From the IMG/VR virus record IMGVR_UViG_3300042887_001434, positions 3,021 to 67,020 of that record: a DNA stretch of 64,000 bases; one strand, given 5' to 3'. Both the position numbers and the translations under genes were made by a program. The stretch comes from a virus. Shown here piece after piece: positions 1 to 64,000 of this stretch (within the stretch, counting starts at the first letter, position 1; every line of letters begins with the position of its first letter). Below the pieces are notes generated by a model that saw nothing but the letters and a program-made list of their open reading frames with translations, was not told the DNA's origin and made no database searches.

Positions 1-201
1 TAATGAAACAATTTTATATATTTGCCCTGGTATAAATGATCCAGATGTATCTATAATAGAACCAGTTAAATCTATATTTTGATTAATTGTTACAGTAAAA
101 CCATTAGCGTATACAGTGTCATTTAATGATGGAATAACTCCACCTGACCATGTTGCAGTTGAGTTCCAATTACCTGTTGCTTGTGCTTTTCGTACTGCCA
201 T
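1..201 (-). CDS. Partial virion fibre/adhesin-like protein (runs off the window start)
   Basis: ATG at 201 opens MAVRKAQATGNWNSTATWSGGVIPSLNDTVYANGFTVTI, with no stop before base 1; not in the ORF track; follows the collagen fibre gene. Confidence 0.6.
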   Translation of the reverse strand, partial: MAVRKAQATGNWNSTATWSGGVIPSLNDTVYANGFTVTINQNIDLTGSIIDTSGSFIPGQIYKIVSL

Positions 202-218
202 AAAATATATTTATATAG

Positions 219-2027
<1,809 letters not shown>

Positions 2028-2031
2028 TTAA

Positions 2032-2427
2032 TTAAATCATGCCTAGCTTTTTAGCTTTATCACTCAACTGAGATGCATACCCTTGTTCCTCTTGTGGAGG
2101 TTCAGACATATCATCTTCATTTGGTTCAGGCATTTCTTCGTCTGATTCTCCAGAAAGAGGAAACCCATCAACTGCAACTAAATAAAATTTACCTTCGCCA
2201 TCATAGCGAATTTTTGCGAGAACTTCCTTCTCCTCTCCATCTTTCATATTTGAATAATCAAATCCTTCTGGAGCATTAAATTCAACATTGCCTTCAGCAG
2301 ATTCATTTTCCATTTCGTTCTCACATGCTGGACAACCTTTATCACCGCATTCTTCACACATACCCTTACCCTTTTCTCCACCCTTACCAACTCCAATAAT
2401 AATCGCCATTCCGTTTTTATCTTTCAT
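2032..2427 (-). CDS. Acidic hypothetical protein with CxxC-x3-CxxC
   Basis: 131-aa ORF in the structural operon containing CEECGDKGCPAC. Confidence 0.6.
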   Translation of the reverse strand: MKDKNGMAIIIGVGKGGEKGKGMCEECGDKGCPACENEMENESAEGNVEFNAPEGFDYSNMKDGEEKEVLAKIRYDGEGKFYLVAVDGFPLSGESDEEMPEPNEDDMSEPPQEEQGYASQLSDKAKKLGMI

Positions 2428-2454
2428 AATTTTTATTTGCTAATTTTATTTGAA

Positions 2455-2479
2455 GTGAGGGGGGATAGAACCCCCTCAC
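2455..2479 (-). terminator. GC-rich hairpin downstream of the capsid gene
   Basis: GTGAGGGGG/CCCCCTCAC 9-bp stem about 30 nt after the MCP stop; U-tail is weak. Confidence 0.5.
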
Positions 2480-2509
2480 CTCAAGTTGGATTTTAAACTA
2501 CTCTAACTC

Positions 2510-3694
2510 TTACGAGCAAGTCGAGTAGATTGTTGCTGGAGTGCAACGCTGATGCATGATTGCATAACCCCATTCAGGACGCTTAACTTGCGAACCTTGC
2601 ATGAACAATGCAAAGAAGTAGCCATTGATTCCAAGAATGTTGTCGATGTTATCCTTGTTGTTGATCCAAGTGAACTCACCACGATAGTTAACAGGATCGA
2701 ATTTCAATCCGCTACCAGGGCTAGTAATAACTTGAGCAACACGGGATGTGTAGACATTCGGGTTGTAGATGAAGCTAACTTCGTAAGGAGCCGAGCGATA
2801 AGCAGGGTTCACTACGGATTTAAGTCCAGTCGAAGCTGCGGCAGTCGTGAAGAATGGCACACGAACAAATGCACCACCAACGAAGTCGTAGCGAGGAGCT
2901 TGACGATCAACCAAGTGAACGAAACCACTGTAGCTGAATGCAGCACCAAATGGCTTGATTAACTCATCGACCTGAGAAGAGAAGCGAAGATCCTGACGGA
3001 TGTCTGCATTCTGTTTCTTGAGATAGTTGCTGGTTTCTGGCGAGCAGATAAGAGCATACTGAGGTTCACCATCAACCATTGCATAATGACCTTCTGCGGC
3101 ATCGCGGCTCAGATCGAGATAGAACTGATCTAAGATACCTTGATCCAATGCAAACAAAGGAGCAACGGATGGGAATGGTTGGTTAGTTCCAGATGTGGAC
3201 ATAGACAAAGAATCAGCAACATCGAGAACAACTTTGTTACCAGAGAGACGAGAGAACTCATCACGATAACGATTGCTCCAGAACCACTGAGAATTCTCTT
3301 TAAGAACTTTAACTTCACCAGCAAGCTGCTCTTCAGCTTTCCATGCGGTACGAAGATCGTTCACACAGAAGCCAGGGCTACGAATAGCAGCCTGTTGAAG
3401 ATTGTAGCTACGAAGAGTACGGGCAAAATCAACAACCTGTGGAGTTGGGCTACAGGAGTTGCCAGTGCCAGTGTTCGTTCCAACGTCTGCCCATGCTGTA
3501 GATCCAGCATCAGGAACAGTGGAGCGTTCTTGAACTAAAGTTTGAATAGTTTCACCCATTCCAGCAGGAAATGTATCCTGTTTGATGAGGCGATTCCATG
3601 GATCAGTTGCGATCAGTTTAGCGGAGATCATTTCTCCGATACGACCAGCTTCTTGCTGAAGCTGATTATTTACGTTATTTAAAGGTACGGACAT
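2510..3694 (-). CDS. Major capsid protein (putative)
   Basis: 394 aa, in portal-scaffold-capsid order, codon usage suggesting high expression, long leader and downstream hairpin. Confidence 0.8.
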   Translation of the reverse strand: MSVPLNNVNNQLQQEAGRIGEMISAKLIATDPWNRLIKQDTFPAGMGETIQTLVQERSTVPDAGSTAWADVGTNTGTGNSCSPTPQVVDFARTLRSYNLQQAAIRSPGFCVNDLRTAWKAEEQLAGEVKVLKENSQWFWSNRYRDEFSRLSGNKVVLDVADSLSMSTSGTNQPFPSVAPLFALDQGILDQFYLDLSRDAAEGHYAMVDGEPQYALICSPETSNYLKKQNADIRQDLRFSSQVDELIKPFGAAFSYSGFVHLVDRQAPRYDFVGGAFVRVPFFTTAAASTGLKSVVNPAYRSAPYEVSFIYNPNVYTSRVAQVITSPGSGLKFDPVNYRGEFTWINNKDNIDNILGINGYFFALFMQGSQVKRPEWGYAIMHQRCTPATIYSTCS

Positions 3695-3941
3695 ATATTT
3701 TTATTTCTAATTTATTTTTGTTAAATTTGTTTTTACTAATAAACTTTAAAATTAAAGTTCTATAATAATTTCACTATCCTATACTGAGCCAGTGTATAAG
3801 CCATTGAGGTGTTTATTAAAGCTCTATTAATTTGTACTGATTTATGGGTCAGCGTCCATGATATAGTTATTTCAACAGACAATATCAATCTGCAATTTAA
3901 TCGTTACGTTATTGTTAAAAATAATGCAAGCTTTTTTTAAC

Positions 3942-3973
3942 AAAAAAAAGAGGATGCTTTTAACATCCTCTTT
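3942..3973 (-). terminator. Rho-independent terminator after the scaffold gene
   Basis: AGAGGATG/CATCCTCT stem followed by T8 on the minus strand. Confidence 0.7.
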
Positions 3974-3993
3974 CTTCATTAATTTTATTTGTT

Positions 3994-5193
3994 TTAAGTT
4001 GCCATCCTTGACACTAGACCTTTAACAAAATCATCTGTATCAATCTTACTATAATCAACAGATTTCCTAGACTCTTGTGGAGTGCGTGGGGAATTTCCAC
4101 TATTAACAGATGGTGATGAACTCCTAATCTTTACATTATTTTCTTTTGTTTCATTCAACTGAGATTTTAATGTGTTGATTTGTTCAATCAAGTCAGGCAA
4201 TACAGTTGCTCCAAGAATGCCATACACCTTTAGGTTTTCGGGCCATGAATCATAATCCATTAGCTCTTTTTTAAGAGTCTCTGAATTAGGACGTTTATCT
4301 TCAGGAAGCAAATTAAATACCTTTTCAGCTACCTTGGGAAGAACGTCAGAAATAGCACTTTCACGTTGAGCGTAATATTGTTCTTGCTGTGATTGCATTT
4401 CTTTATTTTGATTTTCCAATGATGCTTCATATGCTGCTTTAGAATTAGATTCAATATCCGCTTTCCTGTTTTCAATCTGAAGCAAGTTGTCAGCTAATGC
4501 CCAAACTTTAGTTTTATCTCGTTCAGACCAATCAGCAATAACTGACTCCAGTTCCTGCGGATTTCCATTAACGTCAGCTTGAATTGCATTAATTAATGCG
4601 CCCGTATCAGTTTGATTTCGTTTAGCAAAATACTCAACATCACTAATAATTCCATTTAATGGTTGAGTTATATATTGTTTCCATTCTTTTGTAGCCTGAA
4701 CTCTAGTTAAATAAAGCTCTCCATCAATAGAATCACGCTCATTTTGAATCTCTTGAAGATTTGCTTTTAATTCAGCAACTTCCCTAGCTTGCTGCTCAAA
4801 TTCTTCACCACGTTTTTTAAGATCAGCTAATTCTTTTTGGGCAGACTTCAATTCAACCTCGGCTTGTTTTAATTCTTTCCACCGAATCTTAGCTTTATCT
4901 TCTTGAGGTTGTGATTCTACAGTTGAATCATTATCTTTATATTCCGATTCTTCTGATTCTTTATTAACCGATTCGCCTGATTTGCTTTCTTCTTTTTTGG
5001 TATTATCAACATAGTTGATTTGCTTATCAGTTGAATTTGCATCTATTGGAGCAGTTGGTGTGCGCTCAATACTAGATGAAGTATTTAAATCCATTTTACC
5101 AATCGAATCAATTGCTCCACGAAGATTAGAAATAGCTGCATCGGATGATACAGTTTCACTTGTTTGAGGTGCGCTTACGTTTTGTTCTGACAT
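3994..5193 (-). CDS. Capsid scaffolding protein (putative)
   Basis: Acidic disordered N-terminus, long coiled coil, immediately upstream of MCP. Confidence 0.7.
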   Translation of the reverse strand: MSEQNVSAPQTSETVSSDAAISNLRGAIDSIGKMDLNTSSSIERTPTAPIDANSTDKQINYVDNTKKEESKSGESVNKESEESEYKDNDSTVESQPQEDKAKIRWKELKQAEVELKSAQKELADLKKRGEEFEQQAREVAELKANLQEIQNERDSIDGELYLTRVQATKEWKQYITQPLNGIISDVEYFAKRNQTDTGALINAIQADVNGNPQELESVIADWSERDKTKVWALADNLLQIENRKADIESNSKAAYEASLENQNKEMQSQQEQYYAQRESAISDVLPKVAEKVFNLLPEDKRPNSETLKKELMDYDSWPENLKVYGILGATVLPDLIEQINTLKSQLNETKENNVKIRSSSPSVNSGNSPRTPQESRKSVDYSKIDTDDFVKGLVSRMAT

Positions 5194-5207
5194 ATTAATT
5201 ATTTAAT

Positions 5208-5324
5208 TTACTTCTTAATGGCGGCACGATGACGTGCTGCCCATGGTTTCGTTTTAGTTGTAGAGCTTTTGACTGCTGGTTTAGATTCAGTCATTGGCTT
5301 AACTGCCATTGGTTTTTTTTCCAT
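5208..5324 (-). CDS. Small basic hypothetical protein (38 aa)
   Basis: MEKKPMAVKPMTESKPAVKSSTTKTKPWAARHRAAIKK fills the operon gap; not in the ORF track. Confidence 0.5.
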   Translation of the reverse strand: MEKKPMAVKPMTESKPAVKSSTTKTKPWAARHRAAIKK

Positions 5325-5328
5325 ATAT

Positions 5329-5700
5329 TTACTCCTGTTGATTGTTTCCTACCATTGATAGCTTTTCAGCTTCGTTTATTTCATCAACCGAGTATAGCCC
5401 AGTTGAGAAAAGTTTTTGCCTAGCTTGAACGATATATTCCTTATCTAGTTCAGAATTCTTTTGATTGGATACTTTAGTAAGAGATTTTAACTTCTGATAA
5501 AACATATCAGCACCAATAGCCTTTGCTCCTTCAATTACCATTACATCCATTAAATCAATGCCAACAGTTTGCCTTGGTTCCTTTGGGACACATTCTTGTT
5601 TAACAATCACAAATGCTTCATTAAGCAATGGATTGTTTAATAATTGCTCTAAATTTAATACCTTATCTGAGTTTAATTGAAACTCTTGCCTTGATGTCAT
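5329..5700 (-). CDS. Hypothetical protein downstream of portal
   Basis: 123 aa, 4-nt overlap with the portal stop. Confidence 0.7.
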   Translation of the reverse strand: MTSRQEFQLNSDKVLNLEQLLNNPLLNEAFVIVKQECVPKEPRQTVGIDLMDVMVIEGAKAIGADMFYQKLKSLTKVSNQKNSELDKEYIVQARQKLFSTGLYSVDEINEAEKLSMVGNNQQE

Positions 5701-8012
5701 ATACGGATTCCTCCACGTTGTATCTTACTTGCAGCTTCAGCATCACGTATAGCCAGTTTTTGTGATGCATCTTGTTGTTTCATAACCATGCGTTGATTAT
5801 GTTCAATCATATCCATTTGAAGTTTAGCTTCACGTTCTGCGCGTTGAGCTTCTATTTTAGCTAAAGCAACAGGATCAATTTGAATTTGCTCTTGTTGTTG
5901 AGCTTGCCCCATCAATTGTTCTTGTTGTTGGGCTTGCTGTTGTTCTCCCATTAATTTTTGAACTTTCAATGTTCCATTGTGAAGAATCTCGTCTGCATTT
6001 TGTAATGCCTTCCTAAACATAGCGGATTGCTCGCGCATCGTAGGATCACCAGATAGACGTTCAACGTGCTGCGAGAAGTGCTGGTTAAGAGTATTGATTC
6101 CTTCAAGCATTGGCGCAATAGATATTGGATCTGAAACAAGCGCATCTTGAGCTTGATCAACAAGAGGTTGAAGTGCTTCAAGGTGAACCTTGGCATGAAC
6201 AAGATCATTCTGACCATCCAGAACTTGGATTTGACCACCCATAAGAAGTACATTATTTTCAACTTGTGCAAGTGATGCATCGAATGTTGGTTTTTCTTCT
6301 TCACCTGGTTGCACTGCATAACGTGATGCATTCTCATATCCAGCAGTTTCAGATGCAATATCCCAAATAAGATTCTGCTTTCCGAAATCAGGCAATGAAC
6401 CAAACATCCCCATCAACCTATCAAAAGCAATCATGCGTGATGCTTCAGATCCCGCTCCAATTGGTTTAGTAATGCGTAGCCGATCAACATCCAAATCAAA
6501 AAATGCTTTAAGATAACGATCACGATCACCAAATCCATCGTTTCCTCTACGAAGTAAACGCTTATGAAGTCCAGCAATATATGAACCACCTGGTTCCCGT
6601 GCATCAAAGTCTTTACGTTTCATCCTGCGGACCATTTCTTTAATTAAAGATTCCCATGGGTCAAAGAATAGATTCAATGCCGACACAGACATCTTGGCAA
6701 TATTACCCATTTCTGCACGAACTTGGGTTGCTGATTTCTCTGTGCTAGTGTTAACTAAAGATTCCGTATTGTAAGCAGATGTACGTTCTCGGAAAATCTG
6801 AGTGAAAGCATTTACAATCGGTAATGACCCATTACTTACATTAGGAACTATAGTGTCTTTAATAACGTCAATATTAGGAGAAAGTAAATTATATATTCCA
6901 TTTGGCATGAACTGCATTTCCTGTAATGCCGTCTCATCTTTAGGTTGGAATGTAGGAGCGGAACCAAATGATGCAATCTCAAGCAATGAGCAATAAGCAC
7001 GATTTAATGCGCCATTAAGCGCAAATACATCGTACCCTTGACCACGAACACCATGGTAATATCCATTCGTTCCAACACCATATGTAAATACTGTGTATGC
7101 TTGGAAGCTGTTTTCAAACCTTCCTACTTTTTTAAACATGAATTCTTGTACAGCATTATCATCTGAAATCATGTAATGCGATACACGTTGATCAAACTCA
7201 GTTACCCATAAATGAACCACACGTATAGATTGTTGATTTGCTGCTTGTGTCGTAAAGAATAAATCGTTGTTGCGAAGTTCCATTTCTAACTTCTCCCAAT
7301 CGTATTGACGGAAGTTATAATAATTGTTATTATTATTTACGCATGAAATGATAGCTTTCTTGCATACCTCAACATCGAACCCGTGTAGGGTTGCCATTTC
7401 TTCATCTTTAATAAGTTGATATAATTGTGTTGGAGAATAGAATCGCAAGCAAGCAGCTACATCAATGTTCTCTTGACCAATCTCAGTTTTACGTGGGATT
7501 TTAAAGTCAGACATATCAGTAGCTTTCCAACGCCAATCCCATTCATCGTTGAACAAAGCAAGACCAACTCCATGCTTAATAAAGCTATTGCATAACTTTA
7601 AATACGTAGGAAAGAAGTTGCGCCATGAACGGATGCATGCAGTTACTTCTTGAGCGACAACATGCTCAAGTTCATCCCGTTCATTTGCGTTTCCATAATT
7701 AGTGCTGCAACTGAATAATGTTTGTGGAGCGTTTATAATATCAGTATATCCAGCAATAGCTGTATCTAATACTTGTTTAGCAAATCCCCAAGAGACGTTT
7801 ACACGATATGACTGACCAGCATTAATTAACGCACGTTCATCATATGGACGTTCATTATCATAAGCCGCATCAATTTTACTGCGGTCAAAAGCGGACACGG
7901 CATCTGCCCTACGTAATGTCTCCCAAATCTCATATGCTGATTTCGCGTCTTTAATCCTAGATTCTGGTGGTTTGCCATTATCTTTTGAAAGTGTCTCTAA
8001 TACATCGCTCAT
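5697..8012 (-). CDS. Portal (head-tail connector) protein
   Basis: 771 aa, SATQV motif, Gln-rich helical C-terminus typical of podovirus/P22-like portals; position upstream of scaffold and MCP. Confidence 0.8.
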   Translation of the reverse strand: MSDVLETLSKDNGKPPESRIKDAKSAYEIWETLRRADAVSAFDRSKIDAAYDNERPYDERALINAGQSYRVNVSWGFAKQVLDTAIAGYTDIINAPQTLFSCSTNYGNANERDELEHVVAQEVTACIRSWRNFFPTYLKLCNSFIKHGVGLALFNDEWDWRWKATDMSDFKIPRKTEIGQENIDVAACLRFYSPTQLYQLIKDEEMATLHGFDVEVCKKAIISCVNNNNNYYNFRQYDWEKLEMELRNNDLFFTTQAANQQSIRVVHLWVTEFDQRVSHYMISDDNAVQEFMFKKVGRFENSFQAYTVFTYGVGTNGYYHGVRGQGYDVFALNGALNRAYCSLLEIASFGSAPTFQPKDETALQEMQFMPNGIYNLLSPNIDVIKDTIVPNVSNGSLPIVNAFTQIFRERTSAYNTESLVNTSTEKSATQVRAEMGNIAKMSVSALNLFFDPWESLIKEMVRRMKRKDFDAREPGGSYIAGLHKRLLRRGNDGFGDRDRYLKAFFDLDVDRLRITKPIGAGSEASRMIAFDRLMGMFGSLPDFGKQNLIWDIASETAGYENASRYAVQPGEEEKPTFDASLAQVENNVLLMGGQIQVLDGQNDLVHAKVHLEALQPLVDQAQDALVSDPISIAPMLEGINTLNQHFSQHVERLSGDPTMREQSAMFRKALQNADEILHNGTLKVQKLMGEQQQAQQQEQLMGQAQQQEQIQIDPVALAKIEAQRAEREAKLQMDMIEHNQRMVMKQQDASQKLAIRDAEAASKIQRGGIRI

Positions 8013-8944
8013 TCTTCTTGTTCCTTATTTTTTATGGACAACCTATTTTTTCTTTTAGCTTTGTTAATTGAAATAATACGATCCTGTTTTTCTTCAAACT
8101 CTTCTACAATATCTTCAGCATCTTCAACAGATACTTGTTTTGCAATATTCATATTATTATTTTTATTATTGTTCAACAATAAGTTAAATAAAGATTCATC
8201 TTTACACCCATGAATTACAACGCAATCGTCATTTAAAGTGTTATTGTAATGGTTGTCCCATGCTGAATTAGAAATAGAATCACATATAATTAAATCATTT
8301 TGTTTACGATAATTATTTGTTCTCCAGTTATTTTGAATTAATTTAGAATCATTTAATTCTTTTGTTGTATACCATTGGATTACAGAAGTCCAGTGTCTAT
8401 TAGTTAATGATAAAGAAGAAAGAACTGGAATGTCACAAATATTAATTGAGTAAACTCCAACGCTAGACATCTTAGGTCCAGAAATTGATTCTGGTAAAAG
8501 CTCCCCATTTTTCCCCTCGTAGTTACGTTCTTTAACTCCTAAGAAAATTTTAGGTGTTCTTTTTTCCCGAATAGCTTTAGTTGTGTCAGCATAGTATTCA
8601 GTAGAAATCGTGTCGAGCCAGTTAGGTTTAATTGGCATCGAATCTAATTCAAACCAAAAAAAGCTATCATGTTCTTTTTTTCCTTTCAAAAAAGCGCATG
8701 TTTGCTGGAAATAATAGTTACATGCCATCGGATAACCTAGCATGTTATCATTAATCAAATGAATCTTTGATGTTAGAAATAAATGCTTAACATCATGCTC
8801 AAGCCCTTCAATTTCATTTTGATTTTCTTTTGATCCAATAACTAATAGGTCATGGTCAGCACCAACTGGAAATTTATTTATGATAGATTTAAATTGTTCT
8901 ATCAGATGTTTGTCATGTTTTGATACAGGTATTACTAATAACAT
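8009..8944 (-). CDS. Putative GT-A-like glycosyltransferase or hypothetical protein
   Basis: N-terminal LLVIPV strand, FFWFELDSMPIKPNWLD (ExD motif), VIHGCKD C-terminal His motif. Confidence 0.45.
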   Translation of the reverse strand: MLLVIPVSKHDKHLIEQFKSIINKFPVGADHDLLVIGSKENQNEIEGLEHDVKHLFLTSKIHLINDNMLGYPMACNYYFQQTCAFLKGKKEHDSFFWFELDSMPIKPNWLDTISTEYYADTTKAIREKRTPKIFLGVKERNYEGKNGELLPESISGPKMSSVGVYSINICDIPVLSSLSLTNRHWTSVIQWYTTKELNDSKLIQNNWRTNNYRKQNDLIICDSISNSAWDNHYNNTLNDDCVVIHGCKDESLFNLLLNNNKNNNMNIAKQVSVEDAEDIVEEFEEKQDRIISINKAKRKNRLSIKNKEQEE

Positions 8945-8959
8945 ATTATTTTAAATTAC

Positions 8960-9247
8960 TTACCATTTAGTTTTATCTGCCCAATATGCTGCTGACATTT
9001 TTCCTTTTGCTATATTTTTAGAATGTCTTGCTTTGAATGATTCTCTGCGTTTTTTATCAGAAGAAGACTCGCCTTCTTTCTTTGGAGAACCAGATACTCC
9101 TTGTTGCCCAAATCGAATTGTTTTAACTTTAGATCCTTCTTTAGCTAAAACAACATGACTTTTAGTTGGATGACTAGGTGTACGCTTGGGTTTATTTACT
9201 CCAGATACACCAAGACGATCAATAGATGATTTAATAAGTTCACTCAT
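8960..9247 (-). CDS. Small basic phage protein
   Basis: KTIRFGQQG...RRESFKARH...SAAYWADKTKW, a pattern recognised from aquatic phages. Confidence 0.75.
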   Translation of the reverse strand: MSELIKSSIDRLGVSGVNKPKRTPSHPTKSHVVLAKEGSKVKTIRFGQQGVSGSPKKEGESSSDKKRRESFKARHSKNIAKGKMSAAYWADKTKW

Positions 9248-9390
9248 TGTTCATTAATGATTATAGTAATTTGCTGCCTTAACCAATCAGAAAAATTAAG
9301 TTTCTTTTTTAAAAGCAATGCTGCTCTGAATTTCATCCATTCAGAAGGCTTTAGTTTTGCAACTACTCTATGTGTTGATTTTTCTTCCAC
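9244..9390 (-). CDS. Small ribbon-helix-helix-like regulator (putative)
   Basis: Probable GTG start at 9390: HRVVAKLKPSEWMKFRAALLLKKKLNFSDWLRQQI fits strand-helix-helix; divergent from terL. Confidence 0.45.
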   Translation of the reverse strand: MEEKSTHRVVAKLKPSEWMKFRAALLLKKKLNFSDWLRQQITIIINEQ

Positions 9391-9469
9391 AAAACATATC
9401 CTACATAAAGTATATAAGTATGCAATAAAAAAATTGCAGTCACCTAATATATTTGATAATTTATAAAGC

Positions 9470-11287
9470 ATGACATCAGTTCCAATCTACGGACTCCCTA
9501 TTGAGGGATACATCCACCAGTATGACTTTAACTGGAAAAAAGGCACACATCAGATAGCTATCGAGCTTGCTATGTTTAGAGAAAAAATCACTAAACGAAT
9601 CCCTGCTGACATTGGTGGAGTTGATACATTCTTTCACTTTAAACGCATAGCCAAGGCATTTTGGCCTGAGAAAGACAATAAGGCTCCAGCTAATTTTATA
9701 TGGCATCCATGGGCAGATAGGATGCTTCAAGCTGCATGTAAGCACGATTACATAGCAATAGCAGGGTCAGGTGGGTTTGGTAAATCAGAAGCATTCGCTA
9801 TATGGGCTATTATTAATTACCTAGCAGATCCAGAGAATACCATTGTCCTAGCTACATCAACTACAATTAAAGCATCTAAGCAACGTATCTGGGGAAAGAT
9901 TGTAAAGTACTGGACTGTATGCGAAAAGCTAGGTCTTCCAGGTAAGTTAATCGACTCATTAAATACAATTAGGTACATAGACAAAAATGGAAAAGCTACT
10001 CAAGGTGACTTGTCTGGGATCACCTTAATTCCTGGTGAGAAAAAGAAAGAAAAGGATGCCACTGGAAAGATGCAAGGTATCCACCAAAAGAATGTTATCT
10101 TCGTAGCTGACGAGTTATCTGAGCTTTCAGAGGCTATTACTGAGGTTGCATTCTATAACTTGAGCAAAGGTTGCGAACGCTTTCAGTTTATTGGAATATC
10201 TAACCCTGCTTCATACGTCGATGCATTTGGTAAGTTTGCTAAACCAAAAGAAGGATGGGAAACAATAAACGTAGACGATGATGATTGGGAAACATCCCGT
10301 GGAATTTGCTTGCACTTTGATACTCTTAAAAACCCCAACATGATTGCTGGAAAGAAAGTTTATTCATGGATGGATGCTCCTGAAGATTTGGAAAAAGTTC
10401 CAGTTGAAGAAAGGAATACTGCTTCATACTGGAGGATGTATCGTGGATTCTGGTGTCCTGCTGGCGTGTCGGATCAAATCTATTCCGAGGTTGAAATACT
10501 TAATGCTAAAGCTACAGACAAAGCGATATGGTTGGACAATAACCTTGTGCGAGTTGCATTCCTAGACCCATCGTTTACTAATGGTGGTGATAGAACTATT
10601 CTTTATTTTGGAACAGTTGGAAAGTTATCTGAACCACATGGATTTAGTGGATTGCAATTTGACGAATACATTCAGTTTAGTGAGGATGTAACTGATAAAA
10701 CAATGACCAGATCACAACAGGTTGTTAAATGGTTTAGGAACGAATGCATTGTTAGAGGAGTTCAACCTAAAAACGCTGGATATGATAAGTCTGGTGCTGG
10801 TGGTCCTCTGGGTGACTTTATATCCGTTGCATGGTCGAAAGACGTGTTTGGTCTACAATTCGGTGGCAGGGCATCAGAAAAGCCTGTTAGCGCATACGAT
10901 CCAACTCCAGCACATGATAGGTATGTAAACCATGTATCTGAAATATGGTACTCAGCTAAAGAGTATATGCGAACTGGTCAGATAAAAGGTATCGGTTCAG
11001 ACCTTATGGTTGAAATGTGCCAACGTAAACTAGACCCCAATGGAGAAAAGAATCTCAACCTTCGTATTAAAGTTTTACCAAAGACAGAAATGAAATCTAG
11101 GTTTGGCATGTCACCCGACATTGCTGACGCAGGAATGGGGCTATTAGCCCTCGCAAGAGAAAGGTTGAACCTTGACTCATCTAATGCTACAAAAGCCTTA
11201 AATCCAAGTAATCAATCAACAAGTAAATCTTGGAAAACACTATTTGGGAAATTTGATATTTATACAAAACAAAATTTATTTATGTAG
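9470..11287 (+). CDS. terL: Terminase large subunit
   Basis: Walker A GSGGFGKS, Walker B IFVADE, ISNP motif, RNase H-like nuclease FLDPSFTNGGD and SPDIADA. Confidence 0.9.
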   Translation: MTSVPIYGLPIEGYIHQYDFNWKKGTHQIAIELAMFREKITKRIPADIGGVDTFFHFKRIAKAFWPEKDNKAPANFIWHPWADRMLQAACKHDYIAIAGSGGFGKSEAFAIWAIINYLADPENTIVLATSTTIKASKQRIWGKIVKYWTVCEKLGLPGKLIDSLNTIRYIDKNGKATQGDLSGITLIPGEKKKEKDATGKMQGIHQKNVIFVADELSELSEAITEVAFYNLSKGCERFQFIGISNPASYVDAFGKFAKPKEGWETINVDDDDWETSRGICLHFDTLKNPNMIAGKKVYSWMDAPEDLEKVPVEERNTASYWRMYRGFWCPAGVSDQIYSEVEILNAKATDKAIWLDNNLVRVAFLDPSFTNGGDRTILYFGTVGKLSEPHGFSGLQFDEYIQFSEDVTDKTMTRSQQVVKWFRNECIVRGVQPKNAGYDKSGAGGPLGDFISVAWSKDVFGLQFGGRASEKPVSAYDPTPAHDRYVNHVSEIWYSAKEYMRTGQIKGIGSDLMVEMCQRKLDPNGEKNLNLRIKVLPKTEMKSRFGMSPDIADAGMGLLALARERLNLDSSNATKALNPSNQSTSKSWKTLFGKFDIYTKQNLFM

Positions 11288-11872
11288 ATGAATAGAAATG
11301 TTACATTGATTGTATTTGAGGGAGTTAAGTCACGTCACTCTGAATCTGGAAAATTATTTAAATACATTTGTTCTTTAGGTGATTTTGGAGATGCAGTGTT
11401 TATACGTGATGATTGTAATTATAAACAAGCTATGCAGTGGGAAATAGGTGTGTTTTATGAATATGTAAAAACTTCACATGCATTAATATGTACACATGAT
11501 GGATTTATTTCAAATCCCAATCTATGGAAAGATTCTTGGTTAAAATATGATTTGATTGGATCTCCTTGGCCTGAATATTATAATGTAAACAATCGTGTTG
11601 GTAATACTGGATTTTCATTACAATCAAAAAACTTTTTAGAAGTTGCTAAGTCGCACAGAGAATTATGGAATGGAGAAGCTGGAGATGTATTCTTATGTCA
11701 AATAATGCATGACAAATTTCGTGAATTAGGAATTAATTATGCTGATGTTAATGTTGCATCTGAATTTGGGTGGGAACATTATATTGAAGAAAATACATGT
11801 GGTCCTAATATATCATTTGGATTTCATGGATGGGTTGCTGGAAAAACAAAAGAACATTATTATATATTTTAA
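11288..11872 (+). CDS. DUF5672-like, glycosyltransferase-related protein
   Basis: HALICTHDGFI...YDLIGSPW...VGNTGFSLQS...DVFLC...FGFHG pattern. Confidence 0.65.
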   Translation: MNRNVTLIVFEGVKSRHSESGKLFKYICSLGDFGDAVFIRDDCNYKQAMQWEIGVFYEYVKTSHALICTHDGFISNPNLWKDSWLKYDLIGSPWPEYYNVNNRVGNTGFSLQSKNFLEVAKSHRELWNGEAGDVFLCQIMHDKFRELGINYADVNVASEFGWEHYIEENTCGPNISFGFHGWVAGKTKEHYYIF

Positions 11873-11877
11873 AAATT

Positions 11878-12399
11878 ATGAATCACGAATCAGAAACATC
11901 AAGGAGCAAACATTTACTAGAAAAGTATTGTGTTGGAATTGGCATGGATGTTGGTTATGGAGGTCAAAAGATAACTGAATCAGCATGGGCATTCGATATG
12001 CCTCAACCATACACTAATGTAGGCGGTGACGCTCAACAACTACGAGGCGATTGTAGAAAGTTTGATTTTATATGTGATAATGCATTGGATTATATTTATA
12101 GTAGCCATGTCTTAGAGGACTTTACGTATAATGAACTAATTGATATAATTAAAGAATGGCGCAGAATTTTAAAGCCTAATGGTTTTATTGTTACGAATTG
12201 CCCTAACCAACAGGTATTCTTGGCTCATTGTGCGGCAACAGGACAAGGAACTAACGATGCACATAAAGAACAAGATTTCTCATTATTAAACTTTAATGAA
12301 AGAGTGCTAAAGTTTACTGGAGATTGGGAGACTGTTTTTGAATATGATAACTTTAAACCTTACTCATGGTTGCAAGTTATTAAGAAAATAAACATTTAA
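11878..12399 (+). CDS. Class I SAM-dependent methyltransferase
   Basis: GMDVGYGG motif I, DYIYSSHVLED, EWRRILKPNG; ATG at 11878 preferred over 11830. Confidence 0.85.
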   Translation: MNHESETSRSKHLLEKYCVGIGMDVGYGGQKITESAWAFDMPQPYTNVGGDAQQLRGDCRKFDFICDNALDYIYSSHVLEDFTYNELIDIIKEWRRILKPNGFIVTNCPNQQVFLAHCAATGQGTNDAHKEQDFSLLNFNERVLKFTGDWETVFEYDNFKPYSWLQVIKKINI

Positions 12400-13327
12400 C
12401 TTTTTCAATTGATTGTAAAATTAATTGATTATTAATTCCTAATGGAACATCTTTGGATGTATCATTAAGTATTTTAAACTCTATTTCTTTTTTTGTTTTA
12501 TTTACTCCTTCTTGCATAACAAGTTGAATTAAATAATCAAGGTAATGCGACTTAATTGTTTTATTATTTAACTGATATATCCATCCACCTACAGGGCATT
12601 CAAACTTATCAAGTGTTTCTTTTATTTCTGCTGGAGGAATATCTATTTCTCTATTACCTATTTTCTTCTTAATAGATCCATCATATGAATAATATGTATT
12701 GTATCGTTTAAAGATACAATCTGGAGTTTTTAAACATACTTCTAATATCGAATCATGCTTTAATCCTTCAGCTATGCAATTAGGAGAACTCTGGTTTCCT
12801 ATAAAGCATTCACAACTTTTTATAGCTATAGCTAGATCAAGGTAAGTATTTATTTTTAACCTGTCTATTTTGCCATATCTATTACAAAAAACTTTATATT
12901 CTAAATCGCTTCCAACAAATAACATTTTATCCCTTAATGCATTAGTAAGTTCTTTCCACGGGAATAATGTATTATTATATCTTGATGTCTTGTTAACAAT
13001 AATACTGCCATAAAACCTTTTATCTTCAGGACAAAATAACCACTGTTTAGAAAAATCAACGGGTTGATTTATCCAGTTAGCATGCAATTCAGCTAATGTT
13101 TTTCCAAAAGGATGCCCATTTTGTCTAAAATCTATAAACGATTTATCTATTGTTTGATTGGAATATTCACCACATTTCCCTATGTATGGTTGAATTTCAA
13201 GTAATTCAGTAAGCATCCTTACTGCATACGGATTATTTTTAATATAATAATTCCCGCCACCACAAGCCTGTACTGAAGCAAGACTTAGTATTATATCTCC
13301 TAAGTCTTTACTGTGCAAAAAATTCAT
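12380..13327 (-). CDS. GT9 (heptosyltransferase)-like glycosyltransferase
   Basis: HSKDLGDIILSL, LFVGS, FIGNQSSPNCIAEGL; start 13327 overlaps the upstream stop. Confidence 0.75.
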   Translation of the reverse strand: MNFLHSKDLGDIILSLASVQACGGGNYYIKNNPYAVRMLTELLEIQPYIGKCGEYSNQTIDKSFIDFRQNGHPFGKTLAELHANWINQPVDFSKQWLFCPEDKRFYGSIIVNKTSRYNNTLFPWKELTNALRDKMLFVGSDLEYKVFCNRYGKIDRLKINTYLDLAIAIKSCECFIGNQSSPNCIAEGLKHDSILEVCLKTPDCIFKRYNTYYSYDGSIKKKIGNREIDIPPAEIKETLDKFECPVGGWIYQLNNKTIKSHYLDYLIQLVMQEGVNKTKKEIEFKILNDTSKDVPLGINNQLILQSIEKVKCLFS

Positions 13328-13953
13328 AGACCATGATTTTTCCAACAATAATCCATTCTTCTAAAATCTTGTTTTAATTCTTCAGGTAATCCTTTTTGTT
13401 GAACATCAACTGGAATATGCACTGCTGCCTTTAATGAACAACTACAGACTAGACACACACCAAGTTCTCCATCCCTACTTGTCTTTCTATTTCCAACAAT
13501 AGAATGGATGATTGATAATACTGCGGACATACACGCACCACAACCAAATTGCAATGTTCCATTCATTGGACAGGATGCACACATATCTGCTCTCCAATCA
13601 GCTTCCTTTTGAGACACGAAAGCTGGCTTACCAGACATTGTTTTTAATGCCCATTCTTTCATCATATTTAAAAATGATAAAGTTGCCTGTAATGTCAATT
13701 TCCTTCTTTGAATATTCTTCATGCTTGTTCTGATACATGCCTTCCCCCAATGAGGATTTTGCTTGCACATCTCAGACAGAAACTCTTCCTCCCAGACTGG
13801 CGATAACATTACACTATTTGCAAGTGAATGTTCAGTGTACGCTTTACGAATTGTTGGGTAATCGTAACTTTTAAATTCAACTCCAGTAACTGGATGTTTT
13901 ATTTTCCATCCACCATTTGGTGAATCTATTGTGTTTATTTCAAATTCAATCAT
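13324..13953 (-). CDS. Cys-rich hypothetical protein
   Basis: RADMCASCPMN, CGAC, CLVCSCSLKA, terminal CW. Confidence 0.7.
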   Translation of the reverse strand: MIEFEINTIDSPNGGWKIKHPVTGVEFKSYDYPTIRKAYTEHSLANSVMLSPVWEEEFLSEMCKQNPHWGKACIRTSMKNIQRRKLTLQATLSFLNMMKEWALKTMSGKPAFVSQKEADWRADMCASCPMNGTLQFGCGACMSAVLSIIHSIVGNRKTSRDGELGVCLVCSCSLKAAVHIPVDVQQKGLPEELKQDFRRMDYCWKNHGL

Positions 13954-16900
13954 TCAATCGACATTCGTTTTACTGCTCTTGTTGCACGTTTATTTGCATC
14001 TTGTGAGTATTCTTCAAGTTGTGATTGATACCTTGAAGCGTCCATTCTTTCAAGACTTTTACGACTTCTAAACATACTTTTACTAACATAATCCCCATAC
14101 GTTTTTGCGTACGTATAAAACTCTTCGTTTGTCATTGGACGTTCCAATCTCGCTTCAGCATTCCTTCTTGTGGGAATAGTTGGACCATCACCTTTACTTA
14201 GAACCAATTCATTAAGCTCATTCATTGGTGTATTTTTAGGAAAAGAAAACACCATTGGTACTCCTAACTTGTACAACTTATCTCCCCAATCGTCTGCACG
14301 TATTGGTTGTCCAAAAGCATTCAACGCTTTAGTTCCAATCATTGGTCCTACTATTGGTATGTTAGAATATATTGCTCCAGACATAGAAGACCTATCAATC
14401 GGATCATTAATAAAATCAGATATATTCCTAGCAAGGGATGTTCCAACTATAGGAATAAACGTCTTTCCAAAGTATCCAGCTTGAGATGCCACTTCTTCTG
14501 GAAGTTGACCAGCACGATTTGCGTTGAATAACGACTTACCAAATGCGGCGTATGGTCCACGTTGAGCTAATGCCAAGAATGCAGATCCAAGCATGACTGT
14601 AGCTTGATTCAAATCTGCTGGTTTCTTCTTAGCTTTATTCATTTGATTCCTTATATTCCAATCATCCAATGCTCCAGCAATTAAGATTGGGAAGAATATA
14701 GCCTCACCACCACGACCAATGTTAATAGGAATAACTGTATCTCCCATTACAATATGAATGCTGTATGGTTTCCATTTTTTGATCCACGAATCATAATATT
14801 GTTTATCAGCAGCAGCATCAGGACCATTACCAGTAACTACAATTTTAAACTTATCATCTTCTTCGTCATCTGTAGATGATTTCACTAATGCACCGAGTCC
14901 TAGCATTACTAGACTTCCAGCGATAGATTCAGTTAATCTCTGTCGGTATTGCAATTCATTTCCGAGGCTTAAAGAATACGATGATTCCATGCCTTTTGAT
15001 TTTTGATACTTGTCGCGGAATATTCTAAGGAATCCATACGGACTATACCATGCTGCGTTATGGAATGCTCTAGCTGGAACAAGGGCGAATCCATAGAGCA
15101 TCTTAGAGAATACTTGCATTAGTGGACCTTGTTGCGCCGAACTAGATGCTATTTGTTCTAAGAACTTAATTGGTAGATATGAAATCATCCCATCGTCAGA
15201 CAATCTTTTTTGCTCATTAGATAGTCCATCCATTGATATAGTTCTATTTCTACCAACAGATAATAACGCATCATTTAGTGCTGAGTTAATAACATCATTA
15301 ACTTTTTCAGTTTCTATATTTAAAGATGAAAGTTGTTTTCTGATTTGCTCCCTCATCTCCATATCAGCCAATACTCCAGCACGTTCTTTCTCCATGCCAC
15401 CAGCTATTAAACTAGCGTAAGTATTTCTCTTTGCTTGAAGTATTTGACGAGCAACTGCATTCCTTTTACTGCGAGGAATATTGCTTAAAGACATTGCTTC
15501 CATTGCATACCTATTAACAGCTTGATTCTCTAATGCAGAAATAGCACCTTGGTCTAATGCAGATAATACTCGTCCAGTAATTTGAGTCATGCCAACAAGC
15601 ATATCACGCATTCCTGCTGCACGATCACCATTCTTCCATTCCTTCTTGCCTTTATTATAAAGCTCTTTTAAGACGTTATTTCCATTTAGATATTCAACAA
15701 CGTCATTTGGATATACTTCATTTTTAAATGCATACTTAGTTTGGTTATACCAACTACGCATGCTATCAAGGAATGTGTCAAATGCTAATGGAATCCTAGT
15801 CGGATCAGTAAGAGCAAATCTTCCAATGTCTGTTACTAAATTACGAAGACTAAATCCTAATGGAGAAAATACGTTTACAGTTACAGTAGGTATACCCATT
15901 AAGGCTTGTCCCGTGTAGAACGCAGCCAGTGCTTGTTTGACTGTGACAGGAAGTTTTGTTTTAGAGATGATTTCATTCAACTCTTTCATTAACTCTGCTT
16001 TTTTTAAATCATCAGTTTCTTTGTTGTTAAGGATCTCATCTATCTCAGCAATCCTCCTGAAGTCAGCTTCACTAAATCCAGTCCATCCATTCTGTTTAGC
16101 AATGATGCTTTCAGTATTTTGTGTCGGATCTAATGCGCTTGTTCTTACTGCATTCAATACTTTCTTCAATGCGTCTTTAGCAAGTTGTCCATTCCTAGAC
16201 ATGTGATCTCTCCATGGAGATGTTTTAGAAATAGATTGCTCAAATGCCTTCTGTTTAGCCTCCGCTATCTTTTCAGCTATGATGTTATCATACAATCTAG
16301 CCGCACTCTCAGCTTGCTTCTCAGATAATCCAGCGGACATTAAATACTGACGAATAACTTCCTTTCTCCATTCTGGAGTGGATTGCTGTTGCAATGGAGT
16401 ATTCTTAATCATTTCAACAATAACTCCAAGAGAACCATTCTCAGCGGCAGATTCGATTAACTTGATCTCACGATTCATGTTGTTAATCTCATGCTGTTTC
16501 CATACTAAGTCAGATATTATTGATGCCCTTGTTTCGGATGCTCCAGCCTCAATAAGTTTTGCTGTAAGCATATTCTTCCATGCTTCCTTACGTCCCATAT
16601 CTGGACGTTGGCGTAAGTCTTGTTGAACAATAGTTCTGATGTTATTTTCTGCTTTCCTTGAAATAGGTTCAATTCCAGCTAATTTTTCTGAAAATGATTT
16701 TATAAGAGCGTCAGCTTGAACATTGGGCTTCTCTCTTTGTTCAATATCCCTATTCAATGCATTCCTCTCATGCTGCGTCCAAGTAATGTCAGCAAGTATT
16801 CCCGCATTAGATTCAGATACACCCACGTTAGTAAGTTTAGATATAAATGCTTCTTTCCAAGAATCTTTGTTATTTATATCTGGAGTTTTCTTTAAATCGG

Positions 16901-19900
16901 ATTGAACTATATCTCTAACTTTATTTTCTTGAGGTTTGCTGTCTGCCCAAATTCCATCTTGCATCATTGCCATTTTGTCAATAATTTGTTCAGCTTTAAA
17001 ATCCGAAGTCATTCTTTCTTGTTTCTTTGCCTCGGAAATAGCATTAGCAGCTTCTATTTTTGTTTTTTGAATTTGAACAAGATTATTTAATATATCATTT
17101 AAATATGATCTTAAATTATTATAATCTTCATCTATCTCAATTCCAGTCAATGATTCTTTAGATACTCCGTAAATCTTTTTAATCAATGAATCTACAATTG
17201 ATTCAGACTTTTGATTTATTCCATCATCAGATAATTTAGCTATATCAGATGCTGATGTGTTTAATTCCTTCATCTCGGAATTAAGTAACCTTTTCAACAT
17301 AACATCACTTACAGGCATATCGGTCTGACGTTGCATTGCATCATCCCATGCGGCTTGAATGGCATCATACTTATCGTTGATCGAATCTATTTCAGTTTCA
17401 TCTTCAGTGTTAGCCAATTCACTTTCACGACGAGATTGAATGTCTTCTGATATTATCTTATCAGCTTGGACTTGTTTATCTATGCTTAGTTTCTGCTCAT
17501 TTAAAATAGACGCAACCTTTTCAATGTCGGTCATCTTTGTGTTAGGTGGAGTTCCTTTTAATCCAGCTTTAACAAGTGCGTTCTTAACTATGTTTGCTAA
17601 CTCATTATTTTGAGCTTGGTCAAGTTCACCTAATGGGCCAGGTTTATTCTCTTTGTCACTTAGTGTTTTCCAAAATGTTGATTGCAATCCATTGGCTGAA
17701 TCTTGAACTAATGTATCCCTGTAGTTTGCAAGATTTCCATTTATTATATTTTGTACGTTTTCATTAACTGTAGTTACTTGCTTAACTTTTTTACTTTTAC
17801 CAAATAAACTATTTTTAGCTTTGTAAGCTACGTTAGTTATATTCTTTTTAGGATTGCTAGTTTTAGCGATAGCAGCATCAATATCCTTGCGTATATTTAC
17901 TCCCGTCTTACTTTCAACGGAAACAACGCTATCCAATATGTCAGCATTATCTATCGTTTCAGCTTTACCTGATTCTTTCAATGCCTCTTCAATTACGTTA
18001 ATTTGCTCTGTAGAGGGTTCTTTGGTTCCAAAGGTAGTTGAGGCTAGTTGTACAACTTCTCCCTTTCCTTGGGCTTGAATCGCGCCAATCATTGGGTTAT
18101 TGATTTTTGCAATAGCACCTAATGCTCTAGCTATATTAGATGAAGTTACATCTTTAATTCCAAGTGGAATATCATTAGCATTAAGTTTATAACGCTTTTC
18201 AAAAAATGAATCACCAGCAACAAGTAACTTATTAGAATATCTTTGTAATTCGTTCCTTAATATTTGAACTCCAATAACTTGCTTTATATCTGGATGAACA
18301 TCTTGATCTTTTAATTTAGATTGAATGTCTTCATTTAATTTAATCGCAAAATCATTATTGTTCCCATCAGTGAAATCAGTTAATGATTGTAGTAAATCAT
18401 ATGCTTTCTGAGTATTCTCGTCATTAAATTGAGTAGAGTCAAAGTAGTTCTGTCTTACTATATCTTGAACTATTTTCTCTCCACCAATAAAACTATTAAG
18501 TTCTCTTCCCGCTTCTTTTTGACCATGAACTTGCGCCTTTGCTTGTAATTTAAAATCAGTTCCATCTTCTCTAAGCATTTTCTTTCCACTAATGAAATCT
18601 TGTCGAATGGCATTAAGGACATTAAGCACAAACTTATCAGAGTCATTAACCTCATATTCAGTAGAGAAATATTTATTAAGGAATCTTTTAACTGCTTCAA
18701 CGAAATTTTGCCATTTAGATCTAATCTCAGGATTTTGTTCAAGCAGAGCTTGCCATGCTCTTATTACTTTTTCTTCATTCCTCAAATCAGGACTAAGTGC
18801 GCTATAGTTTTCTTCAACGTATTCAGATATAGCATCACGTTGTTCTTGAGTTAAATCATCCCAAAAACTTGTAAATATTTTTTGAAACTCAGGATCACCA
18901 AATGCAAAGTGACCTAACTCATGTCCAATTATTGCATCAATATTTACATCACGTTTAAAGTAAGCTCTATTTATCTCTATTTCGCCAGTATTTAAAACAT
19001 AGGATGCGTAGCTATCGTCTCCTATGTCATTTGTAAATATAACATTGCTAGGTATATTCCCTTTAAAGAAATTACGGACTCCATCTTCTAGTTCTTTTTC
19101 AGAATACAATTCCGATTCATTGATATTGTATTTAGATGCAAAATCAATTTTCTTTGAAATTTCTTCAATTAATTCAACATTTCCATTATCCCCCGCTTCC
19201 TTCATTTCAACTAATCCATTTTTAATGTAGTTGTTGATTTTTGTAAGAACTTCAGCAGATTTATATTTCTGTCTGTATTTAGCTTTATCTCTAGCTCTAG
19301 CGTATCGAATATCAGGTGTCTTTTGATTGAAGCGTTGTGATAATGGGATTACATTGCCCTGCTCATCGTATGTTACTGGGTCTGCGGATTTGATTTGGTT
19401 GGAGTCAAATGCAACAATTTCATAAACCTTACCATCAGGAAGGAGTGCAATAATACCATCATGGCCGAGTTCTTTTGCGCGATCCGATATTTGTTTTCCA
19501 TGTAGAATCTCATTATTTTTACCTCTTGCAATAATGCGCCAGTCATCCTTCAATGGGTTTTCCATTTTCAGATATGCTGAGATCACTCTTTCTTTCCCTA
19601 ATCCCGTGGAGTCTTGAGCGTATAGTCCAGCTAGTTTTTTGTTAGTAGCGAAATAAAACCCCTCTCCAGACTCCCCCTCATCACGCCGTTCGGATTTACC
19701 GATGTCAAAAACTGAAAACTCTTTTTTTGTTCCATGATAAACTGGGCCAAATGTATATCCAGCTTCCTTCGCGGCTTCATCCACCATCCTCTGTGCAGTC
19801 TCCATATCACCACTCTCAACTGCGGTAAGATACTCTGCATCTATCGTGGGAGATGCACCCGATTTTGCTTTGATTGTTCCAGCCCCTTCAACTCCACCTC

Positions 19901-22900
19901 TACTTGGATATACAGCTTTAAGTTTCTTGCTGCTCCTAGTTGTCTTGACAGGAGTAATATCTACAGACTCAACTACACTTACTTCCCCAGTACGTTCGTT
20001 CTTGATCTTGTAGTATTGCTCTCCTAGCTCCACGTCTCTAGCTGTCTGTGGTGTTACTTCTGTTATGACGAATGGTTGAGGTGTACTACCAGAACGAACA
20101 CGTTGCCCAACTTGTGGACCTGTTGGTGCTGCTGGAGTGGGTTGTTCTTGTGTTGGGTTTAATTGAGTTGGATCTTCTTTTATAGATTCTAATATAACAT
20201 TAGGATCATCTTCTTGATATAACGCATCAAAAATTGCTTTTTCTCTAGTTTTTCCCTTTGATACTCCATTAAGAATAGCGGATCTAACTTTGCTTGCGTC
20301 TGCTGTAACCTGAGTTTCTGGTGAGTTTTGTGAAACAATATCAATCAATGGAGATATATTTCTATCAGCAGCAGCACCAAGAAAATGAATTCTTGGAGGT
20401 TTAGATTCTTTTAGGAATGCAGCAAGATTTTCTCTACTTATTGCTTCTGCATTCGATGGGATTCCAACAATAAATCTAGTTGGATCAATATCTATACCTA
20501 ATGTATTTGATTTAAGTATTTCAATTATATTTGAATACGCATCAGATAATGATAAATCTCCTAATGGAATTGGAATGATTGGAACGCTTAAATCCATTGA
20601 TATAGATGTTGCTATCCAATTTTTATGTTTATTAATTAAATCCAATGATGCTTTTTGATTCCCAATAACATCAGGCATAACTAGCATCGGCTTAGGATAA
20701 TCTGTTTTTTCAACAACATTTACCTTGCTAATCTCGTCAATAATTAAATCATATTTTGATAAAATTTTATCGAAATCCAATGCTTCAACTGTTCTTCCTT
20801 GAGATTGTTCTTTAATTGATTTTTTAAAATTACTAAATGCACCAGAATCAATAAATACTTGCGTATCAAGATTAACAATAAAATCAGCTAATTCACGGAT
20901 TGTGTTTTTTGAAAGTAATCCTACATCAAATCCAATCCCATAATTTGCATGTCCAGCACGGGCATATGAACCTCGGCGCATATCACTCAATCCACTCATG
21001 CCAGATGCAAATCGAATTAGGTTTTTCTTAATATTTTCTCTTGCGCTATCAATGTCTTTAACAAATCCAAACTCCGTAGGAGTAGCTGGAGTTATTGTTT
21101 CCGATACTGCGGGGGTGGGTTCTGTTACAATGGGAGTCTCTGCGGATGGTTGAGATAGTTCAATGGTTTCTGATGGAGTTTTTAATACTTCGGTTACTAA
21201 TGATTTAGATTCGGCAATATCGTATATTGTTATAGAATTTCCATATACTGCATCAGTATCAAAAATATAAACCTTTTTTGCTGTTCCAGCAGGAACTGTT
21301 TGATTTGACGTAAGCGGATTGCTTTTAATATCCCTCGCTGCAATTATTCCTCCTGCTCCAGTTCTATTTCCAACCGCAATAGAACGCATTTCCCCATTCG
21401 TATCTTCAATTACTATTGCTCTTCTAGAAAAATCAGAAGAAGGAATAGGGATTTTTAAATCTCCATATTCTTTTTTAATAACAAGTGCATTTGTAAATGC
21501 GGGTCGAGATTTTTTTGATTTAGTCTTTTTACCAACTAAAATGCGATCTGGATCAAGTTGCTTTGGTAATTGTAGGTTTCCTTTATTTTTTCCAATAGTT
21601 GTAGCTCTAACGAATTCTTCGCTTGATGATTCAGCCATGTTTGCTGCAAATTGCAAATCAGGGAATACTGATAATGCTTGATCACCTTCCATGTTAAATG
21701 GTTTACCTACAGGCATTTTATTGTAATCAACTTGGCGAGGCTCAGTTTTATATTTTCCAGGTTTGTCTGGTATTCCTTTAGTTTCTAAGATTGTTACTGG
21801 CTTTTCAATAGTTGTCGCGGATACAGGTGCAACTTCGATCTCTGCTCGTCTTTCTTCTGGCGTTAGCTTTGGAAGTGGAGCTTGAGCTTGCGTTAATGCC
21901 GCTTGTCCATCTTCGTTGATGACGGGTTGACCTTTGACTATATCCACAAGACCAGATTGAGATAACTTAGTTATTTGTTCTGGCGTTGCTGTATTGCTTG
22001 ATACAGATTGAAGATCACTTACAAGTGGCGTTACTTGCCCTTCTTCTTGGCTTCTTTCTGTACCGAGTATGCTATCGCTAATGCCTGTTTCTGTGGTCGG
22101 TTGGATTTGAGTTCCGTCTTGAGGTTCTTGACGAATGCCTTCTGGCTGGATGATTTCTTGAGTGGCATATGGTTGAGTTTCTATTTGTTGTGCAACTGCT
22201 TGTTGCGTTAATGGGGCTTGTTCTACTGGGAGTGTTGCAGCTTCTGCGACAGGAGGAACTGCTGTAATATCTTCAGTAGTTGGTGTAGCTAATATTCCAC
22301 GTTCACCTTCCAATTGCGCTCTTGCTTCCTTATCTCCCATCCTTGCTCGTTGAGCAAGATCTCGTTTAGCTATTGATTCTTCTTCATTTTTACGAGCAGC
22401 TTCTTCCCTTAAAGATTTATTATTATCTGCTATTTCCCTGATTTGATCTTCATTAATGCCTTCGCTTTTAAGGTTATCAATATATATATCAGCAGCTTCC
22501 TCTGGTATTCCAGATTGAATAATAGCATCACGAAGTGGAATAACTTCAGTTTCAGCAGTTGGCGTAACGACTTCTTCTGCTGTAGGAGTCGTTACATCTT
22601 GCGGTTGAGTAGAATCAGAACGACCTTTTTCATATGATCTTTTGCGTTTCTCTACTTGAATAGCGTCCAATACTCCTTGGAACTCTACAGCTTTAGCTCG
22701 ATCATTAGGATCTTGTGACTCAAAGTATGCGTCCTTGTATTGTTGAACAAGTTTTTCAGCGTCCTGCTCGCGTGTATTTAAATCTTCTTCGGATAGATTT
22801 GCAGCTACTTCTCCTTTAGTAGTTGCAGTTTGTGTCTCAGCTTTTACTTCATTAATCTTCTTTAATGTCTGTCCACCAAGATCAGCAAGTTCTACAGCTT

Positions 22901-24008
22901 CTTCTTCCCTATCTACATTCAGATCATCAGATAGTTTTTTAGCAAGTTCTTGAGTGGTTGCTCGTGCTGTTTGAGGGGCATTGTTTTGTTCAAGTGTTTC
23001 ACTTAGGTTCAATATATCTTGATTAGCTTTTGCTTCAATTAACTTACGCTGGTTAGCCCTATCTGCAATCTTGCCTTGTAGAACTTCAATAGAACCAGTT
23101 CCAACTTCACCAATAACTTCAGCAAATACATCCTTGAGATTAACTTCATCTCCAGCAGCAACAGATCCTGCAACTTCACCACCACCACCAAGAACAGCTT
23201 GCGCTCCCAACTCAGTAAGAGCTTCACCAGTCTTTGTTGCGAATTTTTTACCAAGAACTTTCTCACCTTCCTTGATAATCTCGCTACCAAATACACGTCC
23301 TAGTTTACCACCGATACCAGCAGAGACAGCATCGAATGCAGCTATAGGTACACCACGTAAGAGTGCTTTCTCACGAATAGGAGCTAACTTGCCCTCATCA
23401 GAGAAGTAGCTTTGGATACTATTCGGGTCAGTAATATCCATGCCAGAGTTTTGTAACTCTTCAAGAATCTTGCTTCCATATTCAGTAGATAGCGAGCCAC
23501 CAAATGTTCCAGCTACTTGACCAGCAGTATAACCAATTCCAGTGCCAAGAACAGGCACTACAGATCCAACAGCAGCACCAACAGCACCAGCAGCCACACC
23601 AGCACCTAATGCTGGCAAGCTACCAGCTAAACCTTCACCGATAATGTTTGTTGTTACTTCAACTGGATTCTTTAAGAATGCACCAACGGCATCAATTCCT
23701 TCTGCCTTCTGATATTCAGCGTAACCAGGTGCAGCCTTCCTTGCTTGCTTTGCATATTCAAGTTTAGAAATCTGTTCAGCTTGATCTTGATCTACACCAC
23801 CAACTGCAAGTAATGCTTGCTTTGAAGAATCAAAAGCATTTTGTGCAGAGTTAGCTATACCTTGAAGTGTTCCAACTTCTTCTTCATCTTCTTCTAAAAA
23901 AGCGTCTGGATCAAATGCACTAGATGTGGCATTTTGATAACCGCTATTATTTAATGTTGATGTAGTTAAATCATCTTCTTGCAAGAAAGCATCTGGATCA
24001 AAAGCCAT
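13950..24008 (-). CDS. Giant polyvalent internal virion (ejection) protein with TGT-like, ADP-ribosyltransferase and zincin domains
   Basis: 3352 aa; Gly/Ala hydrophobic N-terminal segment; DSGAF...PDVIG...IHFLG...DAS (TGT-like); YHGT...GEGFYFA...AYLKMENP (ART of polyvalent proteins); HELGH zincin; helical C-terminus ending LNAFGQPI. Confidence 0.85.
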   Translation of the reverse strand: MAFDPDAFLQEDDLTTSTLNNSGYQNATSSAFDPDAFLEEDEEEVGTLQGIANSAQNAFDSSKQALLAVGGVDQDQAEQISKLEYAKQARKAAPGYAEYQKAEGIDAVGAFLKNPVEVTTNIIGEGLAGSLPALGAGVAAGAVGAAVGSVVPVLGTGIGYTAGQVAGTFGGSLSTEYGSKILEELQNSGMDITDPNSIQSYFSDEGKLAPIREKALLRGVPIAAFDAVSAGIGGKLGRVFGSEIIKEGEKVLGKKFATKTGEALTELGAQAVLGGGGEVAGSVAAGDEVNLKDVFAEVIGEVGTGSIEVLQGKIADRANQRKLIEAKANQDILNLSETLEQNNAPQTARATTQELAKKLSDDLNVDREEEAVELADLGGQTLKKINEVKAETQTATTKGEVAANLSEEDLNTREQDAEKLVQQYKDAYFESQDPNDRAKAVEFQGVLDAIQVEKRKRSYEKGRSDSTQPQDVTTPTAEEVVTPTAETEVIPLRDAIIQSGIPEEAADIYIDNLKSEGINEDQIREIADNNKSLREEAARKNEEESIAKRDLAQRARMGDKEARAQLEGERGILATPTTEDITAVPPVAEAATLPVEQAPLTQQAVAQQIETQPYATQEIIQPEGIRQEPQDGTQIQPTTETGISDSILGTERSQEEGQVTPLVSDLQSVSSNTATPEQITKLSQSGLVDIVKGQPVINEDGQAALTQAQAPLPKLTPEERRAEIEVAPVSATTIEKPVTILETKGIPDKPGKYKTEPRQVDYNKMPVGKPFNMEGDQALSVFPDLQFAANMAESSSEEFVRATTIGKNKGNLQLPKQLDPDRILVGKKTKSKKSRPAFTNALVIKKEYGDLKIPIPSSDFSRRAIVIEDTNGEMRSIAVGNRTGAGGIIAARDIKSNPLTSNQTVPAGTAKKVYIFDTDAVYGNSITIYDIAESKSLVTEVLKTPSETIELSQPSAETPIVTEPTPAVSETITPATPTEFGFVKDIDSARENIKKNLIRFASGMSGLSDMRRGSYARAGHANYGIGFDVGLLSKNTIRELADFIVNLDTQVFIDSGAFSNFKKSIKEQSQGRTVEALDFDKILSKYDLIIDEISKVNVVEKTDYPKPMLVMPDVIGNQKASLDLINKHKNWIATSISMDLSVPIIPIPLGDLSLSDAYSNIIEILKSNTLGIDIDPTRFIVGIPSNAEAISRENLAAFLKESKPPRIHFLGAAADRNISPLIDIVSQNSPETQVTADASKVRSAILNGVSKGKTREKAIFDALYQEDDPNVILESIKEDPTQLNPTQEQPTPAAPTGPQVGQRVRSGSTPQPFVITEVTPQTARDVELGEQYYKIKNERTGEVSVVESVDITPVKTTRSSKKLKAVYPSRGGVEGAGTIKAKSGASPTIDAEYLTAVESGDMETAQRMVDEAAKEAGYTFGPVYHGTKKEFSVFDIGKSERRDEGESGEGFYFATNKKLAGLYAQDSTGLGKERVISAYLKMENPLKDDWRIIARGKNNEILHGKQISDRAKELGHDGIIALLPDGKVYEIVAFDSNQIKSADPVTYDEQGNVIPLSQRFNQKTPDIRYARARDKAKYRQKYKSAEVLTKINNYIKNGLVEMKEAGDNGNVELIEEISKKIDFASKYNINESELYSEKELEDGVRNFFKGNIPSNVIFTNDIGDDSYASYVLNTGEIEINRAYFKRDVNIDAIIGHELGHFAFGDPEFQKIFTSFWDDLTQEQRDAISEYVEENYSALSPDLRNEEKVIRAWQALLEQNPEIRSKWQNFVEAVKRFLNKYFSTEYEVNDSDKFVLNVLNAIRQDFISGKKMLREDGTDFKLQAKAQVHGQKEAGRELNSFIGGEKIVQDIVRQNYFDSTQFNDENTQKAYDLLQSLTDFTDGNNNDFAIKLNEDIQSKLKDQDVHPDIKQVIGVQILRNELQRYSNKLLVAGDSFFEKRYKLNANDIPLGIKDVTSSNIARALGAIAKINNPMIGAIQAQGKGEVVQLASTTFGTKEPSTEQINVIEEALKESGKAETIDNADILDSVVSVESKTGVNIRKDIDAAIAKTSNPKKNITNVAYKAKNSLFGKSKKVKQVTTVNENVQNIINGNLANYRDTLVQDSANGLQSTFWKTLSDKENKPGPLGELDQAQNNELANIVKNALVKAGLKGTPPNTKMTDIEKVASILNEQKLSIDKQVQADKIISEDIQSRRESELANTEDETEIDSINDKYDAIQAAWDDAMQRQTDMPVSDVMLKRLLNSEMKELNTSASDIAKLSDDGINQKSESIVDSLIKKIYGVSKESLTGIEIDEDYNNLRSYLNDILNNLVQIQKTKIEAANAISEAKKQERMTSDFKAEQIIDKMAMMQDGIWADSKPQENKVRDIVQSDLKKTPDINNKDSWKEAFISKLTNVGVSESNAGILADITWTQHERNALNRDIEQREKPNVQADALIKSFSEKLAGIEPISRKAENNIRTIVQQDLRQRPDMGRKEAWKNMLTAKLIEAGASETRASIISDLVWKQHEINNMNREIKLIESAAENGSLGVIVEMIKNTPLQQQSTPEWRKEVIRQYLMSAGLSEKQAESAARLYDNIIAEKIAEAKQKAFEQSISKTSPWRDHMSRNGQLAKDALKKVLNAVRTSALDPTQNTESIIAKQNGWTGFSEADFRRIAEIDEILNNKETDDLKKAELMKELNEIISKTKLPVTVKQALAAFYTGQALMGIPTVTVNVFSPLGFSLRNLVTDIGRFALTDPTRIPLAFDTFLDSMRSWYNQTKYAFKNEVYPNDVVEYLNGNNVLKELYNKGKKEWKNGDRAAGMRDMLVGMTQITGRVLSALDQGAISALENQAVNRYAMEAMSLSNIPRSKRNAVARQILQAKRNTYASLIAGGMEKERAGVLADMEMREQIRKQLSSLNIETEKVNDVINSALNDALLSVGRNRTISMDGLSNEQKRLSDDGMISYLPIKFLEQIASSSAQQGPLMQVFSKMLYGFALVPARAFHNAAWYSPYGFLRIFRDKYQKSKGMESSYSLSLGNELQYRQRLTESIAGSLVMLGLGALVKSSTDDEEDDKFKIVVTGNGPDAAADKQYYDSWIKKWKPYSIHIVMGDTVIPINIGRGGEAIFFPILIAGALDDWNIRNQMNKAKKKPADLNQATVMLGSAFLALAQRGPYAAFGKSLFNANRAGQLPEEVASQAGYFGKTFIPIVGTSLARNISDFINDPIDRSSMSGAIYSNIPIVGPMIGTKALNAFGQPIRADDWGDKLYKLGVPMVFSFPKNTPMNELNELVLSKGDGPTIPTRRNAEARLERPMTNEEFYTYAKTYGDYVSKSMFRSRKSLERMDASRYQSQLEEYSQDANKRATRAVKRMSIE

Positions 24009-24012
24009 TTAA

Positions 24013-24762
24013 TTAAATTCCTAGTTTTTGTTTTATTCGTTCAGCCCTTGGGTCATTTGGGTTTTGTTGCAACCATTGTAATGCTTCTTGTTGTTTTGGC
24101 GAGTAATTTCTTTGTTGCGTTTGAGGATTGGCAACTTGCTGCGGTTGAGAGGGAGATTGCGTTCCAGATCCAGACATTCTTCCTTCAAGTGTTAATAACA
24201 TGTCTTCCTGTGCTTGCGACATTGGTTCTCCAGCAGCTTTCATTGAGCTTAAATCAAGGTACAAATCATTTGCTTTATCCATTTCTGTAACAGACATTGG
24301 ACGCTGACTAAGCCTATCCATATAATTTTTATTCTGAATATATTGATTATGTGTATTCGTTAATGGTTGAATAATATATTTCTGCAATGCTTCATCCTCA
24401 TAACCAATTGGATTTCTTTGATATATATCAATTAATTTATCTTGGAAATCATCTGATTGTGGGTTTAGGCTTGATAACTCTTTACGAATAAGCGGAGCTT
24501 GAGTTAATCGGGCATTCTCACGATTCAATTGAGAATCCATCAATTGCATTTTATATTGTTTTTCTTTATATGCAATTTCAGCACTCTTTCGTTGCAATTC
24601 TTCCTCATCAATTTCATCTTGAATCCAAGCTGGAGCAATTGGCCTAGTAGCTGCTACAGGATATTTTTGATCAAGCTCATCATATGCATACGAATATGAT
24701 CTTGGATCACTCGCTAACGATGATTGCATTTCTTGTTGTGCTAATGAATATCTTTGTGCCAT
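24013..24762 (-). CDS. Putative internal virion protein
   Basis: Q-rich helical protein directly upstream of the giant protein; ends ALQWLQQNPNDPRAERIKQKLGI. Confidence 0.6.
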   Translation of the reverse strand: MAQRYSLAQQEMQSSLASDPRSYSYAYDELDQKYPVAATRPIAPAWIQDEIDEEELQRKSAEIAYKEKQYKMQLMDSQLNRENARLTQAPLIRKELSSLNPQSDDFQDKLIDIYQRNPIGYEDEALQKYIIQPLTNTHNQYIQNKNYMDRLSQRPMSVTEMDKANDLYLDLSSMKAAGEPMSQAQEDMLLTLEGRMSGSGTQSPSQPQQVANPQTQQRNYSPKQQEALQWLQQNPNDPRAERIKQKLGI

Positions 24763-24774
24763 ATTTTTATTTAA

Positions 24775-26253
24775 TTAAAGACGACTAAAAGTTCCACCAT
24801 AAAATGCGTTATTAGTATTAAATGTAGCATCTGGATTGGATGCAGATCTACTTTGATTATATTTTTCATTTAATAATCTAAAACTTTTTTGACGTTCTAA
24901 TTCATCAGCTATATCTTGTCTTCTTTTACTTTCTTCTTCAATAGCTAATTGTTTTTCTATTGGAGCTTGCTCTGTAAAGTATTGACGCATAGCTCCCATT
25001 TCTTTTGGAACTCCATATGATCTTTGTTTTATTTCTTGATTTAAATTAAATGCTTTTTCATAATTTCCTTGATCAATAGCTTTATTATATGCTTTATTTA
25101 AAAGCCCTTTTGATTTATTAAATTCATTATATGCAGCTAACGATGTATCTCTTTCAGATACATCAGATTTAAACTTCTCAAACTTAGAACGATTAGCTGC
25201 GTTTTCTTTATTTCTAGCATCAACCATGTCATCCCACATACTTCTGCCGCCAGACGCTTTAAATCCTTCATCTAATTTAGCCTGTGCCGCTGATTGATTT
25301 TCTTTATTTCTAGCTTGTTTTTCAAGTGCTTCACGTTTTTTACCATACGCAAAGTCCTCAGCTTTACCTTGTGGTTCTATATACTCTCCATCTTTTGTTG
25401 TTTTACCTTTAAAAGTGGCTATAGCACCCTTCCCTCCTTGTGCTTTAAAGTAATCTTGCGCTTCTTTTAAACTATTGAATGTTTTATTTTTATCTTCCCT
25501 TCCAAGTAAACTAACAGCATATGCTTTTACTTGTTTTGCCTTTTCTTCTCTTGGGCCATTAATTCGTTCAGTAAATGGATCTAATGCATTAATTATTTTA
25601 GGCCTAGGATTTACATCAATTTGTTCTGTTCTGTCTAGGTATTCTCTAGCAGCATTTCCTGTAAAGTAATTTGAAAGTAAGTTATTTTCACGTGGATCAT
25701 AACTAGAATAAAGTTTTCCTAAATCATCAGATACAGTAGATGAATTAGAAAATGATTGTAATGTTGTATCATCTTTAGACCCAGGTTGAGCTAAAGTTAT
25801 ATTTGAATCTGAAGTTGTTTCAGATGGGGGGTTTCTTATAGAATCATAATAATATTCTAAAGAATTCAATTTCGATTCTCTTGGCTTATCATTTACTGCC
25901 TCATAATTAAAATTATTCTTAGCATCTAATTCAAAATCATGTTGAGCTAAATCTTTTCGTGATGGTTTACCCCTAAGAGCTTGGGCAATCTGGTTTACGA
26001 GCAGGGTGTATTTGCTTTTACGTACAGGTGGTTGTATTTGTGGACCACTAGCCTCATAATTAAAATTATTCCTAGCATCAACATCAGCGTCATATTTAGC
26101 TAAAGCTAAACCACGCTCATAATCGCTCATGTTATCGTAATCACTAATATCATTAGCTGTAATGACATTTTGATTCCTATCTTGAGGATTGGTCAAACTT
26201 AGCGTTTTAGCTAATTCTTTTTTCTTCTCTTCTTCTGTTAATTCTTTAGCCAT
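24775..26253 (-). CDS. Putative internal virion protein
   Basis: 492 aa, hydrophilic and helical, internal repeat DA[RK]NNFNYEA, in the ejection-protein cluster. Confidence 0.55.
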   Translation of the reverse strand: MAKELTEEEKKKELAKTLSLTNPQDRNQNVITANDISDYDNMSDYERGLALAKYDADVDARNNFNYEASGPQIQPPVRKSKYTLLVNQIAQALRGKPSRKDLAQHDFELDAKNNFNYEAVNDKPRESKLNSLEYYYDSIRNPPSETTSDSNITLAQPGSKDDTTLQSFSNSSTVSDDLGKLYSSYDPRENNLLSNYFTGNAAREYLDRTEQIDVNPRPKIINALDPFTERINGPREEKAKQVKAYAVSLLGREDKNKTFNSLKEAQDYFKAQGGKGAIATFKGKTTKDGEYIEPQGKAEDFAYGKKREALEKQARNKENQSAAQAKLDEGFKASGGRSMWDDMVDARNKENAANRSKFEKFKSDVSERDTSLAAYNEFNKSKGLLNKAYNKAIDQGNYEKAFNLNQEIKQRSYGVPKEMGAMRQYFTEQAPIEKQLAIEEESKRRQDIADELERQKSFRLLNEKYNQSRSASNPDATFNTNNAFYGGTFSRL

Positions 26254-26305
26254 ATATTTATTTGTTTAGTTTATTGTTTAACAGTGTTTTGAGGAATTAT
26301 TCAAT

Positions 26306-28033
26306 CTATATTGTGTAGGCTGCTGATGCTGTACTAGCAGCAACAACAACAAATCTTCCTTCTCCGTAGGTAACGGATCGCCAAGTCGCCGAAGGCGCGG
26401 GTGTTGCGGCAACCCATGTTACCCCGTCTTCGCTGTATGCTGCGGCGAATGATGATAAAGTAAAAAATCTTCCCCCTCCATATGTTATTGAACTCCAACC
26501 CTGCGAAGACGGGAGTGTAGCGGCAACCCATGTTACTCCATCATCGCTATATGCTGCGGATGTTGAGACAGTAGCAACCGCAACAAACCTACCTTCTCCG
26601 TATGTTACGGAACTCCAACCCTGCGAAGACGGGAGTGTAGCGGCAACCCATGTTGCTCCGTCTTCGCTGTATGCTACTGCGCTTGAGTTTTGAGCAACAG
26701 CAACGAATCTGCCTTCTCCGTAGGTAACGGATCGCCAAGTCGCCAAAGACGGCAATGTAGCGGCAACCCATGTTACTCCATCTTCGCTATATGCTGCCGA
26801 TGTTGAACCAGAAGCAACTGCAACAAACCTTCCCTCTCCGTAGGTTATTGAATACCAATTAGCAGAACTTGGCAATGTAGCGGCACTCCATGTTACTCCA
26901 TCTTCGCTGTATGCTGCCGATGTTGAACCAGAAGCAACTGCAACAAATCGTCCTTCTCCGTAGGTTACGGATTGCCATTCTCGTGTAGACGGCAATGTAG
27001 CGGCAGTCCATGTCACCCCGTCATTGCTGTAGGCTGCGGAGGTTGAACCACCAGGTGAGCCAGTAGCAACCGCAACAAATCTGCCCTCTCCGTAGGTTAC
27101 GGAACTCCAACTCTGCGAAGACGGAAGTGTGCTTAAAGCCCATGTCAGCGTTTTCGTATATTCTAAATATGCTGCTGCGTTTGAGTTTTGAGCAACAGCA
27201 ACGAATCTGCCTTCTCCGTAGGTTACGGAAATCCAACTCGCCAAAGACGGCAATGTAGCGGCAACCCATGTTACTCCATCTTCGCTATATGCTGATTTGT
27301 TTGAGTTAAAAGCAACTGCAACGAACCTACCTTCTCCGTAGGTTCCGCGCCATCCAGCAGAACTTGGCATTGTAGTAGCAGTCCATGTTATTCCATCTTC
27401 GCTATATGCTGATTTGTTTGAGTTAAAAGCAATAGCAACAAACCTTCCCTCTCCGTAGGTTATTGAATACCAATTAGCAGAACTTGGCAATGTAGCGGCA
27501 CTCCATGTTATTCCATCTTCGCTATATGCTGCCGATGTTGAACCAGAAGCAACTGCAACAAATCGTCCTTCTCCGTAGGTTACTGAATGCCAAGCAGCAG
27601 AACTTGGCATTGTAGTAGCACTCCATGTTATTCCATCTTCGCTATATGCTGCCGATGTTGAACCAGAAGCAACTGCAACAAATCGTCCTTCTCCGTAGGT
27701 TACTGAATACCAAGCAGCAGAACTTGGCATTGTAGTAGCACTCCATGTTATTCCATCATCGCTATATGCTGCGGCGTTTGACGCAACTGCAACAAACCTT
27801 CCCTCTCCGTAGGTTACTAAATACCAATTAGCAGAACTTGGCATTGTAGTAGCAGTCCATGTTATTCCATCATCAGAATATGCTGCTGCGGTTGAGTTAT
27901 AAGCAACTGCAACAAACCTTCCCTCTCCGTAGGTTATTGAATACCAATTAGCAGAACTTGGCATTGTAGTAGCAGTCCATGTTGCTTCATTTGATGTATT
28001 CCCAAGCATTAATTTTCTACTTGTAAAACTCAT
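26306..28033 (-). CDS. Repeat beta-propeller protein (Asp-box/BNR-like), putative receptor-binding protein
   Basis: 14 repeats of about 40 aa, TW...PSS..W.S.TYGEGRFVAVA...AYS.DG; ATG at 28033 preferred. Confidence 0.8.
   Translation of the reverse strand: MSFTSRKLMLGNTSNEATWTATTMPSSANWYSITYGEGRFVAVAYNSTAAAYSDDGITWTATTMPSSANWYLVTYGEGRFVAVASNAAAYSDDGITWSATTMPSSAAWYSVTYGEGRFVAVASGSTSAAYSEDGITWSATTMPSSAAWHSVTYGEGRFVAVASGSTSAAYSEDGITWSAATLPSSANWYSITYGEGRFVAIAFNSNKSAYSEDGITWTATTMPSSAGWRGTYGEGRFVAVAFNSNKSAYSEDGVTWVAATLPSLASWISVTYGEGRFVAVAQNSNAAAYLEYTKTLTWALSTLPSSQSWSSVTYGEGRFVAVATGSPGGSTSAAYSNDGVTWTAATLPSTREWQSVTYGEGRFVAVASGSTSAAYSEDGVTWSAATLPSSANWYSITYGEGRFVAVASGSTSAAYSEDGVTWVAATLPSLATWRSVTYGEGRFVAVAQNSSAVAYSEDGATWVAATLPSSQGWSSVTYGEGRFVAVATVSTSAAYSDDGVTWVAATLPSSQGWSSITYGGGRFFTLSSFAAAYSEDGVTWVAATPAPSATWRSVTYGEGRFVVVAASTASAAYTI
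26320..27985 (-). repeat. About 120-bp tandem coding repeats
   Basis: Near-identical units, e.g. 27541-27600 and 27661-27720 differ by one base. Confidence 0.9.
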
Positions 28034-28037
28034 TGTA

Positions 28038-30509
<2,472 letters not shown>

Positions 30510-30511
30510 AG

Positions 30512-31477
30512 TTATCTTCCTTGCCAAAGGTTATTAAATTGCATTGTAGCTGGATCTATGTTTAATGTCCACTTAGAACCACCTCTAATTTCTTTATTTT
30601 CTCCGTTTAATAATTGCAATGCTTTATTAAAAAACATTTCTGATCTTTCTAAGTCAGCTTCATCTTCAAACTTTAATGAAGTAAGCATATTTTTTAATGC
30701 GCCTAAATTTGAAATAATAACTTCATCTGTATCAATTATACATGGAACATATCTTCTCTTACATAACGCATCAATATAATCAACTTCTGGTTCATTTGGC
30801 ACTGAATACCTATGATAACTTGCTGTTGTTTCAGATGAATCATATGAACCTATTAATGTCTGGTTTAAACTATCAACTGCATAAAGGTTAATGCGACCAA
30901 ATGTTATTGGCTTTTGGAACATCGTTATAGTTCCATTAAAAACCTGAGTTGTATTTGAGTTTGGAAAAGATAACGTGTGCGTAATTGTAACGGGATTATC
31001 ATTAGCATCTTTGCCTTGTATTACAACGCTATTACCTGAATCAAGATTGCTTTCTATTTCTATTTTTAATGTACAAGATGTATATGGAGAATCTTTGAAT
31101 GTGCAGAACCCATCTCCAATATCATTTATAAATGTATTATTGTATCCATATCTAGGCCAATGAGATGATGACCATAAATCAGTTGTAGCATTTAAATATG
31201 AAAACCAGTTATTGTGTATTTGAATTGGTCCAGACGCTTGATCTTTAACCCACTTAGATGCTAATATAGAAATGAAATTTCTAGGTAAAGTAATTATTCC
31301 ATCAGGAGATAAGAATCTAACAGGAGATATTGTTCCATTCCATTTTCCACTATTAATAAGTCTTTCTTGAGCTAAATTTAAATATGAATTAAATTTATCA
31401 ATATTAAATTGATTATCAATTGATGGAACAATTGATGAATATAATTGTTCTCTAGCTTGTCCTAATGTAATTCGCAT
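30512..31477 (-). CDS. Putative tail adaptor/tubular protein
   Basis: [10 protein letters not shown] helix near the N-terminus and helical C-terminus typical of head-tail adaptors; position in tail module. Confidence 0.55.
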
Positions 31478-31486
31478 TTTTTTAAA

Positions 31487-32281
31487 TTAAAATCCCATAC
31501 TACGACTTTGTGCATATTGACGATCTCTAGCTTGATTTTGTCTTTGTGTGTCTTTTTGCAGCCTTTGATTCATTTGTGCAGGAGAAGCATATCCTGCCAA
31601 AGAAGCCTGTTCTTTTTGTTTTATTCCATATTCATCTCTCATCAAGCCACCCTTAAGCCCATATTCTCTAGATGTTGATAGATCTTTTAATCCATATTCA
31701 TCTTTCATCATGCCACCTTTAAGCCCATATTCATCTTTCATCAAGCCACCTTTAAGCCCATATTCATTTCTCGTTTCTTGCCCACGTAATCCTGATGCAA
31801 ATGCAGCTTCTTGCATTGATCTTTGAGATGCTTGATTTGCCATTTGAACTTGCATTCCTTGCAATCGACTTAAATTAGACCCGCCAGAATTAGATCCACC
31901 AAAATTAGGTTGATTAAACACTGGTTGCTTTCCTACAATTTGATCATATGATGATAAAATATTTTTATTATTATCATTCATATAATTAGATTGTTGTGAT
32001 GAATTCCGATTTGCATTCTGTGACGAAATTGCCGAATCAAGATTTGAAAAAGAATTTTGGTTTTGAAATTGAGGGTTATTTTGTTTCCATTCTTGAGTCA
32101 TTCTTTCAGCTTCCGCTTTACCTTTAGCAACAGCTTCTTCGCGGCGATCTCGATTTGCTTTGTTCCTTGCCTCATTTCTTGCTGTTGCCTCCATTACAGC
32201 TTCACGACCACCAGTACCTGGCCTTACTTTAGCTGTACTAGCACGTCCCATGTTTTGTTCGTTAATATTTTGATTAGCCAT
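31487..32281 (-). CDS. Low-complexity putative internal virion protein
   Basis: Q/N-rich with EYGLKGG.MKD repeats. Confidence 0.6.
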   Translation of the reverse strand: MANQNINEQNMGRASTAKVRPGTGGREAVMEATARNEARNKANRDRREEAVAKGKAEAERMTQEWKQNNPQFQNQNSFSNLDSAISSQNANRNSSQQSNYMNDNNKNILSSYDQIVGKQPVFNQPNFGGSNSGGSNLSRLQGMQVQMANQASQRSMQEAAFASGLRGQETRNEYGLKGGLMKDEYGLKGGMMKDEYGLKDLSTSREYGLKGGLMRDEYGIKQKEQASLAGYASPAQMNQRLQKDTQRQNQARDRQYAQSRSMGF

Positions 32282-32324
32282 AATGGTATTGTTTATTTAT
32301 TTTAAATATTTAATCAAGCTAAAT

Positions 32325-32585
32325 TTAAGCGCAATTTTCAGTAGCAGTCCATTGAAGTGAATTATTTAATAATTGTAAACTGCCACCAGAAGGAATTGAA
32401 ATAAAATCCAAAACCCCATTCCGTGCAACAACAATATAATCACCACCAGATGGAATATTTATATATTCTCCGATTGCACTTCTCGATCCGTAATTGCCAG
32501 CAATTGGTATTCCTTTTTCGCTTCCAGAAAACGCTTGTTCTTTTACATCAAAATTAACTGGCAATGTAGTTGATTGATTACTCAT
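32325..32585 (-). CDS. Hypothetical tail-module protein
   Basis: 86 aa, 4-nt overlap with the upstream gene, ends WTATENCA. Confidence 0.6.
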   Translation of the reverse strand: MSNQSTTLPVNFDVKEQAFSGSEKGIPIAGNYGSRSAIGEYINIPSGGDYIVVARNGVLDFISIPSGGSLQLLNNSLQWTATENCA

Positions 32586-34882
32586 ACAAAATCCTTTGTA
32601 ATTTCTACTGTAATAGCTTCAACTTTAACGAACCCCCATTTATAAATCTCAACATTAGATGAAAATAAATAATTTCCCAAAGGAAAACTTGATGCTTCTG
32701 CCAATTTACCATTTATCATTACTTTTGTTGGTTCTAAAGTCATTGGTCTTATACCATAAGTTGGTTCCAATTTAGAACTGCCAGTTTTTCCAAACGATTC
32801 TTCTTTAATAGTTATTTTCCCATGGAGTGTTGTTGGTATATTAACAGAATTTGCACTAACATTAACGTCTATAGATGATCCTCCCCCCTTCCCTGAAGCA
32901 ACACCATTAATGCTTACGGATTCACTTGTCGATGCATTGAATGTTTCTGATTTTCCACCACTAATAACAACAATGTTTTCTGTTCTTTCTTGCATGTAAG
33001 GCCAAGGTTTATACTTGCCTATGATTGATGAGGGAGGAAATCCTTTTTTAATAAAAAATTTCACTCTACCTGATGCTGGTTTTTCAGGAAATGATCCGCT
33101 GGAAGCTGGGACTGTAAATGTATTTGAATCTACTGCTTCTGGAATTCCACTAAATGCATAACTGAATAATCCACCAGCATCACCTGTAGCTGTGCCTTCA
33201 CAAAAGTTAACTAAATTTGTAACTCCATGTGGTGAAACTGTTGTTACATATAACTTTCCGCTATCAGATTTAACAGATGATATTGCGATTGAATATTCGG
33301 TTGATCTTTTATTATATAGTTCAAAGTTATTTAAAATATCTAAAATATTTTCTTCTGAACTTCTTGCTTCAAATACTTTCATAAAGAAAATATGTTTGTA
33401 TGCTTTTATTGCCCCATTAAAACCTTTTTGAATGTTGAAATAAAGATCTCCATTTATTCCATATGAGTTTTTAGATGATCCAGATGAACTTAAACTAAAA
33501 CTTCCACTTGTTACACTTTGACTAGTATCAAAGGAATCACCCTCTCCATAACTTTTACCCCAATAAACAGTTATGCCTAAAAGTTGATCTGGAAGTTGTA
33601 TTTGTTGTGTTACTTGTGTTTTTAACCACAGAGATAAAAGTGCATTACCAACTCTTTCTTGGTCAATAGCTTTCTCTACACTCTTCCAATTATCCAATGG
33701 TTTATATGATTTATTTGCTAAAGAAGCCCAATCTGAAGCATCTAAATATGCGCTTGGTTTTACAACTGTTTCTGTATAATAAATCCCAAGTCCAAGTTGA
33801 TCATCATAATCAACGCCATAATTTTTAGGCCACTTTTCAACTTCTATAATTTCTTTTTCTGATTTTGCAGAATCAATTGAAGTTATTGTTTCTTTTATTG
33901 TTCTTAATGCTTTATCTGGAGAAGATGTTGGAAGTGATGGAATGGTTCCTTTTGCAACGATTGATTTAGTTACATTTGCTTTTACTAAACCAACTGGAGA
34001 ATCAACCATTGAATCAACTGAAAGCGCACTTGGACCAGTTGATGTTACTGTTCTTTTTCTAGCTTTTGTTTTTGAGGTTTGTTCAACTGAAGAAGATATT
34101 ACAGTTGTAGATAATGCATCAGGCAATGTTGTTGGATCAACGATATTATCAGTGATAAAAGTCTCTCCAAGTAACCCTGCTTTTTTTTCTTTAGAAGTAA
34201 GTGTTGAGTGACTAGGAACAGTAGCTGTAGTTTTTGTTCCTTTGCTTACATCTTCTTTTATAACTTGAGATTGAGTAACAAGTAGTCCATCTGAATCTGG
34301 TAGGGTATCAGGTGATACTTGCTGACTAATTACTTCCTCTAAATCACCACGCTCGTTATATCTAAGGCTATTTATCTCTGGACCTTGAAGTGTCTCAAAT
34401 ACACGAACTACCTTTATATACTTTGAATCAAGTTCCCCTTCACTTCTTTGAACTTCTTCCTCAACAAGTAACGCTGTTGGATATACATCATCTGGAGTTA
34501 AGTCAGGCACAGGAACATAACCCTCCCTCGGAAGAATATACGTCCTAATGTAAATAGGATGACTCTGTGAACCTCCGCTATACTTAATAGCGTAATTATA
34601 GCTATCTTGATTTACCCTATCATTTACCCATATGCGTTTGATCCATTCTCCATCTGCACTAACTGGATCTTGGAAAACAAGTTTATGATCTGGGTGACTT
34701 CCCTGCATTGAGGCGTGAGGTGCCTCATCCCACTTAACTCCGTAATCTAATGCCTTATAATCACCCTTCCATGCATTAACAATCTCTGTAATTACTACAT
34801 CGTCAATTACTGGCGTAGGAAAAGATTTAATTCCCTTCCCTGGTGCTTGTGGCATAGGAGGCTTATTAGTTACTGGAGTCAT
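32582..34882 (-). CDS. Large beta-rich structural (tail) protein
   Basis: 766 aa, Ser/Thr-rich beta character, in the structural operon. Confidence 0.6.
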   Translation of the reverse strand: MTPVTNKPPMPQAPGKGIKSFPTPVIDDVVITEIVNAWKGDYKALDYGVKWDEAPHASMQGSHPDHKLVFQDPVSADGEWIKRIWVNDRVNQDSYNYAIKYSGGSQSHPIYIRTYILPREGYVPVPDLTPDDVYPTALLVEEEVQRSEGELDSKYIKVVRVFETLQGPEINSLRYNERGDLEEVISQQVSPDTLPDSDGLLVTQSQVIKEDVSKGTKTTATVPSHSTLTSKEKKAGLLGETFITDNIVDPTTLPDALSTTVISSSVEQTSKTKARKRTVTSTGPSALSVDSMVDSPVGLVKANVTKSIVAKGTIPSLPTSSPDKALRTIKETITSIDSAKSEKEIIEVEKWPKNYGVDYDDQLGLGIYYTETVVKPSAYLDASDWASLANKSYKPLDNWKSVEKAIDQERVGNALLSLWLKTQVTQQIQLPDQLLGITVYWGKSYGEGDSFDTSQSVTSGSFSLSSSGSSKNSYGINGDLYFNIQKGFNGAIKAYKHIFFMKVFEARSSEENILDILNNFELYNKRSTEYSIAISSVKSDSGKLYVTTVSPHGVTNLVNFCEGTATGDAGGLFSYAFSGIPEAVDSNTFTVPASSGSFPEKPASGRVKFFIKKGFPPSSIIGKYKPWPYMQERTENIVVISGGKSETFNASTSESVSINGVASGKGGGSSIDVNVSANSVNIPTTLHGKITIKEESFGKTGSSKLEPTYGIRPMTLEPTKVMINGKLAEASSFPLGNYLFSSNVEIYKWGFVKVEAITVEITKDFV

Positions 34883-34916
34883 AAAACTTATACTATATTG
34901 TTAACAATTATCTTAT

Positions 34917-35132
34917 TCAAGAGTAATTTTTAGCTGAGTCGCAACATCCGCTTATTCTTTTAGCTGATGTTGGGTGAGATTTTTCATGTCTTAAAAATAA
35001 CTCTTTAGCATAATGTTCATTATTTTGATTATTAGAAATGCATCGTTCACACATTTTATATGATGGCATACCACCATACATTCTTAGACCACATACTGGT
35101 TGAGTTTTTTCGTTTCTAAAATTACATTTCAT
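34917..35132 (-). CDS. Small Cys-rich protein
   Basis: MKCNF...CGLRMYGGMPSYKMCERC...SGCCD; ATG at 35132 overlaps the upstream stop. Confidence 0.6.
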   Translation of the reverse strand: MKCNFRNEKTQPVCGLRMYGGMPSYKMCERCISNNQNNEHYAKELFLRHEKSHPTSAKRISGCCDSAKNYS

Positions 35133-35725
35133 TGTGCAGGAGTAAATGTTGCTATTAAATTTGATGTTGATGTATTGGAATAACCAGGTAATCCCATCCA
35201 TCCAGGAAGCCAATTAGATATTAATTGAATATTATTCCCATCAATGTTTGCTGTTGGAGTACCTTGTCCTGTTCCTCCAGAATTATTACATGTTACAGTT
35301 CCTTCATTAAAAGGAACACCACCACATAAATATATATAAAAATTTACTCCTGATCTTCCTAAATTATAACTTATACCATATGATTGTTGATAGGAAATAT
35401 CACCTGGAGTTCCATTATTTTCAATGTATGTAACTATACTTTTAAATGATTCATAATGTGAAAAATTACATCCATACGATTGAACACTAAAACTTCCGCC
35501 TGAAGTTCCATTTGAAGAATTTCCAGTTGATGTTGATTCTTGAATCGTAACAGTTCCAGAAACATTCCATGTTCCACCCTTATAATAATTATCGTACTCT
35601 TCTTTTGTTATTTGAAAAACATTTACTCCAGAAGTTGGCCCATTACAAACAACACAACACTCACAACTTACCTTATTGTTTTTTAATATAACTTTACCAT
35701 CAGAATTTAATTTTACAGTAGCCAT
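35129..35725 (-). CDS. Hypothetical structural protein
   Basis: N-terminus MATVKLNSDGKVILKNNKVSCECC followed by a Gly/Ser/Thr beta-rich domain. Confidence 0.65.
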   Translation of the reverse strand: MATVKLNSDGKVILKNNKVSCECCVVCNGPTSGVNVFQITKEEYDNYYKGGTWNVSGTVTIQESTSTGNSSNGTSGGSFSVQSYGCNFSHYESFKSIVTYIENNGTPGDISYQQSYGISYNLGRSGVNFYIYLCGGVPFNEGTVTCNNSGGTGQGTPTANIDGNNIQLISNWLPGWMGLPGYSNTSTSNLIATFTPAQ

Positions 35726-36591
35726 TAATATGATTTAACTAATTCATGTAATGAATCAACATTACATTGTATATTATTCATAGTCAAGTATGCCCGTGCT
35801 ATTGTTACGCATACAAGTTTATCTCTTGAATGGAAGTCATAACCATTAACAGTTATTTTATATCCATGTTTTGGTGTTTCAATTTTATAATCAAATACCC
35901 TTCCTTTATGCGTGAATGTAAAGTTGCCATCTATGACATGAACTTTATTTCCCCTGTGATAAACGCAGTCAAAAGCGTATAGACAACATTCCTGAACGCA
36001 GTCATGCTTTAATCCTTCGCAAATAGCCATTGGAGAGCTTTGATTCCCAAAGTAGATGTCGCACCCATTAATAGCTTCAGCAACGTCATACAGGTCTATT
36101 GTGTGATAATAATCCACGTTCCCAAATTCACGGGTGAATTCCTTATGTTCTTCAGGAAGTCCAATAAAAACAATATCGCTCCCGTATTGTTCAACAATAT
36201 CTCTCCAAGGAAAGTTTTCACCATGCCATCTAGGGCATCTACCTACAATAATCTTTCCTTTTGTATAAGGAGTTTTGTCGGAAATACGTATACTTTTTTC
36301 CGACATATCTACGTGGACGTTAACCCATCTAGCTATCTTGGATGCAATAGTTTCACCATACTTGTTACCCGCACTGCGGTAAGTTGATAGATCATAGTCA
36401 ATTTTCTCTCCTTTATGTTCTCTAACTTTTATACCTTGACTCTCAAGTATCCTATCAAATGCACCGATCCTATTAACGATTGGTTTAGTCCAGGGTCTAT
36501 CTGCAATAAACAAGGACTCTACACCAAGTTTGTGTAGCGTTGGAATTGAATAGATAATGTCTCCTATGCAGCCTGAATGGAATGCGTTCAT
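35725..36591 (-). CDS. GT9-like glycosyltransferase, paralog of 12380-13327
   Basis: FHSGCIGDIIYSIP, VFIGLPEE, YFGNQSSPMAICEGLKHD. Confidence 0.75.
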   Translation of the reverse strand: MNAFHSGCIGDIIYSIPTLHKLGVESLFIADRPWTKPIVNRIGAFDRILESQGIKVREHKGEKIDYDLSTYRSAGNKYGETIASKIARWVNVHVDMSEKSIRISDKTPYTKGKIIVGRCPRWHGENFPWRDIVEQYGSDIVFIGLPEEHKEFTREFGNVDYYHTIDLYDVAEAINGCDIYFGNQSSPMAICEGLKHDCVQECCLYAFDCVYHRGNKVHVIDGNFTFTHKGRVFDYKIETPKHGYKITVNGYDFHSRDKLVCVTIARAYLTMNNIQCNVDSLHELVKSY

Positions 36592-36779
36592 TTATACCTA
36601 GTCTTTCCAGCCCGATCAATTCGATCTGTCATCTCAACAACCTTATGCGCCAGCATTATCATTGTGGTTTCTGGATTGTAGTTCCCACTTGCGCGATTGA
36701 AGCACCACTTGGATAGAGAGGACATGCACTCGCTGAGTTTACGTTTCATAGCTTGTTCAGAGCTTTGTGTTTTGTTCAT
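36588..36779 (-). CDS. Small hypothetical protein
   Basis: MNKTQSSEQAMKRKL; 4-nt overlap with the GT9 start. Confidence 0.55.
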   Translation of the reverse strand: MNKTQSSEQAMKRKLSECMSSLSKWCFNRASGNYNPETTMIMLAHKVVEMTDRIDRAGKTRYK

Positions 36780-36858
36780 CGCAGTTATTGTTAAACAATT
36801 TTTTAAAAAAATCAAGTTGACATTTTGTTTAGTGCTGATAATTTGAATTCATCTTACT

Positions 36859-36940
36859 TGAATCATTACAGGATTCAGAACAATTTTTCCCCGCAAAAAT
36901 CCCGTCTTGATACTGTAATTATCAAGGCGGGTTTTTCTTT
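36859..36940 (+). promoter_or_regulatory. Leader with two hairpins having complementary loops; second is terminator-like
   Basis: TGAATC-ATTACAG-GATTCA then CCCGTCTTGATA-CTGTAAT-TATCAAGGCGGG-TTTTTCTTT; TTGACA at 36817-36822 upstream. Confidence 0.7.
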
Positions 36941-37280
36941 CGCATGAAGCTACGGCAGTTCCCGAAATGAGCCTGTAAAATAAGATGAGTGTAGCACGGC
37001 AGGGTTCTATCCCCTGACTATGGAACAAACCTGTAAAGGACTCCCGTGTGAAGGAGAGGTGTTGGAAGGGTTAATAGACTACCAACTTAATACGCTCTTT
37101 CCGAAAGGAAGGAGATTGCGAATCAGACTGACTCTCACCGAAAGGTGTAAACTAAGTAAAGCTAGGATAAGGACGACCTCTGGCTGAGTGATTCATAAAA
37201 GCATACGAACGGCTCCATACGAACAAGGAGGTATGATTTTAGCAGTTTCTTTTGGTAGGAACTGCTATGCACCAAACTCA
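36941..37280 (+). ncRNA. Candidate structured non-coding RNA (family unknown)
   Basis: No substantial ORF; GAAA-tetraloop hairpins at 37095-37114 and 37136-37147; further stems including 37240-37267. Confidence 0.45.
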
Positions 37281-37302
37281 CCACCAAATAAGGATATTGA
37301 TA

Positions 37303-37692
37303 ATGACATGGCATAAATACGCAATGAATATAGCTGAAGCTGTTTCATTGAAATCTAAAGATCCGTGGAAGAAAGTAGGCGCAGTTCTACTTCGTCACGA
37401 TAACTCAATCGCATCTGTAGGATACAATGGATTCCCGCAAGGGATGAAAGAAGATTGGTCATGCAGGGATAGACGTAGAATTTACGTTGTCCACGCAGAA
37501 CAAAATGCATTAAGATACGTTAGACCTAATGAATGTTACATGGCTGCATGTACACTTCTCCCATGTAGAGATTGCCTTCGTGCATTTGCAGGATACGGAA
37601 TAAAGAAAGTATACTACAAGGAAGTATACTTAAACGATACAATAGCGTTAGAAGTTGCTAGTGATTTTGGAATTACGTTAATTAAAACTTAA
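37303..37692 (+). CDS. dCMP deaminase
   Basis: SKDP..KVGA, GYNG, HAEQNA, PCRDC zinc motifs; ATG at 37303 preferred. Confidence 0.92.
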   Translation: MTWHKYAMNIAEAVSLKSKDPWKKVGAVLLRHDNSIASVGYNGFPQGMKEDWSCRDRRRIYVVHAEQNALRYVRPNECYMAACTLLPCRDCLRAFAGYGIKKVYYKEVYLNDTIALEVASDFGITLIKT

Positions 37693-37709
37693 CGCTTATT
37701 TTTATATCT

Positions 37710-38108
37710 CTAATATCTCCGTTCGTCAGGAGAACGATTAATAGTTGTTGTTTTTTCGTAAGGAGAACGATTAAAAGTTTTATTACTATTTATTCCTCCA
37801 CCACCACCACCACGTCCTCCACCACCACCCATTGGCGAGTAACCAAATGCTCCGTATTTTTGTTGAAAACCAGTTTCACTTAACCAAGAATCTTTTTGTG
37901 ATGGATCTAACCCCTTGGATTTATTTGGGTCCGATGCTATGCTCCTTTGCTCATTTGAACGCTTTAGATCTGATTCATATTGAGCACCAGTCCTAGCATA
38001 ATATGTTTTTAAATCTTCATTTGGTCTAATTGGATTTTTAGCAAATGCTTTTTGCTTTTCTTCTTCAGATATTCTGTTGTACGAATTATTTATATAAGAT
38101 CCTAACAT
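37710..38108 (-). CDS. Low-complexity hypothetical protein
   Basis: 132 aa with a Gly run and a NRSP repeat. Confidence 0.55.
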   Translation of the reverse strand: MLGSYINNSYNRISEEEKQKAFAKNPIRPNEDLKTYYARTGAQYESDLKRSNEQRSIASDPNKSKGLDPSQKDSWLSETGFQQKYGAFGYSPMGGGGGRGGGGGGINSNKTFNRSPYEKTTTINRSPDERRY

Positions 38109-38321
38109 AATTTTTAATAGTTTAATTTTCCAAGTTCGCTTGCCTTAACTTTTCCTGTGATTCTATTTTTTGTAAATCCTTTTTTTCCTTTTGCTTGCTC
38201 TTTAGTTATAAATGCTGCACTATCTTTTGTATCACGATAGGGGAACGGCAAACCCATCTTGTCGTAAGATTTTTCAATAGAATTCTTTTTCATTATTTAA
38301 GCATATAACATTTACACAATT

Positions 38322-38570
38322 ATGAGTAAAGAGGAATTATTTAAACTTTATTTAAAAAAAACTCCAGCATTATCTGAAGATAAAATTACTTTCACTAAAG
38401 CTGGATTAAAGAAATTCTTTGAAACAACGTATGAGGTTGCTTACAAACAAGGTTTCCGTCAGATGCCAGAAAGCGACGAAGATCTTGATGAAGATGTTGG
38501 CTACACTCCACATCACAAGAATTCCTCAAAGGGATTAGATGACTTGATGAAAATATTTAAAATGAGTTGA
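38322..38570 (+). CDS. Hypothetical protein
   Basis: 82-aa ORF upstream of dnaB. Confidence 0.6.
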   Translation: MSKEELFKLYLKKTPALSEDKITFTKAGLKKFFETTYEVAYKQGFRQMPESDEDLDEDVGYTPHHKNSSKGLDDLMKIFKMS

Positions 38571-38595
38571 CATGCTTCACGGCACTACATATAGT
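38567..38595 (+). promoter_or_regulatory. Sigma70-type promoter for dnaB
   Basis: TTGACA-N17-TATAGT ending 10 nt before ATG 38606. Confidence 0.7.
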
Positions 38596-38605
38596 GCATA
38601 CGAAC

Positions 38606-39871
38606 ATGAACACAATACTACCACACGACATGGAGGCAGAGAAAGGTTTTCTCTCTTCCGCAATGCAAGATATAAGAGTCATAGAGAAGACAATAGAGAA
38701 GTTAACTCCTGAGTTCTTTTACTTCGATAGTCACAAAATAATCTGGAATGCAATTAGCCAAATGTGGCTAGATAAAAATCCAGTTGATATGCTGACTGTC
38801 ATTTCTTTTTTGCGATCATCTGGAGAACTAGACAGGATCGGTGGAGATCACTATGTCTCTGAGTTATATACTATCGTTTATAGCTCAGCTAACTGGACAT
38901 CATACTTTGAGACGATTAAGGATTGCATGGTACGTAGAAAGATTCTTTCTGTGTGCAAGCGCATGATGAACGATGCTGTTGACCGCACAAAAGATCCAAT
39001 CGAGCTACAAGAAGAAGCAAGCAAGGACATTGTTTCGATGTCATCAACTAGGACTGAAGTAAAACATATCGGAGATGTTTTAAACTCCTGCATCAATCGT
39101 TGGGAGGAAGCTGCTGTTACGAATGGGGCAGTCAATCGTGGACACTCATCTGGATTTATGAAGTGGGATATGGCAACCAGAGGGTTTCGCCCACGCACAC
39201 TTCATATCATTGCTGGAGCAGCTAAGGCTGGAAAGACTACATCATCGCTACAGATGGTAACAAACTCAGCATTCAATGACGATGTTCCAGTAGCTATCAT
39301 CAGCATGGAGATGTCCGCTGAAGAATTGGTTGACAAGTATATTGCAGCTACAAGCAGGATTGCTTTAAGCGATCTTCTCGATGGCAAGTTAAAGAACGAA
39401 GACCACAAGAAGTTATCAGCAGCTATCAACAAATCATCTAAGTTGCCGATATACATCGTAGATGAAGCGTCAATGACTGTAGCACAATTTAAAGCTCGCT
39501 GCCGTAGGTTGGTCACAGAACAGAAGGTAGATATCATAATGGTCGATTACGCTCAATTAATGGAGGCATCTGGAGATCCCAAGAATCGTGAACGTGAAGT
39601 AGCGGAAGTTAGCCGCACTGCAAAGATCATCTCAAAAGAATTGAATGTTTGTATTGTATTGTTAGCTCAGTTGAACGAGAATGGTTCAGTACGTGAATCA
39701 AGAACATTCTACATGGATTGCGATAGTTTTACCAAGGTAATACCAGATGAAGAGAAGCGTGATGACCCATATGCATATATCATGCACGTCACTCATAACA
39801 GGCATGGTGGGACTCCAATGATTCCATTCAAGTTTATCAAGCACCAAGCTAGGTTTGAGGAACAGATATAA
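38606..39871 (+). CDS. dnaB: Replicative DNA helicase, DnaB family
   Basis: LPHDMEAEK N-domain, Walker A GAAKAGKT, SMEM, IMVDYAQL, LLAQLN, HNRHG. Confidence 0.95.
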   Translation: MNTILPHDMEAEKGFLSSAMQDIRVIEKTIEKLTPEFFYFDSHKIIWNAISQMWLDKNPVDMLTVISFLRSSGELDRIGGDHYVSELYTIVYSSANWTSYFETIKDCMVRRKILSVCKRMMNDAVDRTKDPIELQEEASKDIVSMSSTRTEVKHIGDVLNSCINRWEEAAVTNGAVNRGHSSGFMKWDMATRGFRPRTLHIIAGAAKAGKTTSSLQMVTNSAFNDDVPVAIISMEMSAEELVDKYIAATSRIALSDLLDGKLKNEDHKKLSAAINKSSKLPIYIVDEASMTVAQFKARCRRLVTEQKVDIIMVDYAQLMEASGDPKNREREVAEVSRTAKIISKELNVCIVLLAQLNENGSVRESRTFYMDCDSFTKVIPDEEKRDDPYAYIMHVTHNRHGGTPMIPFKFIKHQARFEEQI

Positions 39872-39912
39872 TTTGCGGTATATATCAACATTAAAGTAAT
39901 AAGCATCAAAAG

Positions 39913-40110
39913 ATGACAAATATGAAAACATATAAGATAAAATATAACTCAGAAAAAAACTTGTTCTCTGGAGAGTTGTTTACCAAAGCAAACGAACCTA
40001 GCGTTGCAATGGGTACATTCTTTGATTGGCTAAAAGAGCAATCTGTTTGGAAGCATCTTTGGAGAATCAACATTGAAATTGAAGAGATTAAGAATGGAGA
40101 ATGGATATGA
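39913..40110 (+). CDS. Hypothetical protein
   Basis: Small ORF in a tightly packed plus-strand run. Confidence 0.55.
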   Translation: MTNMKTYKIKYNSEKNLFSGELFTKANEPSVAMGTFFDWLKEQSVWKHLWRINIEIEEIKNGEWI

Positions 40111-40394
40111 GTGACACACCAGAAACGGATTCAATGGTTGACCCGCATTTATACAATTTTGTTCGTGCAAAATTCGCTCGCAAGTTAGAACGCGAGCGCG
40201 ACGAGGCTTTATCACAGATTGTTCAGGCTGAGTGCCGTGCAGAACGATTTTGCCAAGAACGTGATGAGGCTAGGAATGATATTGTTGGATGGGAAAATAA
40301 ATGGAAATGTGCTGTAGATATGGCAGCGAGAGCATCAATTGAACGTGATGATGCATTAAATAAAATAAAAGAATTAAACGACATATTACGATAA
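40101..40394 (+). CDS. Hypothetical coiled-coil protein (TPETD...FARKLERERDEA)
   Basis: ERD[ED]A motif three times; paralogous to the next gene. Confidence 0.65.
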   Translation: MDMSDTPETDSMVDPHLYNFVRAKFARKLERERDEALSQIVQAECRAERFCQERDEARNDIVGWENKWKCAVDMAARASIERDDALNKIKELNDILR

Positions 40395-40588
40395 TGTACA
40401 ATACACCAGAAACAGATAAGGAAACTGAATCACAGAAAGATCCAGCATTACGTGGGAAATATGTTCCCGTTAAATTTGCTCGTAGCTTAGAGAAAGATGT
40501 ATATAATTTAACTGATCAAAGGGATTTTTGTATGGAAATTATAGATAAGCTAGAAAAAAGAATTGAATCTTTGAGGGGGAACAAATGA
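40394..40588 (+). CDS. Hypothetical protein, paralog of the upstream gene
   Basis: TPETD...VKFARSLEKD. Confidence 0.6.
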   Translation: MYNTPETDKETESQKDPALRGKYVPVKFARSLEKDVYNLTDQRDFCMEIIDKLEKRIESLRGNK

Positions 40589-40896
40589 CAAAACAAGAAG
40601 CAATACAGGATCAGATAGACAATATCATGGACACATTTGAATTCGATAGAGTTCAAACTGTAATGACCGCATTAGACTGGAAATGGTATTCACATGAAGA
40701 TATTCCAGGAATAGTTGAGATCAGGCAGAGTGCAAGGAAGACTCTAAATGTTTTAAAGGGAGATTACAGGACATCTGGTTCTGGTGGATTTACTGCAACT
40801 AAAGAATGCGGAGAAGATGACGGGAAACCTTGGGTTAGAATATCTTTGTTCTTTGGACTAGAAGAATCTGGAGATGGAGTATCATATGACAAGTAA
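40585..40896 (+). CDS. Hypothetical phage protein
   Basis: IDNIMDTFEFDRVQTVMTALDWKW...SGGF.A; coupled start/stop. Confidence 0.65.
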   Translation: MTKQEAIQDQIDNIMDTFEFDRVQTVMTALDWKWYSHEDIPGIVEIRQSARKTLNVLKGDYRTSGSGGFTATKECGEDDGKPWVRISLFFGLEESGDGVSYDK

Positions 40897-41074
40897 GAAA
40901 AAGTTCTATGATTCTGACCACGGAGAGAGACAATCCTACGTTATGGTTAACAATAACTGGATACCAGTAAGTGAGACAGAGTTCTTGAATATCGAGGAAG
41001 ACCTACAGGGGTACGACCTAATGACATTCAAATACAAGGGGAAGCAATATCGGTCCCGTGTGACTATCAGATGA
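40874..41074 (+). CDS. Hypothetical protein
   Basis: Overlapping small ORF in the operon; true start may be 40886. Confidence 0.55.
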   Translation: MEYHMTSKKKFYDSDHGERQSYVMVNNNWIPVSETEFLNIEEDLQGYDLMTFKYKGKQYRSRVTIR

Positions 41075-41274
41075 ATACACTAGAACATTATGTTAGGGTA
41101 AGGAAGCTAAACGCTGATAGCATCATGGATCAGTTGCAGGATAATGGGGTAATTAGTGATGAATGTATTAAACCATATGATGTTATTGATTCAGGGAAAG
41201 CAGTTGCTTGGCTAGAACGAATGGACATTGGAAAAGTTTCTTTAGATATTGGTGAAAAAAAATTTGATTTTTAG
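41071..41274 (+). CDS. Hypothetical protein
   Basis: ATGA overlap with the upstream ORF. Confidence 0.55.
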   Translation: MNTLEHYVRVRKLNADSIMDQLQDNGVISDECIKPYDVIDSGKAVAWLERMDIGKVSLDIGEKKFDF

Positions 41275-41297
41275 CATATATAGTGCATACTTATGTG

Positions 41298-41427
41298 AGT
41301 AGGCAGATTGATTTACGGATGACTAGCAAAAGAAATTTTATATACTAGCACATCGAGGTCGGGGAGTTTTTAAACTCATAACCTTTGGAACCCGAATCTG
41401 ACGAGGTGGTATACCGCCTTTCCTACT
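41298..41427 (+). ncRNA. Candidate multi-stem structured RNA or leader
   Basis: Nested pairings AGTAGG/CCTACT, CAGATT/AATCTG, GATG-CTAG/CTAG-CATC, CGGG/CCCG, GAGTTT/AAACTC, GGTGG/CCGCC; begins just after a TTGATT...CATACT promoter-like site. Confidence 0.5.
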
Positions 41428-41440
41428 TTACAATTTTAAC

Positions 41441-41620
41441 ATGAAAACCAAGACATACACTGAAAGGCATCGTAATGGAAAGGGCGATAAGCCAAGACCT
41501 GGGACGTATGGTAAGCAATACCAAGAAAACTGGGATGCTATCGACTGGTCTAGGAACAAGAAGGACAAGTCCATTAAATCTAAAAGAGATCTTGGTGCTA
41601 CATTAGATGACTTTGAGTAG
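41441..41620 (+). CDS. Small phage protein
   Basis: 59 aa, GKGDKPRP...YQENWDAIDW; below the ORF track cutoff. Confidence 0.65.
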   Translation: MKTKTYTERHRNGKGDKPRPGTYGKQYQENWDAIDWSRNKKDKSIKSKRDLGATLDDFE

Positions 41621-41881
41621 CACAGACTTTATAAAGCAAAACAAAATCGTTTGGATCGGAAATGAAGAACGTGCTTTATAAATCACTACTGTTTTACTCG
41701 GTGGGAGCAGTGATTCGCGCCCTTTATTCAGAGCAAAAAAACGAGAACTTAATTTCAAACTCACTCGGATGTTTAACTTCCCTCAAAAGTTACTGCCAAC
41801 ATGAATTAACATGTGAGCCTAGGTGACGATCTAGGTAAGAGTGCCTACTTTAGTTTAGAAAACATTAACAATATTCCTTCT

Positions 41882-42175
41882 ATGAATGAACAAATCATCA
41901 AAGTCATAAACTCAATCACCAAAAAAGTAGATAAAGGCACGGAAGACGTAAAGGAGATGGCAGGGATCATAACCGAAATCATCAACGATAGAGACGAGAA
42001 ATTCGCAGCACTCACCCACGAACTCACAGAAGCCTACCTAGAGATAGAGAAGCTAGAAGAAGAGAATGACATCATGCGATCCGATCTCTCAGTCATCCTC
42101 GACTACATGAAAAAGAATAATATCAATATGACTTATGTGGTAAAATTCCGTGAAAAGGAAAAAGAGGGCCAATAA
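41882..42175 (+). CDS. Coiled-coil hypothetical protein
   Basis: ATG at 41882 within track ORF 41813-42175. Confidence 0.55.
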   Translation: MNEQIIKVINSITKKVDKGTEDVKEMAGIITEIINDRDEKFAALTHELTEAYLEIEKLEEENDIMRSDLSVILDYMKKNNINMTYVVKFREKEKEGQ

Positions 42176-42329
42176 TCTACCAACACTATACCATTTCTCG
42201 CACATCTACCATAGTTTAGTGCGTACATAATTTCCTCGCAAGGCTGAGAAATCTCGGTTAGCAGGGGACAAGGGGGTTGGCTGTGCCCCCAAAAACCACA
42301 GCCCCAATTTTTAAAAACACAAACTTAAC

Positions 42330-42412
42330 TGGCAATTGGCGAAACGGCAGACGCAGGAGACTTAAAATCTCCTATCAGTAATGATGTGCGGGTTCAACTC
42401 CCGCATTGCCAA
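42330..42412 (+). tRNA. tRNA-Leu(TAA)
   Basis: Acceptor TGGCAAT/ATTGCCA, anticodon arm GGAGA-CTTAAAA-TCTCC, long variable arm, T arm GCGGG-TTCAACT-CCCGC; CCA not encoded. Confidence 0.92.
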
Positions 42413-42416
42413 CTTC

Positions 42417-42489
42417 GGGGGTGTAGCTCAATGGTCAGAGCAGTCGGCTCATAACTGATTGGTTGTCGGTTCAAATCCGTCCACCCCCA
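42417..42489 (+). tRNA. tRNA with CAT anticodon, probably Ile2 (lysidine type) rather than Met
   Basis: Acceptor GGGGGTG/CACCCCC, anticodon arm GTCGG-CTCATAA-CTGAT, TTCAAAT T loop; resembles bacterial tRNA-Ile2 and lacks initiator features. Confidence 0.88.
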
Positions 42490-42534
42490 CTTTTCTGAAA
42501 TCAACGACTTACATAGAATCGTGCGTATAGCTTA

Positions 42535-42837
42535 CGATATAGTCAGAGTACATCAGGCGATATAGTCACCTTACATCGTGCGATATAGTCAGAGTATAGC
42601 TAGAGTATAGTCAACGTATACACACTTATACTCGATTCCGTGTATAACAACGTATACACACTAAATTCCCATGCACATCTCGACATGTACCGAGGTATCC
42701 TTCCACTCAGTTATCCCCATATACAGCAAAGTAGCCTCCCACCTACGCAGCTATCCCCTAAACCGCATATTCCCCTCTTATACGCAACTCCGCTTAGTGA
42801 CAAATACTAGGTACTATTTGTCACAAAGTTATCCCCA
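42535..42837. repeat. Iteron-like direct repeats and an inverted repeat
   Basis: CGATATAGTCA at 42535, 42558, 42581; CAACGTATACACACT at 42612 and 42648; TTATCCCCA at 42711 and 42829; GTGACAAATA/TATTTGTCAC at 42797-42824. Confidence 0.8.
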
Positions 42838-42994
42838 CACACACTAACTTCACTACACATTAAGCCACACTTAACCAAAACGTCAAATTATAGGCAGATA
42901 CACATCTTGGCTATGATGTGACGTTAAGGGTATAAAAAGGCTTTACAGGGCATTCTCGTGCGATTGCGGGTATAGTTTAGGGGAGAGAGATATT

Positions 42995-43250
42995 CTTTTT
43001 TATTTTTTATTTTTAATTTTATTTTTTAGGGAATTCTCTCAGGTCCTTTTTTTACGCCCCGTGGCTGGTGCTCGGCCCTCCCCCACCCTCCACCCCTCCC
43101 GTCCCTCCCGCCGTTCCTGCCATGTTACCACCGCCCACCGCCCCACGCCCACGCACACACACAAGGGCAGTCCATCACTCCATCACTCACTCACTCCATC
43201 ACTCCATCACTCACTCACTCGCTCAGCCTGTCAGCCTGTCAGCCTGTCAC
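42995..43250. repeat. T-tract, C-run block and short tandem repeats (putative genome terminus)
   Basis: T-rich 42995-43028, many C3-C5 runs 43076-43150, TCCATCAC/TCAC repeats, GCCTGTCA x3. Confidence 0.7.
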
Positions 43251-43704
43251 GTTATTATTGCAAGCTACTTGCATGGATCTTTGTAATCCATTGTCAATCA
43301 ATAGCTTGCATCAATAACATCTCATAATACAGATAATGCATAGGGAAAATCCTTTGCGCTATAAAGCCCGTGTGATGGTTTTATTTTCTTGGCAATGTAT
43401 CCACACCCGACACAATCAAAAGCCTTGCCATTGGCAACGTGACGCAATACCTAGCCAATCGTTTTATTGCAAGCAACTTGCAAGAATATGGGGAGGGTTT
43501 TCTTGTGTGGCCATTGGCTCATTTGCTGTATACAGCGAGACTAGGAAAATTGATGCAAGCTATTTGCAATAAGATTCCCTAGTTTTACTTCCTAGTGAAA
43601 TAATCCTTCCCAAGTGAAATCAAACCCTTCCCCTAGTCTGTCCCTAGTTCCTCCCATATTCTCCCTCTATTTTCCCATCTAATCCATTGAAAACCCTTTT
43701 AATC

Positions 43705-43721
43705 TTGGCATGGCAAATGCT
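43705..43721 (+). promoter_or_regulatory. Sigma54-type promoter 1
   Basis: TTGGCATGGCAAATGCT, GG-N10-GC. Confidence 0.7.
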
Positions 43722-43870
43722 ATGCAATCCCGCAATTCACTTGAATTGATTCACTTACAAAGAATACCTCCAATCTTGCTAGGCAAATCCTGCCAATAGG
43801 CAAATTGTGTCTTTTTGCATAAGTGTCTTATATTTAAAGTGATGCCTGTTTTCACTAGGTAAATCCTGCC

Positions 43871-43887
43871 ATGGCACAGATAATGCT
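43871..43887 (+). promoter_or_regulatory. Sigma54-type promoter 2
   Basis: ATGGCACAGATAATGCT, GG-N10-GC. Confidence 0.7.
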
Positions 43888-43924
43888 ATGCACTTTTCAT
43901 TGTGTTTTTACCCTCTTGGAATAG

Positions 43925-43941
43925 TTGGCACACGTCTTGCT
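43925..43941 (+). promoter_or_regulatory. Sigma54-type promoter 3
   Basis: TTGGCACACGTCTTGCT matches TGGCAC-N5-TTGCT exactly, about 35 nt before the first early gene. Confidence 0.8.
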
Positions 43942-43975
43942 TAGTATTATATGAGGCCAAGCCTCACACAATAAC

Positions 43976-44656
43976 ATGAAACTACTATCAATAGACACTA
44001 ATACTAAAACAATCAAAGGACAAGCCTTTGGATACATGACGGGAATCCTTTATCTAGCTCCCGCTGATTATTCGGGGCGAAATGTCTGTGTTCATTCCTC
44101 CGCTGGATGCCGTCTTGCATGTTTATTCTCGGCTGGACGTGGCGCATTTGCAAATGTGATATCAGCTAGACTCCGCAAGACCCTTTCATTCTTCAAAGAT
44201 AAGGACGGATTCTTGAATGATATTCGTACCGATATTAAAGCCTTGATAAAGAAATCAGCTAAGGCGGGAATGAAGCCTTGTGTGCGGCTGAATGGAACAA
44301 GCGATATCCCATGGCATAATTTCGGCATCATGGAAGAATTCCCAGACGTTGCTTTTTATGACTATACTCCGCATAAGCAAAGAATGCTTGATTTTCTTGA
44401 TGGAAAGCTTCCCGCAAATTATTCACTCACATTTTCCCGCAAAGAAGATAATTCCCAAGCTTGCGAAGAAATCATCCAAAAAGGAGGCAATGTTGCCGTA
44501 GTGTTTAAAACGATTCCCAAGACATGGGAGGGGAAAGAGTGTTTTTCTGGTGATGATTCTGACCTGAGATTTCTTGATCCGAAAAACGTGATCGTAGCTT
44601 TGAAAGCTAAGGGGAAAGCTAAAAAAGACACTAGCGGATTTGTAGTCCAGGCGTGA
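43976..44656 (+). CDS. Gp88-like protein (radical-SAM-like Cys cluster)
   Basis: NVCVHSSAGCRLACL, VRLNGTSDIPW, FYDYT, YSLTFS, GDDSDLRFLD. Confidence 0.75.
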   Translation: MKLLSIDTNTKTIKGQAFGYMTGILYLAPADYSGRNVCVHSSAGCRLACLFSAGRGAFANVISARLRKTLSFFKDKDGFLNDIRTDIKALIKKSAKAGMKPCVRLNGTSDIPWHNFGIMEEFPDVAFYDYTPHKQRMLDFLDGKLPANYSLTFSRKEDNSQACEEIIQKGGNVAVVFKTIPKTWEGKECFSGDDSDLRFLDPKNVIVALKAKGKAKKDTSGFVVQA

Positions 44657-44741
44657 TTAGATTCCCTCCCCTTTCCATGAGAGGGGAGTAATCTGACCAT
44701 ACATGGCAGAAAACAACACACAATAAAACACACAATAAAAC

Positions 44742-44975
44742 ATGAGAACAATATCACAAATCGCAAGGGAAATTCGTGCCGATTGGACAAAGGTTAACTT
44801 TGCAGCCAAACCCTACCTCGCCGAAATGCTACACCTCAACACACTAGATGACGCTTGCGGACATGACAGCGCGAAAAGCATAGTGCTATACTTCTTAGCT
44901 AATGCATCAACATATCGGGGTGAAAAGGCTAAGGCTTTAAAGCTCGAGCTGAAAACACTTTGCAACATCAAATGA
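44742..44975 (+). CDS. Small early phage protein
   Basis: IAREIRADW..VNFAAKPYL..M...SIVLYFLANA...RGE.AK..K.ELK. Confidence 0.7.
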   Translation: MRTISQIAREIRADWTKVNFAAKPYLAEMLHLNTLDDACGHDSAKSIVLYFLANASTYRGEKAKALKLELKTLCNIK

Positions 44976-46112
44976 CAACATCACCATACCTCGAAATCAT
45001 CAGGCTAATGCCTCCAGTAATTAAAATCGAAAAGCGATTTTTCCCGCTTCGATGGGTACTTTTCATCGATCATCAGTGGGAAGGAACCTTCCCAACTAAA
45101 AAAATGGCAATAAAACACACTCAGAACACACTAAAAAAATGAACACACTTGTCATTGAAACACCAGATCAGCAAAAATATTGGCGCATCCTTCAGCTACG
45201 CTCCGCACTACGTCTTGAATGTGCGGGAATGAAACACTCAAGTGGGCGTTCTGTTTGCCCTATTGTTAAACAAGAATTCAAATTCAAAGGATCAAAGCAA
45301 TCCGTTTTAGATCAGCTTTGTAAACACATCGAAAATATCAAAGCTTCAAACTATCAAACACTATGAAACACAAAATCGGAAAATTCACTCTTGAGCTTTC
45401 GCATGATGGTGAAACCATTTACGGAGACATAGAATGCGGAGAATTCACTGCATCACTATGCCATGCCGAGGATACTGGCTCGCTATACAATGACGACGAC
45501 ACAAAACGACTTCCTGTCCCACGATCCGTTCTGGATAAATGCTGGAAATTTGAACAAGAATTCTTTGAAAGATTAACGAAATCAACACTATGAAACGCAA
45601 AACACAAAACAAAACAGGAATATTTCAATATTCGCAAGGGACACTTGAACAAAGGTATGAAAATTACCTCACCCTCTCAGATGATGGCAATGGCAACGAC
45701 AAAAACACGGGAAAACCCCTAAAAAGCTTTGATGAGTGGCTTAACTCTTAACTATGAAAACACAATGCATCTGCGAAGAGGGCATTTGGCGTGACAATTG
45801 CGCCTTATGCGAAGGCACAGGGTACAAAATCGACTTTGAAGCAATCAGAAAACGAAACACTATGAAAATCACAATCCGCACAAAATATATTCCAGCCACA
45901 GACACAAAGGGCGCGAAAATCATCGCCACAGGCATGGGAAAACAGAAATCAATCCCCTATCCTTACGAACTTTCAGGCGAAGCTGTCCACATTAAAGCGG
46001 CACAAGCTTGGGTGGATTTTCACTTGTCACGACAAGGTTGGTCTGACCCTTCGCATATCAAAATCGAAACACTCTACACCCCTAAGGGCTACGTTCACAC
46101 AATAAAATGAAC

Positions 46113-46129
46113 TTGGCATGATAGATGCT
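46113..46129 (+). promoter_or_regulatory. Sigma54-type promoter 4
   Basis: TTGGCATGATAGATGCT, intergenic, upstream of ATG 46177. Confidence 0.7.
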
Positions 46130-46335
46130 ACGTAAAACACGCAGGAACACATAAACACAAACACAAACACAAACACATGAGAACACGCATTTTAAATGAT
46201 CCAGAATACGCATATTTGACATGGTTTAATGATTTTTTGACAATCAAACGCTTTGCAGAATATTTTCAACTTGAAATAACACACGCAAAAACACTCATCC
46301 AAGCAGGCAGGGAATTAAACCACGCAAAATAAAAC

Positions 46336-46352
46336 TTGGCACACTTAATGCT
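46336..46352 (+). promoter_or_regulatory. Sigma54-type promoter 5
   Basis: TTGGCACACTTAATGCT, intergenic, upstream of ATG 46397. Confidence 0.72.
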
Positions 46353-47915
46353 GAGTAATAATCGCAGTAAACCACACAAAATAGAACACACACAAAATGA
46401 ACACACAAAAAGCAGTCCTTGAATTAGTTAAACTCCTCTCACAAGCAATCGACGTGATCCGCGAATACAATGGAGAAAATGATGCCGATTACCTCGAAAA
46501 AGAGATGCAAACCATTATCGATTCAATCAAAAAATAGAACACACTTATGACAAAAGCAAATGAATTGGCAATCCTCACCGATTGCGTCCAAAAATTAGGC
46601 TCAGACAGCTATTGCGGTGAATGGCTCAAATCTGTCCTGCCAGAAGTCGAATGGCTCATGCGAACCGATATGATTCCAACCCTTACAATCGCCGAAACAC
46701 GCTCACAATGTGATGCCATGCGGAAAGAAGCTGTCCAACATTGTGACAAAATCACTTACAAAGCTGTCGCAGATGCCGACAAAATTGTGAATGACGCATA
46801 TGCGAAAGCAAACGGAATTAGAATGATGCTCAAGCGCGATATTCAAAAAGCATTGGAAATTGTTTAACAATAACACACAACATAAAACACACTATGAAAA
46901 CTAACAATCAAAACGACACTTGCAAAATGGCTGTCCATTTTTGGGGAAAACAAAATAAAAAGTAAAACATTATGAACATATTAAAGCCAATACTCAAGAA
47001 TCTATTGTATCAAACAGAACAAATGCAAGGGCTTTTCAATGATGAGGATGGAACGATACAGGAAGCTATAAATGAAGCACAGGAAGCTATAGATGAATTA
47101 GATGAATTAGAACGCAAAACACAAAACAAAACATATGTTTGCTCACATTGCAAATCGGAAAACATTTGGTTCGATTCGATTATGGCATGGAATAAAGAAA
47201 AGCAGAAGTTCCAACTAGAAGATTTAGGAAAAGCATTTTGCAACGATTGCCAAGGCGTAACAACAGACGAGGAAATAACACAATGAAAACCATGAAAAAT
47301 AAACACGATTACCATACCTTCCCAACACCTGAAGGTATCTACGTATCAATTCACCAAGAGGACGAGCTTCGGCAAGACTTCGGGCCATTCACAAGCCAAC
47401 GTAATGCAAACAATGCCGCCCACAACGAATGGACACGTCAACTAGGAGAGTCTATGAAAAATAGACTTTCTAAAATGGGATTTTCGGATGATTTCCTAAA
47501 AAATAATTTAATCGTAATGTAATATATGAAACACGATAAACGTAACACAATATTATTCAACATTGCAGGGTTAACGCTCATAAAATTGAGCTTTGAGGAT
47601 CATGGCAAGGTTTATAAATACATCGTCGATGATGTGTCAAAGTATGGAGAAATTAAAGGCGCAGACAGGGAGTATTTTTTAACTGAATATTATGAAGACC
47701 AGATGGCAGAACACTTTGGACTAAATTGGGTTGATTTAATCTCAGTAATCCTTGTGGAGTTAAACTTAGCAGGAAAATACACAAAAAAATGAAAACAAAC
47801 AAATTAAAACAAATCGAAGAGAAAATTGATAGGGAATACAAGATCATCCGCTACGCCTTGCTATTTCTCAACACAAACATGGCAGATTCCGTAGCAAAAG
47901 ACATATCAAAACTCA

Positions 47916-47932
47916 TTGGCACGATAGATGCT
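47916..47932 (+). promoter_or_regulatory. Sigma54-type promoter 6
   Basis: TTGGCACGATAGATGCT, inside the end of one ORF, upstream of ATG 47979. Confidence 0.65.
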
Positions 47933-49930
47933 ACGAAACTAGAGCAGGAAATCGACGAAATCATCAAACACTATTAACATGAACACACTAGAAATATATC
48001 CAAATCCTTTCTTTAATAAAGAAAAAGAAATGTTTAGTCACTATGAAATAATGTCTTGTGCCGATTACAAAGATGCAAATGGAAACACATTTACAGAACC
48101 ATTTATGTCAGACAGCAATAAAGAAAACATAATTGGATCAGTTTTTTATACAATATATGGAAGACAAAAAGATCATGGAGCAGAATGCATTGGTGATTTT
48201 GTTACCTTGGATGATGCAAGAGACATTCTAAAAAAAATGGGAGTAATTTAATGAAAATGAAATACAAAATCCAAATGGTAAATGCCCTCAACCAATGGGG
48301 CGACATGAAAGAGAGTGAAGGAGGAGATTACGAAACGCTCTTGTTTGACTCCAAGCAAGATGCAAGAGACGAAATCAACGATATGTGCGAGGAGCTATCA
48401 GAAGGAACCTCCTCATATCGAGTGGTCAGAGAAGACAAGAAACAAGACGTAGACTATTACAATTAACACACTTACAACAATATGAACACACACAAAATAA
48501 CAATAGAACAAACACGCTTAGTTGAAGTATCAGTAAAAGCGGATACATTGGAAGAAGCTGAGTCCCTTGCAATGGATTCCATTCCTCATGTATTCCAACC
48601 AGAGATCAATTCAAATATGCAATATGTATATGGAACCGCACAGATATTGCCTTCACAATCAGAATTCGATGTGGACAAGACGTTCACCTCGGTAGATGGA
48701 GCAATCTCCTACATAAAATCTCAGCGAGATCCATTCGATTGCCTGTTCAGATACATAAAACATCAAAGCTATTGGGGAGAATTAAAACTAGCCTCAGAGA
48801 TACTTGCATCAGCCACAGATATTATCGAAGCACAGGAAGGATTTGGATACTAATATGAACACACAACAAAACTGGCAATGTGATGGACAGAAATTCATCT
48901 ACGATGCCAACGACACGCAAGCGACTTCAGACATTTGCGAAATGGTAGGTCTGGATGACGATACACGAAGAAAAAATGCACGACTAATATGTGCCGCTCC
49001 AGCAATGATGGAAGCATTAAGATATGTCATCGACAATGTAGATAACGAAGACGTAGTTGAAAAGTGCGTTGCCGCATTTATGAAAGCACAAGGTTTAAAG
49101 ATGGAAGGAAATATAGTCAAAGCATTATGAATAACGAGATTACACATATGTTAATTAGGGTATTTTTCTTCATACATGAGACAATAGTTTCATGCGTAGG
49201 CATTGGGATAAGCATGCAATGCAACCAACCAATGTCCTATGTGTGCCAACTTAACTTTGAACACCTAGCACGATGATAAAACTGCGATTACCAACCCGAT
49301 CTGGTCACAAGCTAGACGTGGAGTTTTACGAAGATGGAACTATGGTAGCCAACGGAGGCGTAGAGATGACAGCTTCCGTTTTAAAGCCAAAGCTGACACG
49401 CTTTGCATGGAGTTTAATTCTGTGCCACCGCAAGGAGGACGCAGGAGTTAAAGCAGCAGCAGAAAAACTACTAACAGCATACTAATGAAAACACATAACA
49501 AAACATACGCACGAAACTACGAAGGGGATCGTCCCTTGTGGACACCAGCAGTCTATTTCAGACTTGCTACAACTAAAAAACACACGACATTATGGGATAA
49601 GATAATATCTTTTTTATTATGAAAATGTTCCAACTAAACAGCACAAAACCAGCAACTAAGAATCAGTTACAACTTCTTGCTTTACTAAAAAGTAAATACA
49701 ACATTCCAGTTGGAGACATCTGGAAACTCACAATGAAGCAAGCATATATGCAAATAATGGAACTATACACATTCAAACTAAACTAATATGCCATACGAAG
49801 AAGAGTACGACTACGGAAAATACGATGATGAAATGCGGGAACAACGAGAGGAGGAACACAATTACAGGTGCGCTAGGCGAGACATGGACCAAGGAATAGA
49901 ACCTGATTGCGAATATTAAAAACCCAACTT

Positions 49931-49963
49931 AAAGGCGGCATGAGAAATCATGCTCCCTTTTTT
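49931..49963 (+). terminator. Terminator at the convergence of the early and minus-strand operons
   Basis: GCATGA-GAAA-TCATGC hairpin followed by CCC and a T run. Confidence 0.7.
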
Positions 49964-49964
49964 A

Positions 49965-50507
49965 TTACTCGCATGAGTATATAGTATCATGCAGTTTTAG
50001 TTTTGGAAGATTGCTATTGGTAAATGACAAGTCAATGAATGCAACCCTGTTGGTTGGCTGAATGGTTAGCCTTCCATTCGACAACTGGATAAATATAAAC
50101 TCTTTATCTTGCTCTGGAGAGTCTGACCAACCATCTTGCAAATGAGTTGTGGAAAACAAATACGTTCCAGAAAATATCTTGTCTTTAATCTTTGTCGTAA
50201 CTGGTAGTCCAGCAAGGATTGGGTTTTGTAAAACCGCAAAGTTATATGAATAGCAATTCCATAGTTGCGAATCTTGAACATTCCAGTTAATCGAATCCTT
50301 TTGAAACCTAATTGCATGAGGTGGCACGTTACGATACAATGCTCCTCCATCCCTCAAGATCACATTGATTCCCCACACTCTCGATGGTATCGATGTCAAA
50401 CCAACCCACATTGCCTCTACTGGGCCTATTGGATTTTCGTGGGTGTATTGGCTATCAACCCATATGTATCGGTGGGTTTGTAATGCACCGATTTTTGTGT
50501 ATTTCAT
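49965..50507 (-). CDS. Hypothetical protein
   Basis: 180 aa, GALYRNVPPHA...QLWNCYS...IQPTNR; overlaps the terS stop. Confidence 0.7.
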   Translation of the reverse strand: MKYTKIGALQTHRYIWVDSQYTHENPIGPVEAMWVGLTSIPSRVWGINVILRDGGALYRNVPPHAIRFQKDSINWNVQDSQLWNCYSYNFAVLQNPILAGLPVTTKIKDKIFSGTYLFSTTHLQDGWSDSPEQDKEFIFIQLSNGRLTIQPTNRVAFIDLSFTNSNLPKLKLHDTIYSCE

Positions 50508-51004
50508 TGCTCTAAGAGGTTTTGTTTCGGAGAATCAATGGTCAACCTATCGTCGATAAGTTGGATTAGAACTTGATTCTTGTCATCAGATTCACGCAAC
50601 TCCCCTGCAATCTTTGCATCTAGCTCGATAGCTTTGAGCTTATCGGAAATCTTTGGCCCCTGTATGCTCCTGTTACCTTCTCCATCAATGGTGATGGATG
50701 CAAACTGACTCTCTTCTGTTACTTCATTTGGCTTTACCCTTGCCAAATCAGCAAGCATCGAACGCTTTTCTGCTATTGTTAAAACATTCTGAACCCACTC
50801 AGACTCACGTAGATGTTTGATATATTCCTTAACGTGAGGACGTTGCTCAATTTTAGCACCTCGTATTGACGCATATTTATTTTCAATCTGCGTGTACCCT
50901 GCCTTTAAGTAGGATTGAGATAAAGACATACCACGCACTCGATTAAGTGCGTAGTTCTTCTGCTTCTCCGTTAAATCCTCGTAGGTTTTTCTATGCGCTG
51001 CCAT
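50504..51004 (-). CDS. terS: Terminase small subunit
   Basis: LTEKQKNYA...SQSYLKAGY HTH, P.VKEYI..L, DKLKAIEL..KIAG. Confidence 0.8.
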   Translation of the reverse strand: MAAHRKTYEDLTEKQKNYALNRVRGMSLSQSYLKAGYTQIENKYASIRGAKIEQRPHVKEYIKHLRESEWVQNVLTIAEKRSMLADLARVKPNEVTEESQFASITIDGEGNRSIQGPKISDKLKAIELDAKIAGELRESDDKNQVLIQLIDDRLTIDSPKQNLLEQ

Positions 51005-51977
51005 TTTTTTCGATCATTTTATTTAGAATATCCTGTGTCTTATCGCTTAACTCATGGAAAATCTCACGCAGTTTTCCAAGGAAAAACTCACGATCAATCT
51101 CACTCGCTTCAGCGGACAAGCAATGTTTGATGGCGAGGATCAAGAGTTGCTCTGAACCTCCGAAATGTTTAGTCCACTTATCACTTTTAACAACCTTACC
51201 TAGTGGCTCCTGACCTTTGATCATTTTAACGTGACTACGGGCCTCGGCGCATGACCACTTCTCAGCCCTTGCTTGTTGGACCAACTCTAAAACTTGCTTG
51301 TTGTTTTCGATTTCATTGTCAGAAAATTTAGCAGTTGCAATTTCAATAGCTACAGTTGGAGAAATCTCATGCCGAAGATGAATCGGGATTCTTTGTGCGG
51401 CACGATGCCAATTAGAAACGTGCGAGTAGGACAACTTTAGACTAGCCGCAATCTGTGCCAATACATTCTCATGCCCCATTGCCATAAGGTGACGGATACC
51501 ATCGCCAGCAAGCCACATTCCCTTGCTAGACATATCAACTCCCATACCGATAGCACCAGCATAATCCTCTGGCGTTGGTATGACCCCTGCCTTTGGCTTA
51601 AACTGCGTCATGTGAGGACCGAAGTCATACCTCTCAGCCAACTTGGAGTAACCATTATCTAAGCGAGTATCAATGGCAGCATCTAAGATTGACTGATCTG
51701 AACCCACCTCAAATTCTGGCTTGCAGATCGCAACAGGCAACTCATCCACATTTCCATCCGTAAATTCGATAATGTGACACGCTTCCTCTAACAAAGCGTA
51801 GTGATTTGTAGGAGAGTCCTCTTCGATCTCATCCTCTTTCTCGCAAACTTTGATTAGAGTTAGTGCAGTTTTAACGTCTGTTTTATGTTTGGCTGCAAGC
51901 ATTTCTGCAAATTGCATCCTGTCCATCATGCCACTTGGCGTTTTAAATTGACCACGTAGTTTATGTTCTGTTTTCAT
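50991..51977 (-). CDS. Hypothetical protein with possible HTH
   Basis: 328 aa; W..GD...QIAASLKLSYSHVSNW..AA; sigma54 motif upstream. Confidence 0.65.
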   Translation of the reverse strand: MKTEHKLRGQFKTPSGMMDRMQFAEMLAAKHKTDVKTALTLIKVCEKEDEIEEDSPTNHYALLEEACHIIEFTDGNVDELPVAICKPEFEVGSDQSILDAAIDTRLDNGYSKLAERYDFGPHMTQFKPKAGVIPTPEDYAGAIGMGVDMSSKGMWLAGDGIRHLMAMGHENVLAQIAASLKLSYSHVSNWHRAAQRIPIHLRHEISPTVAIEIATAKFSDNEIENNKQVLELVQQARAEKWSCAEARSHVKMIKGQEPLGKVVKSDKWTKHFGGSEQLLILAIKHCLSAEASEIDREFFLGKLREIFHELSDKTQDILNKMIEKNGSA

Positions 51978-51991
51978 TCGGAGATTTACAT

Positions 51992-52008
51992 AGCATTTAT
52001 CATGCCAA
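51992..52008 (-). promoter_or_regulatory. Sigma54-type promoter 7
   Basis: Reverse complement is TTGGCATGATAAATGCT, ending 14 nt before ATG 51977. Confidence 0.7.
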
Positions 52009-52010
52009 TG

Positions 52011-52253
52011 TTATTGGAAATCGTTTACCTCTGCCCAATTTATCTTTATGTCTTCATAGATTGGTTTGCATGGCGGGGTCTTTAGCTTAACCCCGCATGC
52101 TTCGCGTAACCATAATTCAATAACCAACCTAGCTTGCATCGAAGCAGTCCTGTAATTCAGCTTTGCGCTTTTCTCTACTTCGCGCATGATTTGTTTTGTT
52201 ACAATGACTCCAAGGTGGTGCGAGTCTAGGTCTGGGTCTTTGATTACTGACAT
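52011..52253 (-). CDS. Arc-like ribbon-helix-helix protein
   Basis: LGVIVTKQIMREVEKSAKLNYRTASMQARLVIELWL. Confidence 0.6.
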   Translation of the reverse strand: MSVIKDPDLDSHHLGVIVTKQIMREVEKSAKLNYRTASMQARLVIELWLREACGVKLKTPPCKPIYEDIKINWAEVNDFQ

Positions 52254-52367
52254 GATTCACATTCGGGATCGTCGATGCGACAAACTTTTACCTTTTCATC
52301 AGCAAAATCATCATCAACATCGTCACGATTAGTGCTATTTGAAACCATTCCATTTGGCTCATCCATA

Positions 52368-52592
52368 TTACCAAGGAATATCATCTTTTGTTTCAGATGC
52401 TTTTGCTTCTTTTACGTATGGTTCACGAACTGAGAGAGAAGTGAATTCAGTTCCTTTAGCTGAAGTTTTTTTCCAGCCCGAAATCTCCCACTCTTTTCCT
52501 TCGATGTTGATTTGACCAGTAAAGTCTGGTTGCTTTTCATTTTTCTTTTTGTTCGTAAACAAAACGCCGCGATTTGTATTATCGTACTCCAT
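52368..52592 (-). CDS. Small ssDNA-binding protein (DUF736-like)
   Basis: GVLFTN.KK...PDFTG.I...G....ISGW with acidic DDIPW tail; next to Erf. Confidence 0.7.
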   Translation of the reverse strand: MEYDNTNRGVLFTNKKKNEKQPDFTGQINIEGKEWEISGWKKTSAKGTEFTSLSVREPYVKEAKASETKDDIPW

Positions 52593-52593
52593 A

Positions 52594-53325
52594 TTATTTA
52601 ACTAATGCTTTCCATTCTATAATTACGTTGGTTGTTTTTTCTAATTCTTTTAGAAACTTATCTGCTGTTCCTTCTTTCATAGCGAAGTAGTCTTTAGCTG
52701 CCGCTGGAATCGCTCCAGAATGGCGCATAGCTGCCATGAAATCGTCTTGGGTATGTCCTGCCTTCATTAGAGCTTGGAATAACTCTTGGTGTGAAGGACC
52801 ATTGAACTTGGAAGTCCCCGATTCAACTTTAGGTTCTTCTTGTTTGACTGGTTTAGGTTCTTCTTTCTTCGCAACCTTAATTTCTGGTTCGGCTTTTGTG
52901 AATGTTGGCTTATGTTGTTGGACATTTTGTGTCCTGCCCATTGCGACTTCACCATCGTCATCCTCTGGACAAATCATGGTCATTGCTTGGAGTGCATATC
53001 TGCGAGCGTAAGAAATCAAACTACCAACTCCTTGAGGATCGTCTTTCACTACCTTCATGTATGTCCTATTCTTAATCCATTGTCCGCTTCCATGGATCAT
53101 CATTGTTTCAACATAGTAGCCATGCTCATCGTGAGACGGCATCTGCACGATTGATAGTCCATGTTTAGTTAATGCAGGACGAACTGCCTCCCAAACTGAA
53201 GCAAGCGTAGCGTACTTCGATTTAAAAAAAGGATTAGCTGCATCCTTGATTACGATTCCGTTTTCGGCTTGCGCTTTTGCAAGAGCAACCGCTAATTCGC
53301 TGATGTCATCTGAGTGTGTGTTCAT
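52594..53325 (-). CDS. erf: Erf-family ssDNA annealing protein
   Basis: NPFFKSKYA.L, HGSGQW, PQGVGSLISYARRYAL, EDDDG. Confidence 0.92.
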   Translation of the reverse strand: MNTHSDDISELAVALAKAQAENGIVIKDAANPFFKSKYATLASVWEAVRPALTKHGLSIVQMPSHDEHGYYVETMMIHGSGQWIKNRTYMKVVKDDPQGVGSLISYARRYALQAMTMICPEDDDGEVAMGRTQNVQQHKPTFTKAEPEIKVAKKEEPKPVKQEEPKVESGTSKFNGPSHQELFQALMKAGHTQDDFMAAMRHSGAIPAAAKDYFAMKEGTADKFLKELEKTTNVIIEWKALVK

Positions 53326-53366
53326 TGAATTTTTAGTATTAAATTTTTTTTAATGGAATGCAAGCA

Positions 53367-54122
53367 CTATTTTTTAGGAGGCACATAATTGTTTGAATGC
53401 TGCCAATAGGCGGAAACGTGCTGGAATGCATTGTATTCTTTTTCTAGGGTCGCTTCGTCATACCACGCTTCACCAATGCGTCCAGGTTCTGTTGTTGAAA
53501 TGTAAAGATTGCAACCACGTTTTGCTCCCACGATAGAAGCGTAAGCACTGATCTGCATTGGTTCTTTTGACCATGGCTTGATTTCATACTCCGATTTTGT
53601 TTTGCGGGATTTGTAGTCGAGGATATGAAGAACTCCATCTTTCTCAATTAACGCATCCGTTGTTCCAGCGTAACCAACTTCGTGATTAACCAATCGCAAT
53701 TCATGCTGCAAAAATTTAATGCGATTATGTTCTGCCCACTTTTTCACTGGAGCTACGTAGCTTTCCATCTCTGGAGCGTATTGCAGTCCTTGGAAGTGTG
53801 CCTCCAATGCTGCGTGAATCTGTGTTCCGAGGTCAGCCGCATCGTCAACTTGCTTGAATGCGTCTTGCATGATGCGAGACATATATGATTCATCATCCTC
53901 ATCTGCTTGGCGAGGTAGTGTCATGCTTGCGAGCAATACTTGTTGTTGCTTCCATTTGTCCAATTCTGGTGCTGCAAGCACCTTCATTATTGTTGTCACC
54001 GAAGGATACCATCCCTCACTTCTTGCATCGCGCAATGTTGTTGAACGGATCTTCCCATTCTTTCCAACGATTGTGTGCTTTGCTTCTCCGTTCCTATCAT
54101 ACCAATGTCCTGATGTGTTCAT
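53367..54122 (-). CDS. PD-(D/E)XK exonuclease
   Basis: PSVTTI, GTQIH, YAGTTD, ILDYKS, QISAYA; adjacent to erf. Confidence 0.85.
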   Translation of the reverse strand: MNTSGHWYDRNGEAKHTIVGKNGKIRSTTLRDARSEGWYPSVTTIMKVLAAPELDKWKQQQVLLASMTLPRQADEDDESYMSRIMQDAFKQVDDAADLGTQIHAALEAHFQGLQYAPEMESYVAPVKKWAEHNRIKFLQHELRLVNHEVGYAGTTDALIEKDGVLHILDYKSRKTKSEYEIKPWSKEPMQISAYASIVGAKRGCNLYISTTEPGRIGEAWYDEATLEKEYNAFQHVSAYWQHSNNYVPPKK

Positions 54123-54346
54123 GTTTTTTGTGTTATTGTTACTGACGTTTCTTTTTTTACTACTGCTGACGAAATCTTTTTTAGAATTACGATGTTCGAT
54201 TCACCCGTATCTTCATCTAGGAAGATCTCTGATTCTTTTTTGAAGAGTTCTTCCATTGCTTGAAGCGAGTTGAATGGTCCGTAAATCTCTCCGTCTTCGC
54301 ACAGGAAATAAAACTCTGTGCCGTCTTGCGGTTCTATGTGTAGCAT
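54119..54346 (-). CDS. Hypothetical protein
   Basis: 75 aa, contains GPFNS. Confidence 0.55.
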   Translation of the reverse strand: MLHIEPQDGTEFYFLCEDGEIYGPFNSLQAMEELFKKESEIFLDEDTGESNIVILKKISSAVVKKETSVTITQKT

Positions 54347-54450
54347 AATTTTATTTTACTGCGATCAGATACCCAACGAATGAGTATCCAAGCACTATGA
54401 TAACGAATGCAATTAGCATTGCGAACTTAGCTTTTGTTTTAGTGTTCATG

Positions 54451-55314
54451 TTAAAACTCGAATACCCGATTCCTAAATTCTAGCAAGTGTCTTTCTTCAA
54501 CGCAACGTAATTCGTATGTTGATGAGTTAGTATTTTCTTTCAACCACTCAATACACTCTTGCTCCTCGCCAGCATCTTTAATTTGCTTCCACATGGGATT
54601 CTTTTTGTCTGTAGTTTGATTAGGTGTAAATTCTTTCTTCGCTTGTTCGACAATAATCTCGTCATCCCATCGTTGGTTGCGAATCCATGTATCGGGGTTC
54701 GGGATATATTGTTTATCCTGCCACTGCTGGCAAACCTTGAATTTCTCAAGAGCAGGAATGATTACACTCATGTTTGGTTTAGATTTATAGAATGCTCTCC
54801 TAGCTTGTTCTTTCGATACTTTTTTGGGGTAAGCGTTCCAGAATTTTTCAAAGTCTTCAGCTAACGGATGTATTTTATTATTAGTATTAGGTATTTTAAT
54901 ACCAGTACTAGGTATTTGTATGGGGTTTTCCCACACTGTGGTCGATCCACCCTGTGGAAAATCCGTAGGGTGGTTCTGCACAAACTTAACACCAACATAC
55001 CAACCAACAACCTTGCCTGTTGAATCTTTGCGTTGAATGTCCTCGATAAACCCCGCATCTTTGAGTTGATTCTTTGCTTTTGCGAACTTGTCGCGCCCCC
55101 AATCGAGTGCCGTCATTGCATAGTCGCTTGTAGCGTACACGGCATTGTTGTGTTGCCACTTTCTTGTGTAGCAATAGAACGTGTAAAGGGCTATTACGTC
55201 CGATGGATTCTCCATCCGCAGCATTCTATCTATGGATGGTTTTGTAATGCCAATAAGGTGATCTTCGATTGATCCACCAACGAATGATTCACCATGTTCA
55301 ACTTTGAATTTCAT
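54451..55314 (-). CDS. Phage replication initiator (lambda O/DnaD-like architecture)
   Basis: N-terminal winged HTH, linker with DNA repeats, FEKFWNAYPKKVSK...YIPNPDTWIRNQRWDDE; ATG at 55314 preferred. Confidence 0.8.
   Translation of the reverse strand: MKFKVEHGESFVGGSIEDHLIGITKPSIDRMLRMENPSDVIALYTFYCYTRKWQHNNAVYATSDYAMTALDWGRDKFAKAKNQLKDAGFIEDIQRKDSTGKVVGWYVGVKFVQNHPTDFPQGGSTTVWENPIQIPSTGIKIPNTNNKIHPLAEDFEKFWNAYPKKVSKEQARRAFYKSKPNMSVIIPALEKFKVCQQWQDKQYIPNPDTWIRNQRWDDEIIVEQAKKEFTPNQTTDKKNPMWKQIKDAGEEQECIEWLKENTNSSTYELRCVEERHLLEFRNRVFEF
54870..54973. other. Putative replication origin inside the initiator gene
   Basis: CCACACTGTGG (54931), CCACCCTGTGG (54947), CCGTAGGGTGG (54963) at 16-bp spacing next to an AT-rich tract. 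Confidence 0.6.
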
Positions 55315-55318
55315 AATT

Positions 55319-55408
55319 AAAAAAAATCCCCACCTCACGTAGAACTCCTAGCTAACAGCATAGGCATGAGGCAGGGTAAAATATTTTCTATGTCGGTTCT
55401 AAACGACA
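55319..55408 (-). promoter_or_regulatory. Initiator-gene leader with loop-loop complementary hairpins
   Basis: Minus strand TGTCG-TTTAGAAC-CGACA, then a 12-bp stem enclosing unpaired AGTTCTA, then a T run and ATG. Confidence 0.65.
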
Positions 55409-55450
55409 ATCCTTGTGGATGTATTTTTTATATCACATAAGAATCAGATG

Positions 55451-56086
55451 TCAAAATAAAGCATCGTAGATAGCTGGGAATTCTTTTTTGAATATCACCT
55501 TTAATGCTTCAGCAATGTCTCTGTGTTCCTTCTGTGTGTCTTGATTACTGCGAAGCTGGAGGTAGGTTATCCATGAGCGAATAGTTCCAGACATATACAA
55601 GGTGGTCTGCGTGTTGAGAGGCAGGATAAATCTTGCCGATTCACGGGCAACACCAGAGTCTATTAGTTTATTGTACAACAATTGTGACTCATGTTGTAGT
55701 TGATACATCCAAGCTCTGTCCTCTGGAGCTAAATCAAAGTCTTCATCACCAACCTGACGATTTGTTTTACCCTGACGGCGCAATTCAATTGGCTCAAGTT
55801 CAGTTACCGATGAGTACCTTTGACTGAATTCTTGAAATGAAAACGACCTGTGACGTAGAATCTGTGCGGCTATAGCTCTACTTGTCTTGATTTCACAGCA
55901 CATATTTACCATCTCAAAGATTGACCAATGATGGTGGTCGGCACAATACCTCAACAACTTTGATGATGTTGAAGTATTGAGTTGGTTACTTGGATTTGAA
56001 ACCCTCGCACAATAAGCTACAAGCTCCTCTGCTGTGTTGATTCCTTCTACACAGGGTTTGGTGACGCTTATCAGTTTTACTTGCAT
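55451..56086 (-). CDS. thyX: Flavin-dependent thymidylate synthase
   Basis: CARVS, HWSIFE, RHRSFSFQEFSQRY, ESARFILP, TQKEHR. Confidence 0.95.
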   Translation of the reverse strand: MQVKLISVTKPCVEGINTAEELVAYCARVSNPSNQLNTSTSSKLLRYCADHHHWSIFEMVNMCCEIKTSRAIAAQILRHRSFSFQEFSQRYSSVTELEPIELRRQGKTNRQVGDEDFDLAPEDRAWMYQLQHESQLLYNKLIDSGVARESARFILPLNTQTTLYMSGTIRSWITYLQLRSNQDTQKEHRDIAEALKVIFKKEFPAIYDALF

Positions 56087-56613
56087 AGCTGATTTATATT
56101 TTTGCTCACCCACTCTGCCACACGAATAGCCTGTGGAGTTTCTTCTTTTATGATGGACTCATAGCACACATCACCATATGCACGGAATATCTGAATGTTA
56201 TTTAGCAACCATCCCATGTGGTAGCCTTGACGCATAAAGTCACGGAACTTCTCAGTCATTACTTTATCGAGAACATAATTCCTGCATCCGAATTTATGCT
56301 CCCAATACTCTTTGGGTTGGCAGTTGATATGCCCATGACCACCTTGCCCTGGAAGTGCCGCAGAAAACATAATGACTGGAGCTAATTCTATCAGCTTATC
56401 AACCACATAATCCGCTTCATATGGGTCGATATGTTCCGCAACCTCCAAGCAAAGTGCCATGTCATATCTTTCCTCAACAGAGTAATCAAACATGCTAACA
56501 ACCTTTTCAGGACACAATGGGTCAGGATCAATGCCATCTACGATAAATCCACAATCTCGCAGTGCCTTCACGTAGATTGCTGGACCACAACCGACATCAA
56601 TTATTCGTTTCAT
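56077..56613 (-). CDS. Class I SAM-dependent methyltransferase
   Basis: IIDVGCGP, DMALCLEVAEHI, FSAALPGQGGHGHINCQ. Confidence 0.88.
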   Translation of the reverse strand: MKRIIDVGCGPAIYVKALRDCGFIVDGIDPDPLCPEKVVSMFDYSVEERYDMALCLEVAEHIDPYEADYVVDKLIELAPVIMFSAALPGQGGHGHINCQPKEYWEHKFGCRNYVLDKVMTEKFRDFMRQGYHMGWLLNNIQIFRAYGDVCYESIIKEETPQAIRVAEWVSKNINQLCK

Positions 56614-57728
56614 TTACTTGGATACTCCATACTCATTGCGTTAATGTTATTCCCGTCTGCATACCATCCCTTGTCTTGATATACATCTAGCACGTCCTCG
56701 AAATACTTTTCATATCTAGGCCAAACATTCTCAAGCGAAAAGTTTTCTCCCCATTTCCTGCAATTCTCTGGCTTAATCTGGTCGATGTTTTCGACCGCAT
56801 CCACAAAATCACCCATAGTCCGACACCTAAATCCTGTTACTCCATGTAGGTTATTTTCCGCAAACGATCCCCAATCGGTGGTTATTGTAGGAGTACCAGA
56901 CAATAAGTTTTCAATTTGAACTCCACCAAATGGCTCAACATACATCGAAGGCAAGAACGATGCCTTAGCATTTGCCATTAGTTTCTTCCTAGTTGCTACA
57001 TTTGCGTAACCAACATACTCAACATGGTCAGGAAGTTTGTATCCTTCTTCTTTTTGTCCAGCGATAACAAGTTTAACTCCAGCTTTTTCAGTCGCTTGAA
57101 TAGCTACATCAACTCCTTTGCCATTGTACACCCTGCCCAAATATAAAAAGTAATCTTCTTTCTTAGCGTTGAAGTCGAAATCTTCTACTTCAAAGTAGTT
57201 CGGAATAACAACATCGTACCAATCTTGCTGGCACGTTCCAACATTTTTCATGCCACAATAAGCATGGTAAATTGCATAGGATTCCCACACCTTCCATCGC
57301 GCCCAGTGACCCCCCGCATACCCAATTCCTGGTTCAACTGTTATAAGGTCTTGATGTGCATCGCATATAGGTCGTACTCCGCTGCCCCAAAATGGAAGAA
57401 TAAAGTCATACTTTTTCTTTCTAAAACCTATCTCACGAATAGCGTTTTTATAGAAGGTTTGATAGGCATCGTCCTGAGTATTGTACGTAAAAAATTTACT
57501 CTTCCAATCATGCGTTCCATAGACACGCATAAAGTCATCGTTCGTTAATACTGGAACGTGTTCAGCACAGATTGGATCTGAGTCTTCATGTCCGTAATGT
57601 ATTACATTGTGACCATTTGCTGTAGCCATTTTTGCAAACTTCCAAACTTTTTGAGTATAAGCGCATGCGTTAAACTCTTTACTTGTAACAGTATGTGGTA
57701 ATCCGAGTATGTGATATGTATGTTTCAT
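56610..57728 (-). CDS. GT4-family glycosyltransferase
   Basis: VIPNYF, YLGRV...KG, LPSMYVEPFGGVQIENLLSGTPTIT. Confidence 0.9.
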   Translation of the reverse strand: MKHTYHILGLPHTVTSKEFNACAYTQKVWKFAKMATANGHNVIHYGHEDSDPICAEHVPVLTNDDFMRVYGTHDWKSKFFTYNTQDDAYQTFYKNAIREIGFRKKKYDFILPFWGSGVRPICDAHQDLITVEPGIGYAGGHWARWKVWESYAIYHAYCGMKNVGTCQQDWYDVVIPNYFEVEDFDFNAKKEDYFLYLGRVYNGKGVDVAIQATEKAGVKLVIAGQKEEGYKLPDHVEYVGYANVATRKKLMANAKASFLPSMYVEPFGGVQIENLLSGTPTITTDWGSFAENNLHGVTGFRCRTMGDFVDAVENIDQIKPENCRKWGENFSLENVWPRYEKYFEDVLDVYQDKGWYADGNNINAMSMEYPSK

Positions 57729-57919
57729 TGTATGTTGTTGTCTTTTTTTATTCTAGCGTAAGCGTTCATTAATTCCACGATTGCCATGTCAATCCACATG
57801 CAACAGTCCACATAATCTTTTTTTTCATATGAAGATTTAGCAAGTGTTATGTCTGAATTGGCGTTCCCAATATTGATCCACGCTGCAAGATCAGGTGGAT
57901 TTACTTTTTTTATTTCCAT
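57725..57919 (-). CDS. Hypothetical protein
   Basis: Coupled small ORF. Confidence 0.55.
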   Translation of the reverse strand: MEIKKVNPPDLAAWINIGNANSDITLAKSSYEKKDYVDCCMWIDMAIVELMNAYARIKKDNNIQ

Positions 57920-58176
57920 TATAAAAATTCCAAAAATATTGGTGTCTTTTCACCAACATAAGCCCCCTCTACATTGAAAGAAAAATATTCAATAGCTTCT
58001 TCCTCGCTCATGGTTTCCTGTAATATTCTCAAACATCTTTCTTTGTCATAAATCGCAAATGGTTTTCCAAATTGCCTTCCTATTCCTAGGAAAGCATCAT
58101 CAAAACCATCAGCTAATAATATTGACTCTTCGTCATTGAGATAATCAGCAAGTTTATCTTCTACTTTTATGTTCAT
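57919..58176 (-). CDS. Phage hypothetical protein
   Basis: ADGFDDAFLGI...MSEEEAIEYFSFNVEGAYVGEKTPIF. Confidence 0.75.
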   Translation of the reverse strand: MNIKVEDKLADYLNDEESILLADGFDDAFLGIGRQFGKPFAIYDKERCLRILQETMSEEEAIEYFSFNVEGAYVGEKTPIFLEFL

Positions 58177-58185
58177 TGAACTGTT

Positions 58186-58217
58186 ACATTGACATGACTC
58201 TACATGTAGGTCAATAT
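58186..58217. promoter_or_regulatory. Symmetric bidirectional sigma70-type promoter
   Basis: Plus strand TTGACA-N17-CAATAT; minus strand TTGACC-N17-CAATGT; between divergent starts 58176 and 58225. Confidence 0.6.
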
Positions 58218-58224
58218 ATTTTCG

Positions 58225-58488
58225 ATGAAGTGTCAGAATTGTAGTGGAAAATTAGAAACTATCGAAAGCAGATCGCTTGAAACTAACGATGGTATAAGTT
58301 TTGTTAGAAGAACTAAAAGATGTAAGAATAAGCACTTGTTTATCACACATGAAATGACATTAGATATTTCTCCAATCCCTGATATTTACAGGGTGAAGAG
58401 AGTTAGGAAAGCAAACAAACCAAAACCAAAAAAGATCCATTCCTTAGACTGGGTTGAGCGCATACAAAATAAACTAAATGAACTATAA
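58225..58488 (+). CDS. NrdR-like zinc-ribbon protein
   Basis: MKCQNC...IESR...VRRTKRCKNKHLFITHE. Confidence 0.7.
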   Translation: MKCQNCSGKLETIESRSLETNDGISFVRRTKRCKNKHLFITHEMTLDISPIPDIYRVKRVRKANKPKPKKIHSLDWVERIQNKLNEL

Positions 58489-58828
58489 TGAATTCGTAAA
58501 AGCACTATTGAAATCTGGTGATCAAATCAAAAATGAACTGACTCCATCAGAGTGTCACCTAATCCACATGACTCTTGGGTTAAGCGGGGAAGCTGGAGAA
58601 TTGTTGGATGCAGTCAAGAAGTCAACGATCTATCGCAAGCCACTAGACATGGAGAATGTGTTAGAAGAACTTGGTGACATTGAGTTCTTCTTGGAAGGGT
58701 TTCGTCAGTCAGTAGGACTAACTCGTGAGCAATGCATTGAATCTAACGTAACAAAGTTATCAACTAGATACCACAAGCTGTCATATTCCGACAGTCAGGC
58801 GCAAGAAAGAGCAGACAAGAATGTTTAG
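58478..58828 (+). CDS. MazG-like nucleotide pyrophosphohydrolase
   Basis: LGLSGEAGELLDAVKK...EELGDIEFFL...N..KL..RY. Confidence 0.85.
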   Translation: MNYNEFVKALLKSGDQIKNELTPSECHLIHMTLGLSGEAGELLDAVKKSTIYRKPLDMENVLEELGDIEFFLEGFRQSVGLTREQCIESNVTKLSTRYHKLSYSDSQAQERADKNV

Positions 58829-59084
58829 GTCTAAAAAACCTATGAATAAAGTTTCTTCTAAACACAAGAAGAAGCTCATGGAATATTCCAAGATAAGAAA
58901 AGAGTACATGATGCTACATATGTTTTGCGAAGTTTGTGGTGTTCCAGCAACTGACATCCATCACAAAGAACGCAGGGGGTTGAATATGTGCAACGCCGAA
59001 ACATTCATGTCTGTGTGCAGACAATGCCACATGAAAATAGAATCGAACGGCAAGTGGGCTAGGGAAATGGGATACCTTGTATGA
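58821..59084 (+). CDS. HNH-like zinc-binding protein
   Basis: CEVC...ATDIHHK..RG...VCRQCH..I. Confidence 0.8.
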   Translation: MFRSKKPMNKVSSKHKKKLMEYSKIRKEYMMLHMFCEVCGVPATDIHHKERRGLNMCNAETFMSVCRQCHMKIESNGKWAREMGYLV

Positions 59085-59545
59085 CTGAAGTTGAACTTCG
59101 TAAAATGTTCCCTAATGCCTCTAATGGATTTCTGAAGGCAAACCATGGGTCTTTCTATGAAAACATCGTGGAGAGGCGTATAGCGCAAAAGAAGTATGAA
59201 TTAAAAGATGAACTCAATAAAGATAACTATAAACTACAGGACTCCTTCGTTGAATGTAACAAAGCGTCAGCATTGGGCAGTCCAACTAAAAGAAAAAAAG
59301 ATAGCATGGGAGGCTTGCAGGAAAGGGTGCGAATCAAATTCACAGGTCACAGGGTCAAGCCCCTCGATCCAGACAACTTTGCTGGATCAGTTAAAGACTG
59401 CCTCGATTTTCTCCATAGAAGCGGGATTATCGAAGGCGACGAACCATGGAAAATCATCCTCGAAACAGACCAAGAAAAAGTTAAACATTACGAAGAAGAA
59501 AAAACTGAAATAGAAATTCAATATCCTATTGACTATTTTAATTAA
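59081..59545 (+). CDS. RusA-like Holliday junction resolvase, catalytic frame
   Basis: LDPDNFAGSVKDCLDFL..SGIIEGD matches the RusA D-x-DN-x-K-xxx-D motif. Confidence 0.8.
   Translation: MTEVELRKMFPNASNGFLKANHGSFYENIVERRIAQKKYELKDELNKDNYKLQDSFVECNKASALGSPTKRKKDSMGGLQERVRIKFTGHRVKPLDPDNFAGSVKDCLDFLHRSGIIEGDEPWKIILETDQEKVKHYEEEKTEIEIQYPIDYFN
59208..59513 (+). CDS. Overlapping ORF encoding a RusA-like N-terminus
   Basis: IKITINYRTPSLN....HW....KEKK..W; A_AAA_AAG at 59294-59300. Confidence 0.6.
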   Translation: MNSIKITINYRTPSLNVTKRQHWAVQLKEKKIAWEACRKGCESNSQVTGSSPSIQTTLLDQLKTASIFSIEAGLSKATNHGKSSSKQTKKKLNITKKKKLK

Positions 59546-59612
59546 TTAGTTAAATTAACCACGCATCATTCGTTTCGTGTTCTGATGGTGCGTTTATGTT
59601 ATGTGTTCATTG

Positions 59613-59646
59613 GAAGGGAGGGGGTTGTTCCCCTCCCTTCTCTTTT
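59613..59646. terminator. Strong hairpin terminator between convergent operons
   Basis: GAAGGGAGGGG/CCCCTCCCTTC 11-bp stem plus TCTTTT. Confidence 0.75.
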
Positions 59647-59917
59647 ACTTCTTGAACCTAAAGAATGACATCTCCCGTGTTGATCCTAGATGTATCACTT
59701 TGAATTTCTTTCCTTCAAACCTTTTGTCTTTTTTCATCTTGTCAAGGCATGCAGTCTTTTTAATTTTAAGTTTTTGGCAAAGTTCAAAAGTAGGAATCCA
59801 TCCTTCTTTTTTTAAATCATCAATTGTATGTTTTGTGCATTCGTTAAAAAATGCATGCCATGCTGACTCCATTACTTTATTGTTAGACAATAGTGATTGT
59901 TTCTTGACGTGGGTCAT
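59645..59917 (-). CDS. Small basic hypothetical protein (possible winged HTH)
   Basis: EGWIPTFELCQKLKI; overlaps the phosphoesterase end. Confidence 0.5.
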   Translation of the reverse strand: MTHVKKQSLLSNNKVMESAWHAFFNECTKHTIDDLKKEGWIPTFELCQKLKIKKTACLDKMKKDKRFEGKKFKVIHLGSTREMSFFRFKK

Positions 59918-60698
59918 ATGTTGGAAGTGATATAGCTGGCAATGAATTTTGTGGTTTGTTTCTCCAATCGAGAATAGCGAATGCTGGACGGCAAACTGAA
60001 TCTCCTACTACCTTTTTTCCCCATCGAGTTAGTAGTTGATATGCTCCAGTGATTACCATTGCAGCAGAACCATCTGTGTAAACTCCACCAACGTGCCTGT
60101 GCGCCCTTATAAATACTTTGGGGATACGATGGTCTACTCTTGCGTAGTTCAACCTAGCATTGCCCATAGCGATAGACATTCCTCCAGCCTCAAGATAAGC
60201 CCTGCCTGACGTAGTTGTGTGATGCTTCACGTCAAGCAATGTCCCGTGAATCTCAAGCAAACTTGTATCTCCACAATAAACTGCGCCTAACTTTTGAGCT
60301 ATTACCTTTTCAAATTCTTTGGTGTGGCATTCAGTTCCACGTACAACGTAGGTTTCCTGTGCTTTTTCGGATAGCAACTTGATACATTTAACAGATGCTT
60401 CCATGTGGTCAGCTTCAATAGCTGCTGTAACCTCTGTGTTGTGGTGATGTACACCATCCATCAAGTCTCCATTGCAAATAAGAACCCAAGGATCATTCCC
60501 AAAATGTTCGCAAGCAGTTTTAATTGTATGTTGCCATACATCCCACAACCATTTTTGGTGATAGTTCTTTCCAAATCCCACCACGTTTCCGCTACTCAGT
60601 TCCCCATCTGGAGGCCAAAGGGCAACTGTTGATCCAACGTGCAAGTCAGATATAACTACTGCGCCGATTGGTTTTCTTTTAGTTTTATTTTGTTTCAT
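59883..60698 (-). CDS. Calcineurin-like metallophosphoesterase
   Basis: ISDLHVG, NGDLMDG, GTECH, KHH, RAHRH. Confidence 0.85.
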   Translation of the reverse strand: MKQNKTKRKPIGAVVISDLHVGSTVALWPPDGELSSGNVVGFGKNYHQKWLWDVWQHTIKTACEHFGNDPWVLICNGDLMDGVHHHNTEVTAAIEADHMEASVKCIKLLSEKAQETYVVRGTECHTKEFEKVIAQKLGAVYCGDTSLLEIHGTLLDVKHHTTTSGRAYLEAGGMSIAMGNARLNYARVDHRIPKVFIRAHRHVGGVYTDGSAAMVITGAYQLLTRWGKKVVGDSVCRPAFAILDWRNKPQNSLPAISLPTYDPRQETITIV

Positions 60699-60885
60699 CT
60701 GAGAAACCGTCTTGCGAAAACATTGGTTCACCATTTTCTTTTAGGTGTGGAAAGTGTCGCAAGCATGAATAAGCTCTAGCTTTTAATTCTTTTACAGTTT
60801 TTGGTCTTGTGTCTGTAGACATTAGATCACGTAAAAAACTTTGCGTCTTTTTAAGTGAGTGATGTTGTTCGTATCTTAAGCTCAT
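60685..60885 (-). CDS. Hypothetical protein
   Basis: FLRDLM....PK...R.AYSCLRHFP. Confidence 0.65.
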   Translation of the reverse strand: MSLRYEQHHSLKKTQSFLRDLMSTDTRPKTVKELKARAYSCLRHFPHLKENGEPMFSQDGFSDETK

Positions 60886-61175
60886 AGTTCAATACCTCCA
60901 TCTTCGTCAAGTAAATACTCTTGCGGGAACTTGGATAACCCAAGCATTAACACTGTTTCAGCTTCCACTATTGCATCCTCATTAAGCTGCGGGAATAAAG
61001 CGTGAAGCAATTCATGGATCATTGTTCCAAGGCAATCTTCGTCTGGAGTAACGTAGATTCTTCTCTGATCAAATATGCAAAAACCAATAGCTCCATCTGC
61101 CACTTTAGGTGGAGGCTTAAAGAAAACTTTCCACTTTTCACTACGAATAGGAATTGTGGCAGTTTTTGTTTTCAC
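60882..61175 (-). CDS. Small HExxH metallopeptidase-like protein
   Basis: GFC..DQRRIYV...TMIHELLHA. Confidence 0.7.
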   Translation of the reverse strand: MKTKTATIPIRSEKWKVFFKPPPKVADGAIGFCIFDQRRIYVTPDEDCLGTMIHELLHALFPQLNEDAIVEAETVLMLGLSKFPQEYLLDEDGGIEL

Positions 61176-61312
61176 TTCATTACTTCTTTAATGATTTTTT
61201 TAACGTGAGAAATCTGTCTAGCTTTAAGGCATTGATTTAATGCTGCCTTTAATAATTGGATTTCTTTTTCAAGAGTATCAGTGTTTGACATGATTATATG
61301 AAACGCATTGTT

Positions 61313-61546
61313 TTATTTCGCTCCACCTTTAAATCCCTTAGCGAATTTTTCAGCTTCAGTTAGATTTCTCCCTAATGGATCAGTTGAATTGGAGCTTTGA
61401 TACATTGGCTTGGGGCTTTGATACATTGGCTTGTCATAAAAACCACTTTCACGTTTAGCTTTATTTTTTTTACCAAGCTCTCTTTGCTCAATAAATTTCA
61501 CATCTTCATCACTGAGTCCCCTGCGCTTTTGTTCTTCTGGTGTCAT
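61313..61546 (-). CDS. Small hypothetical protein
   Basis: 77 aa with duplicated KPMYQS. Confidence 0.55.
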   Translation of the reverse strand: MTPEEQKRRGLSDEDVKFIEQRELGKKNKAKRESGFYDKPMYQSPKPMYQSSNSTDPLGRNLTEAEKFAKGFKGGAK

Positions 61547-61550
61547 AGTT

Positions 61551-62099
61551 TTATTTTTCTATTAGTAAATATGGAATTGTTTTCTGTTTATACCTATCCA
61601 TCTCAGTATAAACTAAATTAATAAAAGCATCCCATTGGTCGGGATATATTGTTTGGCATCCTAGCGAACTTGTAGTTCCGTATCCCCCCTTATGAATATT
61701 GATAGCAATACCAAGTGAGTCGCCTTCTCCATCTCTAGTCACTGGCAACTCTTCATTTGCGTTAGCTGCACGTAACGCTGGATAACCACCACCTGGTTTA
61801 GATAAACCATGTTTGCCCTTCTTGAACCTGTGAACTCCAGCCTTTAGTGTAGCTATTCCTTTTCTGAAAATCGAAGGATCTGTGTTAGCATTGAATGAAA
61901 CATATGCGTCAGGAGAGATAACAAAAATAGCGTCATCGTATAATCCTCTGTCATTTTCTCCATTTTTACCCATGGTATCTAAGTAATATCCACGGATACC
62001 AAGTAAGGAAACATTATCGCTAACAGAAAACTTTGTCAGAATAGCTTCTGATTCTTCTCGCTTTTGTTGCGGTTTCCCTTTGGGGAGAATTGAACTCAT
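61551..62099 (-). CDS. Putative endolysin with L,D-transpeptidase-like motif
   Basis: LLGIRG, DDAIFV, NTDP, INIHKGG...SLGCQTI (His...Ser-x-Gly-Cys); downstream of membrane proteins. Confidence 0.65.
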   Translation of the reverse strand: MSSILPKGKPQQKREESEAILTKFSVSDNVSLLGIRGYYLDTMGKNGENDRGLYDDAIFVISPDAYVSFNANTDPSIFRKGIATLKAGVHRFKKGKHGLSKPGGGYPALRAANANEELPVTRDGEGDSLGIAINIHKGGYGTTSSLGCQTIYPDQWDAFINLVYTEMDRYKQKTIPYLLIEK

Positions 62100-62269
62100 T
62101 TACCTTTACGAATTACGTTAATCAATCCTACTGCGGATAGACCAGTTGTAATGATTTGATTCTGAAGTTCTGGATTCAACTTAACTCCTACTGCTGTAGC
62201 TATTAAAAGTAAACCCCTCCATGTAGAATTCTGGCTAAGGTGATCAAGAATTACGTTAAGAATTTTCAT
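62096..62269 (-). CDS. Holin-like small membrane protein
   Basis: 57 aa, QNSTWRGLLLIATAVGV...GLSAVGLINVIRKGK, two hydrophobic segments, ATGA overlap with the lysin; not in the ORF track. Confidence 0.7.
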   Translation of the reverse strand: MKILNVILDHLSQNSTWRGLLLIATAVGVKLNPELQNQIITTGLSAVGLINVIRKGK

Positions 62270-62270
62270 A

Positions 62271-62468
62271 TTATTTATCTCTAATTGTTGGTGAGTTATA
62301 TATTTCAGTATTCATCTTAGGGAATTTATAACCAAATGTCAAAGTCAAATATCCTAGTGATCCAGCATTCTCTCCATTGGGAGGGATAGGAATTGAGATG
62401 CAACCACTAAGTAAAAGCGTTATAAAAACAATACAGTATTTATAACAAGATGTATTTTTAAATAACAT
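62271..62468 (-). CDS. Small lipoprotein (spanin-like)
   Basis: Lipobox FITLLLSG-C followed by a Pro-rich segment, in the lysis cassette. Confidence 0.55.
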   Translation of the reverse strand: MLFKNTSCYKYCIVFITLLLSGCISIPIPPNGENAGSLGYLTLTFGYKFPKMNTEIYNSPTIRDK

Positions 62469-62474
62469 TATTTA

Positions 62475-62657
62475 TTAAGAACTTCTTTTGCTCCAATTTT
62501 TAATTATTATAGCAAGAGATCCCGCTCCTACTAAAATACCCATGCAAAGAGATGCTAATCTCAACCATTGTTCAATTTCTGGCAAGTAGGAAATAGCAAT
62601 TGATGTGGATGTTGCAAGCATACCTGTCATACTGGCGTTAAACGAGTTGTCGTTCAT
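62475..62657 (-). CDS. Small membrane protein (holin-like)
   Basis: WLRLASLCMGILVGAGSLAIIIKNWSKR; ATG at 62657 preferred. Confidence 0.6.
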   Translation of the reverse strand: MNDNSFNASMTGMLATSTSIAISYLPEIEQWLRLASLCMGILVGAGSLAIIIKNWSKRSS

Positions 62658-62866
62658 TCTGTTTCCTCGGTTTCTGGGAAATGTAAACCCAGTTGGGATA
62701 TGTGTATTTCGCATTCTTCGTGAGTCCCTGCAAATAATGTTTGTGGCGTGGCAATTGATTGGTCTGTTTGTTGGTAGAAAATAATGGTTTTCTCTTCATA
62801 TGCCAATTTCCATTTTCCTACAGAATCGTCGTATGACCAACCATTTGCACTTGGAGTAATTATCAT
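62654..62866 (-). CDS. Hypothetical protein
   Basis: 70 aa, 4-nt overlaps at both ends. Confidence 0.6.
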   Translation of the reverse strand: MIITPSANGWSYDDSVGKWKLAYEEKTIIFYQQTDQSIATPQTLFAGTHEECEIHISQLGLHFPETEETE

Positions 62867-63729
62867 GGGACTGTTACAGAGAGGGTTGAGGTAGCCGAAT
62901 TATAAGTTGCCGTTGTTCCAGCAGGAACTCCTGTAAGTGTCCCTACGCCCCAAGTGCCTGATGTTGACCCTTGGAAAAATCGAAATGTTGTCGTTCCAGA
63001 TGGAGGAGAAACATTGAACGAAACAGCAATGAATGAGCCAGTCGAGCTAAATGTTGCGGTCGCGGTTGATGCTCCAGTTGTTTTGAACGCTCGCAAAAAA
63101 CCCGTTGTAATAATTGTTTGCCCTGTGTAGGTTAATGTTCCCGACAGGACAATAGTCCCATTTCCTGTTTTACTGACATTTCCAGTCCCTGCAATATTGC
63201 CAGTAAAAGTTATTGTGTTTCCTCCAAGAGTGCGAATCTGAAGTGCAGTATTTAATTGAAAGTCATTAGGTAGGGTTACACTACCCCCCGAATCAATTCG
63301 TCCTGCGGCGTTCGAGAGAGTAAAGAGTCCTGTCCCAAAAGCATTGTTTGAGCTGTATTCTATCAGTCCAGATAACCCTCCCGAAACAAACGATGTCCCC
63401 CCAGAGTAGGTATTATTTCCGTTTATTGTTAAAACTGCCGTTCCAGTTTTTCTTAATGTTCCTGATCCGCTAATTACTCCGTTGAGAGTTGATGCGTTTG
63501 TAACTTCAAGCGTTCCAGCGTTGATTTGAGTCGCCCCAGTATAGTTGCAGACTCCAGATAGAGTTAATTGACCAGCCCCGTTCTTAATTAGCCCTATTGC
63601 ACCAGTAATCGCTTGCGAAATAGTTGTCGCGGCGTAACACAAAATCTGACGAAACGCCGCAGTTGCAGACGCAATTGCAGTTACATTGCTAGTTCCCACT
63701 TCTCCCGCATTGGAATCGGTTAATTTCAT
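62863..63729 (-). CDS. Protein with autotransporter-associated beta-strand (PATR) repeats
   Basis: Three repeats: GLIKNGAGQLTLSGVCNYTGATQINAGTL, TLRKTGTAVLTINGNNTYSGGT, VSKTGNGTIVLSGTLTYTGQTIITTGFL. Confidence 0.85.
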   Translation of the reverse strand: MKLTDSNAGEVGTSNVTAIASATAAFRQILCYAATTISQAITGAIGLIKNGAGQLTLSGVCNYTGATQINAGTLEVTNASTLNGVISGSGTLRKTGTAVLTINGNNTYSGGTSFVSGGLSGLIEYSSNNAFGTGLFTLSNAAGRIDSGGSVTLPNDFQLNTALQIRTLGGNTITFTGNIAGTGNVSKTGNGTIVLSGTLTYTGQTIITTGFLRAFKTTGASTATATFSSTGSFIAVSFNVSPPSGTTTFRFFQGSTSGTWGVGTLTGVPAGTTATYNSATSTLSVTVP

Positions 63730-64000
63730 CCGACGATGATGTAAAGCGTGTTAGGGGTTGGAGTGCCAATTGCGTTGTATGCCCCTTGAGTGATTTGCAC
63801 CATGTTAAGCAGTTGAGTCCCGCCTTGAGCCGCAGTCGTGTCTGAAAGAACAATATTTGCAGGAGTTGAACCAGTTGCACCTGTGGCTCCATTTAAACCA
63901 GTTGCTCCAGTCAATCCTGTCGCACCAACTAAACCACTAGATACTATTGCAAATATAAGTTGGTGGTTATTAGCAAACCCAGTTGTTCCTGTTCCAGCAG
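63726..64000 (-). CDS. C-terminal part of a collagen-like fibre gene (starts beyond the window)
   Basis: Frame open to the window end: [34 protein letters not shown]...ITQGAYNAIGTPTPNTLYIIVG. Confidence 0.8.
   Translation of the reverse strand, partial: AGTGTTGFANNHQLIFAIVSSGLVGATGLTGATGLNGATGATGSTPANIVLSDTTAAQGGTQLLNMVQITQGAYNAIGTPTPNTLYIIVG

Follow-up and report, generated by a model that had tools for sequence, protein, structure and literature searches.

Residues ~983-1278 of a giant multi-enzyme protein encoded by an uncultured phage form a DpdA-like (β/α)8 barrel, which was identified from an AF2 model together with hhalign profile comparisons and is encoded on the minus strand at positions 20175..21062 of the window, the whole 64,000-nucleotide stretch of viral DNA analysed here. 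The explanation that accounts best for this domain, to which we give a probability of roughly 0.5, is that it is a DpdA-type DNA transglycosylase that enters together with the invading DNA, or is expressed from it at an early stage, and that uses the 7-deazaguanines of the host. From sequence comparisons, it appears to be an even bet that these residues are intact and belong to a new subfamily of phage-type DpdA, one that is absent from the catalogues. The family to which they belong comprises 424 cluster representatives in a library of 1.84 billion proteins, and it has no Pfam or NCBIfam model.

A barrel domain within a giant multidomain protein

The gene of the giant multidomain protein, which is of the polyvalent type, occupies positions 13950..24008 of the minus strand according to the list of open reading frames and its translation, and its 3352 aa with an embedded domain are those described in the original prediction. 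It is placed among late and structural genes, in the same minus-strand block as a collagen-like tail-fibre gene (28038-30527), and TerL lies on the plus strand at 9470-11287. An ART-PolyVal ADP-ribosyltransferase domain is found at residues 1423-1543 (19380..19742, minus strand), where the Pfam model PF18760 matches with an E-value of 1.7e-19 and 71.4 bits, for a cut-off of 31.2. Furthermore, a motif search revealed a zincin-type metallopeptidase motif, HELGH, at residues 1696-1700 (18909..18923, minus strand), in a region that is matched by no Pfam model. A very large phage protein that joins a DpdA-like barrel, an ART-PolyVal domain and an HELGH motif has the make-up of the polyvalent proteins, which are likewise giant and multidomain with ART-PolyVal and HExxH, and whose peptidases have been proposed to cut them into units (Iyer et al. 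2017, PMC5512222). Relatives of the giant protein contain LPD1/3/5, RadC, inorganic pyrophosphatase (InPase) and GGDEF domains. With regard to its N-terminal part, a Gly/Ala-rich hydrophobic segment at residues 133-158 (23535..23612, minus strand) is the sole place in the giant protein where the Kyte-Doolittle mean over 19 residues reaches at least 1.6, and it falls in a stretch, residues 118-179, that has a weak tape-measure match in PHROG (E 2.3e-4). No C-terminal transmembrane segment is seen at the Kyte-Doolittle threshold used, and the C-terminal 700 aa have no tblastn match among 50,697 GenBank phage records.

The span in which a base-exchange domain had been predicted, 20190-21020, corresponds to residues 997-1273. 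The five motifs read there are all present in the predicted order on the minus strand, namely VFIDSGAF at residues 1051-1058, with DSGAF (D1054-F1058) at exactly 20835..20849; LVMPDVIG at residues 1109-1116 (20661-20684); IVGIP at residues 1180-1184 (20457-20471); RIHFLG at residues 1206-1211 (20376-20393); and VTADAS at residues 1234-1239 (20292-20309). The flanking linkers were also correctly foreseen. A Pro/Thr-rich linker lies upstream (residues ~940-981, 21066..21191, minus strand) and a Pro/Thr/Gln-rich linker downstream (residues ~1279-1325, 20034..20174, minus strand), where the confidence of the model drops; Pro and Thr together make up a fraction of 0.35 of residues 940-985 and of 0.31 of residues 1272-1325. 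The GC content of the domain is below that of its flanks. The 309-aa piece that covers residues 982-1290 contains no cysteine at all and hence no Zn-binding CxCxxC, as had been noted before.

The AF2 model (pLDDT 91.9, pTM 0.89) shows eight strands alternating with helices, and this (β/α)8 architecture agrees with the TGT-type TIM barrel that had been anticipated. The best matches among solved structures include ArcTGT, TGT, Cap10 and DpdA; class II aldolases lead the Foldseek results (E 9.2e-6) and are tied in Z. An identity as a class II aldolase was considered and dropped on the pattern of conserved residues and on the profile match with phage DpdA. Among predicted viral structures, the first match is a member of the same family, an ART-PolyVal-like protein (E 1e-12), and 7 of the 36 top matches are named queuine/queuosine tRNA-ribosyltransferase or tRNA guanine transglycosylase.

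Conservation was counted in 218 aligned domain sequences, using the numbering of the 309-aa piece, to which 981 is added for the full protein. The motifs make up the conserved core of the family and are therefore more than chance resemblances. D73 (D1054) is present in 216 of the 218 sequences, G75 in 215, P131 (P1112) in 216, D132 (D1113) in 217 and D256 (D1237) in 215, while residue 77 (F1058) is aromatic in 214 (F in 200, Y in 14) and P203, H227, L229 and G230 are found in all 218. The family also has conserved positions of its own: S-G (21-22), G-x-Q (135-137), P-S-N-A (203-208) and R261. When the alignment is placed on the model, the conserved residues are all located at or just past the C-termini of strands, with D1054, D1113 and D1237 at the C-terminal ends of strands 3, 4 and 8, D1054 being the last residue of strand 3 and D1237 lying within strand 8. 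The catalytic Asp residues of bDpdA, Asp95, Asp130 and Asp256, are reported to have the same strand-end placement as that predicted here (PMC10164549).

On this pattern, D1054 is predicted to be the general acid/base Asp and F1058 the base-stacking aromatic, for which the bDpdA equivalents are Asp95 and Phe99 (PMC10164549). The P1112-D1113 pair (20670..20675, minus strand), just after strand 4, holds the predicted base-binding Asp, equivalent to Asp130 of bDpdA (PMC10164549), and A-D1237-A-S on strand 8 (20292..20303, minus strand) holds the predicted nucleophile, the counterpart of which in bDpdA, Asp256, stands at the start of the β8/α8 insertion (PMC10164549). On strand 7, H1208-F-L-G1211 (20376..20387, minus strand) has an invariant H, L and G. 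DSG[AG][FY], PD and HxLG are kept in 28 of 28 viral relatives. The giant protein retains all of the conserved residues apart from P1148 (20565..20567, minus strand). At the corresponding column 167, 198 of the 218 sequences have Q, 11 have P and 9 have H, the Pro being present in the giant protein and its nearest relatives (P0003-P0006). Phage DpdA has a His at this base-contact column of strand 5, and His181 of bDpdA is reported to contact the Watson-Crick edge (PMC10164549). The Pro in this clade means that its base specificity or activity may differ.

Relation to phage DpdA, DpdA4 and the transglycosylases

When the 218 family domains were compared with nine phage DpdA using hhalign, the match reached 96.0% (E 4.3e-9) over 138 columns running from strand 3 to strand 8, whereas the reversed decoy gave 2.5% (E 0.018). 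D73, D132, H227 and D256 are paired with residues of the DSGAF, lDvIGD, H and SvDS of phage DpdA, and the claim of a TGT/DpdA-like domain is thereby supported through all three catalytic Asp. As a yardstick, phage DpdA itself scores 25% against bDpdA and 2.8% against TGT with hhalign. Phage DpdA of the DpdA1/DpdA2 type (CAjan, 9g, NP1 and a mycobacteriophage cluster with Godines/Knocker) are small TIM barrels devoid of Zn, like the domain described here. They share with it an Asp after strand 4, a His on strand 7 and a terminal S-x-D-S/A Asp; DSGAF is present in seven of the nine examined and DSGAY in the eighth, and their 'Hg.G' and 'SvDS' align with H1208-F-L-G1211 and A-D1237-A-S, respectively. 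The missing Zn site, which the original prediction had pointed out, is no oddity in this group, since none of the nine phage DpdA has C.C..C; the Zn site marks TGT and bDpdA, not phage-type DpdA. The two groups differ in their surroundings, with phage DpdA standing beside folE/queCDE and the new family residing in ORFs of at least 1600 aa or on plasmids. They are also too distant for HMM-to-sequence detection, as the best of nine reference proteins reached no more than 11.2 bits in an hmmsearch with the family model (A1).

DpdA4/DUF6610 (PF20314; gp69 of Halovirus HVTV-1) is matched at 86.3% (E 4.7e-6) over strands 4-8, against 0.1% for the decoy, and another DpdA4 alignment gave 73.8%. Both families have HxLG(G) and S-x-D-x-N, so that the 'HlLGG' and 'SID.N' of DpdA4 align with H1208-F-L-G1211 and A-D1237-A-S of the new domain. 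The strand-3 F-x-D is collinear in the two and neither has a Zn motif, although DpdA4 has F-I-D-M-D-W where the new family has DSGAF. Direct DUF6610 matches are weak and limited to 4 of 51 family members (best E 0.0026); PF20314 has no match on the giant protein, and DUF6610 was not found in NC_021328, which is HGTV-1. DpdA4 has been described as specific to archaeal viruses, with FolE, QueC, QueD and QueF as neighbours (PMC10516641).

The domain differs in several ways from bDpdA and from TGT. It has neither the CxCx2Cx22H Zn site nor the large β8/α8 insertion of bDpdA (S. Montevideo Dpd, PDB 7UI4), and it is also devoid of the Zn subdomain, the tRNA-binding insertions and the N-terminal lid of TGT and ArcTGT. 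Moreover, bDpdA is reported to require the ATPase DpdB (PMC10164549), and no DpdB-type ATPase was identified in this phage. The models PF01702 (TGT) and PF23859 (DpdA) have no match on the domain at E-values up to 10, nor genome-wide, nor at E-values of 1 or less in any of the 51 aligned members; a PF23859 search of 301 genomes of one class gave a single match. With hhalign, neither a 20-sequence alignment of the PF23859 type, that is, the bDpdA type (~1%), nor 31 bacterial TGT (5.6%) gave a significant result, and A1 scored 0.2-5.7% against single bDpdA-like, TGT and DpdA4 sequences, single-sequence templates being weak. A control of DpdA4 against TGT reached 0.8% in the same set-up, which therefore also misses a link published at 92.5% by HHpred (PMC10516641), so that these bDpdA and TGT negatives reflect low sensitivity and not exclusion. 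Searches of the domain against Pfam, NCBIfam, PHROGs and PDB sequences returned nothing relevant, those of A1 against PDB sequences returned only chance SSB matches (E of at least 0.24), and tblastn with the domain and with a plasmid homologue gave zero matches in the 50,697 GenBank phage records.

Viral and plasmid contexts and the supply of bases

The barrel is found inside ORFs of at least 1600 aa in 27 of 28 related viral contigs. Standalone copies are present on 46 plasmids, 18 of them typed as conjugative, where the neighbouring genes encode DNA methyltransferases, DUF4942, an antirestriction protein, ParB, SprT, DndB and PAPS-reductase-like proteins. Modules of polyvalent proteins are likewise often found solo on plasmids (PMC5512222). 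A related-locus search with the family alignment A2 retrieved only two genome loci. A survey of fusion contexts among homologues, a check put forward with the original prediction, yielded DUF6884, InPase, LPD1/3/5, RadC and GGDEF as partners. Five proteins join the barrel to DUF6884; the two are fused in P0345, P0348, P0350 and P0351, and in G354 DUF6884 comes after the barrel within a single phage ORF of 2521 aa. DUF6884 is a relative of YaaA (PMC11701544), and YaaA/DUF328 is the DpdC family (PMC5699537; PMC12839542). InPase is fused to the barrel in P0322 and P0020, and in pPALA50 a phosphoribosyltransferase gene lies directly downstream of the barrel gene; together these may indicate a chemistry that concerns nucleotides and not DNA.

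The original prediction had seen no Que pathway genes, and the Pfam models for TGT, QueC, FolE and QueD indeed have no match in the whole 67,020-bp record from which the window is taken. QueC and QueD are equally absent from all 28 related viral records, 17 of which are at least 90% complete. Since the synthesis pathway is encoded neither by the phage nor by the related viral records, the bases would be supplied by the host. A location near the genes for preQ0/G+ synthesis is usual for phage-type DpdA, not universal, and singletons exist: there are phages that encode DpdA alone and rely on host preQ0, and when DpdA of 9g is expressed in E. coli on its own, plasmid DNA acquires dPreQ0 derived from the preQ0 of the host (PMC6884629). 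This singleton-type insertion is low in E. coli, at 0.03-0.3% of G (PMC6884629), and may neither reach the level nor have the speed needed to shield entering DNA.

Proposed function, alternatives and implications

By homology, D1237 would attack C1' of a flipped-out deoxyguanosine, and D1054 would protonate the leaving guanine and then deprotonate the incoming 7-deazaguanine base, with D1113 reading the base edge and F1058 stacking on the base. The module would be carried in the giant polyvalent protein, flanked on both sides by flexible Pro/Thr linkers, near the ADP-ribosyltransferase and the zincin, and would be packaged and ejected with it. The DpdA-like part may be cut free, and it would act at the very start of infection; on plasmids, the same module may have a gene of its own that acts early or during establishment. 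The enzyme would draw bases of the preQ0/preQ1 type from the queuosine pathway of the host and place 7-deazaguanines in the invading DNA, where they would blunt restriction. The presence of the module in phages, and of copies on conjugative plasmids beside anti-restriction genes, suggests a putative means by which invading DNA may disguise itself on entry.

The same fold could also perform base exchange or excision on another target, be it host tRNA position 34 (G or Q), Dpd-marked host DNA or a deazaguanine-protein conjugate (the NDG mark, type IV CBASS), in which case host defence would be disarmed and the phage's own DNA left unmarked. This appears unlikely, given that the top profile match is the DNA-acting phage DpdA and not the tRNA TGT, and that the tRNA-recognition insertions and Zn subdomain of TGTs are missing, with no Cys in the domain. 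The fusions to the DNA base-flipping DUF6884 domain and the company of methylase, ParB and DndB genes on plasmids point to DNA as well.

A chemistry unrelated to base exchange is harder still to defend. The barrel would then be an aldolase-like enzyme, or one acting on free nucleotides or PRPP-derived compounds, and its likeness in DSGAF, PD, HxLG and DA[NS] would be due to distant ancestry only. The leading place of class II aldolases in Foldseek and their tie in Z, the InPase fusions, the phosphoribosyltransferase gene in pPALA50 and the silence of the curated TGT and DpdA models are consistent with such an enzyme. Nevertheless, class II aldolases have three His as metal ligands, and the family has one invariant His. 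The match with the phage DpdA profile, in which every conserved acid is paired, and the DpdA-type proteins among the predicted viral structure matches also argue against it.

A third possibility, for which the chances seem slim, is that the domain works as a DNA glycosylase, excising guanine or a modified guanine without putting another base in its place, and that the resulting abasic sites would damage host DNA early in infection. A pair of nucleophile and acid Asp could support excision without a second base, the genes for base supply are missing, and the polypeptide is shared with other predicted host-directed effectors. Conversely, the whole base-pocket set is kept, including the Q/H column in 207 of the 218 sequences, which speaks for a pocket that binds and swaps a base and does not just let one go. 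An attack on host DNA, as entertained in the original prediction, also fits poorly with the standalone plasmid copies, since conjugative plasmids require a living recipient. Finally, an inactive relic, kept in the giant protein only as a spacer or for structural reasons, is very improbable: the Pro that this clade has at column 167 and the lower GC, suggestive of a mobile cassette of unproven usefulness here, are set against the retention of every other conserved residue, the motifs kept throughout the viral relatives and a very confident model.

Turning back to a DpdA-type DNA transglycosylase, P1 DarB is a packaged DNA-modifying enzyme. The remark that a domain of this kind is undescribed as ejection-protein cargo holds in the literature searched, where no paper was found that places a TGT/DpdA domain in giant proteins of the polyvalent type. 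The main text of PMC5512222 contains none of the terms TGT, queuine, deazaguanine, barrel or glycosylase; the module may be listed, with no function assigned to it, among the 40 unnamed LPD domains in its supplements.

DpdA has been proposed as the signature protein for 7-deazaguanine DNA (Cui et al. 2023, PMC10516641), and in surveys such as those of PMC6884629 and PMC10516641 the enzyme was found with, or via, the synthesis genes. We put forward, more tentatively, that this DpdA subfamily has been overlooked because it never occurs with deazaguanine synthesis genes, and that it may be an entry-phase weapon of mobile DNA. As injected polyvalent cargo in phages, or expressed from the establishment region of conjugative plasmids, it would insert host-made 7-deazaguanines into the arriving DNA, and a DpdC-like DUF6884 would convert the base in some lineages. 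If this is true, packaged or leading-region methyltransferases would have, for the first time, a counterpart that works by base exchange.

Should the target be a tRNA or a defence protein instead, the domain would represent a new kind of anti-defence enzyme. If the DpdA-like enzymes are active on DNA, 7-deazaguanine modification would be commoner than has been counted, large Pseudomonas plasmids included, and would be deliverable as a pre-made enzyme. This leads to testable predictions on the evasion of restriction by phages and plasmids, among them the plasmids of clinical Pseudomonas isolates, and would assign a function to a further module of the polyvalent proteins, which are poorly understood.

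Fold and genomic setting of the barrel domain

The virus record is 67,020 bp long with direct terminal repeats, and the window spans its bases 3021-67020. The giant protein of 3352 aa is encoded by a single minus-strand ORF (13950..24008), which lies in a long minus-strand block together with a collagen-like tail-fibre gene (28038-30527), while the large terminase is found on the plus strand at 9470-11287. The five motifs on which the original prediction of a TGT/DpdA-like domain was built are all located, in the predicted order and places, in the translated minus-strand ORF: VFIDSGAF at residues 1051-1058 (DSGAF at 20835-20849), LVMPDVIG at 1109-1116, IVGIP at 1180-1184, RIHFLG at 1206-1211 and VTADAS at 1234-1239. 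The Pro/Thr linkers said to flank this domain (residues ~983-1278) are equally present, with a P+T fraction of 0.35 on one side and 0.31 on the other, and the segment has zero cysteines, as expected from the claimed absence of a Zn-binding CxCxxC motif.

Elsewhere in the giant protein the sole Pfam match is ART-PolyVal at residues 1423-1543 (E 1.7e-19), and a HELGH motif occupies residues 1696-1700. The acidic motif AFDPDAFL appears twice at the N-terminus, at residues 2-9 and 31-38 (window 23982-24005 and 23895-23918), and might serve to target the protein to the capsid or portal. The DNA encoding the barrel domain has a GC content of 0.32, which falls to 0.284 in the core (20450-20949); both 500-bp flanks of this core have 0.39 and the whole ORF 0.372. 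GC skew is +0.006 in 20001-22000, against about -0.12 to -0.16 in adjacent bins. This composition suggests that the domain is a shuffled cassette of different origin.

With regard to other genes of the window, two collagen-repeat tail-fibre-like genes are found at 219-2027 and 28038-30527 (PHROG tail fibre, E 1.6e-69 and 2.2e-55), the second with a Pfam Collagen match. A 582-aa protein (26306-28054) with numerous short repeat-like Pfam matches (EPTP, DUF6242, DUF4982) and no single clear stretch may be a beta-propeller-type virion protein. A 372-aa glycosyltransferase (56610-57728), whose match to phrog_3408 covers nearly the full length (E 1.7e-181), might modify DNA or a surface.

The AlphaFold2 model of a 309-aa piece (residues 982-1290), aligned with 50 short relatives, bears out the predicted TIM-barrel fold, with eight strands alternating with helices in a (beta/alpha)8 barrel (pLDDT 91.9, pTM 0.89). 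The conserved residues are all at, or just past, the C-terminal strand ends. Foldseek against the PDB returned weak generic TIM-barrel matches only, with class II aldolases first (E 9.2e-6) and the Z. mobilis TGT at rank 10. In a second, independent structure search of 48,161 chains, the matches listed to rank 50 included the aldolase 3pm6 (Z 14.5), ArcTGT 1iq8 (14.3), the TGT 3unt (13.7), Cap10 9ntn_B (13.5), DpdA 7ui4 (13.2; rmsd 3.7, 222 aligned, 14% identity) and QTRT2 6fv5 (11.7), the others being mostly other TIM barrels at Z 11.2-14.0; differences below 1 Z unit are ties. The modelled fold by itself thus indicates a TIM barrel that most resembles class II aldolases or TGTs. The comparison with predicted viral structures was headed by a member of the same family, an 'ART-PolyVal-like domain-containing protein' (27% identity, E 1e-12). 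Below it, 7 of the 36 top matches bear the name queuine/queuosine tRNA-ribosyltransferase or tRNA guanine transglycosylase.

A protein family related to phage DpdA

The barrel domain has zero matches in Pfam, NCBIfam and PDB sequences, and none of the curated family models match it. Searching 1.84 billion cluster representatives with phmmer gave 424 proteins at E <=1e-3, 169 at <=1e-10 and 46 at <=1e-30, and the 88 mid-length relatives from a word-indexed search have no source name beyond 'hypothetical protein'. Out of 219 proteins with a near-complete domain, a set that takes in the query itself and gene fragments, 62 exceed 1500 aa, 20 have 600-1500 aa and 137 have at most 600 aa. Across 218 aligned domains, numbered on the 309-aa piece, P203, H227, L229 and G230 are invariant (218 each), followed by D132 (217), D73 and P131 (216 each), G75 and D256 (215 each), G135 (211), G169 (210), A76 and A208 (207 each), Q137 and P165 (205 each), G22 (204), S21 (203), F77 (200), S74 (197) and R261 (188).

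The proposed likeness to DpdA, the DNA transglycosylase for guanine and 7-deazaguanine, was upheld by hhalign comparison with nine phage DpdA proteins (Knocker gp3, Godines gp2, RHph_I36, CAjan gp35, MS1 gp6, R31B, phiSM, NP1 gp34 and Sulfitobacter M39), which gave 96.0% (E 4.3e-9) over 138 columns and piece residues 69-258, against 2.5% (E 0.018) for the reversed template. In this alignment D73, D132 and D256 pair with the Asp of DSGAF, 'lDvIGD' and 'SvDS', respectively, and both column 167 and H227 pair with His. DUF6610, which according to Cui et al. 2023 (PMC10516641) is the archaeal-virus subfamily DpdA4, was weakly matched by 4 of 51 relatives (best E 0.0026). Furthermore, the 218 sequences matched a DpdA4 alignment (HVTV-1 gp69, 19 of its relatives and 4 further phage proteins) locally at 86.3% (E 4.7e-6) in 131 columns that span strands 4-8; with the template reversed, the figure was 0.1%. 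Comparisons with a PF23859-type alignment (about 1%) and with 31 bacterial TGTs (5.6%) were not significant. Since phage DpdA itself scores only 25% (E 7.7e-4) against the bacterial bDpdA type, 2.8% against bacterial TGT and 0.1% against DpdA4 in the same test, the new family is, by this crude measure, no more distant from phage DpdA than accepted DpdA subfamilies are from each other.

For Salmonella DpdA, Gedara et al. (PMC10164549) describe Asp95 as acid/base, Phe99 as base-stacking residue, Asp256 as nucleophile, and Asp130 and His181 as Watson-Crick-edge contacts, with the three Asp invariant across TGTs and DpdA; the beta3/alpha3 insertion comes immediately after Asp95, and the beta8/alpha8 insertion opens with residue 256. 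In the AlphaFold2 model D1054 ends strand 3 and F1058 comes four residues later, D1113 lies just past strand 4 and D1237 within strand 8; D1054, F1058, D1113 and D1237 are the predicted counterparts of Asp95, Phe99, Asp130 and Asp256. TGT and bDpdA have a Zn site, whereas the barrel domain lacks one, as do the phage DpdA proteins (9 of 9 examined). Column 167 is Q in 198, P in 11 and H in 9 of the 218 sequences. The giant protein (P1148) and its closest relatives, P0003-P0006, carry Pro at this base-contact column, and base recognition may therefore differ in their clade.

Carriage by viruses and plasmids

The survey of fusion context called for by the original prediction identified 28 viral loci with the barrel domain, and at most of them it is embedded in giant ORFs: the ORF has at least 1603 aa at 27 loci, many being cut by the locus edge, and 601 aa at the exception. 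The position of the barrel ranges from residue 111 to beyond 3300, and DSG[AG][FY], PD and HxLG are kept in 28/28. ART-PolyVal was found in 12 of 29 records (8 over the cut-off), in giant ORFs every time. Two giant relatives carry LPD1/3/5, RadC, InPase, GGDEF and ART-PolyVal, the domain repertoire of what Iyer et al. 2017 call polyvalent proteins; by this analogy, and by the position of its gene, the giant protein may be packaged and ejected. Que pathway genes are absent as claimed, in that TGT, QueC, FolE and QueD models had no match in the virus genome, nor did DUF6610 and PAPS-reductase models, and QueC and QueD were each found in 0 of 28 related viral records, 17 of them at least 90% complete. 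In 50,697 GenBank phage records, tblastn found no cultured relative for the barrel domain or the C-terminal 700 aa.

Standalone copies also occur. A 256-aa homologue from Pseudomonas has matches in 46 plasmid records, 31 of them from this genus, which were typed as conjugative (18), mobilizable (3) or non-mobilizable (25). Six standalone-gene neighbourhoods were inspected. The neighbours are DUF4942, KleE, TrfB-related, ParA/ParB, 'antirestriction protein' and KfrC genes on pKF707; a cytosine methyltransferase, ParAB and a Y-family polymerase on pG20, with MobA/TraI about 5 kb off; a cytosine methyltransferase and a PAPS-reductase-family gene on the P. aeruginosa plasmid NZ_CP095924; ParB-N and SprT-domain proteins and, directly downstream, a phosphoribosyltransferase on pPALA50 (L046:8867-9667); an N6 methylase, DndB and a PAPS-reductase-like gene in Pseudoalteromonas; and Rep3, a C5 methylase and MTS+DUF4942 in Alteromonas. 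A methyltransferase or DUF4942 gene is within about 10 kb in five of the six, as a raw count. Two family members, one on a P. aeruginosa plasmid (L045:7989-8807) and one in CP044547, are annotated as 'phage tail protein' and 'molecular chaperone DnaJ', respectively, probably in error.

Literature searches turned up no account of a TGT/DpdA domain within polyvalent or ejection proteins, nor within the leading regions of plasmids. In Iyer et al. 2017 the main text lacks the terms TGT, queuine, deazaguanine, barrel and glycosylase; 40 uncharacterised LPD domains, of which the barrel may be one, are defined in the supplements of that paper. A survey of jumbo phages mentions both polyvalent proteins and deazaguanine systems, each on its own.

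Partner domains and predicted function

The barrel is joined to DUF6884 in four proteins of ~700 aa each. In one of them, P0345, DUF6884 (E 2e-17) keeps the CxxxK and LSAxxG motifs; P0345 also has a sub-threshold YaaA match (E 2.3e-5), and its barrel is at 262-669. Additionally, in a 91-kb phage record with terminal repeats (G354), DUF6884 follows the barrel (L064, locus 10001-10789) in frame about 106 aa downstream, within one 2521-aa ORF. According to Pfam curators (PMC11701544), DUF6884 is related to YaaA, has a DNA-binding cleft and is predicted to flip bases. DpdC (DUF328/PF03883), which converts dPreQ0-DNA to dADG-DNA, is itself of the YaaA family (PMC5699537; PMC12839542), and DpdB is ParB/DndB-like (PMC5699537). 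Through these fusions the new family thus recreates the DpdA+DpdC pairing, and its genes keep ParB/DndB-type company.

Other combinations were observed among DpdA4-like proteins. Gene 1 of the Mycobacterium phage Knocker (L012:1-1317, 'ParB-like nuclease domain protein'), directly upstream of FolE and the canonical DpdA, matches residues 98-301 of HVTV-1 gp69 (28% identity, E 6e-9), and Knocker may therefore have a second TGT-fold protein, or else ParB fused to a DpdA4-like domain. Five clusters (P0369-P0373, ~350 aa) join DUF6610/DpdA4-like domains to GNAT acetyltransferase domains, echoing the TGT-GNAT fusions mentioned in PMC12839542.

The reading favoured here, at a probability of roughly one half, is that the barrel would replace guanine in DNA with a host-made 7-deazaguanine by DpdA-type double displacement, and that this exchange would act as the mobile element enters the cell. 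A singleton DpdA using host preQ0 has precedent in the 9g enzyme, which when expressed alone in E. coli is reported to yield dPreQ0 at 0.03-0.3% of G in plasmid DNA (PMC6884629); this low level is also an argument against effective protection. It is a good deal less probable that the same chemistry is directed at tRNA, Dpd-marked host DNA or a deazaguanylated protein. A TIM-barrel chemistry unrelated to base exchange is unlikely; it is hinted at by the phosphoribosyltransferase beside the barrel on pPALA50 and the InPase-barrel fusions P0322 and P0020, which point to a possible connection with the chemistry of PRPP or pyrophosphate. An attack on host DNA by excision only is more doubtful still, fitting poorly with plasmid carriage, and an inactive relic is very improbable. 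The DpdA+DpdC-like pairing, together with the ParB/DndB-type neighbours, is the strongest contextual argument that DNA would be the substrate.

Follow-up and report, generated by a model that had tools for sequence, protein, structure and literature searches.

Tandem sigma-54-like (-24/-12) promoter sites ahead of a presumed early gene block in an uncultured lake phage and its relatives

Phage early promoters are regarded as either of the sigma-70 type or targets of phage polymerases. The A1-A3 promoters of T7 are strong, of the sigma-70 type and need no activator, and N4-type promoters are hairpins with a 5-7 bp stem and a 3-nt loop, paired with a giant virion protein that contains a T7-like polymerase domain. 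Sigma-54 sites are expected to carry a pyrimidine at -27 and G at -20. Their consensus is given as TGGCACN5-7TTGCT in an excerpt of PMC12316311, which also describes a similar sigma-54 trend, towards chaperones and proteases, for Bacteroidota and Planctomycetota. In F. psychrophilum, a TSS-mapped -24/-12 motif stands ahead of groES-groEL, lon and dnaK, and the genome encodes three PF00158 proteins (excerpt of PMC9723704); this motif, SM4, has the two blocks and the spacing of the phage sites described here. ChIP-mapped Salmonella sigma-54 sites, in which the biases at -27 and -20 can be seen, are listed in Table 3 of PMC3844500, and the available sections of that paper state that E-sigma54 forms stable closed complexes, which are silent without an activator. 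The only precedent in the literature searched is the lytic Pseudomonas phage YuA, in which promoter trap and ONT-cappable-seq supported a sigma-54-type promoter, P015, as a single sigma-54-like site among sigma-70-like and phage-specific promoters (excerpt of PMC10914365). Unlike YuA, the phage analysed here has seven copies of such a site and a conserved tandem cluster, family-wide.

The window, i.e. the whole stretch of DNA that was analysed, comprises 64,000 bases of an uncultured, approximately 67-kb lake phage record (67,020 bp). The record has a 120-bp terminal repeat, which may reflect only circular assembly rather than a physical genome end. A preliminary description, made from the sequence, had proposed that early transcription is built on seven exactly spaced copies of TGGCAY-N5-WTGCT. 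A pattern search of both strands with exact TGGCAYNNNNNWTGCT confirmed this number, compared with a mean of 0.27 for the motif in 100 dinucleotide-preserving shuffles, none of which reached seven and the largest count of which was 2. The coordinates first given were also right, apart from plus-strand starts that were one base low and a minus-strand end that was one base high. GG at -24 and GC at -12, within TGGCAC...TTGCW-like blocks, lie exactly 10 nt apart, the spacing by which sigma-54 promoters are judged, in seven of seven sites. A looser pattern, TGGCA-N7-TGC, returned nine matches, consisting of the seven sites, an overlapping register at 43711 and one match at 56318. The matrix scan suggested in the same description was run with a PWM built from relatives alone (17 sites, with no contribution from the window), and it ranked the seven sites as the top seven of the 67,020-bp genome (16.8-22.6 bits), the next-best match (16.5 bits) being without GG. 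The motif, in its seven copies, is the only recurrent intergenic motif in the phage genome.

Three of the sites stand in tandem, as had been described, within a 403-nt gap ahead of a gene at 43976..44656 (plus strand). They are P1 (43706..43721, plus strand, 22.1 bits, predicted +1 at about 43732), P2 (43872..43887, plus strand, 17.4 bits) and P3 (43926..43941, plus strand, predicted +1 at about 43952, 24 nt ahead of the ATG), with start-to-start distances of 166 and 54 nt. P1, with a changed spacer, and P3 are kept in the closest relatives, L003 and L004, and P2 is absent from both as an exact motif. Further plus-strand sites were found inside the following gene block: P4 (46114..46129, in a 66-nt gap, with a predicted leader of 37 nt to the ATG at 46177; kept in L004), P5 (46337..46352, in a 64-nt gap, with a predicted leader of 34 nt to the ATG at 46397; kept in L003) and P6 (47917..47932, with a predicted leader of 36 nt to the ATG at 47979), the last of which has the best PWM score of the genome (22.6 bits) and is identical in L003 and L004. 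P7 (51992..52007) occupies a 33-nt gap on the minus strand, with 14 nt separating it from the ATG of a 328-aa gene, and the transcript predicted for P7 would have a leader of only 4 nt. Predicted leaders thus measure 4-37 nt for five sites, the remaining two being the upstream members of the trio, and for four sites the distance from motif to start codon is 44-47 or 34 nt. The orientation and the intergenic position claimed for the sites held as well: all seven face the downstream gene, and six of seven are intergenic by a crude gene call (P = 3.2e-6 for at least six, at an intergenic fraction of 8.9%), the exception being P6, inside the final 60 nt of an ORF (47789-47977) that codes for 62 aa.

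The first gene after the trio encodes a GP88-family protein of unknown function (PF17338, E 3.7e-43; phrog_1617), and in L110 a tandem pair likewise precedes a GP88 homologue. It is followed by approximately 20 small ORFs (44742..49786, plus strand), which P4-P6 would serve and which are presumed to be an early block. Among six of these ORFs scanned, five had no significant family and the sixth matched a PHROG whose function is unknown. The trio separates the replication/tRNA block from the small-gene block, which is transcribed in the same direction. Downstream of P7, on the minus strand (49965..51977), lie the genes of the 328-aa protein, which has a weak ParB/Noc-like fold, of the small terminase (PF03592) and of a 180-aa protein (phrog_3704); a ParB-like gene and a small terminase behind one site are no typical early unit. 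"Built on" sigma-54 is a better description of the tandem cluster than of the early region as a whole, because the more distant members of the family retain just 3-4 sites per genome.

Positions left free in the search pattern were used for comparing the sites with sigma-54 promoters. Among 70 distinct family sites, -27 was T in 80% and -20 was G in 74% and A in 26%, while 412 IMG/VR sites had a pyrimidine at -27 in 81% and G at -20 in 73%; these pattern-free biases follow the published sigma-54 consensus. The base at -15 was A in 69% of family sites, compared with T in 83% of the IMG/VR-wide set. Downstream of GC, family sites are conserved at -8 (G, 70%) and -6 (A, 71%), positions that, to our knowledge, lie outside the usual sigma-54 consensus. 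Bacterial sigma-54 promoters have the identical two blocks, spacing and -27/-20 biases. In the listed Salmonella set, the phage pattern was exact in 9 of 29 intergenic sites, including hycA and yeaG, as counted by eye, and for some phage 16-mers the differences from a site in that list are confined to the spacer; A at -15 occurs in the real sigma-54 sites hycA and zraP (excerpt of PMC3844500), although it is not the majority form. The phage sites differ from bacterial sigma-54 promoters in being tandem, in lacking both a cognate activator gene and a conserved enhancer, and in having mostly A at -15. They are also dense, at about 104 sites per Mb, compared with 13-18 sites in each of five Bacteroidota-labelled genomes (2.4-6.5 Mb).

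The motif is conserved in the phage family at 56-98% protein identity, with varying spacers and flanks and a constant GG/GC core. A scan across related phages, also proposed at the outset, found 3, 4, 4, 3 and 3 exact sites in the whole records G001-G005, where the reversed pattern gave 0, 0, 1, 1 and 0. A homologue of the 328-aa gene was present at 34 loci. In the 90 nt upstream of it, 16 of these had the exact motif and three a version with a single mismatch, with no fewer than seven different spacers, while one whole clade (15 of 34 loci) was without a site there. By our own reading, at least one more site was present in all 16 loci that extend at least 7.5 kb further, and at least two in 14 of them. 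By our reading of the listed sites, the gap from motif to ATG of this gene is held at 13-15 nt across approximately 40% protein divergence, so that the ATG always falls just after the predicted +1 (by 2-5 nt) and never inside the promoter. Between sites of close relatives, the N5 positions differ at 15/60, the flanks at 51/360 and the core at none, the last count being partly circular because the sites were picked by the motif.

Other promoter types were searched for in the same DNA. TTGACA-type promoters, which the preliminary description had assigned to the replication genes, found no support, with 34 sigma-70-like sites in 36500-53000 compared with 45.0 +/- 7.1 in shuffles, and with TTGACA itself depleted (22 versus 42.5 expected). 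No sigma-70-like site (TTGACA-N16-18-TATAAT-like) was listed in the trio region (43700-43975), and early promoters of the T7 A1-A3 kind were rejected since the hexamer pairs are not enriched; the trio resembles A1-A3, as the preliminary description had noted, in that three putative host-polymerase promoters follow one another ahead of the gene that opens a block. The Bacteroidota primary-sigma promoter has TTG at -33 and TAnnTTTG at -7 (excerpt of PMC9723704). This type was rejected for lack of enrichment, with five matches in the window compared with 6.15 in shuffles, and in four genomes the -7 box was not over-represented in the 100-nt upstream regions of genes. The phage resembles N4 in its giant virion-type protein (3352 aa) and in the three sites placed in tandem ahead of presumed early genes. 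N4-type hairpin promoters were nevertheless rejected, since the sites share no common 5-7 bp stem with a 3-nt loop, their folds differing from one to the next (z -0.15 to -2.95), and the giant protein, unlike that of N4, has no polymerase domain or motif.

No sigma factor, RNA polymerase or enhancer-binding protein (bEBP) had been noticed earlier in the window. For sigma factor and bEBP this now holds at Pfam level for the full record, as a six-frame search of all 67,020 bp gave no match to PF04552, PF04963, PF00158 or PF04542; for single-subunit RNA polymerase the search with PF00940 likewise gave no match, which proves little because its control was silent everywhere. The only Walker-A ORFs of the phage are the large terminase and DnaB, and no GAFTGA-like motif was found in its ORFs. 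G001-G004 are likewise without a sigma factor or bEBP domain, an extra Walker-A ORF or a GAFTGA-like motif. The 3352-aa protein has an ADP-ribosyltransferase domain and showed no Walker A, no DxDGD-type catalytic motif and no PDB sequence relative, its only PHROGs match being phrog_4700, of unknown function; the earlier suggestion that the phage injects its own activator thus gained no support. The other options of that description, a constitutively activated host sigma-54, gating of infection on host physiology and titration of sigma-54, may each apply.

With moderate confidence, we read the seven sites as real -24/-12 promoters for which the host supplies both the sigma-54 holoenzyme and the activator that opens them, which is the most economical reading of sigma-54-like sites in a phage with no sigma factor, bEBP or detectable polymerase of its own. 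The motif with its frequency, orientation, geometry and conservation, its fit to sigma-54 sites and the lack of phage-encoded factors are observations; RpoN binding, from the sequence, as well as start site, host, activator and timing, are what we infer. After DNA entry, host RNA polymerase with RpoN would bind the sites as closed complexes, contacting TGGCAY at -26 to -21 and WTGCT at -15 to -11, and an ATP-driven enhancer-binding protein would open them; this protein would be the host's because the phage has no such ATPase. Transcription would start about 12 nt past the C of GC. The trio would feed the GP88-family gene and the small-gene block, inside which the three internal sites would re-initiate, and P7 would give an almost leaderless mRNA for the ParB-like protein, the small terminase and the third gene.

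Several features bear on the host. Shine-Dalgarno (SD)-like 4-mers precede 11-23% of genes, compared with 10-13% of random positions, gene leaders contain 33-45% A, and DUF6242, found in a 582-aa protein, matched only B. thetaiotaomicron among 14 control genomes. SD-less, A-rich leaders and DUF6242 hint at a Bacteroidota host, and the most likely host would be an SD-less, sigma-54-bearing lineage such as Bacteroidota, an assignment that is weak. The Bacteroidota -7 box, as described above, is not enriched ahead of genes, GP88 homologues occur in MAGs of many phyla, cultured relatives of the phage were not found, and Synechococcus, an SD-poor cyanobacterium and an example of a possible rpoN-less host, gave no match in the PF04552 search. 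In a Bacteroidota-like host, sigma-54 would run a chaperone, protease and envelope-stress regulon, and the first transcription of the phage would be coupled to a stress-responsive activator that is already on or induced by infection. Since no activator is encoded by the phage, the family probably depends on a stress-response switch of the host for the onset of transcription. The psp response, which uses sigma-54 and PspF and is released by envelope stress, illustrates a possible trigger, a host activator switched on by phage-related stress; psp is a host operon, however, and a PspF-like activator at the phage sites would be an analogy only. Among the listed Salmonella sigma-54 sites are pspA and pspG (excerpt of PMC3844500).

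The search was extended to IMG/VR, where tandem sigma-54-like sites were found at no fewer than 120 loci in 77 sequence clusters (48 with at least three distinct sites), compared with 8 and 31 loci in two controls, the latter being that with swapped halves. The loci include linear elements of approximately 11 kb with 2-5 sites in each inverted terminal repeat. These loci weigh on the possibility, which we consider unlikely, that the motif only resembles the sigma-54 consensus and is read by an unrecognised phage-encoded or virion-delivered factor. Such a factor could hide as a novel sigma-like protein or polymerase in ORFs without a family, among them the majority of the small ORFs and several of the large virion proteins, or in the 3352-aa protein; the silent PF00940 control and the extra conservation at -8 and -6 would agree with it. 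However, the two-block motif with matching free-position biases recurs in 77 clusters, most of which share no protein with the phage (tblastn, E 1e-5). A motif common to otherwise unrelated loci points to a host factor used by many phages. In addition, the 3352-aa protein lacks the motifs and relatives named above, and a trio before the first gene of the block needs a factor that precedes any phage gene expression.

Improbable, too, is that the sites hold stable sigma-54 closed complexes serving as a sink for RpoN or RNA polymerase, or as roadblocks or insulators between units. E-sigma54 complexes silent without an activator (excerpt of PMC3844500) would suit this in a phage that encodes none and in which four of seven sites have no nearby palindrome, as would the position of the trio between co-directional blocks and the packed IMG/VR arrays, e.g. 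20 sites in approximately 4.5 kb of L036, where neighbouring sites are in part spaced by a mere 10-12 nt or stand back to back, a density at which they could not all fire. A sink, however, needs neither orientation nor fixed distance, whereas all seven sites are co-oriented, four are followed by a start codon at 44-47 or 34 nt and one has a 13-15-nt gap to the ATG that is kept family-wide; moreover, seven sites would be few relative to the holoenzymes expected per cell. It is very unlikely that the motif serves as operator of a regulator from phage or host, such as a dimeric helix-turn-helix repressor on a GCA-N7-TGC repeat. In favour of this, a short inverted repeat, GCA...TGC, is part of the motif, its three adjacent copies ahead of the first gene recall the triple operators of lambdoid phages, many IMG/VR matches are back-to-back palindromic pairs or 26-28-bp iteron-like arrays, and repeats drive the background in the swapped-halves control. 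Against it, the asymmetric TGG (left) and CT (right) are as invariant as the symmetric parts, the strand always follows the gene, the -27/-20 biases fit sigma-54 sites rather than a palindrome, and a search of the ORFs, the small ones mostly without a family, revealed nothing repressor-like.

If host sigma-54 promoters are confirmed, infection by this activator-less family would be hostage to the signalling state of the host, since sigma-54 promoters stay silent unless an activator powered by ATP acts on them. The success of lake phages would then be tied to host stress or nutrient signalling, rpoN or bEBP mutations would be predicted as a route to phage resistance, and the sites would offer a natural set of compact sigma-54 promoters for poorly tractable hosts. 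The IMG/VR-wide excess of tandem sites suggests a strategy that is common and overlooked. It is conceivable, if doubtful, that many uncultured phages begin infection from sigma-54 arrays through a stress-fired host activator while the arrays drain host holoenzyme: infection stress would fire the first genes via the host activator in Bacteroidota- or Planctomycetota-like hosts, and the arrays would pull sigma-54 holoenzyme off the host stress response. If true, this would be an activator-borrowing, stress-triggered early switch without a phage-encoded transcription factor.

The region around the trio contains further repeats. Three exact copies of the palindrome TGCAAGC-N3-TTGCA (43259, 43468 and 43554, within 43255..43573) stand 135-450 bp upstream of P1 and are all of the zero-mismatch matches in the window. 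They are kept in L003 and L004, were not seen in more distant relatives, and are candidate enhancer or operator sites. Local palindromes occur only upstream of the trio, and no activator-binding site was evident near four of the seven sites. Between P1 and P2, CTAGGYAAATCCTGCCA (repeat family D12) is present in two copies (43779..43871, plus strand), the only exact ones in the window, and the repeat CTAGGTAAATCCTGCCA lies directly 5′ of P2. Similar GGYAAAYCYTGCC elements, as judged by eye, adjoin tandem sites in L003, L004, L019, L062 and L103.

The window holds seven exact copies of TGGCAY-N5-WTGCT, a sigma-54-type (-24/-12) pattern, against 0.27 expected, and a count of seven was reached in 0 of 100 shuffled sequences. 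Six lie on the plus strand (43706, 43872, 43926, 46114, 46337 and 47917) and one on the minus strand (51992); the sites listed in the preliminary description are thus real, although its positions were one base off. Its statement that the sites are mostly intergenic and point toward genes also holds, since by a crude gene call six of the seven are intergenic and all seven are directed at the next gene. Taking 8.9% of the genome as intergenic by that same crude call, the probability of at least six of seven falling between genes is 3.2e-6. The first three sites form a tandem trio, as had been described, whose last member ends 34 nt short of the GP88-family gene (43976-44656, plus strand). When the predicted +1 was set twelve bases past the C of the GC, the usual sigma-54 geometry, predicted leaders were 24 nt (43926), 37 nt (46114), 34 nt (46337) and 36 nt (47917), and that of the minus-strand site was 4 nt. 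A weight matrix derived solely from 17 sites in related phages was scanned against the whole record, and its top seven matches were these seven sites (16.8-22.6 bits), followed by an eighth of 16.5 bits without the GG. The observation of seven sites is confirmed.

The search pattern constrains TGGCA, Y, W and TGCT and leaves all other positions free. Among 70 distinct sites from the family of phages that share a homologue of the 328-aa gene downstream of the minus-strand site, position -27 was T in 80%, and -20 was G in 74% or A in 26%. Similarly, of 412 distinct sites among the matches listed from an IMG/VR scan, 81% had Y at position -27 and 73% had G at -20. These biases at -27 and -20 are those of sigma-54 promoters. 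They are also visible in the ChIP-mapped Salmonella sites of Table 3 in PMC3844500, and by an eye-count 9 of 29 intergenic Salmonella sites presented there match the phage pattern exactly, while the consensus printed in PMC12316311 is TGGCACN5-7TTGCT. The family sites depart from this in two respects, with A favoured at -15 (69%) and family-specific biases for G at -8 (70%) and A at -6 (71%). On these sequence features, recognition by sigma-54 is the best supported reading and a fairly probable one. Its interest is high because it makes a clear prediction, namely that infection depends on rpoN and on a host bEBP (AAA+ enhancer-binding activator).

The tandem IMG/VR scan gave, among the matches listed, distant true relatives with a protein identity of 45-79% and a GC content of 45-51%, compared to 38% in this phage. 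Five whole records of these relatives (G001-G005) contain 3, 4, 4, 3 and 3 exact sites; the reversed pattern, used as control, occurs 0, 0, 1, 1 and 0 times in them. In four contigs whose 328-aa protein is 96-98% identical, the sites were retained with altered spacers and flanks, there being 15 differences in 60 for N5 and 51 in 360 for the flanks; the 0 of 108 in the core is partly circular, since the motif was used to find the sites. Two long close relatives lack the middle site of the trio. Using an alignment of the 328-aa protein, we gathered 34 family loci, 16 of which had the exact motif no more than 90 nt before the 328-aa gene and 3 more a one-mismatch motif, leaving 15 of 34 without the motif in that position, all from one clade of 56-63% identity. 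The orthologous site has at least 7 different spacers, and as we read the listed sites it always lies 13-15 nt from the ATG. By the same kind of reading, loci reaching at least 7.5 kb further had at least one more site in 16 of 16 cases and at least two in 14 of 16. From this distribution across the family loci, the tandem cluster forms the conserved core, joined in part of the family by the site in front of the 328-aa gene, and the three internal sites belong to this phage and its nearest kin.

Three minus-strand genes lie behind the predicted minus-strand promoter: the family-wide conserved 328-aa gene (50991-51977), the adjoining small terminase gene, and a third one encoding a phrog_3704 protein. 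The 328-aa protein had no family in Pfam, PHROG, NCBIfam or PDB sequences. Its structural model has a pLDDT of 69.4, and the best 10 Foldseek matches were all ParB/Spo0J with non-significant E values of 0.28-0.54; a ParB/Spo0J/Noc-like fold, suggested by this model, is only a lead.

An IMG/VR scan for pairs of sites at a distance of 30-60 nt yielded at least 120 loci, compared to 8 for the reversed pattern and 31 for half-sites in swapped order, and tandem sites are thus in at least 4-fold excess over the repeat-driven background. Among the matches listed, these loci form 77 megablast clusters, of which 66 contain at least two and 48 at least three differing sites, 'differing' meaning that at least 10 of 27 free positions are unlike within the cluster. 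Shine-Dalgarno (SD) use was mixed across the tandem loci listed (median 0.32; below 0.3 in 47 of 97 and above 0.5 in 21 of 97), and therefore tandem sites at large are not limited to hosts lacking SD sequences. The use of sigma-54 sites may be a widespread strategy; the only phage precedent that we found in the literature is one sigma-54-like promoter of Pseudomonas phage YuA (PMC10914365).

Other viral contigs carry dense sigma-54-like arrays of up to 20 sites in 4.5 kb, with 20 in locus L036, which has a dense array at 6480-8320, similar arrangements in L111, L005, L022 and L102, and another in L093, whose group also has genes for PhoH and for a protein that weakly matches Sigma70_r2. Some array sites are 10-12 nt apart, and others stand back to back as divergent pairs with a separation of about 9 nt. 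A different arrangement was observed in L098 and about 16 similar loci among the matches listed (L007, L017, L058, L061 and others), which are linear contigs of about 11 kb with inverted terminal repeats, a family-B DNA polymerase of the protein-primed type (PF03175), and 2-5 tandem sigma-54-like sites facing inward in each repeat.

The reading that the sites act as a sink or roadblock stays alive because dense arrays cannot all fire. The TTGACA promoters proposed earlier for the replication genes are not supported, because sigma-70-like sites were not enriched (34 compared to 45.0 +/- 7.1 expected) and TTGACA was rarer than expected (22 compared to 42.5). Sigma-70 promoters and Bacteroidota primary-sigma (-33/-7) promoters were both rejected as recurrent types, neither being enriched. 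When intergenic DNA was scanned for enriched 7-mers, no recurrent motif emerged besides TGGCACA and A/C-rich leaders. An N4-like reading is out, as the 3352-aa ORF has no polymerase match and no hairpin is common to the sites.

This ORF (13950-24008, minus strand) belongs to the virion module and has an ART-PolyVal ADP-ribosyltransferase domain at residues 1423-1543 (E 1.7e-19) and a HELGH zincin-like motif at 1696, with no P-loop or polymerase-type catalytic motif detected in it; for these reasons it resembles a 'polyvalent' protein of the kind that is injected. The absence of a phage sigma factor or activator was borne out by a six-frame Pfam search of the whole record, which gave no Sigma54_DBD, Sigma54_CBD, Sigma54_activat or Sigma70_r2. 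The search for an RNA polymerase with PF00940 was equally blank, in line with what had been stated, but its control gave no signal anywhere and the result shows little. A Walker A motif occurs only in the large terminase and DnaB ORFs, and no GAFTGA-like motif was found in the phage ORFs. G001-G004 were likewise blank for sigma or activator domains, and G005 has a weak PF00158 (AAA+) match in a 336-aa protein without GAFTGA, which in our interpretation resembles RuvB or a clamp loader. With no phage factor, the promoters would therefore be opened by a host protein, or never opened. Three TGCAAGC-N3-TTGCA palindromes, the sole exact copies in the window, lie 135-450 bp upstream of the trio and are candidate activator sites; distant relatives do not share them, and none is near four of the seven sites. 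An enhancer-independent activator without a DNA-binding domain is mentioned in PMC3844500, and one of that kind would fit better than a palindrome-bound one.

Sequence searches said little of the host. The phage has no close kin in GenBank: the region had no megablast match among GenBank phages and TerL had 2 weak matches; the 771-aa protein had no match, and the exonuclease was at best 34% identical to its matches in spring-water, Stenotrophomonas and cyanophage records. A profile search of genome contigs with the 328-aa alignment gave no match, Atlas matches for the phage were to viral clusters only, and with the GP88 alignment 28 loci were recovered from MAGs belonging to various phyla, 0 of 28 having the motif upstream of the GP88 gene. 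We consider the chances about even that the host belongs to Bacteroidota. Genes of the window and of G001, G002 and G004 are without SD sequences and have A-rich leaders: SD-like 4-mers precede only 11-23% of genes, compared to 10-13% at random positions, and leaders are 33-45% A with A peaks at -6, -5 and -3. DUF6242 repeats are present in a 582-aa virion protein, and a control search of 14 genomes found DUF6242 only in B. thetaiotaomicron. Against this assignment, there is no TAnnTTTG excess, GP88 homologues are spread over MAGs of many phyla, and SD-poor lineages without rpoN exist. Five Bacteroidota-labelled genomes had 13-18 copies of the motif compared to 2-16 of the reversed control, with uninformative downstream genes. 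In a MAG labelled Flavobacteriaceae (G008:C147, 9989-10089; L220, L225), two divergent exact sites are 70 nt apart. A flagellar rod-like gene lies behind another site of that MAG, and its labelling is therefore doubtful and the bin may be mixed.

Flavobacterium psychrophilum, a freshwater flavobacterium described as being without SD sequences, has a TSS-mapped -24/-12 motif before groES-groEL, lon, dnaK and gliding genes, three PF00158 proteins, and 5.5% leaderless mRNAs (PMC9723704). A chaperone and protease cluster is sigma-54-associated in Bacteroidota and Planctomycetota according to PMC12316311. Judging from these sources, sigma-54 in such hosts is not niche and drives abundant, stress-inducible genes. 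A phage with copies of such promoters would have at its service an activator that works during envelope or proteotoxic stress, and perhaps also during the stress that infection itself causes.

The 67,020-bp record, of which the window covers bases 3021-67020, has a terminal repeat of 120 bp, and sequence similar to the window is present in lake-water metagenome runs, with no RNA runs among those listed. A long minus-strand structural block encodes collagen-like tail fibres, the large terminase and the 3352-aa ART-PolyVal protein. It is separated from the divergent plus-strand replication block (DnaB-like helicase and dCMP deaminase, then tRNA-Leu and tRNA-Met) by a 436-bp gap (36816-37251) of GC-rich, structured-looking sequence with a strong terminator-like hairpin at 36901-36931 and no Rfam match. 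A repeat-rich non-coding stretch of 1.4 kb (42500-43975) separates the tRNAs from the first small gene. It contains CACTCCAT-like units of 8 nt in tandem (43168-43223) and three repeats of 23 nt (42526-42596), along with C-rich tracts and palindromes, and may serve as an origin or packaging site or mark the true end of the genome. The following plus-strand block of about 20 small ORFs (43976-49786) has strikingly A/C-rich leaders, such as ACACAAA runs directly 5′ of the ATG. A further minus-strand block encodes the small terminase, ERF, a PD-(D/E)XK nuclease, ThyX, a methyltransferase and a glycosyltransferase. An inverted repeat on TTGAC(A/C)...GGTCAA takes up nearly all of a divergent intergenic region of 48 bp (58177-58224) and may be an operator lying between two units of opposite direction. 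The dCMP deaminase, ThyX, two methyltransferase-like proteins and a group-1 glycosyltransferase that is 79% identical to its counterpart in G004 (37252-37692, 55451-57728 and 11830-12399) may together point to modified DNA bases.

Follow-up and report, generated by a model that had tools for sequence, protein, structure and literature searches.

Two halves of a RusA-like protein in nested, overlapping reading frames of a viral genome

Two overlapping ORFs and the halves of the RusA fold

The stretch of DNA analysed here, hereafter called the window, is 64,000 nucleotides long and lies within a 67,020-bp virus record that carries direct terminal repeats; near-identical sequence is found mostly in lake and freshwater metagenome runs. 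The locus of interest consists of ORF A and a second, embedded ORF B, both of which are open, with frame B being +1 relative to frame A (Table 1). The start codon of ORF A and the stop codon of the HNH endonuclease ORF share ATGA, and frame B reads GAA AAA AAG at 59292-59300. The ORF coordinates, the ATGA coupling and the phase of the A_AAA_AAG heptamer had all been described in the original prediction, and that description is correct throughout. No other match to the RusA, RuvC or endonuclease VII families of Pfam was found elsewhere in the 67-kb genome (for RusA, none at E ≤ 1), and the A/B pair is thus the only candidate junction resolvase among those three families. A blastn search of a phage collection returned a MazG fragment only, and contigs from an RNA library span just 59387-59560, which makes them uninformative on transcription, strand or slippage.

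Table 1 Features of the locus, numbered from the first letter of the window
Feature	Position	Strand	Remarks
HNH endonuclease ORF, upstream	58821-59084		PHROG 740, E 1.5e-9
ORF A, 154 aa	59081-59545, stop 59543-59545	+	N-terminal motif, linker, RusA-like C-half
Conserved N-terminal motif of A (L..mFPNAS..FL.AN)	59096-59143	+	Helical in the model, pLDDT about 78
Linker of A	59144-59323	+	Open but without protein constraint; overprinted on the N-half of B from 59208
ORF B, 101 aa	59208-59513, stop 59511-59513	+	Embedded in the +1 frame of A
N-half of B, residues 1-41	59208-59330	+	RusA beta1, PSLN..HW loop, helix alpha1; selected frame
PSLNVTKRQHW motif, frame B	59244-59276	+	P, S, N, H, W invariant in 49 sequences
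A_AAA_AAG heptamer in B phase, inside an A7 run	59294-59300	+	Specific to the window clade, not conserved
Dual-coded junction	59324-59330	+	B G40, C41 (alpha1 end) over A R82, V83 (beta2 start)
C-half of A, residues 82-154	59324-59542	+	beta2-alpha2-beta3-beta4; selected frame here
Tail of B	59331-59510	+	By-product translation of A's C-half; S/T-rich, basic end; stop-free in all relatives
DPDN in the C-half of A	59366-59377	+	With K105, D109, D120-E121
Terminator-like hairpin, 13 pairs then T run	59612-59641	+	67 nt past A's stop

ORF A, which is labelled "hypothetical protein" in databases, has 106 homologues at E ≤ 0.01 out of 121 candidates, many of which span 92-97% of its length. Their alignment is composed of a conserved N-terminal motif (with ..SF..lNPqL variants in the relatives), a variable linker and a strongly conserved stretch of 70 C-terminal residues, and D96, D98, N99, K105, D109 and D120 are invariant across the 106 sequences. 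Residues 78-147 match PHROG 1682, "RusA-like Holliday junction resolvase", with an E value of 3e-4, and among the 106 homologues phrog_1682 is matched by 74 and phrog_34 by 71. Neither ORF A nor ORF B matches a Pfam family at E ≤ 1; the gathering score of RusA (PF05866) is not reached, and only two of the 106 members of the A family match RusA, the best with an E value of 0.071. The AlphaFold model of ORF A comprises a confident beta-alpha-beta-beta core (residues 83-147), while residues 46-79 have pLDDT below 50. The core can be superposed on residues 52-118 of Escherichia coli RusA (Z 5.0, rmsd 3.0 Å over 66 residues), a score tied with those of unrelated beta-alpha-beta-beta folds. From the confident core and this alignment, the model indicates that ORF A alone holds only the C-terminal half of the RusA fold. 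A Foldseek search with this model, half of which is disordered, gave nothing at E ≤ 0.001, and a PDB sequence search with the A-family profile and with a profile of the single-frame relatives described below gave no RusA, the weak rows being unrelated.

A profile of the N-half of ORF B, searched against 1.84 billion representatives, had 160 matches at E ≤ 0.001, and 150 sequences were inspected (147 newly listed matches plus P0107, P0111 and P0113). As many as 137 of them are devoid of D.DN; these are mostly B-type ORFs with by-product tails, together with a few hybrids or spurious repeats, and include at least six single-frame proteins that have D.EN (P0183, P0197, P0206, P0219, P0230 and P0235). 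The remaining 13 possess D.DN in the same frame as the N-half. Single-frame "PSLN..HW" proteins from metagenomes are represented by P0229, P0177, P0232, P0242 and P0250, and others bear an N-terminal extension (P0180, P0181 and P0204). A PHROG search with the N-half of B alone gave no match, and a word-index search with ORF B returned other B-type ORFs only, with no single-frame relative. A later sequence search with P0229 gave two relatives only.

These single-frame relatives connect the two ORFs with RusA. P0229 was modelled with a pLDDT of 90 as E2-8, H14-19, H22-39, E51-59, H65-81, E93-101 and E108-115; the top seven Foldseek matches of the model are all E. coli RusA (E 1.7e-5, TM 0.73-0.80), and VIA aligned it with 1q8r_A over 110 of 117 residues with Z 11.5 and rmsd 2.9 Å, the next match scoring 5.7. 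The modelled P0229 is unmistakably of the RusA fold. Its residues 4-114 also match the RusA-like PHROG 1682/34 (E 2.6e-7), with some single-frame relatives matching over the full length, and it scores 16.2 bits against Pfam RusA, for which the cut-off is 22.8. In hhalign, residues 2-43 of B align with residues 1-42 of P0229 (probability 99.1%, E 1.7e-18) and residues 75-148 of A with residues 47-115 (98.8%, E 8.7e-17). Each ORF is thus homologous to one half of a RusA-fold protein, in agreement with the original proposal of a RusA-like protein split over two overlapping frames, and it is only for the composite of A and B, and indirectly through the model of P0229, that the RusA fold is reached.

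The catalytic residues of E. coli RusA are the acidic D70, D72 and D91 and a nearby Lys. ORF A has an acidic cluster, D-x-D-N followed by a later D/E, which may correspond to these residues; the PDB title "RusA D70N" marks one such Asp. The fold, linked through P0229, is the same as that of E. coli RusA (PDB 1Q8R, 2H8C and 2H8E), but the latter is one chain of about 120 residues, whereas here the fold is divided between two overlapping ORFs, and the locus adds the N-terminal motif, the linker and the tail.

Conservation of the layout and the frame under selection

We fetched 76 related loci, of which 14 are viral, one is from a genome (a Chthoniobacteraceae bin) and 61 are from metagenomes; the scan of genome contigs gave one locus. 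Three-frame translation revealed that the N-half lies in the +1 frame of the C-half at all 76. Every locus carries the frame-B signature, in which a near-invariant ..L.V.YRTPSLNVTKRQHW.. is followed by ..EK.KAF.AL.SAL in the +1 frame of the A homologue. A regular expression recovered the two motifs, offset by +1, from 72 of 77 sources, and the rest were judged by eye among 16 printed loci, where those missed by the expression proved to have the same layout, with either altered residues or a truncated contig. The W codon is separated from the first D of DPDN by 80 nt in 60 loci, by 92 nt in 11 (the window clade included) and by 77 nt in one, so that the spacing is 2 mod 3 in all 72 of the loci scored by the expression and never in frame. 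The loci were collected through patterns in the C-half, and therefore there was no selection for having frame B. The layout occurs in soil, freshwater and other metagenomes as well as in a Verrucomicrobiota genome bin, and spans A-frame identities down to about 35% and G+C contents of 0.39 to 0.62. Judged from these sequences, the two-frame layout is old, and what had been noticed at one locus is confirmed and far more general than the single window.

Homopolymer runs are error-prone, and hybrid ORFs with frame changes do occur elsewhere in metagenome calls (P0102, P0121, P0122, P0127, P0152 and P0252), so an indel introduced into the A7 homopolymer during sequencing or assembly, or a recent mutation that turned the gene into a pseudogene, might be thought of as the origin of the split. 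The A7 run is, however, kept in 8/8 assemblies of the window clade, and the region 59050-59560 is spanned by contigs from three DNA runs of three studies with zero inserted or missing letters. The same frame offset recurs in all 76 loci, most of which have no homopolymer there, and purifying selection acts on both halves. The original prediction had already called a sequencing indel a poor explanation; with these data, such an origin is scarcely credible.

Which of the two frames is selected depends on the region. Among 43 unique sequences of the 80-nt class, the entropy peaks at the wobble position of frame B over positions -63 to +44, numbered from the W codon, and the peak moves to the wobble position of frame A from +47 onward. 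Variation within the window clade, counted on eight sequences of which six are unique, gives the same picture: eight of nine variable sites in 59208-59323 are synonymous in B and none in A, while in 59331-59545 nine of 11 are synonymous in A and two in B. The selected frame switches from B to A. The "conserved but disordered" stretch of A (P.P.R..APALG) is a shadow of frame B, because B is the frame selected there.

These observations bear on another view of the locus, namely that only ORF A works, as a truncated RusA-like nuclease with a new N-terminus, and that frame B is an untranslated relic or a chance ORF. Gene callers do predict ORF A in more than 100 records, and its N-terminal motif is conserved. 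But it is B, not A, that is under purifying selection over 59208-59323 and its equivalents, and the motif residues of B listed in Table 1 are invariant in 49 sequences whose identity in A is 35-65%. Moreover, the overlapped region of A is modelled as disordered, and the RusA fold is incomplete without beta1 and alpha1. We consider that ORF A acting by itself is very improbable.

Of 55 unique loci, 41 provide B with an ATG of its own 20-23 codons ahead of W; in the other 14, the first ATG of B lies further upstream in 12, and none is found in the available sequence of two (L006 and L068). Inspection for a Shine-Dalgarno sequence before the ATG of B gave no clear or consistent one.

Each frame also stays open across the part of the other that is selected. 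All 61 of the unique segments have frame A open over the N-half of B, where synonymous shuffles predict 44.8, as would be understandable if the N-terminal motif had to remain joined to the C-half. Past the junction, frame B runs on for 44 codons or more without a stop in each of 50 unique loci, whereas synonymous shuffles within the gene predict 14.9; among windows from other long ORFs at these loci, 304 of 1082 (28%) are open. The loci in all these counts are related and so are not independent trials, although synonymous sites are largely saturated. In the region where B is open, V, L and I codons that end in a purine precede an A-starting codon in none of 146 cases, a zero that arises by construction because the region is defined as open. 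In safe contexts, purine-ending V, L and I codons amount to 108 of 196, and hence roughly 1.5 stops per locus would be expected. The stop of B comes within about 60 nt of that of A. Possible reasons for the openness of the B tail are a function of the basic tail itself, a tether that holds the nascent N-half on the mRNA until the C-half has been synthesised, and a form of recoding that has gone unrecognised.

At the junction the two selected frames meet on the same bases. The dual-coded segment is 7 nt long in the window and 19 nt in the common 80-nt spacing class; the 12-nt longer spacing of the window shrinks the overlap to the segment given in Table 1. In the alignment, positions +38 to +56 are constrained in both frames, as R-x-x-V-R-F in A and as A-L-x-x-A-L in B. 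The wobbles of the CGC and TTT codons there are nearly fixed, with entropies of 0.27 and 0.00, because the same bases are the second positions of the Ala and Leu codons of B. The near-invariant C-GCT-TTR block was considered as a U_UUR slip site and rejected, as dual coding explains the block fully and two lineages have GCA TTG. ORFs A and B are accordingly nested and both under purifying selection, as embedded overlapping gene pairs are.

The single-frame relatives differ from the split form in one more respect. Counted by hand in four of them, the distance from W to D is 41-45 residues, made up of an 18-residue helix, a loop of 10-13 residues and a 14-residue beta2 segment, and this alpha1-beta2 loop is absent in the split form. 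In the window and at most loci the N-terminal motif is read in frame with A, but P0124 and P0127 have it in frame with the B half. A tree of the joined halves (104 columns, with 37 of 74 inner branches unresolved), which holds 56 split rows, requires at least three state changes on the best tree; on these alignments, a single origin of the split may be compatible with so poorly resolved a tree.

The A_AAA_AAG heptamer

Programmed -1 frameshifting at A_AAA_AAG is known from dnaX and the IS3/IS911 family, and IS3-family elements yield three products in the OrfA/OrfB/OrfAB pattern. Where a frameshift between homologous halves is conserved, programmed frameshifting is the classical explanation. 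A shift from B into A could in this manner make a single-chain RusA, using A_AAA_AAG in the window and an unrecognised, non-canonical site elsewhere, while products of A only and of B only would be possible too. The locus has much in common with these systems: the heptamer lies in the right phase, in the window and all eight assemblies of its clade, between overlapping ORFs that, if fused, would bring two domains together, every relative would require a -1 shift irrespective of whether the spacing is 80, 92 or 77 nt, a possible stem of 10 pairs begins 8 nt 3' of the heptamer, and the long open frame of B together with the start codon of A itself recalls the OrfA/OrfB/OrfAB pattern.

Conservation, however, argues against such a mechanism. 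Of 62 unique sequences, only eight have a canonical X_XXY_YYZ heptamer in B phase between W and beta2, five of the eight being from the window clade, and canonical heptamers occur in the other two phases in 7 and 13, which means that the heptamer is not enriched. The example in the window arises because E-K-K is coded in an AT-rich phage. Among pseudoknot-free structures, RNAalifold found nothing conserved in 46 sequences but a 5-pair helix at -1.2 kcal/mol, and the 90 nt downstream in the window fold with z = -1.58, 13 of 200 shuffles being as stable. Thus, as opposed to dnaX and IS3/IS911, the heptamer is unconserved, no conserved stimulator was found, and no stop codon follows closely in the zero frame.

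The structure of the expected product is a further difficulty. Selection on frame B extends to +44 and beyond, and a slip at 59300 would replace residues 32-41 of B, which form the conserved helix segment A-[FW]-x-A-[LC] and hold six of the eight alpha1 residues set against alpha2 in the docking model described below. After one -1 slip, W and D would be 26 residues apart in the 80-nt class and 30 apart in the window; over this distance the fusion would be 11-19 residues shorter than the single-frame relatives, and it would be without the alpha1-beta2 loop. In the 80-nt class, the last six codons of the helix and the first six of the strand use the same nucleotides, and the dual-coded junction requires two readings of the same bases. 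As the slip product is too short in comparison with 41-45 residues, the fusion cannot have all of alpha1 and all of beta2; the trans-frame product would fail to contain the selected parts of both ORFs, and again unlike those of dnaX and IS3/IS911 it would be a fusion from which conserved parts of the structure are missing.

The slip at the heptamer is the part of the original prediction that is not supported: homologues bear out the dual-frame layout (76 of 76 loci), but not conservation of the heptamer, and the -1 slip proposed there would delete the conserved half of alpha1. The A_AAA_AAG site is probably incidental. Its perfect phase in the window implies that some fusion product may well be made there, but we regard a functional trans-frame product as unlikely, and give programmed frameshifting as the explanation of the whole family about the same low standing.

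Full-text searches of the literature gave no description of a split or frameshifted RusA-like gene. The PRFect paper only lists "RusA/RuvC" among phage genes flagged by the predictor for frameshifts, citing a 1991 ruvC paper (PMC10885494), which is a point in favour of frameshifting; the frameshift described in PMC7911831 is that of a tail chaperone and is unrelated.

A putative two-chain resolvase

The reading that we favour, and hold to be rather likely, is that the locus encodes a RusA-type resolvase as two proteins from nested overlapping genes, which would assemble without recoding. In this scheme, ORF B, embedded in ORF A and +1 relative to it, would start at an ATG of its own and supply beta1, the PSLN..HW loop and alpha1, followed by the overprinted tail. 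ORF A would start at the HNH-coupled ATG and supply the N-terminal motif, a linker running over the N-half of B, and the catalytic beta2-alpha2-beta3-beta4 with DPDN. The two chains might then associate non-covalently, with beta1 next to beta4 and alpha1 lying on alpha2, and thereby restore the RusA fold; like RusA, the complex would then dimerise and cut branched DNA in replication or packaging. That both ORFs are translated, and that their products assemble and have nuclease activity, is what we infer from the conservation described above and from the docking that follows.

Docking of A 78-154 with B 1-44, each supplied with its own alignment, gave scores of 0.66, 0.66 and 0.42 over three runs, whereas the best of three controls reached 0.02; 58 of 80 solved complexes attain this mark, as do two of 110 mismatched pairs. 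The runs share at least 46% of contacts, and the pLDDT of the partner is at least 45. Contacts are formed by B 1-16 with A 140-150 and by B 29-41 with A 98-114, and the model has the arrangement of RusA, with beta1 next to beta4 and alpha1 lying on alpha2. Since RusA has been solved as a single chain, the pass may reflect likeness to that fold and not binding. Complementation of the halves in trans, which the original prediction had raised as one of its options, is nevertheless the reading that the evidence favours. The switching of the N-terminal motif between chains in P0124 and P0127 fits a complex in which either chain can carry it. On the other hand, the two-chain model leaves unaccounted for why frame B is open to about 60 nt from the stop of A, and no clear Shine-Dalgarno sequence precedes the ATG of B.

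One possibility that would address the open tail is a non-canonical recoding, such as a backward re-reading of the 7-19-nt dual-coded junction. Such re-reading would put all of alpha1 and all of beta2 in one chain and so give a single-chain RusA alongside the products of A and B, and the stop-free tail of B would be part of the mechanism. A milder variant involves no recoding: the open overprinted extensions would tether both nascent chains to the same mRNA for co-translational assembly. Either of these we judge to be improbable, more so than a conventional frameshift.

Coming back to two separate chains, comparable gene arrangements exist. The Rz/Rz1 spanin of phage lambda is an embedded gene pair whose products form one complex. 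XLalphas and ALEX are described as two interacting proteins from overlapping frames of one transcript (PMC1186735). The A/B locus resembles both in that one ORF is nested in the +1 frame of another, selection acts on both, and binding between the products is predicted. It is unlike them in that the products are two halves of one ancestral domain and that each ORF stays open across the functional half of the other.

The present observations also carry a caution, which is that a conserved frame offset and a perfect slippery heptamer do not by themselves show programmed frameshifting. Gene callers and annotation miss such cases; the disordered "conserved" segment of A is an instance of what a second selected frame leaves behind in the first. 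If a trans-frame product is made after all, the locus would represent a new recoding family in phage DNA-repair genes. If the two-chain reading is true, it would be an old and widespread example of a single small enzyme domain split over nested frames, and would offer a natural system for the origin of overlapping genes by fission and overprinting, and for the way in which products of the same mRNA find each other.

Surroundings of the gene pair

The overlapping ORFs A and B, the proposed halves of one RusA-type resolvase, lie at the end of a tightly packed rightward block (58225-59084) in which start and stop codons overlap. A hairpin separates these two ORFs from the convergent minus-strand genes and probably serves as a bidirectional terminator. 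In a freshwater metatranscriptome library (run X18), a contig of 226 bases spans the 3' portion of the pair and shows four differences from the window; this contig indicates presence in an RNA library only and is no proof of transcription.

Features in and around the gene pair
Feature	Coordinates	Direction	Remarks
NrdR-like zinc-ribbon ORF	58225-58488	rightward	Pfam, E 4.6e-4, below cut-off
MazG-like pyrophosphatase	58478-58828	rightward	PHROG 229, E 1.4e-28
HNH endonuclease	58821-59084	rightward	
ORF A	59081-59545	rightward	RusA-like C-half
ORF A N-terminal motif	59096-59143		FPNAS..F..AN
ORF B	59208-59513	rightward	N-half
Span of X18 contig	59387-59560		
Hairpin	59612-59641		13 pairs, G+C-rich, then T run

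The ORF A N-terminus and irregular sequences

A short conserved motif stands near the N-terminus of ORF A in most loci, judged from the window and the A-frame N-termini of L005-L077; it reads FPNAS..F..AN or, in relatives, ..SF..lNPqL. The motif had no match in Pfam or PHROG, and two short helices were predicted for it in the structure model. In the proteins P0124 and P0127, the motif shares its frame with the B half rather than with A.

Several metagenome gene calls (P0102, P0121, P0122, P0127, P0152 and P0252) are chimeric ORFs in which the frame switches at other places, from A to B, or from B to A after DPDN. Indel errors or dead copies probably account for these ORFs. A 42-kb viral contig bears at one end (L006:1-300) a partial copy of the C-half (..RLTVRFTGHRVRPLDPDNFAGSCKDLLDGLR) that is immediately followed by the full copy's N-terminal motif, an arrangement that looks like a terminal repeat or an assembly wrap-around through the gene. 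The profile of the B N-half also matched P0147, P0172, P0218 and P0256, repeat proteins with a KLTVNYRVPS-like or VPSLRVL.AQHW-like tandem unit. These proteins show no apparent relation to RusA and could be ORFs derived from repeats, of eukaryotic or other origin.

The stop-free tail of ORF B

Past its N-half, ORF B is overprinted on the C-half of A, and this tail (59331-59513 in the window, with equivalents in 50 loci) contains no stop codon in any relative, and ORF B always ends close to the stop of A. Its composition is S/T-rich at first and K/R-rich thereafter. The avoidance of stops in the tail greatly exceeds the expectation from shuffles; the tail sequence itself is a mere by-product of A.
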